Shown here: positions 1 to 64,000 of the stretch, piece by piece
Layout: each line of letters begins with the position of its first letter
Position numbering within the stretch: the first letter of the stretch is position 1
Assembly: GCA_044892505.1 (NCBI GenBank)
Contig: CM097883.1
Coordinates: 93,682,001 to 93,746,000 of the forward strand
Length of the DNA stretch: 64,000 bases
Origin: Schmidtea nova
Taxonomy: Eukaryota
Direction: 5' to 3'
Program-made: the position numbers and the translations under genes
Notes under the pieces: generated by a model
What the model was told of the DNA's origin: nothing
The model's input: the letters and a program-made list of their open reading frames with translations, nothing else
Database searches by the model: none

Positions 1-522
1 ACCAAAGAAATCGTACAATTTGCTATTGGTAAAGGTGCATCATCTTTCTACAAAGAACAAATATTCGGAGATCGAAGGATGCCTAATTTAATTCTGGTCA
101 CATTTCAAAGTGAAACTCAATACAATGGATCATATAATGCATCTAGTTCGAAATTCAAACATTTCAATGTAACTTCCCTATCTCTATCGAAAAACACTGA
201 TTATAGAGAAACATACACTCAAGATTTCGAAAATGATAATTATTGTACTACATATATGCAGTCGATGGTCAGAAATATGGGATATTTAGATATGAATTTG
301 AATTGTGGTATAACACTTGCCGATTTTAAAAACAAATACCCTTTCTTTACATTTGTTTTGGCTCCGGATTTCGATTTAAATCAAAGTCAATTACCACAAA
401 ATGGAAATTTGAGATTGGATATAAAGTTTTCTAAAGCTATTGAAGAACCAGTACATGTAATAATATATGGAGTATTTGAAAATGAAATTCAAATTACTGC
501 TAATCGAACAGTATTGGTTTGA
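1..522 (+). CDS. Polinton major capsid protein (double jelly-roll/hexon-like), C-terminal part
   Basis: Frame is open from base 1 (TKEIVQFAIGKGASSFYKEQIFGDRRMPNLILV...). It has FKHFNVTSLSL, YPFFTFVLAPD, GNLRLDIKFSKAIEEPVHVIIYGVFENEIQIT, matching the recalled Maverick capsid C-terminus, and lies directly upstream of the protease. Confidence 0.85.
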   Translation, partial: TKEIVQFAIGKGASSFYKEQIFGDRRMPNLILVTFQSETQYNGSYNASSSKFKHFNVTSLSLSKNTDYRETYTQDFENDNYCTTYMQSMVRNMGYLDMNLNCGITLADFKNKYPFFTFVLAPDFDLNQSQLPQNGNLRLDIKFSKAIEEPVHVIIYGVFENEIQITANRTVLV

Positions 523-589
523 GCAGAGCTCAGACATTACTGGTTTAAACTATCATTATAAATGTGCAATTCAAAGTTAACAATTTGTC

Positions 590-989
590 ATGGAGTAAGT
601 TTTTATTATTTATCAAATAAATCTATTTAAATAGTTCTATTCAGATTAATCGAATTGGAAAACAATTATTGGGAAATGAATTTATTGGAGTATATCCACT
701 AGACAAAATACCTTATTTAGATGACAATCAAGCCATAGTCGTCAATACACAATCATCTACTCTAAGTGGCGAACATTGGATAGCTGTATATGTAAAGCCG
801 ATCAAGATATATGCATTCGATCCATTCGGATGTTACTATCCAGGTTTATTAGTTAGTAAACTGCAAACATTAGGAAAACCTATTGAATATAATCGAATTC
901 GATATCAAGATCCATTAACAATTACTTGTCGTCAACATTGCCTTGCATGGCTTAATTCAATGTTAAAAAGTATAAACAATGTAGTTTAA
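590..989 (+). CDS. Adenain-type cysteine protease, predicted join(590..594,635..989)
   Basis: Motifs FIGVYP, VVNT, GEHWIAVY, FDPFG and YQ..TITCRQHC (His/Asp/Gln/Cys). The track ORF starts at TTG. ATG GA|gtaagt...aatag|T TCT gives an in-frame start MDSIQINRIGK through a 40 nt intron, with TATAAAT at 557-563. Confidence 0.85.
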
Positions 990-992
990 TAT

Positions 993-1427
993 ATGTTTTT
1001 AGAAAAAATGACTTGTTATTTTATTGATATTTACGGTTATAATGATAATTGTGGTGGAAAAATTATTAAAGAATTATGTATTATGAATGTTAATAATATT
1101 TTTCGACCAAAATATTGGATATATAATGATGTTCCTTTTTGGGCTGGAATTGGTGAACCTGATAGATTAGAATGGTATGAAGGTGAAGATCATTTTTGTC
1201 CAACTTGTATTTTGAAAGAAATTGAAGATGTTGGTGCGATTTTCTATGTTACTGATCAAGATAAACTTTCTGTTTTAAAAAGATATTTCCCCTCCCTAAG
1301 ATTAATTAAGTATAATGTTAAGGAAGTTGAAACTTTTCCTGACAATATTTCATGTCCATATCGAGATCATACAAATTGTGCATATAAAGGGTGTTTGGTG
1401 GGGGTTTTAGATTATTTGAAAAATTAA
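993..1427 (+). CDS. Polinton accessory protein with DEDD-exonuclease-like N-terminus and Cys/His C-terminus
   Basis: FIDIYGY...IIKELCI, LEWYEG, IFYVT..K..L and CPYRDHTNCA resemble a recurrent Maverick accessory gene (recalled pattern). Function uncertain. Confidence 0.5.
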   Translation: MFLEKMTCYFIDIYGYNDNCGGKIIKELCIMNVNNIFRPKYWIYNDVPFWAGIGEPDRLEWYEGEDHFCPTCILKEIEDVGAIFYVTDQDKLSVLKRYFPSLRLIKYNVKEVETFPDNISCPYRDHTNCAYKGCLVGVLDYLKN

Positions 1428-1738
1428 TGATATGTTTAAATTAATTGCTTTGAAATACAAAATTAATTGATTTGCAATTGAAATGCATGACCTCTGTGGT
1501 TATCGTGCATGAGTAATCGTGTGTGTGTATTAACGGAAATTATAATAACGTGTTTGATAATACAAACAGCTGGTAATTTCATGTTGTTTGTGTGCGAGCA
1601 TTTCTCTAACCTATATCGATTCTGATTGGTTGGTTAATAAAATTTGAAATTTCATGCTTTATATACACTATACTTTTATTTTTTAGTCACTTTTAATCAC
1701 AAACTTTAAACCGATTAATTACCTATACTCTAAAAAAA

Positions 1739-2232
1739 ATGTTCAATTTTACTATTTCAAAGCAAAGACAACTCGCCGGAGGAATTAATGGTAAATTTCT
1801 GATTTTTATTTTTATATTTCTTATATTTATTTTATTAGAATTAAATATCGCGAATAATATCGCAAACACTCTAACAACAACAACTAGCGGAAATGGAGCC
1901 GCATCATCAGTTGGAAAATCTAACATAAATCGAAATAATGGTAAATTTTCTAAAATGATTATTATTATTTTTATTTATAATATTTAGAAAATTTGCTAAT
2001 TAATGTATCTAAATTCCATGAAGTAGATATTGATGGTGCTAATTATATGCCGAATTATGCCCCAAATTATATGCCGAATTATGCCCCAAATTATGCTCCG
2101 AATTATGCCCCAAATTATGCTCCGAATTATGCTCCTAATTATGCATCAAGTAATGCCGTAAATGACTGCAGTATTTCGGATGTCCTGAATTCTGGATCGA
2201 ATTTCGTTGGAAAAGTATCGAAGAAATGTTAG
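1739..2232 (+). CDS. Predicted three-exon gene join(1739..1790,1839..1940,1988..2232), 132 aa, with NYAP/NYMP tetrapeptide repeats
   Basis: Two GTAAAT...TAG phase-1 introns (48 and 47 nt) fuse track ORFs 1739..1987 and 1993..2232 in frame (399 nt spliced). Inverted CCAAT (1623) and TATA (1660) lie upstream. Confidence 0.7.
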
Positions 2233-3108
2233 TATTTATTGTATTTTCGTTTAATTTCTTTTTTAAAGTTATTATTTGTTTTTTATTTTAAAGTTATTAA
2301 TATTTGTTTTTTTATTTTAAATTAATAATAATAATATTTTATGATGAAGAATAAATTTACTATATCTTTAATGTAATATGTAATTGTTTGTTGAACCATT
2401 ACGTATTAAGTTAAAGATAAATAGTTTATAAAATTAATTATTTTTATATTACGAGGAAAGAATTTTAGTTTTTCTATAATAAAAATTATATAATGAACAT
2501 ATTTTAATGAAAATATATTATTTTATGACGAAGAAATCTATGTTCTAAATCTATGATAAATATTATGTTGATAACCTATTTCATTTTATGAGATTAAGTT
2601 TTAATAATATTTATTTTTAATAATTGTTTTACGACGAAATTACTTTAAGAATAGATTGTGATGGAAATTTTAGGAATATTTATAACAAATGATATTTATT
2701 TTCAATAATATTATAAAGTATTATTAAAAGTTATAATAAAAAATAATATTTTATTTAATAATTTATTGAAAATAATATTAGTTAATAATAGTTTTTTTTT
2801 ATAGATAATATTAATAATAATACTAACTTAATTATAATATTAAGAACTAACATGTTTATCATATAACATACGGTAATATAATCGTTAAATTATCATATTT
2901 CGTTAATCGCACATCATAGAGTTACATAACCCTTTCAAACATAAACTTTATCTTTATTTTGACATTTGACTAGCTTATTATGTAATAGTTTAAACTGATA
3001 AAATAGATTTAACTTTTCGGTAATAGGTTAAACTTTTGTTTATTTTTCAATTATTTTATAATTATTTTATAATTATTTTATCATTATTTTAAAGGTTCAG
3101 ATTATCCA

Positions 3109-6100
3109 TTGTACTGTAATAGTACTTTACATAATGATTGCCATCACATTATGGAAAAATACTATTCCTACAAATATAATGGTGTCACCCACCTCCTCTG
3201 TCCTAAATGTAAAATTATTGAAACGATATCATATAGAGAATTCTTTAACAAACATAGGTCCCATCTTACTCAATATATGCCTTCAAAAAAATCACTTTTT
3301 AAGAGTTTAAATCAAAACCAAATTAATTTCAATTATAATAATAATAACTTTAATCAAAATAATAATAACAATAATAATAATAAAAATGCCAACATTAACA
3401 ACAACAATAATCTCAATAATAATACAAATAATCTAAATAATAATAATAATTTACAAAATATCAATAAAAGAAAAAACACAACAAATATGGATTCAGTTCC
3501 TACAAAAATACAAATAATCGACATCAGTGATGANNNNNNNNNNNNNNNNNNNNNNNNNNNNNNNNNNNNNNNNNNNNNNNNNNNNNNNNNNNNNNNNNNN
3601 NNNNNNNNNNNNNNNNNNNNNNNNNNNNNNNNNNNNNNNNNNNNNNNNNNNNNNNNNNNNNNNATCAGTGATGATGAAGATATTAATAATATTGATAATA
3701 ATAATAGTAGTAGTAGTAATATTCATACTATAACCATCAATGATGATGATGAAGAAATAATCATCATCAGTGATGATGAAAATTCCCAATTAAATAATAA
3801 TATAAATAATAATCAAATTGGATATGGGTTAGTCGAAGTCAATTCTGACTTGAACGACAATCATGTTATAATAAAACTAGATGTCACAAATTTAGAATTA
3901 AAAACGGTCTCAGTGCCTGACATTTTGTTAAATAAATTAAATTTCTATGTTAATAAATTAAAATCATGTAAAATTCAATTTTGCCTTAAGGTGGAATTTG
4001 AGAAAGATGATGAGTTACAATCTTTCGTCATCTCAAATTCCGCCAGAGTTTGGAGCGATACCTTCATTGACGAAGGTATTTCAAATTTAAATGAGAAAAT
4101 AGTTCAAATAAATGAAAAAGGTAGTAATTGGACTATCAATAAAATCGAGTACATAAGTTTTGTTCTCACTAAATTTTCAGAAATAAGTCGGTTAAGTGGC
4201 AATAGTTTTATTAAAACCCCTAAATCATTAAAGAATTTAAGCTGTCTTATAAATGTAATTAATAATGACAATTTTTGTTTCTTGTATAGTTTCCTATCAA
4301 TTATTAAATATGAAAATGTCAATAGACATTATAGAAATCGTCCTACTTCCTACGATCTTTCACAAATTAAATTTGACCCTAATGATATGCCGATGAAACT
4401 GGCAAATATAAGTAAATTTGAAAATCAAAATCCCGGCTATAGTATTAATGTCCTTAGTTATGACGAAAAGGCCTTGATAGACATTTCTGATGAAGATGCA
4501 GTTTTGAAGCATCCTTTTATTGATATAATTTATCGAAGTAAGGTAGTAGGAGGAATACCTATAAATTTATTATTAATTGAAAATAAGAATACTTATCATT
4601 ATGTGGGAATCACAGATTTAAATAGATTCCTTAATTGTAGGAATAGTTCAATCACTCCTGTTAGGATTTGTAGCCAGTGGTGTCCTAGGTGTTTAAACGG
4701 TTTTAGGAACAATGAGTCTTTTAATAGGCATAGGGGTCTTTGTGATAGAAATCAGCTGGGTACTACCTTGTACACATTACCCAAAAACAAATATCTTGAA
4801 TTTACTGATTGGAAGAAAACTGTCACTCCTCCCTTTGTTATTTACGCCGACTTTGAGGCTATCTTACCAAAAGATGTTAAATACTTTCAACGTCACTTGC
4901 CGATTTCTGCTGGCTTACTTCTAATTAATAATTTTACCGGTGTAAAAATTTATAAATCATTCGTCGGCTTAGATTGTGTCAATCAATTTCTTAATGAAAT
5001 TGAGTTGATTAGTAAACATATAGTGACGCCTTTCTTTTATAAAAATTATCAAAAGAAAATGATAATTACCGACGTTCAACAATTAGATTTCGAAAACAGC
5101 ACATCTTGTTATTTGTGCAATAAACCTTTAGTTTGTCCAGTTAGGGACTATGACCATTTTACCGGTCTATTTCTTGGCGCAGCTTGCAAAGCTTGCAATG
5201 TCTCAAGGCAAATTAGACATACCCTTCCTGTCATCTTTCATAATTTAAAGGGTTATGATCTACATCACATCTTAAAATTTGGCCTTTCAAAATACCATTC
5301 ATGGAATATTAGTTGTATTCCTTTGACCAGCGAGAAATTTCTTAGTCTTTTTGCTAGGATTGACTCCTTAACCGTTAAGTTCATAGACTCTTATCAATTT
5401 GTCAGCGAGTCTTTAAATAATGCTGTCAAAACTTTATCTTCTTTACCCTTGACCGAATCTGAATTTCAGGGTACAATAATAACAGCAAAGGGAATTTTTC
5501 CGTATGACACGGCAACTTCTTTAGAAGTTTTACAAAACACTCATCAGTTACCTCCTATCTGGAAAGACGTGAAGCCAGATGAATATGAGACAGCTCAGAG
5601 AATTTGGCTTGAAACCTCATGTACATCGCTTTATGATTACATGATGGTTTATTTGAAACTCGACGTTTTCCTTTTAGCTGATTATTTTCAGCAATTTAGA
5701 GCTAAGTCTATTGTACATAACCGACTAGAACCACTAAATTTCTTAGGAATTCCAGGTATGTCTTGGAATTCCGCCTTATTAACTTTAAAATCTTCAATTG
5801 AGCTCCTCACCGATATGGAGATGTATAACTTTTTCGAGGGCGGTATCCGTGGCGGATTAACCTTTGTAAATAAACACTATGTAAAAACAGGCCCGGATAC
5901 TGCATTGCTTTACATAGACATAAATAATTTATATGGTTGGGCATTAAGTCAACCTTTGCCATGCAGTAACTTTGAATGGGTCACAGATGACCACTTATTA
6001 AATGATATAATTGTTGAGTGCACATCGGTAGATTTAGATGTACTTCATTATGGTTATACCATAGAAGTGGATTTAGAAATACCGGCGTCGATTCACGACA

Positions 6101-7287
6101 AACTGGATGATCTTCCAGTTGCCGCTGAAAAGATGTGTGCACCGGGTTCGAAAGTTGAGAAGCTGCTGCTTACGCACTATCCAAAGAGGAACTACGTTCT
6201 TCATTGGAGGCTTCTGCAACTGTTTATTAAATTAGGTGTTAAAATATCAAAAACACATAGAGCAATAAAATTCACACAAGATAAAATGTTTCAAAATTAT
6301 ATAAATACAAATACGGCGTTACGAGCAACGTCGACAAATAAATTAGATAAAAATTTTTATAAATTACTCAACAACAGTCTTTACGGCAAGACTGTTGAAA
6401 ATCTTAAAAAACGTATAAATTTGCGTTTATGCAATTCGTCACAGAAGTTAATGACTTACTGCTCCAAACCGACTTTCCGAAAATCCACTAAGATCGACGA
6501 TGACTTGATTTCTGTTTTGTTACGGAAGGAATCAGTGTGTTTGGATAGACCTAGTTACATTGGTCAAACAGTACTAGATTTATCCAAACTTAGGATGTAC
6601 CAGCTGCAGTATGAAGAGTTGCAAAAATATCGTGACGACTTCAACTGCGAAATCAATATCGTTGCTGGGGACACTGATTCCTTCTTTTTGGAAATTAAAA
6701 ATCTTTCGTTAGATATACTCTTACCGGCAATGATTAGGGACAATCTTCTTGACACTTCGAATTATGACCCAAATCATCCTTTATACAGTAGGAACCTTGA
6801 TTCTGTCATTGGAAAGTTCAAAGACGAGAATAAAGGGCTACTGTATGAAGAGTGGGTGTTCTTAAGACCTAAGTGTTATAGTTTAATGGGCGATGAGGCA
6901 TGTATGAAAGCTAAGGGGATTTGCATGAAAGATGCTGGACTAACACATCAGTCGTATCTAGATTGTTATTTAAATAACAAAATATACACAGTCCCCCAGT
7001 TTAGAATAACTAGTAAGAACCACCAGTTATTTAGTATAAAAAATAATAAGAGGGCCTTGACTTGTAAGGATGACAAGCGTAACTGGATTGATAAAAATAA
7101 AAGTTTGGCATATGGCCATTATAGAGGGGGTGACACCAATATATTTGTAGATGATCCTGATGAGTGGGCAAATACAGAATGGCTAGATGCCGAATGGCCT
7201 CATACAGAATGGTCCGATGCCGAAAATCTTGAATGGGATAATGTCGATAACATAATGTTGCCGATAAATGAAGACACAATGTCGTAG
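3109..7287 (+). CDS. polB: Protein-primed family B DNA polymerase (pPolB) with long low-complexity N-terminus; spans a 130 nt N gap
   Basis: Exonuclease motifs YADFE, FHNLKGYD, FIDSYQF, KGIFPY, LDVFLLAD. Polymerase motifs YIDINNLYGWAL, KLLNNSLYGKT, GDTDSF. Track start is TTG and the true start is uncertain (first in-frame ATG gives MEKYY). Confidence 0.95.
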   Translation: MYCNSTLHNDCHHIMEKYYSYKYNGVTHLLCPKCKIIETISYREFFNKHRSHLTQYMPSKKSLFKSLNQNQINFNYNNNNFNQNNNNNNNNKNANINNNNNLNNNTNNLNNNNNLQNINKRKNTTNMDSVPTKIQIIDISDXXXXXXXXXXXXXXXXXXXXXXXXXXXXXXXXXXXXXXXXXXXXISDDEDINNIDNNNSSSSNIHTITINDDDEEIIIISDDENSQLNNNINNNQIGYGLVEVNSDLNDNHVIIKLDVTNLELKTVSVPDILLNKLNFYVNKLKSCKIQFCLKVEFEKDDELQSFVISNSARVWSDTFIDEGISNLNEKIVQINEKGSNWTINKIEYISFVLTKFSEISRLSGNSFIKTPKSLKNLSCLINVINNDNFCFLYSFLSIIKYENVNRHYRNRPTSYDLSQIKFDPNDMPMKLANISKFENQNPGYSINVLSYDEKALIDISDEDAVLKHPFIDIIYRSKVVGGIPINLLLIENKNTYHYVGITDLNRFLNCRNSSITPVRICSQWCPRCLNGFRNNESFNRHRGLCDRNQLGTTLYTLPKNKYLEFTDWKKTVTPPFVIYADFEAILPKDVKYFQRHLPISAGLLLINNFTGVKIYKSFVGLDCVNQFLNEIELISKHIVTPFFYKNYQKKMIITDVQQLDFENSTSCYLCNKPLVCPVRDYDHFTGLFLGAACKACNVSRQIRHTLPVIFHNLKGYDLHHILKFGLSKYHSWNISCIPLTSEKFLSLFARIDSLTVKFIDSYQFVSESLNNAVKTLSSLPLTESEFQGTIITAKGIFPYDTATSLEVLQNTHQLPPIWKDVKPDEYETAQRIWLETSCTSLYDYMMVYLKLDVFLLADYFQQFRAKSIVHNRLEPLNFLGIPGMSWNSALLTLKSSIELLTDMEMYNFFEGGIRGGLTFVNKHYVKTGPDTALLYIDINNLYGWALSQPLPCSNFEWVTDDHLLNDIIVECTSVDLDVLHYGYTIEVDLEIPASIHDKLDDLPVAAEKMCAPGSKVEKLLLTHYPKRNYVLHWRLLQLFIKLGVKISKTHRAIKFTQDKMFQNYINTNTALRATSTNKLDKNFYKLLNNSLYGKTVENLKKRINLRLCNSSQKLMTYCSKPTFRKSTKIDDDLISVLLRKESVCLDRPSYIGQTVLDLSKLRMYQLQYEELQKYRDDFNCEINIVAGDTDSFFLEIKNLSLDILLPAMIRDNLLDTSNYDPNHPLYSRNLDSVIGKFKDENKGLLYEEWVFLRPKCYSLMGDEACMKAKGICMKDAGLTHQSYLDCYLNNKIYTVPQFRITSKNHQLFSIKNNKRALTCKDDKRNWIDKNKSLAYGHYRGGDTNIFVDDPDEWANTEWLDAEWPHTEWSDAENLEWDNVDNIMLPINEDTMS

Positions 7288-7799
7288 ATAATTGTGGAAA
7301 TGCCGAGGGACTTGCATGTCCAACCAGATAATATAGACGGCTCTTTGTTATTTTAATAAATTTTTTATCAAAAAACATTAGTTTTTAATTTTGTTGATTT
7401 TTTTATGTGTTGTTATGATTTGTTTTTCATAACNNNNNNNNNNNNNNNNNNNNNNNNNNNNNNNNNNNNNNNNNNNNNNNNNNNNNNNNNNNNNNNNNNN
7501 NNNNNNNNNNNNNNNNNNNNNNNNNNNNNNNNNNNNNNNNNNNNNNNNNNNNNNNNNNNNNNNNNNNNNNNNNNNNNNNNNNNNNNNNNNNNNNNNNNNN
7601 NNNNNNNNNNNNNNNNNNNNNNNNNNNNNNNNNNNNNNNNNNNNNNNNNNNNNNNNNNNNNNNNNNNNNNNNNNNNNNNNNNNNNNNNNNNNNNNNNNNN
7701 NNNNNNNNNNNNNNNNNNNNNNNNNNNNNNNNNNNNNNNNNNNNNNNNNNNNNNNNNNNNNNNNNNNNNNNNNNNNNNNNNNNNNNNNNNNNNNNNNNN

Positions 7800-7917
7800 T
7801 GACTATAGATCAAAATTTTTTTTTTATAAACAATAACACAATATTTCGGCACAGCCTTTATCAAGTGCCGAAATATTGTGTTATTGTTTATAAAAAAAAA
7901 ATTTTGATCTATAGTCA
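7800..7917. repeat. Perfect 53 bp inverted repeat with 12 nt loop
   Basis: 7800-7852 is the exact reverse complement of 7865-7917; it abuts the N gap. Confidence 0.9.
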
Positions 7918-7977
7918 TTATGAGAATTATTGATAATAATAATAAAAAAAGATCAAAGGTGAAAAAAGATAATTATG

Positions 7978-8062
<85 letters not shown>
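7978..8062. repeat. (AAT)n microsatellite, about 28 units
   Basis: Direct reading. Confidence 0.95.
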
Positions 8063-8064
<2 letters not shown>

Positions 8065-8511
8065 GGATATGTAAATAACTTTCAATAGAAAGAAGATTAG
8101 CATAAAAATTATTAATTTCTAATCAATTTAAGGAATTTCCCCGACTTGACCCTTTTTACGTGTAAAATTTGGTCGGATGAGACCAATTTTTTATGTTTTT
8201 CCTTTTTTGTGCCTTTTTTGTTCGCCTTTGAATTCTCAGTAGATTGGTATAAAAATTATTGAAATCTGAGCATTTTTGAAAGTTTTGGAAAAAATGTTGA
8301 AAAAATTAATTTATTTTATATTTTATGAAAAAATAAATAAAAATAAATAAATTTCAGTATTACGTCATCAATTACGTAACAAAATAACATTATGTAATAA
8401 TTTTAAAAATTTTAAAAATTACGTAATATATAAAATATTGCGTAATAATAAATTATTACGTACCAAAGTACCCCCCTCCCCCGGTCTAGGGATAAATGGC
8501 TTGAAATCAAA

Positions 8512-8540
8512 TTGTTCCCGGCTCCACACATCTACCTACT
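8512..8540. repeat. Polinton terminal sequence (right TIR end)
   Basis: TTGTTCCCGGCTCCACACATCTACCTACT, 28/29 identical to 55181-55209. Confidence 0.85.
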
Positions 8541-10082
8541 ACAGTTAGATGCTAGTGGAAATGAAAGAGTGATAGCTTATGGCTCTCATGCGATGAACAC
8601 CCACGAATTAGGTTACTGTATTACTAGAAAAGAACTACTTGCAATTTACTATTTTACATTGCATTTTAAGCACTATTTATATGGTAAACGATTTCGGATT
8701 AGAACAGACCACAAAGCAATAACTTTTATGATAAAAACTAAAAAACCAATAACACCACAATTCCAAACATGGATATCAAATTGGAATACAGAAAGGGTGA
8801 CCTACATAGTAATGCTGATGCATTGTCAAGGAAAGACTGCGTGACTTGCTTACAATGTCAGACCATTCACGAAGAACCAAAGAAAGGGAGATTAAAGACA
8901 AGAATATTAGCCCTCATGCTAGGAGACAATGGTTCAACATGGCAAAAGGATTCAAAAGATATATTAATTATAAAGAAACAGATTAATGACGAAGAAAAGT
9001 TAGGCTTAAAAGTTGAAGATGAGGTTATAAAAACAATGAAAGACAAAATATGGATACCAAATGACAACGTAAAAAATTTTATAGAATATACGCATCGTAC
9101 ACTTTGTCATGCTGGAGTAAGGAAAGTAAATGACTATATATCACAGAAGTTTGATATGGAAAACAAAATGGAAAATATTAAAAATGTTGTTCAAAGTTGT
9201 GAACAATGTCAAAAACGAAAATCTGTTACCACACGCACGAAAGAAACGATAATGAAACATAGAATACCAGAATTATTTGAAGTTCTATTTGTAGACATTT
9301 GTGGGCCATTCAAAACGACAGTTAATGGAAAGAAATACATTCTTGCAATAATTGATCAATTTAGTCGATATATTTCTTTGAATGCTATAGCAAGACAAGA
9401 TGAAAATACCACTGCAAAGGTAATTAAAGATAATTGGATTTTAAGATTTGGAGCACCGAAATTGATATATTTTGATAAAGGAAAAGCGTTTGAATCTAAC
9501 GTAATAAAAAAACTTACAGGAACACATAAAATGGAGATAACATATAGTAGCCCATATCATCATTCGGCAAACGGCGTGATTGAAAGACAATTTAGAACTA
9601 TTAGAGATGCTATTCAAATATCAATAAAAGATAAAATGCATAACAGTAATTGGGCCGATATATTACCAGAAGTAGAGTTCATGTTAAATTCAACAATTCA
9701 AAGCACAATTGGATTCAGTCCAGCAGAAGTAGTTTATGGCAAGAAAATTTACAGAGAATGGCCTTCGACAGTTTTTGGCGAAATGGAAGTGAGTGATTAT
9801 ATGAAAGAACAAAACGAAAGAAGAGAGATTATAGATTCAAAATTACGCTTAAATGGAGACAAATTGATATATAACAACTCGACAAGAATAAACCGCGAGT
9901 TCTCGATTGGGGATCTAGTTTTAGTTAAAAAGGACGTAAGAACGAAAGACGACGATAGGTTTGATGGTCCATGTGAAGTAATAGAAAAGAACCATGATAG
10001 GAGTTATATAATAAAAATGCAAAATGATAAAATCTTGATTAGAAATATCGAATGGCTTAAGCGATACCATATAAGCAAATAA
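8541..10082 (+). pseudogene. pol: Ty3/Gypsy pol remnant: RNase H C-terminal part and integrase, one frameshift near 8770
   Basis: ERVIAYGS, ELLAIYY..HFKHYLYGKRFRIRTDHKAI (RNase H); NADALSR; HRTLCH..CEQC zinc finger; FVDICG / YFDKGKAFES / NGVIER DDE triad. The 5' side is cut by the Polinton terminus. Confidence 0.92.
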
Positions 10083-10090
10083 TTGAAAAT

Positions 10091-10330
10091 AAAAGGGAGG
10101 GGGATGTGAGATGAAATTGATAAATTAATTATATATTATAAAAATCAGTATGAGTGTTACATTATGTATATGTTGTGTATGAATGTTGAAATTGCTCAAA
10201 GTATTATTTATATTAATATATATATTCTCCAAGATAATAAAAAAGAAAAATATTTGTTTTAATAATATATTTTTTTGAACGAAAGCGTGTTTTCAATTTA
10301 TGTATAAGAAAATTAATAATCAACCTAATA
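10091..10330 (+). mobile_element. Polypurine tract (10091-10104) and truncated 3' LTR starting TG at 10105
   Basis: AAAAGGGAGGGGGA then TGTGAG just after the integrase stop. No matching LTR end (CTCACA) occurs before the array starts, and no second LTR is in the window. Confidence 0.7.
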
Positions 10331-10337
10331 ATGGAGT

Positions 10338-13300
10338 ATGTCGAAATGCCCTGAAAATGGATCTCTGATGGCATTAAAAGCACTGTTTAGGAGTTATGAG
10401 CATATCTTGGTTGATAGTCCTATGGATGAAGCACACTTGATAATCGATATGGATGAGGATTCGAGAATCTTATATATTTTTACCAAGTTCTTAGCTGGCA
10501 GAGAATGTTCTTCTGAATTGCTTGAAAATTCACTTAGCTGCACTATAGGATAATTTTTCACTTGTCAAAGGTACTATAAAGGCTTTTATACAGGTCCAGG
10601 TCTTTGGAAAGGAAGCATAAACAGAGCGCAAGTGGAAATAAGAATGCTAGATGATATTCTCACTTACATCACTGTGAGAGATATAAGGAGCTTGATAAAG
10701 ATACAGAAACCACTATGTGAGCTATGTAAAGAACTAGGGAGAATCAAATCTAATAGCAGAGTTGAAGGTTTTATTTATTTAGATGTTGAATCATGCACGA
10801 AATGGAGCAGAAGAGAAGGTTTTGTGCCTATAAAATATTCTGCTGAAATAAGTCTTTATGTACATGAGCCAACTTCACTGAGGTTCAGTTATGACAGCTC
10901 AATTTTGAAATTGATAGCCGATAATGTAATGCCCGTAACTGTGCTTGGATTCACTATCAGAAGCCCAGCAAGCAATATGAATGAGCTAGAAATCTTCGGA
11001 AAAGATACGGTGAAACCTGCAGAATTCAGAATTCTAGAGTGGAAAGTAATAAATAATCTCCAGATGACCATTAACGAGTGCAGAGGCACAATTAAGAAAT
11101 ATCCAGCTTGGTCGAAAGTTGAAATGAGAAAATATATGAGCATGAAAGGATTTTCTACTTTAGCAGAGGAGATTTCATCGAAGATGGACACAACATTCAG
11201 CATTGATCATAAGCCTCTCATAGATTTTACAGCAACTGAGGTTAAAGAAGATGTTGACTTAAATGCTCTAGATGATGAATACGATGACTGGATAATGGGA
11301 CATGAAGAAGAATCCTCAGATGAAGAGCTTGGAGATGATACAGCTTTATTTGAGATTGGCATCAATAAGGAGATTGACACTATCATGGATAATTTGTCTT
11401 AAGTACCTTTACAAAGAGAAAAACCTGAAAAAATATTCAGAACTAGTATTTTTGACACTTTCTTTAATCACTTAATAATGTTGAATCCGGAAGCTTTGAG
11501 AAGGCTTAGTCAGCAATTCTGCCTGCAGTCAGATCATATTTTGTTCAGAGAAATCTGTTTAGCATTCTCTTACGAACTTATAGAGGATCAAATCTTAGAT
11601 GAAATAGTTGACGAAGAGAATCTCTAGACAATGATCATCGGTTTTCAGAACGTGTAACTGTTTATAAATATGTACTTAGTGAATGACCTTGAAGAAGTTG
11701 TACAGTAGATAAAGTGATATAATGCTATAAAAACTATAAAAAACTATAAATAAACAATAAAAAACAGTGATGCTATGACTCAAAAAATTGATATTGATGT
11801 CACCTGGATTCTGTTGAATATATTAATACCAGGCTGAGATAGTCTTAGTGGAAATTTATAGATTTAAGTGTAAGCAAATGCACTATTTAATCATCATAGG
11901 TCGTTTGTCTGAGATCACAACTGAAATTACCGGTCCAGTGAAAAGACATAATACAGAGTTTGCAACAGTATCTGAAGCGGCAATTAACTGTTATTGGCCC
12001 AGATTTGTCCTCACCAGCAAAGATGATAACGAGTCAAGTTCTCTATTAAAGCATCAGAGTGCTGATATATTGACTTTAAATCCGAAATTATGGAGATTGT
12101 CGAAATGCCCTGAAAATGGATCTCTGATGGCATTAAAAGCACTGTTTAGGAGTTATGAGCATATCTTGGTTGATAGTCCTATGGATGAAGCACACTTGAT
12201 AATCGATATGGATGAGGATTCGAGAATCTTATATATTTTTACCAAGTTCTTAGCTGGCAGAGAATGTTCTTCTGAATTGCTTGAAAATTCACTTAGCTGC
12301 ACTATAGGATAATTTTTCACTTGTCAAAGGTACTATAAAGGCTTTTATACAGGTCCAGGTCTTTGGAAAGGAAGCATAAACAGAGCGCAAGTGGAAATAA
12401 GAATGCTAGATGATATTCTCACTTACATCACTGTGAGAGATATAAGGAGCTTGATAAAGATACAGAAACCACTATGTGAGCTATGTAAAGAACTAGGGAG
12501 AATCAAATCTAATAGCAGAGTTGAAGGTTTTATTTATTTAGATGTTGAATCATGCACGAAATGGAGCAGAAGAGAAGGTTTTGTGCCTATAAAATATTCT
12601 GCTGAAATAAGTCTTTATGTGCATGAGCCAACTTCACTGAGGTTCAGTTATGACAGCTCAATTTTGAAATTGATAGCCGATAATGTAATGCCCGTAACTG
12701 TGCTTGGATTCACTATCAGAAGCCCAGCAAGCAATATGAATGAGCTAGAAATCTTCGGAAAAGATACGGTGAAACATGCAGAATTCAGAATTCTAGAGTG
12801 GAAAGTAATAAATAATCTCCAGATGACCATTAACGAGTGCAGAGGCACAATTAAGAAATATCCAGCTTGGTCGAAAGTTGAAATGAGAAAATATATGAGC
12901 ATGAAAGGATTTTCTACTTTAGCAGAGGAGATTTCATCGAAGATGGACACAACATTCAGCATTGATCATAAGCCTCTCATAGATTTCACAGCAACTGAGG
13001 TTAAAGAAGATGTTGACTTAAATGCTCTAGATGATGAATACGATGACTGGATAATGGGACATGAAGAAGAATCCTCAGATGAAGAGCTTGGAGATGATAC
13101 AGCTTTATTTGAGATTGGCATCAATAAGGAGATTGACACTATCATGGATAATTTGTCTTAAGTACCTTTACAAAGAGAAAAACCTGAAAAAATATTCAGA
13201 ACTAGTATTTTTGACACTTTCTTTAATCACTTAATAATGTTGAATCCGGAACCTTTGAGAAGGCTTAGTCAGCAATTCTGCCTGCAGTCAGATCATATTT

Positions 13301-16300
13301 TGTTCAGAGAAATCTGTTTAGCATTCTCTTACGAACTTATAGAGGATCAAATCTTAGATGAAATAGTTGACGAAGAGAATCTCTAGACAATGATCATCGG
13401 TTTTCAGAACGTGTAACTGTTTATAAATATGTACTTAGTGAATGACCTTGAAGAAGTTGTACAGTAGATAAAGTGATATAATGCTATAAAAACTATAAAT
13501 AAACAATAAAAAAACCGTGATGCTATGACTCAAAAAATTGATATTGATGTCACCTGGATTCTGTTGAATATATTAATACCAGGCTGAGATAGTCTTAGTG
13601 GAAATTTATAGATTTAAGTGTAAGCAAATGCACTATTTAATCATCATAGGTCGTTTGTCTGAGATCACAACTGAAATTACCGGTCCAGTGAAAAGACATA
13701 ATACAGTGTTTGCAACAGTATCTGAAGCGGCAATTAACTGTTATTGGCCCAGATTTGTCCTCACCAGCAAAGATGATAACGAGTCAAGTTCTCTATTAAA
13801 GCATCAGAGTGCTGATATATTGACTTTAAAAACGAAATTATGGAGATTGTCGAAATGCCCTGAAAATGGATCTCTGATGGCATTAAAAGCACTGTTTAGG
13901 AGTTATGAGCATATCTTGGTTGATAGTCCTATGGATGAAGCACACTTGATAATCGATATGGATGAGGATTCGAGAATCTTATATATTTTTACCAAGTTCT
14001 TAGCTGGCAGAGAATGTTCTTCTGAATTGCTTGAAAATTCACTTAGCGCACTATGGGATAATATTTCACTTGTCAAAGGTACTATAAAGGCTTTTATACA
14101 GGTCCAGGTCTTTGGAAAGGAAGCATAAACAGAGCGCAAGTGGAAATAAGAATGCTAGATGATATTCTCACTTACATCACTGTGAGAGATATAAGGAGCT
14201 TGATAAAGATACAGAAACCACTATGTGAGCTATGTAAAGAACTAGGGAGAATCAAATCTAATAGCAGAGTTGAAGGTTTTATTTATTTAGATGTTGAATC
14301 ATGCACGAAATGGAGCAGAAGAGAAGGTTTTGTGCCTATAAAATATTCTGCTGAAATAAGTCTTTATGTGCATGAGCCAACTTCACTGAGGTTCAGTTAT
14401 GACAGCTCAATTTTGAAATTGATAGCCGATAATGTAATGCCCGTAACTGTGCTTGGATTCACTATCAGAAGCCCAGCAAGCAATATGAATGAGCTAGAAA
14501 TCTTCGGAAAAGATACGGTGAAACATGCAGAATTCAGAATTCTAGAGTGGAAAGTAATAAATAATCTCCAGATGACCATTAACGAGTGCAGAGGCACAAT
14601 TAAGAAATATCCAGCTTGGTCGAAAGTTGAAATGAGAAAATATATGAGCATGAAAGGATTTTCTACTTTAGCAGAGGAGATTTCATCGAAGATGGACACA
14701 ACATTCAGCATTGATCATAAGCCTCTCATAGATTTCACAGCAACTGAGGTTAAAGAAGATGTTGACTTAAATGCTCTAGATGATGAATACGATGACTGGA
14801 TAATGGGACATGAAGAAGAATCCTCAGATGAAGAGCTTGGAGATGATACAGCTTTATTTGAGATTGGCATCAATAAGGAGATTGACACTATCATGGATAA
14901 TTTGTCTTAAGTACCTTTACAAAGAGAAAAACCTGAAAAAATATTCAGAACTAGTATTTTTGACACTTTCTTTAATCACTTAATAATGTTGAATCCGGAA
15001 CCTTTGAGAAGGCTTAGTCAGCAATTCTGCCTGCAGTCAGATCATATTTTGTTCAGAGAAATCTGTTTAGCATTCTCTTACGAACTTATAGAGGATCAAA
15101 TCTTAGATGAAATAGTTGACGAAGAGAATCTCTAGACAATGATCATCGGTTTTCAGAACGTGTAACTGTTTATAAATATGTACTTAGTGAATGACCTTGA
15201 AGAAGTTGTACAGTAGATAAAGTGATATAATGCTATAAAAACTATAAATAAACAATAAAAAAACCGTGATGCTATGACTCAAAAAATTGATATTGATGTC
15301 ACCTGGATTCTGTTGAATATATTAATACCAGGCTGAGATAGTCTTAGTGGAAATTTATAGATTTAAGTGTAAGCAAATGCACTATTTAATCATCATAGGT
15401 CGTTTGTCTGAGATCACAACTGAAATTACCGGTCCAGTGAAAAGACATAATACAGTGTTTGCAACAGTATCTGAAGCGGCAATTAACTGTTATTGGCCCA
15501 GATTTGTCCTCACCAGCAAAGATGATAACGAGTCAAGTTCTCTATTAAAGCATCAGAGTGCTGATATATTGACTTTAAAAACGAAATTATGGAGATTGTC
15601 GAAATGCCCTGAAAATGGATCTCTGATGGCATTAAAAGCACTGTTTAGGAGTTATGAGCATATCTTGGTTGATAGTCCTATGGATGAAGCACACTTGATA
15701 ATCGATATGGATGAGGATTCGAGAATCTTATATATTTTTACCAAGTTCTTAGCTGGCAGAGAATGTTCTTCTGAATTGCTTGAAAATTCACTTAGCGCAC
15801 TATGGGATAATATTTCACTTGTCAAAGGTACTATAAAGGCTTTTATACAGGTCCAGGTCTTTGGAAAGGAAGCATAAACAGAGCGCAAGTGGAAATAAGA
15901 ATGCTAGATGATATTCTCACTTACATCACTGTGAGAGATATAAGGAGCTTGATAAAGATACAGAAACCACTATGTGAGCTATGTAAAGAACTAGGGAGAA
16001 TCAAATCTAATAGCAGAGTTGAAGGTTTTATTTATTTAGATGTTGAATCATGCACGAAATGGAGCAGAAGAGAAGGTTTTGTGCCTATAAAATATTCTGC
16101 TGAAATAAGTCTTTATGTGCATGAGCCAACTTCACTGAGGTTCAGTTATGACAGCTCAATTTTGAAATTGATAGCCGATAATGTAATGCCCGTAACTGTG
16201 CTTGGATTCACTATCAGAAGCCCAGCAAGCAATATGAATGAGCTAGAAATCTTCGGAAAAGATACGGTGAAACCTGCAGAATTCAGAATTCTAGAGTGGA

Positions 16301-19300
16301 AAGTAATAAATAATCTCCAGATGACCATTAACGAGTGCAGAGGCACAATTAAGAAATATCCAGCTTGGTCGAAAGTTGAAATGAGAAAATATATGAGCAT
16401 GAAAGGATTTTCTACTTTAGCAGAGGAGATTTCATCGAAGATGGACACAACATTCAGCATTGATCATAAGCCTCTCATAGATTTCACAGCAACTGAGGTT
16501 AAAGAAGATGTTGACTTAAATGCTCTAGATGATGAATACGATGACTGGATAATGGGACATTAAGAAGAATCCTCAGATGAAGAGCTTGGAGATGATACAG
16601 CTTTATTTGAGATTGGCATCAATAAGGAGATTGACACTATCATGGATAATTTGTCTTAAGTGCCTTTACAAAGAGAAAAACCTGAAAAAATATTCAGAAC
16701 TAGTATTTTTGACACTTTCTTTAATCACTTAATAATGTTGAATCCGGAACCTTTGAGAAGGCTTAGTCAGCAATTCTGCCTGCAGTCAGATCATATTTTG
16801 TTCAGAGAAATCTGTTTAGCATTCTCTTACGAACTTATAGAGGATCAAATCTTAGATGAAATAGTTGACGAAGAGAATCTCTAGACAATGATCATCGGTT
16901 TTCAGAACGTGTAACTGTTTATAAATATGTACTTAGTGAATGACCTTGTAGAAGTTGTACAGTAGATAAAATGATATAATGCTATAAAAACTATAAAAAA
17001 CTATAAATAAACAATAAGAAAACAGTGATGCTTTGACTCAAATAATTGATATTGATGTCACCTGGATTCTGTTGAATATATTAATACCAGGCTGAGATAG
17101 TCTTAGTGGAAATTTATAGATTTAAGTGTAAGCAAATGCACTATTTAATCATCATAGGTCGTTTGTCTGAGATCACAACTGAAATTACCGGTCCAGTGAA
17201 AAGACATAATACTGTGTTTGCAACAGTATCTGAAGCGGCAATTAACTGTTATTGGCCCAGATTTGTCCTCACCAGCAAAGATGATAACGAGTCAAGTTCT
17301 CTATTAAAGCATCAGAGTGCAGATATATTGACTTTAAATCCGAAATTATGGAGATTGTCGAAATGCCCTGAAAATGGATCTCTGATGGCATTAAAAGCAC
17401 TGTTTAGGAGTTATGAGCATATCTTGGTTGACAGTCCTATGGATGAAGCACACTTGATAATCGATATGGATGAGGATTCGAGAATCTTATATATTTTTAC
17501 CAAGTTCTTAGCTGGCAGAGAATGTTCTTCTGAATTGCTTGAAAATTCACTTAGCTGCACTATAGGATAATTTTTCACTTGTCAAAGGTACTATAAAGGC
17601 TTTTATACAGGTCCAGGTCTTTGGAAAGGAAGCATAAACAGAGCGCAAGTGGAAATAAGAATGCTAGATGATATTCTCACTTACATCACTGTGAGAGATA
17701 TAAGGAGCTTGATAAAGATACAGAAACCACTATGTGAGCTATGTAAAGAACTAGGGAGAATCAAATCTAATAGCAGAGTTGAAGGTTTTATTTATTTAGA
17801 TGTTGAATCATGCACGAAATGGAGCAGAAGAGAAGGTTTTGTGCCTATAAAATATTCTGCTGAAATAAGTCTTTATGTGCATGAGCCAACTTCACTGAGG
17901 TTCAGTTATGACAGCTCAATTTTGAAATTGATAGCCGATAATGTAATGCCCGTAACTGTGCTTGGATTCACTATCAGAAGCCCAGCAAGCAATATGAATG
18001 AGCTAGAAATCTTCGGAAAAGATACGGTGAAACATGCAGAATTCAGAATTCTAGAGTGGAAAGTAATAAATAATCTCCAGATGACCATTAACGAGTGCAG
18101 AGGCACAATTAAGAAATATCCAGCTTGGTCGAAAGTTGAAATGAGAAAATATATGAGCATGAAAGGATTTTCTACTTTAGCAGAGGAGATTTCATCGAAG
18201 ATGGACACAACATTCAGCATTGATCATAAGCCTCTCATAGATTTCACAGCAACTGAGGTTAAAGAAGATGTTGACTTAAATGCTCTAGATGATGAATACG
18301 ATGACTGGATAATGGGACATGAAGAAGAATCCTCAGATGAAGAGCTTGGAGATGATACAGCTTTATTTGAGATTGGCATCAATAAGGAGATTGACACTAT
18401 CATGGATAATTTGTCTTAAGTACCTTTACAAAGAGAAAAACCTGAAAAAATATTCAGAACTAGTATTTTTGACACTTTCTTTAATCACTTAATAATGTTG
18501 AATCCGGAACCTTTGAGAAGGCTTAGTCAGCAATTCTGCCTGCAGTCAGATCATATTTTGTTCAGAGAAATCTGTTTAGCATTCTCTTACGAACTTATCG
18601 AGGATCAAATCTTAGATGAAATAGTTGACGAAGAGAATCTCTAGACAATGATCATCGGTTTTCAGAACGTGTAACTGTTTATAAATATGTACTTAGTGAA
18701 TGACCTTGAAGAAGTTGTACAGTAGATAAAGTGATATAATGCTATAAAAACTATAAATAAACAATAAGAAAACAGTGATGCTTTGACTCAAATAATTGAT
18801 ATTGATGTCACCTGGATTCTGTTGAATATATTAATACCAGGCTGAGATAGTCTTAGTGGAAATTTATAGATTTAAGTGTAAGCAAATGCACTATTTAATC
18901 ATCATAGGTCGTTTGTCTGAGATCACAACTGAAATTACCGGTCCAGTGAAAAGACATAATACAGTGTTTGCAACAGTATCTGAAGCGGCAATTAACTGTT
19001 ATTGGCCCAGATTTGTCCTCACCAGCAAAGATGATAACGAGTCAAGTTCTCTATTAAAGCATCAGAGTGCAGATATATTGACTTTAAAAACGAAATTATG
19101 GAGATTGTCGAAATGCCCTGAAAATGGATCTCTGATGGCATTAAAAGCACTGTTTAGGAGTTATGAGCATATCTTGGTTGACAGTCCTATGGATGAAGCA
19201 CACTTGATAATCGATATGGATGAGGATTCGAGAATCTTATATATTTTTACCAAGTTCTTAGCTGGCAGAGAATGTTCTTCTGAATTGCTTGAAAATTCAC

Positions 19301-22300
19301 TTAGCGCACTATGGGATAATATTTCACTTGTCAAAGGTACTATAAAGGCTTTTATACAGGTCCAGGTCTTTGGAAAGGAAGCATAAACAGAGCGCAAGTG
19401 GAAATAAGAATGCTAGATGATATTCTCACTTACATCACTGTGAGAGATATAAGGAGCTTGATAAAGATACAGAAACCACTATGTGAGCTATGTAAAGAAC
19501 TAGGGAGAATCAAATCTAATAGCAGAGTTGAAGGTTTTATTTATTTAGATGTTGAATCATGCACGAAATGGAGCAGAAGAGAAGGTTTTGTGCCTATAAA
19601 ATATTCTGCTGAAATAAGTCTTTATGTGCATGAGCCAACTTCACTGAGGTTCAGTTATGACAGCTCAATTTTGAAATTGATAGCCGATAATGTAATGCCC
19701 GTAACTGTGCTTGGATTCACTATCAGAAGCCCAGCAAGCAATATGAATGAGCTAGAAATCTTCGGAAAAGATACGGTGAAACATGCAGAATTCAGAATTC
19801 TAGAGTTGAAAGTGATAAATAATCTCCAGATGACCATTAACGAGTGCAGAGGGACAATTAAGAAATATCCAGCTTGGTCGAAAGTTGAAATGAGAAAATA
19901 TATGAGCATGAAAGGATTTTCTACTTTAGCAGAGGAGATTTCATCGAAGATGGACACAACATTCAGCATTGATCATAAGCCTCTCATAGATTTCACAGCA
20001 ACTGAGGTTAAAGAAGATGTTGACTTAAATGCTCTAGATGATGAATACGATGACTGGATAATGGGACATTAAGAAGAATCCTCAGATGAAGAGCTTGGAG
20101 ATGATACAGCTTTATTTGAGATTGGCATCAATAAGGAGATTGACACTATCATGGATAATTTGTCTTAAGTGCCTTTACAAAGAGAAAAACCTGAAAAAAT
20201 ATTCAGAACTAGTATTTTTGACACTTTCTTTAATCACTTAATAATGTTGAATCCGGAACCTTTGAGAAGGCTTAGTCAGCAATTCTGCCTGCAGTCAGAT
20301 CATATTTTGTTCAGAGAAATCTGTTTAGCATTCTCTTACGAACTTATCGAGGATCAAATCTTAGATGAAATAGTTGACGAAGAGAATCTCTAGACAATGA
20401 TCATCGGTTTTCAGAACGTGTAACTGTTTATAAATATGTACTTAGTGAATGACCTTGAAGAAGTTGTACAGTAGATAAAGTGATATAATGCTATAAAAAC
20501 TATAAATAAACAATAAGAAAACAGTGATGCTTTGACTCAAATAATTGATATTGATGTCACCTGGATTCTGTTGAATATATTAATACCAGGCTGAGATAGT
20601 CTTAGTGGAAATTTATAGATTTAAGTGTAAGCAAATGCACTATTTAATCATCATAGGTCGTTTGTCTGAGATCACAACTGAAATTACCGGTCCAGTGAAA
20701 AGACATAATACAGTGTTTGCAACAGTATCTGAAGCGGCAATTAACTGTTATTGGCCCAGATTTGTCCTCACCAGCAAAGATGATAACGAGTCAAGTTCTC
20801 TATTAAAGCATCAGAGTGCAGATATATTGACTTTAAAAACGAAATTATGGAGATTGTCGAAATGCCCTGAAAATGGATCTCTGATGGCATTAAAAGCACT
20901 GTTTAGGAGTTATGAGCATATCTTGGTTGACAGTCCTATGGATGAAGCACACTTGATAATCGATATGGATGAGGATTCGAGAATCTTATATATTTTTACC
21001 AAGTTCTTAGCTGGCAGAGAATGTTCTTCTGAATTGCTTGAAAATTCACTTAGCGCACTATGGGATAATATTTCACTTGTCAAAGGTACTATAAAGGCTT
21101 TTATACAGGTCCAGGTCTTTGGAAAGGAAGCATAAACAGAGCGCAAGTGGAAATAAGAATGCTAGATGATATTCTCACTTACATCACTGTGAGAGATATA
21201 AGGAGCTTGATAAAGATACAGAAACCACTATGTGAGCTATGTAAAGAACTAGGGAGAATCAAATCTAATAGCAGAGTTGAAGGTTTTATTTATTTAGATG
21301 TTGAATCATGCACGAAATGGAGCAGAAGAGAAGGTTTTGTGCCTATAAAATATTCTGCTGAAATAAGTCTTTATGTGCATGAGCCAACTTCACTGAGGTT
21401 CAGTTATGACAGCTCAATTTTGAAATTGATAGCCGATAATGTAATGCCCGTAACTGTGCTTGGATTCACTATCAGAAGCCCAGCAAGCAATATGAATGAG
21501 CTAGAAATCTTCGGAAAAGATACGGTGAAACATGCAGAATTCAGAATTCTAGAGTTGAAAGTGATAAATAATCTCCAGATGACCATTAACGAGTGCAGAG
21601 GGACAATTAAGAAATATCCAGCTTGGTCGAAAGTTGAAATGAGAAAATATATGAGCATGAAAGGATTTTCTACTTTAGCAGAGGAGATTTCATCGAAGAT
21701 GGACACAACATTCAGCATTGATCATAAGCCTCTCATAGATTTCACAGCAACTGAGGTTAAAGAAGATGTTGACTTAAATGCTCTAGATGATGAATACGAT
21801 GACTGGATAATGGGACATTAAGAAGAATCCTCAGATGAAGAGCTTGGAGATGATACAGCTTTATTTGAGATTGGCATCAATAAGGAGATTGACACTATCA
21901 TGGATAATTTGTCTTAAGTGCCTTTACAAAGAGAAAAACCTGAAAAAATATTCAGAACTAGTATTTTTGACACTTTCTTTAATCACTTAATAATGTTGAA
22001 TCCGGAACCTTTGAGAAGGCTTAGTCAGCAATTCTGCCTGCAGTCAGATCATATTTTGTTCAGAGAAATCTGTTTAGCATTCTCTTACGAACTTATCGAG
22101 GATCAAATCTTAGATGAAATAGTTGACGAAGAGAATCTCTAGACAATGATCATCGGTTTTCAGAACGTGTAACTGTTTATAAATATGTACTTAGTGAATG
22201 ACCTTGAAGAAGTTGTACAGTAGATAAAGTGATATAATGCTATAAAAACTATAAATAAACAATAAGAAAACAGTGATGCTTTGACTCAAATAATTGATAT

Positions 22301-25300
22301 TGATGTCACCTGGATTCTGTTGAATATATTAATACCAGGCTGAGATAGTCTTAGTGGAAATTTATAGATTTAAGTGTAAGCAAATGCACTATTTAATCAT
22401 CATAGGTCGTTTGTCTGAGATCACAACTGAAATTACCGGTCCAGTGAAAAGACATAATACAGTGTTTGCAACAGTATCTGAAGCGGCAATTAACTGTTAT
22501 TGGCCCAGATTTGTCCTCACCAGCAAAGATGATAACGAGTCAAGTTCTCTATTAAAGCATCAGAGTGCTGATATATTGACTTTAAATCCGAAATTATGGA
22601 GATTGTCGAATAGCCCTGAAAATGGATCTCTGATGGCATTAAAAGCACTGTTTAGGAGTTATGAGCATATCTTGGTTGATAGTCCTATGGATGAAGCACA
22701 CTTGATAATCGATATGGATGAGGATTCGAGAATCTTATATATTTTTACCAAGTTCTTAGCTGGCAGAGAATGTTCTTCTGAATTGCTTGAAAATTCACTT
22801 AGCTGCACTATAGGAGGATTTTTCACTCGTCAAAGGTACTATAAAGGCTTTTATACAGGTCCAGGTCTTTGGAAAGGAAGCATAAACAGAGCGCAAGTGG
22901 AAATAAGAATGCTAGATGATATTCTCACTTACATCACTGTGAGAGATATAAGGAGCTTGATAAAGATACAGAAACCACTATGTGAGCTATGTAAAGAACT
23001 AGGGAGAATCAAATCTAATAGCAGAGTTGAAGGTTCTATTTATTTAGATGTTGAATCATGCACGAAATGGAGCAGAAGAGAAGGTTTTGTGCCTATAAAA
23101 TATTCTGCTGAAATAAGTCTTTATGTGCATGAGCCAACTTCACTGAGGTTCAGTTATGACAGCTCAATTTTGAAATTGATAGCCGATAATGTAATGCCCG
23201 TAACTGTGCTTGGATTCACTATCAGAAGCCCAGCAAGCAATATGAATGAGCTAGAAATCTTCGGAAAAGATACGGTGAAACCTGCAGAATTCAGAATTCT
23301 AGAGTGGAAAGTAATAAATAATCTCCAGATGACCATTAACGAGTGCAGAGGCACAATTAAGAAATATCCAGCTTGGTCGAAAGTTGAAATGAGAAAATAT
23401 ATGAGCATGAAAGGATTTTCTACTTTAGCAGAGGAGATTTCATCGAAGATGGACACAACATTCAGCATTGATCATAAGCCTCTCATAGATTTCACAGCAA
23501 CTGAGGTTAAAGAAGATGTTGACTTAAATGCTCTAGATGATGAATACGATGACTGGATAATGGGACATGAAGAAGAATCCTCAGATGAAGAGCTTGGAGA
23601 TGATACAGCTTTATTTGAGATTGGCATCAATAAGGAGATTGACACTATCATGGATAATTTGTCTTAAGTGCCTTTACAAAGAGAAAAACCTGAAAAAATA
23701 TTCAGAACTAGTATTTTTGACACTTTCTTTAATCACTTAATAATGTTGAATCCGGAACCTTTGAGAAGGCTTAGTCAGCAATTCTGCCTGCAGTCAGATC
23801 ATATTTTGTTCAGAGAAATCTGTTTAGCATTCTCTTACGAACTTATAGAGGATCAAATCTTAGATGAAATAGTTGACGAAGAGAATCTCTAGACAATGAT
23901 CATCGGTTTTCAGAACGTGTAACTGTTTATAAATATGTACTTAGTGAATGACCTTGTAGAAGTTGTACAGTAGATAAAATGATATAATGCTATAAAAACT
24001 ATAAAAAACTATAAATAAACAATAAGAAAACAGTGATGCTTTGACTCAAATAATTGATATTGATGTCACCTGGATTCTGTTGAATATATTAATACCAGGC
24101 TGAGATAGTCTTAGTGGAAATTTATAGATTTAAGTGTAAGCAAATGCACTATTTAATCATCATAGGTCGTTTGTCTGAGATCACAACTGAAATTACCGGT
24201 CCAGTGAAAAGACATAATACAGTGTTTGCAACAGTATCTGAAGCGGCAATTAACTGTTATTGGCCCAGATTTGTCCTCACCAGCAAAGATGATAACGAGT
24301 CAAGTTCTCTATTAAAGCATCAGAGTGCTGATATATTGACTTTAAAAACGAAATTATGGAGATTGTCGAAATGCCCTGAAAATGGATCTCTGATGGCATT
24401 AAAAGCACTGTTTAGGAGTTATGAGCATATCTTGGTTGATAGTCCTATGGATGAAGCACACTTGATAATCGATATGGATGAGGATTCGAGAATCTTATAT
24501 ATTTTTACCAAGTTCTTAGCTGGCAGAGAATGTTCTTCTGAATTGCTTGAAAATTCACTTAGCGCACTATGGGATAATATTTCACTTGTCAAAGGTACTA
24601 TAAAGGCTTTTATACAGGTCCAGGTCTTTGGAAAGGAAGCATAAACAGAGCGCAAGTGGAAATAAGAATGCTAGATGATATTCTCACTTACATCACTGTG
24701 AGAGATATAAGGAGCTTGATAAAGATACAGAAACCACTATGTGAGCTATGTAAAGAACTAGGGAGAATCAAATCTAATAGCAGAGTTGAAGGTTTTATTT
24801 ATTTAGATGTTGAATCATGCACGAAATGGAGCAGAAGAGAAGGTTTTGTGCCTATAAAATATTCTGCTGAAATAAGTCTTTATGTGCATGAGCCAACTTC
24901 ACTGAGGTTCAGTTATGACAGCTCAATTTTGAAATTGATAGCCGATAATGTAATGCCCGTAACTGTGCTTGGATTCACTATCAGAAGCCCAGCAAGCAAT
25001 ATGAATGAGCTAGAAATCTTCGGAAAAGATACGGTGAAACCTGCAGAATTCAGAATTCTAGAGTGGAAAGTAATAAATAATCTCCAGATGACCATTAACG
25101 AGTGCAGAGGCACAATTAAGAAATATCCAGCTTGGTCGAAAGTTGAAATGAGAAAATATATGAGCATGAAAGTTTTTTCTACTTTAGCAGAGGAGATTTC
25201 ATCGAAGATGGACACAACATTCAGCATTGATCATAAGCCTCTCATAGATTTCACAGCAACTGAGGTTAAAGAAGATGTTGACTTAAATGCTCTAGATGAT

Positions 25301-27410
25301 GAATACGATGACTGGATAATGGGACATTAAGAAGAATCCTCAGATGAAGAGCTTGGAGATGATACAGCTTTATTTGAGATTGGCATCAATAAGGAGATTG
25401 ACACTATCATGGATAATTTGTCTTAAGTGCCTTTACAAAGAGAAAAACCTGAAAAAATATTCAGAACTAGTATTTTTGACACTTTCTTTAATCACTTAAT
25501 AATGTTGAATCCGGAACCTTTGAGAAGGCTTAGTCAGCAATTCTGCCTGCAGTCAGATCATATTTTGTTCAGAGAAATCTGTTTAGCATTCTCTTACGAA
25601 CTTATAGAGGATCAAATCTTAGATGAAATAGTTGACGAAGAGAATCTCTAGACAATGATCATCGGTTTTCAGAACGTGTAACTGTTTATAAATATGTACT
25701 TAGTGAATGACCTTGTAGAAGTTGTACAGTAGATAAAATGATATAATGCTATAAAAACTATAAAAAACTATAAATAAACAATAAGAAAACAGTGATGCTT
25801 TGACTCAAATAATTGATATTGATGTCACCTGGATTTTGTTGAATATATTAATACCAGGCTGAGATAGTCTTAGTGGAAATTTATAGATTTAAGTGTAAGC
25901 AAATGCACTATTTAATCATCATAGGTCGTTTGTCTGAGATCACAACTGAAATTACCGGTCCAGTGAAAAGACATAATACAGTGTTTGCAACAGTATCTGA
26001 AGCGGCAATTAACTGTTATTGGCCCAGATTTGTCCTCACCAGCAAAGATGATAACGAGTCAAGTTCTCTATTAAAGCATCAGAGTGCAGATATATTGACT
26101 TTAAAAACGAAATTATGGAGATTGTCGAAATGCCCTGAAAATGGATCTCTGATGGCATTAAAAGCACTGTTTAGGAGTTATGAGCATATCTTGGTTGACA
26201 GTCCTATGGATGAAGCACACTTGATAATCGATATGGATGAGGATTCGAGAATCTTATATATTTTTACCAAGTTCTTAGCTGGCAGAGAATGTTCTTCTGA
26301 ATTGCTTGAAAATTCACTTAGCGCACTATGGGATAATATTTCACTTGTCAAAGGTACTATAAAGGCTTTTATACAGGTCCAGGTCTTTGGAAAGGAAGCA
26401 TAAACAGAGACCAAGTGGAAATAAGAATGCTAGATGATATTCTCACTTACATCACTGTGAGAGATATAAGGAGCTTGATAAAGATACAGAAACCACTATG
26501 TGAGCTATGTAAAGAACTAGGGAGAATCAAATCTAATAGCAGAGTTGAAGGTTTTATTTATTTAGATGTTGAATCATGCACGAAATGGAGCAGAAGAGAA
26601 GGTTTTGTGCCTATAAAATATTCTGCTGAAATAAGTCTTTATGTGCATGAGCCAACTTCACTGAGGTTCAGTTATGACAGCTCAATTTTGAAATTGATAG
26701 CCGATAATGTAATGCCCGTAACTGTGCTTGGATTCACTATCAGAAGCCCAGCAAGCAATATGAATGAGCTAGAAATCTTCGGAAAAGATACGGTGAAACA
26801 TGCAGAATTCAGAATTCTAGAGTTGAAAGTGATAAATAATCTCCAGATGACCATTAACGAGTGCAGAGGGACAATTAAGAAATATCCAGCTTGGTCGAAA
26901 GTTGAAATGAGAAAATATATGAGCATGAAAGGATTTTCTACTTTAGCAGAGGAGATTTCATCGAAGATGGACACAACATTCAGCATTGATCATAAGCCTC
27001 TCATAGATTTCACAGCAACTGAGGTTAAAGAAGATGTTGACTTAAATGCTCTAGATGATGAATACGATGACTGGATAATGGGACATTAAGAAGAATCCTC
27101 AGATGAAGAGCTTGGAGATGATACAGCTTTATTTGAGATTGGCATCAATAAGGAGATTGACACTATCATGGATAATTTGTCTTAAGTGCCTTTACAAAGA
27201 GAAAAACCTGAAAAAATATTCAGAACTAGTATTTTTGACACTTTCTTTAATCACTTAATAATGTTGAATCCGGAACCTTTGAGAAGGCTTAGTCAGCAAT
27301 TCTGCCTGCAGTCAGATCATATTTTGTTCAGAGAAATCTGTTTAGCATTCTCTTACGAACTTATCGAGGATCAAATCTTAGATGAAATAGTTGACGAAGA
27401 GAATCTCTAG
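10338..27410 (+). pseudogene. L: Ten disrupted copies (U1-U10) of the L-fragment ORF
   Basis: All carry TAT>TAA after DNLS. Nine have a stop or frameshift at the GGFF motif, and five have GAA>TAA after MGH. The copy at 22354 keeps 437 codons. Confidence 0.8.
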
Positions 27411-27621
27411 ACAATGATCATCGGTTTTCAGAACGTGTAACTGTTTATAAATATGTACTTAGTGAATGACCTTGAAGAAGTTGTACAGTAGATAAAGTGA
27501 TATAATGCTATAAAAACTATAAATAAACAATAAAAAAACAGTGATGCTATGACTCAAAAAATTGATATTGATGTCACCTGGATTCTGTTGAATATATTAA
27601 TACCAGGCTGAGATAGTCTTA

Positions 27622-29160
27622 GTGGAAATTTATAGATTTAAGTGTAAGCAAATGCACTATTTAATCATCATAGGTCGTTTGTCTGAGATCACAACTGAAA
27701 TTACCGGTCCAGTGAAAAGACATAATACAGTGTTTGCAACAGTATCTGAAGCGGCAATTAACTGTTATTGGCCCAGATTTGTCCTCACCAGCAAAGATGA
27801 TAACGAGTCAAGTTCTCTATTAAAGCATCAGAGTGCTGATATATTGACTTTAAATCCGAAATTATGGAGATTGTCGAATAGCCCTGAAAATGGATCTCTG
27901 ATGGCATTAAAAGCACTGTTTAGGAGTTATGAGCATATCTTGGTTGATAGTCCTATGGATGAAGCACACTTGATAATCGATATGGATGAGGATTCGAGAA
28001 TCTTATATATTTTTACCAAGTTCTTAGCTGGCAGAGAATGTTCTTCTGAATTGCTTGAAAATTCACTTAGCTGCACTATAGGAGGATTTTTCACTCGTCA
28101 AAGGTACTATAAAGGCTTTTATACAGGTCCAGGTCTTTGGAAAGGAAGCATAAACAGAGCGCAAGTGGAAATAAGAATGCTAGATGATATTCTCACTTAC
28201 ATCACTGTGAGAGATATAAGGAGCTTGATAAAGATACAGAAACCACTATGTGAGCTATGTAAAGAACTAGGGAGAATCAAATCTAATAGCAGAGTTGAAG
28301 GTTCTATTTATTTAGATGTTGAATCATGCACGAAATGGAGCAGAAGAGAAGGTTTTGTGCCTATAAAATATTCTGCTGAAATAAGTCTTTATGTGCATGA
28401 GCCAACTTCACTGAGGTTCAGTTATGACAGCTCAATTTTGAAATTGATAGCCGATAATGTAATGCCCGTAACTGTGCTTGGATTCACTATCAGAAGCCCA
28501 GCAAGCAATATGAATGAGCTAGAAATCTTCGGAAAAGATACGGTGAAACATGCAGAATTCAGAATTCTAGAGTGGAAAGTGATAAATAATCTCCAGATGA
28601 CCATTAACGAGTGCAGAGGGACAATTAAGAAATATCCAGCTTGGTCAAAAGTTGAAATGAGAAAATATATGAGCATGAAAGGATTTTCTACTTTAGCAGA
28701 GGAGATTTCATCGAAGATGGACACAACATTCAGCATTGATCATAAGCCTCTCATAGATTTCACAGCAACTGAGATTAAAGAAGATGTTGACTTAGATGCT
28801 CTAGATGATGAATACGATGACTGGATAATGGGACATGAAGAAGAATCCTCAGATGAAGAGCTTGGAGATGATACAGCTTTATTTGAGATTGGCATCAATA
28901 AGGAGATTGACACTATCATGGATAATTTGTCTTATGTACCTTTACAAAGAGAAAAACCTGAAAAAATATTCAGAACTAGTATTTTTGACACTTTCTTTAA
29001 TCACTTAATAATGTTGAATCCGGAACCTTTGAGAAGGCTTAGTCAGCAATTCTGCCTGCAGTCAGATCATATTTTGTTCAGAGAAATCTGTTTAGCATTC
29101 TCTTACGACATTATAGAGGATCAAATCTTAGATGAAATAGTTGTCGAAGAGAATCTCTAG
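27622..29160 (+). CDS. L: Intact L-protein C-terminal fragment ORF (512 codons from GTG, 502 from first ATG at 27652), copy U11
   Basis: Uninterrupted ORF with the cap-binding-like motif at 28081-28146. Expression is not shown. Confidence 0.7.
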   Translation: MEIYRFKCKQMHYLIIIGRLSEITTEITGPVKRHNTVFATVSEAAINCYWPRFVLTSKDDNESSSLLKHQSADILTLNPKLWRLSNSPENGSLMALKALFRSYEHILVDSPMDEAHLIIDMDEDSRILYIFTKFLAGRECSSELLENSLSCTIGGFFTRQRYYKGFYTGPGLWKGSINRAQVEIRMLDDILTYITVRDIRSLIKIQKPLCELCKELGRIKSNSRVEGSIYLDVESCTKWSRREGFVPIKYSAEISLYVHEPTSLRFSYDSSILKLIADNVMPVTVLGFTIRSPASNMNELEIFGKDTVKHAEFRILEWKVINNLQMTINECRGTIKKYPAWSKVEMRKYMSMKGFSTLAEEISSKMDTTFSIDHKPLIDFTATEIKEDVDLDALDDEYDDWIMGHEEESSDEELGDDTALFEIGINKEIDTIMDNLSYVPLQREKPEKIFRTSIFDTFFNHLIMLNPEPLRRLSQQFCLQSDHILFREICLAFSYDIIEDQILDEIVVEENL

Positions 29161-29332
29161 ACAATGATCATCGGTTTTCAGAACGTGTAACTGTTTATAA
29201 ATATGTACTTAGTGAATGACCTTGTAGAAGTTGTACAGTAGATAAAGTGATATAATGCTAATACTCAAATAATTGATATTGATGTCACCTGGATTCTGTT
29301 GATTATATTAATACCAGGCTGAGATAGTCTTA

Positions 29333-30871
29333 GTGGAAATTTATAGATTTAAGTGTAAGCAAATGCACTATTTAATCATCATAGGTCGTTTGTCTGAGAT
29401 CACAACTGAAATTACCGGTCCAGTGAAAAGACATAATACAGTGTTTGCAACAGTATCTGAAGCGGCAATTAACTGTTATTGGCCCAGATTTGTCCTCACC
29501 AGCAAAGATGATAACGAGTCAAGTTCTCTATTAAAGCATCAGAGTGCTGATATATTGACTTTAAATCCGAAATTATGGAGATTGTCGAATAGCCCTGAAA
29601 ATGGATCTCTGATGGCATTAAAAGCACTGTTTAGGAGTTATGAGCATATCTTGGTTGATAGTCCTATGGATGAAGCACACTTGATAATCGATATGGATGA
29701 GGATTCGAGAATCTTATATATTTTTACCAAGTTCTTAGCTGGCAGAGAATGTTCTTCTGAATTGCTTGAAAATTCACTTAGCTGCACTATAGGAGGATTT
29801 TTCACTCGTCAAAGGTACTATAAAGGCTTTTATACAGGTCCAGGTCTTTGGAAAGGAAGCATAAACAGAGCGCAAGTGGAAATAAGAATGCTAGATGATA
29901 TTCTCACTTACATCACTGTGAGAGATATAAGGAGCTTGATAAAGATACAGAAACCACTATGTGAGCTATGTAAAGAACTAGGGAGAATCAAATCTAATAG
30001 CAGAGTTGAAGGTTCTATTTATTTAGATGTTGAATCATGCACGAAATGGAGCAGAAGAGAAGGTTTTGTGCCTATAAAATATTCTGCTGAAATAAGTCTT
30101 TATGTGCATGAGCCAACTTCACTGAGGTTCAGTTATGACAGCTCAATTTTGAAATTGATAGCCGATAATGTAATGCCCGTAACTGTGCTTGGATTCACTA
30201 TCAGAAGCCCAGCAAGCAATATGAATGAGCTAGAAATCTTCGGAAAAGATACGGTGAAACATGCAGAATTCAGAATTCTAGAGTGGAAAGTGATAAATAA
30301 TCTCCAGATGACCATTAACGAGTGCAGAGGGACAATTAAGAAATATCCAGCTTGGTCAAAAGTTGAAATGAGAAAATATATGAGCATGAAAGGATTTTCT
30401 ACTTTAGCAGAGGAGATTTCATCGAAGATGGACACAACATTCAGCATTGATCATAAGCCTCTCATAGATTTCACAGCAACTGAGATTAAAGAAGATGTTG
30501 ACTTAGATGCTCTAGATGATGAATACGATGACTGGATAATGGGACATGAAGAAGAATCCTCAGATGAAGAGCTTGGAGATGATACAGCTTTATTTGAGAT
30601 TGGCATCAATAAGGAGATTGACACTATCATGGATAATTTGTCTTATGTACCTTTACAAAGAGAAAAACCTGAAAAAATATTCAGAACTAGTATTTTTGAC
30701 ACTTTCTTTAATCACTTAATAATGTTGAATCCGGAACCTTTGAGAAGGCTTAGTCAGCAATTCTGCCTGCAGTCAGATCATATTTTGTTCAGAGAAATCT
30801 GTTTAGCATTCTCTTACGACATTATAGAGGATCAAATCTTAGATGAAATAGTTGTCGAAGAGAATCTCTAG
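29333..30871 (+). CDS. L: Intact L-fragment ORF, copy U12
   Basis: Same protein as U11. Confidence 0.7.
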   Translation: MEIYRFKCKQMHYLIIIGRLSEITTEITGPVKRHNTVFATVSEAAINCYWPRFVLTSKDDNESSSLLKHQSADILTLNPKLWRLSNSPENGSLMALKALFRSYEHILVDSPMDEAHLIIDMDEDSRILYIFTKFLAGRECSSELLENSLSCTIGGFFTRQRYYKGFYTGPGLWKGSINRAQVEIRMLDDILTYITVRDIRSLIKIQKPLCELCKELGRIKSNSRVEGSIYLDVESCTKWSRREGFVPIKYSAEISLYVHEPTSLRFSYDSSILKLIADNVMPVTVLGFTIRSPASNMNELEIFGKDTVKHAEFRILEWKVINNLQMTINECRGTIKKYPAWSKVEMRKYMSMKGFSTLAEEISSKMDTTFSIDHKPLIDFTATEIKEDVDLDALDDEYDDWIMGHEEESSDEELGDDTALFEIGINKEIDTIMDNLSYVPLQREKPEKIFRTSIFDTFFNHLIMLNPEPLRRLSQQFCLQSDHILFREICLAFSYDIIEDQILDEIVVEENL

Positions 30872-31043
30872 ACAATGATCATCGGTTTTCAGAACGTGTA
30901 ACTGTTTATAAATATGTACTTAGTGAATGACCTTGTAGAAGTTGTACAGTAGATAAAGTGATATAATGCTAATACTCAAATAATTGATATTGATGTCACC
31001 TGGATTCTGTTGAATATATTAATACCAGGCTGAGATAGTCTTA

Positions 31044-32581
31044 GTGGAAATTTATAGATTTAAGTGTAAGCAAATGCACTATTTAATCATCATAGGTCGT
31101 TTGTCTGAGATCACAACTGAAATTACCGGTCCAGTGAAAAGACATAATACAGTGTTTGCAACAGTATCTGAAGCGGCAATTAACTGTTATTGGCCCAGAT
31201 TTGTCCTCACCAGCAAAGATGATAACGAGTCAAGTTCTCTATTAAAGCATCAGAGTGCTGATATATTGACTTTAAAAACGAAATTATGGAGATTGTCGAA
31301 ATGCCCTGAAAATGGATCTCTGATGGCATTAAAAGCACTGTTTAGGAGTTATGAGCATATCTTGGTTGATAGTCCTATGGATGAAGCACACTTGATAATC
31401 GATATGGATGAGGATTCGAGAATCTTATATATTTTTACCAAGTTCTTAGCTGGCAGAGAATGTTCTTCTGAATTGCTTGAAAATTCACTTAGCCGCACTA
31501 TAGGAGGATTTTTCACTCGTCAAAGGTACTATAAAGGCTTTTATACAGGTCCAGGTCTTTGGAAAGGAAGCATAAACAGAGCGCAAGTGGAAATAAGAAT
31601 GCTAGATGATATTCTCACTTACATCACTGTGAGAGATATAAGGAGCTTGATAAAGATACAGAAACCACTATGTGAGCTATGTAAAGAACTAGGGAGAATC
31701 AAATCTAATAGCAAAGTTGAAGGTTCTATTTATTTAGATGTTGAATCATGCACGAAATGGAGCAGAAGAGAAGGTTTTGTGCCTATAAAATATTCTGCTG
31801 AAATAAGTCTTTATGTGCATGAGCCAACTTCACTGAGGTTCAGTTATGACAGCTCAATTTTGAAATTGATAGCCGATAATGTAATGCCCGTAACTGTGCT
31901 TGGATTCACTATCAGAAGCCCAGCAAGCAATATGAATGAGCTAGAAATCTTCGGAAAAGATACGGTGAAACATGCAGAATTCAGAATTCTAGAGTTGAAA
32001 GTGATAAATAATCTCCAGATGACCATTAACGAGTGCAGAGGGACAATTAAGAAATATCCAGCTTGGTCGAAAGTTGAAATGAGAAAATATATGAGCATGA
32101 AAGGATTTTCTACTTTAGCAGAGGAGATTTCATCGAAGATGGACACAACATTCAGCATTGATCATAAGCCTCTCATAGATTTCACAGCAACTGAGATTAA
32201 AGAAGATGTTGACTTAGATGCTCTAGATGATGAATACGATGACTGGATAATGGGACATGAAGAAGAATCCTCAGATGAAGAGCTTGGAGATGATACAGCT
32301 TTATTTGAGATTGGCATCAATAAGGAGATTGACACTATCATGGATAATTTGTCTTATGTACCTTTACAAAGAGAAAAACCTGAAAAAATATTCAGAACTA
32401 GTATTTTTGACACTTTCTTTAATCACTTAATAATGTTGAATCCGGAAGCTTTGAGAAGGTGAGTCAGCAATTCTGCCTGCAGTCAGATCATATTTTGTTC
32501 AGAGAAATCTGTTTAGCATTCTCTTACGACATTATAGAGGATCAAATCTTAGATGAAATAGTTGTCGAAGAGAATCTCTAG
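31044..32581 (+). pseudogene. L: L-fragment copy U13, truncated at 472 codons
   Basis: GAGAAGGTGA lesion gives an early TGA at 32460-32462. Confidence 0.7.
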
Positions 32582-32753
32582 ACAATGATCATCGGTTTTC
32601 AGAACGTGTAACTGTTTATAAATATGTACTTAGTGAATGACCTTGTAGAAGTTGTACAGTAGATAAAGTGATATAATGCTAATACTCAAATAATTGATAT
32701 TGATGTCACCTGGATTCTGTTGAATATATTAATACCAGGCTGAGATAGTCTTA

Positions 32754-34292
32754 GTGGAAATTTATAGATTTAAGTGTAAGCAAATGCACTATTTAATCAT
32801 CATAGGTCGTTTGTCTGAGATCACAACTGAAATTACCGGTCCAGTGAAAAGACATAATACAGTGTTTGCAACAGTATCTGAAGCGGCAATTAACTGTTAT
32901 TGGCCCAGATTTGTCCTCACCAGCAAAGATGATAACGAGTCAAGTTCTCTATTAAAGCATCAGAGTGCTGATATATTGACTTTAAAAACGAAATTATGGA
33001 GATTGTCGAAATGCCCTGAAAATGGATCTCTGATGGCATTAAAAGCACTGTTTAGGAGTTATGAGCATATCTTGGTTGATAGTCCTATGGATGAAGCACA
33101 CTTGATAATCGATATGGATGAGGATTCGAGAATCTTATATATTTTTACCAAGTTCTTAGCTGGCAGAGAATGTTCTTCTGAATTGCTTGAAAATTCACTT
33201 AGCCGCACTATAGGAGGATTTTTCACTCGTCAAAGGTACTATAAAGGCTTTTATACAGGTCCAGGTCTTTGGAAAGGAAGCATAAACAGAGCGCAAGTGG
33301 AAATAAGAATGCTAGATGATATTCTCACTTACATCACTGTGAGAGATATAAGGAGCTTGATAAAGATACAGAAACCACTATGTGAGCTATGTAAAGAACT
33401 AGGGAGAATCAAATCTAATAGCAAAGTTGAAGGTTCTATTTATTTAGATGTTGAATCATGCACGAAATGGAGCAGAAGAGAAGGTTTTGTGCCTATAAAA
33501 TATTCTGCTGAAATAAGTCTTTATGTGCATGAGCCAACTTCACTGAGGTTCAGTTATGACAGCTCAATTTTGAAATTGATAGCCGATAATGTAATGCCCG
33601 TAACTGTGCTTGGATTCACTATCAGAAGCCCAGCAAGCAATATGAATGAGCTAGAAATCTTCGGAAAAGATACGGTGAAACATGCAGAATTCAGAATTCT
33701 AGAGTTGAAAGTGATAAATAATCTCCAGATGACCATTAACGAGTGCAGAGGGACAATTAAGAAATATCCAGCTTGGTCGAAAGTTGAAATGAGAAAATAT
33801 ATGAGCATGAAAGGATTTTCTACTTTAGCAGAGGAGATTTCATCGAAGATGGACACAACATTCAGCATTGATCATAAGCCTCTCATAGATTTCACAGCAA
33901 CTGAGATTAAAGAAGATGTTGACTTAAATGCTCTAGATGATGAATACGATGACTGGATAATGGGACATGAAGAAGAATCCTCAGATGAAGAGCTTGGAGA
34001 TGATACGGCTTTATTTGAGATTGGCATCAATAAGGAGATTGACACTATCATGGATAATTTGTCTTATGTACCTTTACAAAGAGAAAAACCTGAAAAAATA
34101 TTCAGAACTAGTATTTTTGACACTTTCTTTAATCACTTAATAATGTTGAATCCGGAACCTTTGAGAAGGCTTAGTCAGCAATTCTGCCTGCAGTCAGATC
34201 ATATTTTGTTCAGAGAAATCTGTTTAGCATTCTCTTACGACATTATAGAGGATCAAAACTTAGATGAAATAGTTGACGAAGAGAATCTCTAG
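32754..34292 (+). CDS. L: Intact L-fragment ORF, copy U14
   Basis: 512-codon ORF. Confidence 0.7.
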   Translation: MEIYRFKCKQMHYLIIIGRLSEITTEITGPVKRHNTVFATVSEAAINCYWPRFVLTSKDDNESSSLLKHQSADILTLKTKLWRLSKCPENGSLMALKALFRSYEHILVDSPMDEAHLIIDMDEDSRILYIFTKFLAGRECSSELLENSLSRTIGGFFTRQRYYKGFYTGPGLWKGSINRAQVEIRMLDDILTYITVRDIRSLIKIQKPLCELCKELGRIKSNSKVEGSIYLDVESCTKWSRREGFVPIKYSAEISLYVHEPTSLRFSYDSSILKLIADNVMPVTVLGFTIRSPASNMNELEIFGKDTVKHAEFRILELKVINNLQMTINECRGTIKKYPAWSKVEMRKYMSMKGFSTLAEEISSKMDTTFSIDHKPLIDFTATEIKEDVDLNALDDEYDDWIMGHEEESSDEELGDDTALFEIGINKEIDTIMDNLSYVPLQREKPEKIFRTSIFDTFFNHLIMLNPEPLRRLSQQFCLQSDHILFREICLAFSYDIIEDQNLDEIVDEENL

Positions 34293-34512
34293 ACAATGAT
34301 CATCGGTTTTCAGAACGTGTAACTGTTTATAAATATGTACTTAGTGAATGACCTTGTAGAAGTTGTACAGTAGATAAAGTGATATAATGCTATAATAACT
34401 ATAAAAAACTATAAATAAACAATAAAAAACAGTGATGCTATGACTCAAATAATTGATATTGATGTCACCTGGATTCTGTTGAATATATTAATACCAGGCT
34501 GAGATAGTCTTA

Positions 34513-36051
34513 GTGGAAATTTATAGATTTAAGTGTAAGCAAATGCACTATTTAATCATCATAGGTCGTTTGTCTGAGATCCCAACTGAAATTACCGGTC
34601 CAGTGAAAAGACATAATACTGTGTTTGCAACAGTATCTGAAGCGGCAATTAACTGTTATTGGCCCGGATTTGTCCTCACCAGCAAAGATGATAACGAGTC
34701 AAGTTCTTTATTAAAGCATCAGAGTGCAGATATATTGACTTTAAAAACGAAATTATGGAGATTGTCGAAATGCCCTGAAAATGGATCTCTGATGGCATTA
34801 AAAGCACTGTTTAGGAGTTATGAGCATATCTTGGTTGATAGTCCTATGGATGAAGCACACTTGATAATCGATATGGATGAGGATTCGAGAATCTTATATA
34901 TTTTTACCAAGTTCTTAGCTGGCAGAGAATGTTCTTCTGAATTGCTTGAAAATTCACTTAGCTGCACTATAGGAGGATTTTTCACTCGTCAAAGGTACTA
35001 TAAAGGCTTTTATACAGGTCCAGGTCTTTGGAAAGGAAGCATAAACAGAGCGCAAGTGGAAATAAGAATGCTAGATGATATTCTCACTTACATCACTGTG
35101 AGAGATATAAGGAGCTTGATAAAGATACAGAAACCACTATGTGAGCTATGTAAAGAACTAGGGAGAATCAAATCTAATAGCAGAGTTGAAGGTTCTATTT
35201 ATTTAGATGTTGAATCATGCACGAAATGGAGCAGAAGAGAAGGTTTTGTGCCTATAAAATATTCTGCTGAAATAAGTCTTTATGTGCATGAGCCAACTTC
35301 ACTGAGGTTCAGTAATGACAGCTCAATTTTGAAATTGATAGCCGATAATGTAATGCCCGTAACTGTGCTTGGATTCACTATCAGAAGCCCAGCAAGCAAT
35401 ATGAATGAGCTAGAAATCTTCGGAAAAGATACGGTGAAACATGCAGAATTCAGAATTCTAGAGTGAAAAGTGATAAATAATCTCCAGATGACCATTAACG
35501 AGTGCAGAGGGACAATTAAGAAATATCCAGCTTGGTCGAAAGTTGAAATGAGAAAATATATGAGCATGAAAGGATTTTCTACTTTAGCAGAGGAGATTTC
35601 ATCGAAGATGGACACAACATTCAGCATTGATCATAAGCCTCTCATAGATTTCACAGCAACTGAGATTAAAGAAGATGTTGACTTAGATGCTCTAGATGAT
35701 GAATACGATGACTGGATAATGGGACATGAAGAAGAATCCTCAGATGAAGAGCTTGGAGATGATACGGCTTTATTTGAGATTGGCATCAATAAGGAGATTG
35801 ACACTATCATGGATAATTTGTCTTATGTACCTTTACAAAGATAAAAACCTGAAAAAATATTCAGAACTAGTATTTTTGACACTTTCTTTAATCACTTAAT
35901 AATGTTGAATCCGGAACCTTTGAGAAGGCTTAGTCAGCAATTCTGCCTGCAGTCAGATCATATTTTGTTCAGAGAAATCTGTTTAGCATTCTCTTACGAC
36001 ATTATAGAGGATCAAAACTTAGATGAAATAGTTGACGAAGAGAATCTCTAG
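34513..36051 (+). pseudogene. L: L-fragment copy U15 with two nonsense changes
   Basis: TGG>TGA after RILE and AGAGAA>AGATAA after PLQR; same lesions as U18. Confidence 0.75.
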
Positions 36052-36272
36052 ACAATGATCATCGGTTTTCAGAACGTGTAACTGTTTATAAATATGTACT
36101 TAGTGAATGACCTTGTAGAGGTTGTACAGTAGATAAAGTGATATAATGCTATAAAAACTATAAAAAACTATAAATAAACAATAAAAAAACAGTGATGCTA
36201 TGACTCAAATAATTGATATTGATGTCACCTGGATTCTGTTGAATATATTAATACCAGGCTGAGATAGTCTTA

Positions 36273-37811
36273 GTGGAAATTTATAGATTTAAGTGTAAGC
36301 AAATGCACTATTTAATCATCATAGGTCGTTTGTCTGAGATCACAACTGAAATTACCGGTCCAGTGAAAAGACATAATACAGTGTTTGCAACAGTATCTGA
36401 AGCGGCAATTAACTGTTATTGGCCTAGATTTGTCCTCACCAGCAAAGATGATAACGAGTCAAGTTCTCTATTAAAGCATCAGAGTGCTGATATATTGACT
36501 TTAAAAACGAAATTATGGAGACTGTCGAAATGCCCTGAAAATGGATCTCTGATGGCATTAAAAGCACTGTTTAGGAGTTATGAGCATATCTTGGTTGATA
36601 GTCCTATGGATGAAGCACACTTGATAATCGATATGGATGAGGATTCGAGAATCTTATATATTTTTACCAAGTTCTTAGCTGGCAGAGAATGTTCTTCTGA
36701 ATTGCTTGAAAATTCACTTAGCTGCACTATAGGAGGATTTTTCACTCGTCAAAGGTACTATAAAGGCTTTTATACAGGTCCAGGTCTTTGGAAAGGAAGC
36801 ATAAACAGAGCGCAAGTGGAAATAAGAATGCTAGATGATATTCTCACTTACATCACTGTGAGAGATATAAGGAGCTTGATAAAGATACAGAAACCACTAT
36901 GTGAACTTTGCAAAGAACTAGGGAGAATCAAATCTAATAGCAGAGTTGAAGGTTCTATTTATTTAGATGTTGAATCATGCACGAAATGGAGCAGAAGAGA
37001 AGGTTTTGTGCCTATAAAATATTCTGCTGAAATAAGTCTTTATGTGCATGAGCCAACTTCACTGAGGTTCAGTTATGACAGCTCAATTTTGAAAATGATA
37101 GCCGATAATGTAATGCCCGTAACTGTGCTTGGATTCACTATCAGAAGTCCAGCAAGCAATAAGAATGAGCTAGAAATCTTCGGAAAAGATACGGTGAAAC
37201 ATGCAGAATTCAGAATTCTAGAGTGGAAAGTGATAAATAATCTCCAGATGACCATTAACGAGTGCAGAGGGACAATTAAGAAATATCCAGCTTGGTCGAA
37301 AAATGAAATGAGAAAATATATGAGCATGAAAGGATTTTCTACTTTAGCAGAGGAGATTTCATCGAAGATGGACACAACATTCAGCATTGATCATAAGCCT
37401 CTCATAGATTTCACAGCAACTGAGGTTAAAGAAGATGATGACTTAAATGCTCTAGATGATGAATACGATGACTGGATAATGGGACATGAAGAAGAATCCT
37501 CAGATGAAGAGCTTGGAGATGATACGGCTTTATTTGAGATTGGCATCAATAAGGAGATTGACACTATCATGGATAATTTGTCTTATGTACCTTTACAAAG
37601 AGAAAAACCTGAAAAAATATTCAGAACTAGTATTTTTGACACTTTCTTTAATCACTTAATAATGTTGAATCCGGAACCTTTGAGAAGGCTTAGTCAGCAA
37701 TTCTGCCTGCAGTCAGATCATATTTTGTTCAGAGAAATCTGTTTAGCATTCTCTTACGACATTATAGAGGATCAAAACTTAGATGAAATAGTTGACGAAG
37801 AGAATCTCTAG
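36273..37811 (+). CDS. L: Intact L-fragment ORF, copy U16
   Basis: 512-codon ORF. Confidence 0.7.
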   Translation: MEIYRFKCKQMHYLIIIGRLSEITTEITGPVKRHNTVFATVSEAAINCYWPRFVLTSKDDNESSSLLKHQSADILTLKTKLWRLSKCPENGSLMALKALFRSYEHILVDSPMDEAHLIIDMDEDSRILYIFTKFLAGRECSSELLENSLSCTIGGFFTRQRYYKGFYTGPGLWKGSINRAQVEIRMLDDILTYITVRDIRSLIKIQKPLCELCKELGRIKSNSRVEGSIYLDVESCTKWSRREGFVPIKYSAEISLYVHEPTSLRFSYDSSILKMIADNVMPVTVLGFTIRSPASNKNELEIFGKDTVKHAEFRILEWKVINNLQMTINECRGTIKKYPAWSKNEMRKYMSMKGFSTLAEEISSKMDTTFSIDHKPLIDFTATEVKEDDDLNALDDEYDDWIMGHEEESSDEELGDDTALFEIGINKEIDTIMDNLSYVPLQREKPEKIFRTSIFDTFFNHLIMLNPEPLRRLSQQFCLQSDHILFREICLAFSYDIIEDQNLDEIVDEENL

Positions 37812-38031
37812 ACAATGATCATCGGTTTTCAGAACGTGTAACTGTTTATAAATATGTACTTAGTGAATGACCTTGTAGAAGTTGTACAGTAGATAAAGTG
37901 ATATAATGCTATAATAACTATAAAAAACTATAAATAAACAATAAAAAACAGTGATGCTATGACTCAAATAATTGATATTGATGTCACCTGGATTCTGTTG
38001 AATATATTAATACCAGGCTGAGATAGTCTTA

Positions 38032-49450: not shown

Positions 49451-49996
49451 TTATGACCTTTGGCCTAATAAACCAGCACCTCCCAATAATGATAAAGCTA
49501 GTGGTAACAATGCTGCAATAAATCCTCCTTGTTGTTTATATATTATTTTGCGCATAAGTTTTCGATTTTTTGTTTTTACAAGCGACAACAATGGTTTCTT
49601 ATGCTTGTTCAAAACACGTCGATTAGATGGACTTAGATGCATTTTACCTCTCACTACTTTAATTAAAATAGCGAGTAAATCATCGATAACGTAATTAGGA
49701 AACGATTGAAGAATACCCATTCTTCTAGCGCTCGGGACTTTAAGCAATGCATTAAAAAACGGAAAACTCCGATGATGTATTTGTTTAGCATTGGATTTCC
49801 AATTAATTGGAATTTGATTACTCTTGGGAATATTATCCATAATTAGTTTTTTCGACGGTGTATAACTGTTTTTTGAAACTGATTTTGAAACGGATTTCTT
49901 TGACGATTTCTTTCGTCGACCTGCTTTCTTACCTATTTTCATTGATTTTCTAGCTTTTATCAATCGTTCAAACTTTACTCGAGATTTCATTAACAT
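49451..49996 (-). CDS. pX-like core protein, copy 2
   Basis: Same protein as 45386..45931. Confidence 0.6.
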   Translation of the reverse strand: MLMKSRVKFERLIKARKSMKIGKKAGRRKKSSKKSVSKSVSKNSYTPSKKLIMDNIPKSNQIPINWKSNAKQIHHRSFPFFNALLKVPSARRMGILQSFPNYVIDDLLAILIKVVRGKMHLSPSNRRVLNKHKKPLLSLVKTKNRKLMRKIIYKQQGGFIAALLPLALSLLGGAGLLGQRS

Positions 49997-50016
49997 TATT
50001 ATTACTGTAAATCAAT

Positions 50017-50459
50017 TTAAGTTTGTTTATAAACCATGGCTCCTTCCTTGTTAAAAATATCAGTTCTAACTCTTAAATCATCACTGCATTGTTGAGTAAA
50101 ATCCAGGAAAATATATCCATGAGGAGATTTTGTAGCATCTTGAAAGGCTTCCATCAAAAATTTACGGTTTGAAGAATAAGCTTGTCTTGCCAGAAAATCA
50201 AAAACTGTTGCATCTCTAGGACTTTTAAACACAACAAGATATTGAACATTTAAATTACGGGTTCGATGACTACCACCCTGATGAAATAAATTCTGAGTTA
50301 TAAAAATAACGGTAACACCTTTGTGTCTACTGATTTTCGTAAATACGTAAATTATTAAAATCCTTCTCTTTATTTGCTTCTTGGTACAAGTCATCAATGA
50401 TAATCACATCATCTTGTTGTAATCTAGATGACCAGTTTTTATCGTAACCTTTTATGATT
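50017..50459 (-). pseudogene. Packaging ATPase C-terminal part, copy 2
   Basis: Duplicate of 45952..46394. Confidence 0.88.
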
Positions 50460-51513
50460 GCCAACTTCACTGAGGTTCAGTTATGACAGCTCAATTTTGA
50501 AATTGATAGCCGATAATGTAATGCCCGTAACTGTGCTTGGATTCACTATCAGAAGCCCAGCAAGCAATATGAATGAGCTAGAAATCTTCGGAAAAGATAC
50601 GGTGAAACATGCAGAATTCAGAATTCTAGAGTGGAAAGTGATAAATAATCTCCAGATGACCATTAACGAGTGCAGAGGGACAATTAAGAAATATCCAGCT
50701 TGGTCGAAAAATGAAATGAGAAAATATATGAGCATGAAAGGATTTTCTACTTTAGCAGAGGAGATTTCATCGAAGATGGACACAACATTCAGCATTGATC
50801 ATAAGCCTCTCATAGATTTCACAGCAACTGAGATTAAAGAAAATGTTGACTTAGATGCTCTAGATGATGAATACGATGACTGGATAATGGGACATGAAGA
50901 AGAATCCTCAGATGAAGAGCTTGGAGATGATACAGCTTTATTTGAGATTGGCATCAATAAGGAGATTGACACTATCATGGATAATTTGTCTTATGTACCT
51001 TTACAAAGAGAAAAACCTGAAAAAATATTCAGAACTAGTATTTTTGACACTTTCTTTAATCACTTAATAATGTTGAATCCGGAACCTTTGAGAAGGCTTA
51101 GTCAGCAATTCTGCCTGCAGTCAGATCATATTTTGTTCAGAGAAATCTGTTTAGCATTCTCTTACGACATTATAGAGGATCAAAACTTAGATGAAATAGT
51201 TGACGAAGAGAATCTCTAGACAATGATCATCGGTTTTCAGAACGTGTAACTGTTTATAAATATGTACTTAGTGAATGACCTTGTAGAAGTTGTACAGTAT
51301 ATAAAGTGATATAATGCTATAAAAACTATAAAAAACTATAAATAAACAATAAAAAAACAGTGATGCTATGACTCAAATAATTGATATTGATGTCACCTGG
51401 ATTCTGTTGAATATATTAATACCAGGCTGAGATAGTCTTAGTGGAAATTTATAGATTTAAGTGTAAGCAAATGCACTATTTAATCATCATAGGTCGTCTG
51501 TCTGAGATCACAA
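50460..51513 (+). repeat. Half-unit of the bunyavirus-like array, copy 2
   Basis: Duplicate of 46395..47448. Confidence 0.92.
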
Positions 51514-51642
51514 GTTTACAAAGTAAAATGGTAGTTAGTCGATTTCAAGACTAATATTCACTAATTAATGCAATGTGCAAACGGTTTAGGTCTCTCTGCA
51601 TTTTGTTATAAGTATTTTTCATGATTCATTGGGGGGGGTTTC

Positions 51643-51833
51643 ATGATTGTCATTTTTATTTTACAAAACTGATCTTGGGTCATTCCATGTTCGTCGTCAG
51701 CACCCCTATGCCAATAAATTTTATTGAATTTTGATTTGAATAATTTCGATTGTAGTAATTTGCAAACAAATTAAGTTTTTCCACTCCCGCTTGGACCAAC
51801 AATTTGAAACACTGCATCATTTCTTAATTCCAT
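51643..51833 (-). pseudogene. Packaging ATPase N-terminal part (not in ORF track)
   Basis: Reverse complement reads MELRNDAVFQIVGPSGSGKT*FVCKLLQ...KIKMTI (Walker A, then TAA). It joins the C-terminal part in frame if the insert is removed. Confidence 0.88.
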
Positions 51834-51926
51834 ATTTAAAAATTATAATAAATTAATATTATTGTTTATATTTGTTTTAAATACTCGCTCTCAAAGTAAT
51901 TGTTTCATTTAAAAATATTTTCAGTA

Positions 51927-52394
51927 ATGATTAGAAACATTAATTACAAGGGTAAGACAGATGTGTCACACATGAAATTTCCAAATGGAAAACCACAGCA
52001 AATTGCAGATAGAAGTGGAAAATATCCAATAATATACTTTAAGACCGGTAGATATAGAATAATGGGATGCAAGGAATTTATTAATGATGAACAAGTTAAG
52101 TTTTACGATTTAACAATACAATCGATAACTGTAACTGCAGATTTAGGATTTATTTGTAATTTAAATGAATTATCTAAAGTGATACCGTGTGTTTACGAGC
52201 CAGAATTATTTCCAGCTTTGAGATACATCAAATATAATCCCATGTGTGTAAATATATTTGCAAGTGGGAAATTATTCATATTAGGATTAAAAAACAAAGA
52301 CTATTCAACTATAGTTGATGATATTATTAACGATATAAAATCAATTATCGAAGATAAAGCCTTTGTTGATTTCATACTAACATGTGACTCATGA
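51927..52394 (+). CDS. TATA-binding-protein-like protein (155 aa from ATG 51927)
   Basis: Two TBP half-repeats: IRNINY..IYFKTGRYRIMGCK and IQSITVTADL..YEPELFPALRY..P.CVNIFASGKLFILGLK. Confidence 0.8.
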   Translation: MIRNINYKGKTDVSHMKFPNGKPQQIADRSGKYPIIYFKTGRYRIMGCKEFINDEQVKFYDLTIQSITVTADLGFICNLNELSKVIPCVYEPELFPALRYIKYNPMCVNIFASGKLFILGLKNKDYSTIVDDIINDIKSIIEDKAFVDFILTCDS

Positions 52395-52660
52395 CTGCAA
52401 TATCGATGCACTAGAAATGCACGATTCTGATTGGTTCTGTGAGTATTTCGATAATAAAGACATGTTGGGCATGCTTGAATCTGATTGGTTCATTATGTAT
52501 TATTTTGCAAATCATGTGTGTTTCTTTCGTATATAAACTATGAACAATCTGTTATAGTTTATATCTACAATTATATCTCAAAAAACAAATAATTTAAAAA
52601 ATGGTAATATTTAAATTAATATATTTACAAATTTAATATATTTTATTTTTAGAAAAACTC

Positions 52661-52975
52661 ATGTCCGTTATATATACAAAATTGGCTGAGATGTTCCCCA
52701 ATCTGATGCAGACGCTGACCTATACAGCACCGGATCTGTTCCCATACAAAATTCAAGTTTTGACGGGAATCGACGTGAATCAGATATTGAAGGATCACCA
52801 GGCAAATATCAACAATGAACTACCTTTTATGGCGGAACATATATTATGCGCCTATCAATGCGAACACTGTGTGGATAGAATACACAAATTACAAGTGTGG
52901 GTTCTCCGAAATACTCTGAATCAATTTAAGACCCATCAGATGAATGAAATTATCGAGGAGGAGATGGAAAAATAA
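52661..52975 (+). CDS. Hypothetical Polinton accessory protein (C-x3-C-x2-C)
   Basis: 104 aa ORF preceded by CCAAT and TATA elements and a possible 49 nt intron. No family recognised. Confidence 0.5.
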   Translation: MSVIYTKLAEMFPNLMQTLTYTAPDLFPYKIQVLTGIDVNQILKDHQANINNELPFMAEHILCAYQCEHCVDRIHKLQVWVLRNTLNQFKTHQMNEIIEEEMEK

Positions 52976-53680
52976 AGATGGCTCAACTCAACTCCCGAGC
53001 CGATTGATGATGATTCAACAGATTTAGAAGCACAACACTAGATGGACCTTATCCATTGGAGTCACCTCAATCTCGGGATTGTAATGAATGTCACCGAAAG
53101 ATTGATGACGACATTGTAGATGATAATTGTCAATCTGATGATGATCATTGTCAATCTCGTGATGGTGGACCAATAGATATGTAAATTTTATTATCAATTA
53201 TGTTGAATAAACGTTTTCATTTTATTTTTAGTTTTTTTTATTTGTAAGAACTTTTTATTTAAATGTTTTAATTATTTTATTAAACTTTTTATTAAATAAG
53301 AAAGTGTTTTAGGTTTTATTTTTAAAAAAAGTATTTTAATTATTAAAGTTTTTATTAAATGCGAATCAGTAAGAAAGTTTTTTATTTTTTATGAAAAATA
53401 ATTATTGTGAAATAAATAATTACAAAACTTAAGAACATTAGTAGCAGAACATTGCGAGCAGAACCCTAGTATCAGAACATCTTTTGTGATGGTTTTTATG
53501 TGCAAAAGCTCATTACTTGAACATATACAAAATTAATAAACATGCATGCATACAACAAAGACATTGCAATACAGATGCATAGTGTGTGCAAGATAAATGC
53601 ATGAATATGATTGGACAAAGACATCCAGTCATCAGTATAAATACAAAGTGGTTTTTTAAAATATTGTCACAATTTATAAA

Positions 53681-54097
53681 ATGCATTCACGAAAACAAAA
53701 TTTAGAGATCAGCGAAGAAAAAATAATCATGACTGAGGTAAAACCAGTCCAGATGTACTATGATAGCCGAATTTATTTTTTGGTTCAAGAAATACCATTT
53801 CGAATATCATATCCAGTAAAGTTGACAAAGTCTTTATATGACAGTCTTGCTATAATTATTGATAGAGAAGATATTATCGCACTTAATAGATTATTTTCAA
53901 AGATCAATATTAATTTAACTTGTAAAGAAACAATGTACGTCAATAACAGAAAAACTCGGTTCCATAATGCTTTTCAAACTATCGAATTCGTGGATCAAGC
54001 ACATTGGTTCGTTACGGTAATAATTCAAGGATACAAGATTGATAAAAAGGATGTTGTTACTCCAATTTGGAGAGTTGACAATGCAAGATACGCCTAA
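53681..54097 (+). CDS. Hypothetical Polinton accessory protein
   Basis: 138 aa ORF with ATG, upstream inverted CCAAT (53608) and TATAAAT (53636), and AATAAA after the stop. Confidence 0.6.
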   Translation: MHSRKQNLEISEEKIIMTEVKPVQMYYDSRIYFLVQEIPFRISYPVKLTKSLYDSLAIIIDREDIIALNRLFSKININLTCKETMYVNNRKTRFHNAFQTIEFVDQAHWFVTVIIQGYKIDKKDVVTPIWRVDNARYA

Positions 54098-54160
54098 TTG
54101 TGATTTAATAAATTTTAGTATGAACAATTTTAGTTTTGATATTACTTTTTTGTTTTTAAA

Positions 54161-54763
54161 ATGAAATTAATTATAGTGTTATTATTATTATGTGTTCACA
54201 ATACCGAAGGAGAACAACCTTTGGAATCTTGTCAATCATCCCATCCGTTTAGAAGAGAAGATAGTACTTGCGCGAGTTATAATGAAATATGTATTTACTC
54301 AAACACTGAATGTAGTCAAATAAAATTACAATGTGATGAATGTCCTTCCAAAAATAATTTGATTAATAATGATATTGAAAAAATAATTAGTAAAATAAAA
54401 TTACAATGTGATCAATATCCTTCAAAAAATGAATTGATTAACAGTGAAATGGAAAAAATAATTATGAATATAATGATGAAAATTGTTGAAAGATTGAAAC
54501 GTACGAATCAAACATTTGTTAAAAAACAATATGAAGTACGATGCCAAAATCAAACGGTTGAAATTGATAACGAAAAAACAGCCATAGTATTACATTATAT
54601 AAGTTTATTTATATTAATAATTATACTGATATTATCGACATCGATACGATTAGAGAAAATATCTAATATTCCAAAGAATAATATTCCGAAAAATAATAAT
54701 ATTCCAATGAATAATATTACAATGAATAATATTCCTATGAATAATATTCCCAGTAATAATTAA
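54161..54763 (+). CDS. Type I membrane protein with TNF-receptor-like cysteine-rich domain
   Basis: Signal peptide MKLIIVLLLLCVHNTEG, C-x12-C-x2-Y-x3-C spacing, a 25 aa internal duplication, TM IVLHYISLFILIIILILS, and an NNIP-repeat tail. Confidence 0.6.
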   Translation: MKLIIVLLLLCVHNTEGEQPLESCQSSHPFRREDSTCASYNEICIYSNTECSQIKLQCDECPSKNNLINNDIEKIISKIKLQCDQYPSKNELINSEMEKIIMNIMMKIVERLKRTNQTFVKKQYEVRCQNQTVEIDNEKTAIVLHYISLFILIIILILSTSIRLEKISNIPKNNIPKNNNIPMNNITMNNIPMNNIPSNN

Positions 54764-54856
54764 TGTCAATAATTTTGAATCGAAATTTTGTACACGCACA
54801 CAACAATATATTTATAAATAAATTTTATTTTATTTTGTCTTTGTCTTTGTATTTTC

Positions 54857-55100
54857 AATGTCTTTGTTTACGTTCCACATGGATTACAATGTCTTTGTTT
54901 ACGTTGCACATGGATTGCAATGTCTTTGATGACTCATATTTGTGTTAAAAAATTTGTGTTAAAAAAATTTGTGTTAAAAAAATTTGTTAAAAAAGTTTTT
55001 GGCGCAAAAAAAATTTGAACAATTTTTGGCGCAAAAAAAAATTTGAAAAAAATTTTTGGGGCGAAAAAAAATTTGAAAAAAATTTATGAGTCATCGATGA
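54857..55100. repeat. Subterminal repeats of Polinton 2 (~32 bp AATGTCTTTG units; AAAAAATTTGTGTT and TTTTTGGCGCAAAAA units)
   Basis: Direct reading. Confidence 0.8.
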
Positions 55101-55180
55101 GCCATCAAAAAAATTTTTTACACCCCCCCGGGGAAGGGTCTTTGTTCTTTCTTCCGCCCTCGCAATGAGTCATAATGTCT

Positions 55181-55209
55181 TTGTTCCCGGCTCCGCACAT
55201 CTACCTACT
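55181..55209. repeat. Polinton terminal sequence (right TIR end) of element 2
   Basis: TTGTTCCCGGCTCCGCACATCTACCTACT. Confidence 0.85.
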
Positions 55210-55904
55210 GGAGACAGTTACGAATATGATATTAAATATCAATGAGGGGTCCCAGAAAAATATATTTAATAAATAGAAATTAATGAATAATTTATTAGTT
55301 ATGTAGAAAACCTGAGTCAATGGGAAGCCCGAGTGCATGGGAGACCCAGTCTAGCGGAGAGCCCAAAAAAGGAAACCCGAGAGGAAATTAAATTTCGAGA
55401 AGCGCAAATCTAATTATAACAAATTGTAATAAGCTAAAACCAAATTACTAAAGTTCGTAATCACATTTCATCCCAAGTTATGAAACGTAATTAATTTGTT
55501 GACAAGTTGGAAAACTATAAACGCTACAAAGAAACAACATCGAATTGCCAGTTTGGTTGTAGAAAATTGTCGTCAGATAACAGTAAATCTAACATTAGCA
55601 AATCAATGCGTATCAGAAATGGAAATCTACCTTTGGTAGATCTACCCCTATCGTTTGTGAAAAGACTGCAAAGTTTGTATAGAAAATTTTATTGATTTTT
55701 AGTCTTTTTAAATTGTTGGACAAAAAGAAATAAAAATTTATTGTGTTATGTCTTAGATATTTTATCAATTAACGGAGAACGAGGAGTCAGAAAATAAACC
55801 GACTCAAAATATAACCCAAGAGTATTATTTCGTAAAAGTTATTTAAAAATATAACAATGATAATATACTGTAATAACTATTTATAATAATAACGGTACTA
55901 TATA

Positions 55905-57416
55905 CCATTTTCCGGTCAATTTAGTCTTTTTACCAATCAATTTAGTCCTTTTATCAAGCAATTTAGTCTTTTTACCAATCAATTTAGTCCTTTTATCAAG
56001 CAATTTAGTCTTTTTACCAATCAATTTAGTCTTTTTTTCAGTCAATATAGTCATTTTCGAATTAATAAATATTTTATACTTTATTTATTTAGAATCATTA
56101 ATTTCCCGCGCCTTTCAAGGATTTAAAAAAATTTTAATATCCTATTTAATGAATAATAACAGTGAAGACAGAATTAATCATAGTACTAGAAATAGGAACA
56201 GCTCTGGAAAAAACAATTCTATTTCAAATGAAAAAAGACTAAGTTTAATACGTTTAGTTAATGATCAAGGGCAGAACATTAAAGAGGCCTCTTCATTATT
56301 AGAAATTAATTATAGTTCAGCAAAAACTATATTAAAAAACTACGAAAAAACAGGCAAGACAGAGTTGAAAAATAAAGATGGAAGTCAAAAAAAGATACTA
56401 ACACCTGAAATTATCAACGAAATTGAGAACATAGTCACATTCAATTCTCAATTTACGTTAAATGAAATCAAAAGAACTCTTCAAATTGAATCGCAAAACA
56501 GGCACATTGTTTCCGTTTCAACAATCAATAGTTGCCTTCAAGAGCTTAAAATCACGACAAAATTAACGCATCGAGAGCTTGAAAGGGTAAATATGCCCGA
56601 TAAAATTGAACTACGAAAGCAATACTCAATATGGTTCAATAATTACTTTTAAATGACTATTCAAAAGCCGTTTTTATTGATGAGAGCGGTTTTAATTTAC
56701 ACCTCAAAAGATGATATGGAAGGTCTAAGTGAGGAACAAGGGCTTTAGTAAGAATGCCAACTGTCAGGGGTCGTTCGGTTTCTTTAATTGCCAGTCTCAC
56801 AGTTGATGGAATGGGATTTTGTAAAACCATTACTAATTCAACAGTTAATTCCGATATATTTAATGAATATATTAATGAGCTGTGTAGGTACTTAAGAGAT
56901 GTTAAAGAAATGGAGAACGCCAGTTTAATTTTAGATAATGCGCGTATTCACCGAAGAGATGATATCAAAAGAATAACTTCTCAATATGGATTTGATTTTA
57001 AGTTCCTATCACCTTATTCATATATGCTAAACCCAATCGAAAACTCATTTTCTAAAATTAAAAATGGAGTTCGATCTAAATTAAGGGAAGTTGTAACCGG
57101 TACATTATCTGAACTGATTATGGCAGAAACAATAACTATAAATTCTAGAGATTGTTCTGGGTATTTTAGGTATATTATTCGTAATATTATTAATTGTGCA
57201 GCTGGAATGGCGTATGTTCATCAATAAATTTATAGTTGGTTTTTTTATATTAAACTGCTATAAAATTTATAAATTTCAATTTATTATTAAAGGACTAAAT
57301 TGATTGGTAAAAAGCCAAAATAGCTTGATAATAGGACTAAATTGATTGGTAAAAAGACTAAATTATTTAAAAAAGAACTAAATTGGTTGGCAAAAAGACT
57401 AAATTGGCCGGAAAAT

Positions 57417-57418
<2 letters not shown>
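55905..57418 (+). mobile_element. Tc1/IS630-like (DD34E) DNA transposon, full length, inactive
   Basis: TIRs CCATTTTCCGG(T/C)CAATTTAGTCTTTTT at both ends, TA flanks, and ~20 bp subterminal repeats. Confidence 0.9.
56149..57227 (+). pseudogene. Tc1/IS630 transposase
   Basis: N-terminal HTH region; FIDESGFNL, LILDNARIH, LSPYSYMLNPIENSF. Frameshift at ~56650 and two in-frame TGA. Confidence 0.9.

Positions 57419-57488
<70 letters not shown>
57419..57488. repeat. (TA)n microsatellite
   Basis: Direct reading; starts at the TA flank of the Tc1 element. Confidence 0.95.
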
Positions 57489-57494
<6 letters not shown>

Positions 57495-57517
57495 ACCATA
57501 ATGAAAATTGTTTAGAA

Positions 57518-58958
57518 CAGGGGTTCCCAAACTAAGGCCCGTGGGAAGTTTTTGAAAATTCACTCAAATTTATAAAACTAAATTAAAAATATTATAACTA
57601 AAATTAAAAAAATTATAAATATTTTTACAAAAATTTAAAACAGACTAGGAAATTTTTTTACATTTTTAATATAACATTACAAGCTTAACTATATTATATT
57701 AAAAAACAATAAAACATTACTATATTCTTTAAAATGTTTTACACTAGCTATCAGAAAATAGTTGTTTTATTGTTTGCTAATTTATTTTGAGAATATTTAA
57801 AATCTAATTACATTAAAATAGTAATAACGGATATATAATGATGTCAAAAAAAAATAAAAGTAGATAATGAACGCCGTGTATTTAATAAGCAGTGGTCAAT
57901 TGATTATTTTTTCACAATGGATAATAATAATAATTGTTTTGTCTAATTTGAAGAGATAAAATAGCAGTATTATAAGATTACAATTTGAAACGGCACTACA
58001 TTACGAAACAGTATGAACGTTGATCAGTTTGAAGATGATTTGCGTAAGAAAATGTTAAGCGAGCTTAAGAACGATTTTCACGGTGAGAAAAACATATTAC
58101 AAAAATTGACAAACCTAAATCTTTCCGCAGTCAAAGCAAGTTACCGACTCGCAAACATTATTGCTGCAAGAGACCGACCTTATACTGATGGGGAATTTGT
58201 CAAAAAATGTATTCTAGAAATGACTGAAGAGCTATGCCTAGAGTCAGTAAAATATTTTTCTGCTGTTAGCTTATCATCGAGCATAATCACGAGGCGTATT
58301 GATGACTTAGCTGTTGATATGTGTTGCCAGCTCAAAGACAAGGCGGTTGATTTTTCACATTTTTCAATAGCAATTGATGAGAGTGAATATGTAGTTCATA
58401 CCACTCAGTAATTTTATTTTCATTCGAAGCATTATTAAGAATTTTAAGGTAGCTTTAGAGCTTGCTGCACTAAAAAGTTTGAAGGATACCATGATTGGTG
58501 AAAACATATTTTAAAGTATCGGAAATGATGGAAGAACTCAAATTAAAATAGGAATAAATTGCTTGTATTACTAGAGATGGGGCCAAAAATATGGTCGTTA
58601 AAAATATAGGATTATAATAGGTCGTATTAATACGATGTTTGAAAGTAATTACAACATGAAGCCAATTTAACTACACTGCATTATTCATAAGCAATAACTA
58701 TGTGGAAAAGTTTGAATTTAAGTTTCGCATTGCCACTTTTCATTTCCGCAATAAATTTTATACGTAATAAAGGATTGTATCACCGTCAGTTTAAAACATT
58801 CCTGAAAATTGTAGAATATGGTGATTTGTTATACCACAGTGAAGTAAGGTGGTTAAGTCGCGGTAGCGTACTGAAACGTTTTTATAACAGAAAAGTTAAA
58901 ACCAGTTACAAAACTATCTGATCCTACGTGGTTGTGGGATCTAGCTTTTCTAACAGAT
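57518..58958 (+). mobile_element. hAT (Charlie/SPIN-like) transposon, 5' part, degraded
   Basis: TIR CAGGGGTTCCCAAACT after GTTTAGAA. Transposase pieces [65 protein letters not shown] and WDLAFLTD. No right TIR seen. Confidence 0.85.
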
Positions 58959-59337
58959 CAGGAGAGACAAATACAAAAATGTTGAGAGAAAAGTCGAAAA
59001 AATCAAGAAGGTAATGAAAGAGATTCCCGGAAACACAACGGAACAATAGGTTTTCGACGTTGCCGGACAATACCTACAGGAAGGAATAACAAAATGGAAA
59101 TTGATAAGTATTTTAGCATTTATGTTTAAAAATGTTCTGAAAGTACTCAAAGACGATCAATCAAGGATTGAAGTAGCATTAGATCGAATAGCCGACATCA
59201 TACAAGCGAATTTTGAGACATAAATGACTGAACACATATTTTGGGTGATACCGAAAGGGATATACGAGATAAATAGGTATATGTTTACCGAAGAGGCTCC
59301 TAGTAATCCACGGTGAACCGATCAACTTACAAATTGG

Positions 59338-59610
59338 TTGATGATGATGTTAGTGGTAATGATCGGAATATTGCGACAAGCAAATTTTTTAACGGCATAT
59401 GATTGCAGTGAACCGACACTAACACGAATCTATTCTTCAGTTGGCAGTGTGGAATGCAAGGAAGCATACCCAGACAAATTTTCGAAAATAGAGGATGCAG
59501 AATATTATGTGTATCAACAGACAGAGTGCTATAGAACCAAGGTAAGAGAGTGTCCATTGCAAAAAGCGACATTTGAGTATTATTGTGGAACTCACAGTTA
59601 TGCACCATAA
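59338..59610 (+). pseudogene. N-terminal fragment of a chuvirus-like / retroelement env-type glycoprotein
   Basis: Signal peptide, then AYDC..S...ECK..VYQQ..KVREC..YYCGTHS, matching the recalled [AG]YDC...Q...V..C...YCG.HS pattern. Confidence 0.6.
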
Positions 59611-60435
59611 GAGCGAAACTTATCCCAGTTCCACTAATAATCTTACTAGAGGATTATAGAACACAGTCAAAATAAATGATGAGAAGTGAAAGAAGATAGA
59701 TATAATAATTACCAGAGGATGAAGTTACCAATCAAATCTCTGACTCTAAAGCGTGCTTTTTTGATACACAAATTAACAATTTTCAGACAATATAAGCTTT
59801 TATCGATTATCACAGTTGATTAGACAAATTAGAATAAACCTATCAATTCAACAATCAAGTAGGCAATTATACGGAACTTATTGCAACACTACGTGAGGAA
59901 TAGCTTCCAAAATACTTAAACAATCACTAGCCGCTGATTTGATTCAATAATTTGGTAAAAATGGTTTCGATTGTCCTCGTGCTTTAACCTGACTTTATTA
60001 AATATACTGATTACTTTATTTCAATTCAGATTTCGTCACACCGTTTAATTAAATTATCTCGATATCGGTTTCCCACAATATCATGTAGCTTATTCAATTT
60101 TATTCTTCTACTGCCTTGTCCAACAAATTTGGCAAATACCTTTAATTTCTTTAATTACCTTTTCAATTACAATTTGAATTCTCCACTAATTTAAAATATA
60201 ACACACTTCTCTAATTCAATTTTTAACACCACTTAACTTCTGATTCAACTACTGTGCCTTTCCTTTAATAGCTCGTCAGTCTCCGTCACTCGTGACAATT
60301 TGTTTTTCCTATTTCTGCCTCTGGCATTTTTCATATTTTTTCTAGTTCCCTCGTTATCTCTGACAGCTGTAGAGATATTAATTTTGTTTTTTGTTTTCAA
60401 ATTTTCAAATTCTTTCTTTTATTTTGTACTTATTA

Positions 60436-61701
60436 CAGTCGGACCCACTTAAGACGAACTCTCATAAGACGAATTTCTGGTTAATACGAAGTAATTCCTG
60501 TTCCCCGAATTTACCTCTATTTAAAAAATGCGAAAATTAATCGGGTAATACGAAGTTGGATAATACGAATTTTCTTTTAATACGAAGTAAAATTGTGGTC
60601 CCATGAGGCAAAAAACCCTCTTAAGACGAAGTCAACTTTTTCCATTTCTATGACTTCAGTAAAAAAGAAAAAAAGAACTTACTGTACAAAAATCGTGGAA
60701 AACATTATACAGTATTGTATATACTGTAGATGATGAAATTGAAAATTAAGAAATACGTATGGTAAATGAAAAAATTATTGCATAGAACTGCATATTGTTT
60801 TACTCTTCATGGTCATATTTCGCATGATAGTGGTGAACGACTGTGCCTTTACATTCACGTGAGTGCAGAAAATTAAAAATACAACATGAAGTAACGATAT
60901 GTAGGACAGATAATCATTTTTTATATTATATTTTATGATTAACATTTGTTTAATTAATGGAAAATTTTGGAAAATTTTAAAACGCTGTTTACGTGGATGT
61001 GTATAGGTAAGAATGATTTATTGTCATGTTATTATGAATTCTAAAGCTGCTGTAAGACAAATTAAAGTAATTCCAAAAAAATTAAATGGTGCATTTGTTG
61101 GAATGCAATGTTGCCTATACATGAGTTTGGCATAGTGGTAACAGTGGAGAATATGGTCCTAAATTCCTTTTTTACATAAATTTTTCAGTGATGGTCCTAA
61201 ATTCCTGAGCATGAACATTAATATAACGTTTTTAAATTTGGTCTTTAAAAGGTGTTGTGTACATGTAACATTGTGAATTGAAAAAAGAAATAGTGATAAG
61301 ACATTATTCTTTCCATTTTCTCATGTTTTTATTCCGATTTACACACAATGACTGAAAAGCATCATAGCAAGACATCCATTCCATTGAAGAGGAAGTTTGA
61401 TATTTTAACTGCAGTTGATAAAGGAGATAAGAAGAAAGATATTGCTGCAGAGTTCAACAGCACCGCAAATACATTGTCAACGATCTTGAAGCAGAGGGAG
61501 CAGATCATGGAGGCAGTAAACACATCCACATTCTCATGCCAGAGAAAAAGAATGCGATATGCCCAACATGACGAGGTTTCAGAAAGTCTCTTCTTGTGGT
61601 TCAAAAATGCACCGTTTCTCTATTATTTGGTTAAGACGAAGTTCGGTTAATACGAATTTTTCTCCTTTCCCCAAGAGGTTCGTCTTAAGCGGGTTCGACT
61701 G
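60436..61701 (+). mobile_element. Tigger/pogo-like DNA transposon, internally deleted
   Basis: TIRs CAGTCG(G/A)ACCC(A/G)CTTAAGACGAAC with TA flanks, repeated TAAGACGAA/TAATACGAA sites, and a CENP-B-type HTH fragment at 61348-61650. Confidence 0.9.
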
Positions 61702-62501
61702 TAATTATTAATGACTTTTCTCTAAGTTGTTGTTTAATTTCTTTTACTTTGTTAATACTTTCTCGTTTCTTAATTTTTTGCTTTTTCGTTTTCTTCTCCA
61801 ATACTATATCAATCACCCTATCTGTTTTTCCCAATTTATTCCATTTATTTAAAATATTGTTTAGGTATCCTCAACACATACACATAAGCTTAGGTAAATC
61901 AATGTTAACAAACATTCTGTTGAAAAATATTAAATTTTAGTTAATAAATGTTGTTATGTAAAAATTTTTCAGTCTTAAAAATGTTTAAAAATTAAAACTT
62001 CTAAATACGGTAGTTACTTTGTACGCATCCTATCTTTACAAGGGCGGCTTTGCTATTTGTGTGAACTAAGCATCCACGTAGGACATTACACCCAAATGTG
62101 AGAATGCCATATACTCCGAAAAAAAATTGAAAAAATTTAGAAAAAATAAACGAAATTTATTTCAAAAAACGTTGAAGAATAATAAAAAAATTAACATTGT
62201 ATTAAAATTTCTTATAAATTTTAAATTTTATTGTCAAAAAAATAGAAACGAAAATAAAATATTTCCAATAATGAATTTCATTTTTGAATTATCATACTTT
62301 TTTATTATAGATAATTACATTTACACTATTTTAAAACAATAATATTTTTCAAGTTGATTTTCGTAATTAATATTATGTTGTTATCTAAAGATATGAAAAA
62401 ACTAATTTAAATAAAATTAACAAAATATGTAAAATTTTCAAAAATTAGAATTTATATTGAAATGTTATTGAAAGTATTAATTTAAATTACATTTTAATTT
62501 T

Positions 62502-62921
62502 TTACACATAATTTTCTTTAAATATCTGTTTCCATGAGTGAGGTTGGCGCCAAAAAAAGGTTTGCCTAAGGCACGAGGTTAAACACATATATAATCGAGC
62601 CAAGATGCTTTTCAATAAACCTTTTATTTCATCAATAAGCATCAATATTTCGACAATAAGCATCAATACGGCCATCATAACGTCAAAGATATCATCAACA
62701 GATGCATTGGATTGTTGACGTATGTCAGATGTTTGAATTCCCGATACTAAAATTGATCTTGAATCACAATAAACGTTCCTAGTAGCATCCGCCCCATCGA
62801 TACTATTGATTCGACAGAATTTGCGCATTTTGTCCAAATCCACATTCATCGTAACCATTTCAAATGTTTTCACTGTCTTCAAAGAAATATTTCTGTGGAA
62901 TATGATTGGTTTGATTTTCAA
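62502..62921 (-). CDS. Possible ORF, unidentified
   Basis: 139 codons with a non-ATG track start and somewhat higher GC than its flanks. No motif recognised. Confidence 0.25.
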   Translation of the reverse strand: MKIKPIIFHRNISLKTVKTFEMVTMNVDLDKMRKFCRINSIDGADATRNVYCDSRSILVSGIQTSDIRQQSNASVDDIFDVMMAVLMLIVEILMLIDEIKGLLKSILARLYMCLTSCLRQTFFWRQPHSWKQIFKENYV

Positions 62922-63162
62922 AATCTTTCATAGTTCGGAAATGAATACCACTTAATAATCACTTCTCAGTTTCAAAAAAACTTAAAAAGCAAGCATTATA
63001 AAACCAATGTTTTCCAGAATAATTCGATATAATCCAAAAAATTATTCAGCTAAATTTGAATATCCCCCAAGAATTCCAATTACAAATTGACTCGAATAAA
63101 CAAACTCCATAAATCAAAAATCGAGAATTAAATTCCAAAAAAATTCACTCCTCAAAGAAAAT

Positions 63163-63355
63163 GCGCACACGGACGCGAAAAGGCAATAGCTCTGCGCAAA
63201 CAGACGCGAGAGCTCACAAAATTATTAAAAGCGCACACAGACGCACCAGTTATTCCAATCAATGCGCACAAAGACGCGACAACTATCAAAAAATAAAAAT
63301 TTCAAATCGCGCACAGACGCGTATATAAAAAATACCATTAGCGCACACAGCCGCG
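63163..63355. repeat. Six dispersed copies of GCGCACACAGACGCG-like motif
   Basis: Copies at 63163, 63194, 63231, 63264, 63309 and 63341. Confidence 0.85.
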
Positions 63356-63397
63356 AATAAATAGCCAAAGTTTTCTACAAGCAAAAACTTTGGCTGA

Positions 63398-63400
<3 letters not shown>

Positions 63401-63436
<36 letters not shown>
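63401..63436. repeat. (TA)n microsatellite
   Basis: Direct reading. Confidence 0.95.
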
Positions 63437-63439
<3 letters not shown>

Positions 63440-64000
63440 CAGTGTACAGGAATGATTTGAAATTATTATGATTATCTTTATTGTTTTTTGATTATGACAG
63501 TGTACAGAAATCCCACCCCAATTATTTTTGCGTGATGGCGTTTGTGATTATATTGACGTTGGATAATATTATAATTATTATCTTATGTAATTATTACAAT
63601 TAATATAATTATGTTTAATTGTAAATTTGAATTTGGCTTGCTATAGCAAATTGCTATAGTAAGCCAAATTACAAATATAGAATAGATTTATTTTAGAAAA
63701 TTTAAAATAATTAATAAGCAATTAAATGAGAGAATTAAGCAAGAAGATTGAAAATACAGAGAATATTTAAAAGAACCTGAAAATTATCTCTATTCTCACA
63801 GAATACAATAACATTAGCTTATCAAATATTGTTATCCCAGGCACATTTCATTTACAAGAATATCCCAGATTGTCTTTACTCAAATTACCATTAAACAAAT
63901 TATCTCTATCAAATTGTCTTTACTCAAATTACCACTAAACAAATTATATCTATTCTCAAAGAAGATTAACATATCAAATATTGTATTCCGGCACATTTTA

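Follow-up and report, generated by a model that had tools for sequence, protein, structure and literature searches.

A phenuivirus-like L fragment in a Polinton packaging ATPase gene of Schmidtea nova, probably placed there by templated repair from a neighbouring fossil array

The stretch of DNA analysed here (the window; 64,000 nucleotides, G000:C2:93682001-93746000 in an assembly of 1.25 Gb) holds a tandem array of viral units and the remnant of a Polinton, and the array and a duplication were both seen by self-comparison. The order along the locus is array, segment X, Polinton segment A, insert copy 2, segment A, insert copy 3 and Polinton segment B (Table 1). The Polinton remnant starts abruptly at 43551 inside its penton-like gene and has one terminus, at 55209, ending CTACCTACT; its left half was not found. 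Its integrase gene carries a 2-bp deletion, and one further gene is, judged by its motif, presumably a pVII-like core gene. The TBP-like gene (51900-52394; Pfam TBP, E 1.8e-12) is arranged head-to-head with the ATPase gene, and such a gene is also found in L027:5054-5524. Tc1/mariner-like transposase pieces (HTH, DDE_3) at 55864-57227 are bracketed by inverted repeats of about 137 bp (55899-56035 and 57289-57424). Array unit 2 is interrupted by a nested insertion of about 20.7 kb (L026:9655 to window 10330), in which a Polinton with a perfect 6-bp target-site duplication (TSD) sits within a Gypsy element whose LTR ends TA, not CA. A reading in which the whole fossil splits one Polinton was not borne out: the polB stub upstream (L046, terminus L053:9339) has the same orientation, but its flank GTTGTG is unlike GGAGAC at 55210.

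Table 1. Features of the locus, in window coordinates.
Feature	Position	Strand	Remarks
6-bp TSD ACAGTT of another Polinton with AGTAGGTAG termini	8541..8546	+	control, Polinton integrase junction
3' LTR of Gypsy element splitting array unit 2	10105..10330	+	5-bp TSD ATGGA; integrase control
Tandem array, units of about 1.75 kb (C-terminal half of L and first about 295 nt of UTR)	10331..43382	+	
Likely template, terminal array unit reaching the viral terminus	42329..43530	+	
20-bp tandem duplication over viral terminus/Polinton junction	43513..43552	+	repeated at 47578-47617
Polinton remnant	43551..55209	-	penton-like gene (cut off), integrase, ATPase, TBP-like gene, pVII-like core gene
Unit of 4,065-bp tandem duplication (insert copy 2 and Polinton segment)	46395..50459	+	
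C-terminal part of ATPase with Walker B	50017..50459	-	
Left copy of ATGATTG	50454..50460	+	final G is also first base of viral template (microhomology)
Open frame of 253 codons, C-terminal end of L	50458..51219	+	in frame with L026:8116-9189
Insert copy 3, 3' end of phenuivirus-like L segment (antigenome sense)	50460..51642	+	
Viral UTR including segment X (51514-51642)	51220..51642	+	ends 16-18 nt before segment terminus
N-terminal part of Polinton A32-like packaging ATPase with Walker A	51643..51833	-	
Right copy of ATGATTG	51643..51649	+	AT shared with the next two template bases

The insert is viral sequence from end to end in the alignment, with the ends GCCAAC...GGGTTTC. By itself its frame gave no Pfam match, and a pairwise comparison with the L protein P0004 was not significant; the 519-aa frame of the array unit likewise had no match in Pfam and none in a protein search among long proteins. 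The insert frame was assigned to L because it is in frame with the stretch upstream given in Table 1 and because the adjoining frame at L026:7483-8514, which runs into it, matches amino acids 1450-1789 of P0004 (E 7e-18). RdRp-core pieces upstream of the window (L024/L026) matched Bunya_RdRp (E 9.8e-24) and gave six PDB matches, all to L proteins (7EEI, 9QTB, 8AS6 and related chains); we take these to be phenuivirus L, with 7EEI and 8AS6 presumably from RVFV and SFTSV. The core is only 25-35% identical to the nearest eight database proteins found. It is closest to the phenuivirus L structures and, lying upstream, is tied to the insert by frame and colinearity. Further diverged L fossils (66-70%) are present at L030 and L031 (G000:C2:351.4-351.8 Mb), so that several related viruses appear to have been endogenised on this chromosome. 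Elsewhere, a Polinton terminus at L029:5196 (G000:C2:448.426 Mb) directly adjoins another phenuivirus-like L fossil, the rest of which was not found in the next 25 kb.

The original prediction had regarded X as a separate segment, but X is contiguous viral UTR. An independent fossil of a related virus, 83 Mb away and 73% identical (L028:4934-6671, G000:C2:10.807 Mb), retains a full-length UTR and a near-complete segment terminus; there the 3' part of X has a homologue (74% over 93 nt) with an identical 19-mer after it, and 441 nt lie between the L stop codon and the end of the terminus motif in both fossils. X had also been considered as a transposon end (CAC...GTG or CA-3') or a Polinton end, and these candidates were rejected in view of the homologue in the second viral fossil and the genomic matches, of which there are only three. 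The reverse complement of the end of the last array unit (43521-43530) is ACACATAGTC, an ACACA-type terminus identical at 8 of 10 positions to ACACAAAGAC, given as the phenuivirus terminal decamer (PMC8652140), and its conserved 3' stretch recurs in L028. The complementary other end of the segment was not found in the stretches of DNA examined. The insert is therefore a plain, non-chimeric linear piece comprising the C-terminus of L and the UTR minus its last 16-18 nt.

The sequence ATGATT at 50454-50459 and 51643-51648 does bracket 1183 bp, as had been reported, although the exact direct repeat is 7 bp (ATGATTG), within an imperfect repeat of 12/14. This hexamer is common, with 28 occurrences on the + strand of the window, and the empty site is therefore the real test of an insertion. 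A genome search with the left flank, a 360-bp piece, returned 3151 first-look candidates, of which 40 were scored as matches; 20 loci were taken, two of them local, and the 18 others (L006-L023), the best of the non-local matches, were compared. In all 18 of these uninterrupted Polinton copies the flanks are contiguous, with one hexamer each (ATGATT in 13, ATAATT in four and ATAAAT in one) and no insert. An intact related ATPase at L027:5617-6240 (76% DNA identity; Pox_A32, E 1.6e-06), from which the family of the interrupted gene is taken, reads through the insertion site between Walker A and Walker B. Together with the empty sites, this read-through establishes that the insertion and its short duplication are real, and the central claim, that bunyaviral sequence interrupts a Polinton packaging ATPase gene with a short target duplication, is borne out. 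Polintons are abundant in this genome, as the candidate count illustrates, and an insertion inside one would thus need no special cause. It had further been claimed that removing the insert restores the ATPase frame. This holds across the junction itself, where the restored reading is natural, but elsewhere the gene has an in-frame stop just after Walker A (51771-51773) and a 4-bp duplication after Walker B (50344-50347), the latter missing from all five natural copies compared.

Support for the junctions among the reads was uneven. The right junction is bridged by a Logan contig from run X3 (51504-51676, two other letters), whereas the one contig across the left junction (X1, 50420-50487) reaches just 28 letters into viral sequence, below the 31-letter bar. 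A contig from run X2 spans the 20-bp duplication, and run X4 gave no contig over X. The ratio of contig depth between unit and X was 6.5-7.2, against 7.3 expected for 22:3 copies, a weak indication as depth is no copy number. It is barely credible that the locus is an artefact of assembling a repeat-rich region: the two duplicated Polinton segments are identical and the four runs, which form one study, may be the source of the assembly itself, but contigs run across the 20-bp duplication as well as the right junction, some alleles are private to the insert and the depth ratios agree with three copies of X.

The boundaries of the insert are ambiguous by 1 nt at the left and 2 nt at the right. 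At the left junction G is common to target and template and three of four bases match; at the right, the template TTTCAT and the target TTTTAT share five of six. Both junctions thus carry microhomology, with a null P of about 0.01 for a post hoc score: in 200,000 random pairs of template end and target site, P(sum >= observed) was 0.00985, the score having been defined after the event. Taken singly, the left junction is matched in 13.7% of random trials, which is unremarkable, and the right in 1.7%. Within ATGATTG only GATT cannot derive from the virus and is certainly duplicated, so the target duplication measures 4-7 bp depending on how the bases common to the template are assigned. A non-templated run of A or T, such as a poly(A) tract, was sought at both junctions and none was found.

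These junctions bear on the model first put forward, in which an array piece, excised or circular, was integrated by the integrase of a Polinton or Gypsy element and a Polinton could carry such a piece as cargo. A 6-bp TSD is formally one possible parse; it is the size of the TSD ACAGTT of a local Polinton and lies within the 5-8 bp described for Polinton TSDs (bioRxiv 2023.08.22.554363). The repeat can also be measured as anything from 4 to 7 bp. The alternative parse, a 4-bp TGAT TSD with Gypsy-style TG...CA ends, fails since the TG on the left is untemplated: GCCAAC is preceded by A in 19 of the 19 array units in the window and by T in none. The Gypsy element in array unit 2, with LTRs 97.8% identical, has a TSD of 5 bp, not 4. 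Local Polinton ends are of the form AGTAGGTAG...CTACCTACT, as seen at 8540, at 55209 and in natural copies, while the insert has neither terminal inverted repeats starting AGTAG nor AGT...ACT Polinton ends. No LTR, PBS or PPT was found in it, and the local LTR at 10105-10330 had no self-BLAST match to it. With no cognate ends, microhomology at both junctions, which under this model would have to be chance, and a repeat of 4-7 bp, integration by an integrase is not upheld. Nor can the Polinton plausibly move cargo, as half of it is missing and its ATPase and integrase genes are broken, and the suggestion that it carried array pieces is not supported. Genome searches found no dispersed copies: X, sought by DNA and pattern search, occurs in only three local copies, which lends no support to the claim that array pieces were mobilised beyond the locus, and a search with the unit found near-identical sequence only here (at least 11 matches, eight of nine candidates scored).

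The same model took the insert to span a head-to-tail unit junction and hence to come from a tandem or circular template. The true junction, ATCACAA followed by CTGAAATT, was placed from the unit start at L026:7724, which lies in natural L context. It occurs 18 times in the window and once more upstream, and in neither insert copy. A join of the L end to Y was rejected as the tandem junction, Y and X being contiguous UTR. With the true junction missing from the insert and X forming contiguous viral UTR, the inference of a tandem or circular template is not supported, and we regard insertion by an integrase as highly improbable overall.

The likely template is instead the terminal array unit. 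Its stretch 42329-43514 is colinear with the insert and 99.5% identical to it, and, if the 4,065-bp duplication that arose later is discounted, the array ends 2.9 kb from the insertion site. In a comparison over 1054 bp, five differences separate the insert from the terminal unit and 8-21 separate it from the 19 others. The alleles seen at offsets 840 and 1038 are common to the insert and the terminal unit and found in none of those 19. At offset 149 a derived allele (17 of 22 copies), altering a residue conserved in both outgroup fossils and the leftmost unit, is present in the insert, the terminal unit and 14 internal units. The insert also carries a dinucleotide, derived with respect to two outgroup fossils, that is otherwise confined to two internal units. 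Since the insert and array units have derived alleles in common, the insert must have been copied from the chromosomal array or have exchanged sequence with it later. Regarding the array itself (29255, 30966, 32676 and 33533-41623), a deletion in the A-rich UTR is common to three units and certain alleles reappear in every other unit, a substructure that suggests higher-order amplification and exchange. Upstream of the window the RdRp-core part of the same L segment (L024:1547-4894, L026:3663-7482) forms tandem repeats too, at a period of about 1.7 kb, two different L pieces being amplified at similar unit length.

The three near-identical copies (starting at 42329, 46395 and 50460) are due to the 4,065-bp tandem duplication, in which 42329-47579 and 46395-51644 are 99.85% identical. 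Insert and template are separated by two private differences, whereas the two duplicated Polinton segments show none in 2880 sites (Poisson P 0.008), and the duplication is therefore younger than the insertion. A single rolling-circle event as the origin of both the insert and the duplication is disfavoured. Unequal crossover between two 1.18-kb copies is likely the simplest cause of the duplication. It does not by itself explain offset 840, where copy 2 agrees with the array and copies 1 and 3 have a different allele in common; that pattern calls for either a further conversion or an error in the consensus. The 20-bp duplication covers the viral terminus and two further A bases, and its left edge coincides with the right end of the insert.

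RNA-templated retrocopying is the main rival to templated repair. A host non-LTR element could have reverse-transcribed an RNA, whether L mRNA or genome RNA of the virus or a transcript made from the fossil array, by target-primed synthesis, leaving a 7-bp TSD and using 1-2 nt of priming homology at each end. Such a duplication with short junction homologies fits insertions of this kind as described (PMC5110952), and a non-LTR reverse transcriptase is encoded at L026:3-1676. Phlebovirus mRNAs are described as lacking poly(A) and as ending 3-4 nt from a GCUGC-type motif (PMC5533932), and a 4/5 match to this motif begins 1 nt past the end of the insert. A motif equally close is nevertheless found at 13.8% of all possible end points, and a transcription terminator at the insert end was dismissed as not significant. 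The absence of poly(A), the array-derived alleles in the insert and the large coincidence of landing within about 3 kb of the source in 1.25 Gb also count against target-primed reverse transcription, which we judge unlikely; the narrower version, in which a host non-LTR reverse transcriptase copied a non-polyadenylated viral L mRNA or fossil transcript, is a little more doubtful still. If it were true, the right end would record where the polymerase of an unknown phenuivirus-like virus stopped transcription, 16-18 nt before the segment end. Another possibility is that a second, separate piece of viral cDNA entered the locus during the original endogenisation and that gene conversion later made it match the array. 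Several rearranged L pieces do occur at the locus (L024:824-4894, L026:3663-7482), and composite nrEVEs, and nrEVEs lacking LTR pieces, have been described (PMC8048955). This would require a second integration within 3 kb and conversions at several separated sites, while the insert shows plain colinearity with the end of the array, and we consider this possibility quite improbable.

We propose that the insert was probably produced by local templated insertion through microhomology-mediated break repair and that unequal crossover followed. The template, its proximity, the homologies at the junctions, the empty sites and the relative order of events are observed, and the course of the repair is inferred from them. 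It would have begun with a break, or a fork that stalled, in the already broken ATPase gene of the Polinton, whose end ...ATGATTG may have found loose pairing with ATGA--GCCA some 4 kb upstream, in the terminal array unit. Having switched to this unit, the new strand would have been extended for 1.18 kb through the C-terminus of L and the UTR, and it could then have re-annealed via TTTCAT/TTTTAT a few bases behind the point of departure, duplicating 4-7 bp. Later, unequal crossover between the two 1.18-kb copies would have duplicated the 4,065-bp unit of insert and Polinton. MM-BIR switches are described as using 2-5 bp of microhomology (PMC7407515). The right end of the insert is the last of 10 equivalent re-entry sites, a stop for which the repair model has only a speculative explanation: the template might have been cut short there, and the stopping point set, by the break from which the 20-bp duplication at the viral terminus resulted. 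Tandem duplications of this type are reported to arise at breaks with 3' overhangs (PMC8355091). Other points tell against templated repair. A clean 6-bp parse is formally possible, the microhomology score was chosen after the junctions had been seen and the left junction alone gives P 0.14, and the alleles common to the insert and terminal unit could stem from later gene conversion. Among human templated insertions, duplications of at least 5 bp are described as typical of the LINE-made class 1 and not of the repair-made class 2 (PMC5110952), and the duplication seen here would be as long as 7 bp if the shared bases are credited to the target.

The locus is of modest importance as a datable example of how host repair and unequal crossover multiply and rearrange RNA-virus fossils once these have integrated. 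The integrase-made junctions that lie alongside the insert serve as controls for it, and a 6-bp repeat inside a Polinton should not, taken alone, be read as the mark of an integrase. The locus provides no evidence for Polintons trafficking RNA-virus genes. What it does keep, from a hitherto undescribed phenuivirus-like lineage, is the segment terminus together with the full UTR, as the second fossil confirms.

The open literature searched yielded no account of precisely this configuration, which does not establish its absence from print. The insert resembles templated insertions made by MM-BIR/FoSTeS or theta-mediated end joining, as described in PMC7407515, in its nearby template, 1-5 nt of microhomology, small duplication at re-entry and complex local rearrangement. 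Classical SD-MMEJ is described as using templates within about 30 bp of the break, and the 1.18 kb of the insert is long by comparison (PMC7407515). Like the templated sequence insertion polymorphisms of PMC5110952, the insert is a genomic patch at a new site, but it pairs what may be a class 1 duplication (at least 5 bp) with class 2 microhomology and fits neither class cleanly as defined there, has no poly(A) and has a template about 3 kb away and not distant (PMC5110952). As with a Polinton/Maverick integrase insertion, a 6-bp parse is possible; the insert differs in having no terminal inverted repeats and microhomology at both ends. The fossil is like the Phenuiviridae L segment in its Bunya_RdRp core and terminus, while its UTR is long, at 442 nt. 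The locus also recalls the nrEVEs described among transposons, Phenuiviridae-derived and composite ones included (PMC8048955), in which RNA-virus fragments are rearranged and nested with Gypsy and DNA elements. In contrast to these, the units here number about 20 in tandem, the segment terminus is preserved and a secondary copy lies in a Polinton gene. It is a new instance of a rearranged RNA-virus fossil combined with a templated insertion, both known kinds, and not a new system.
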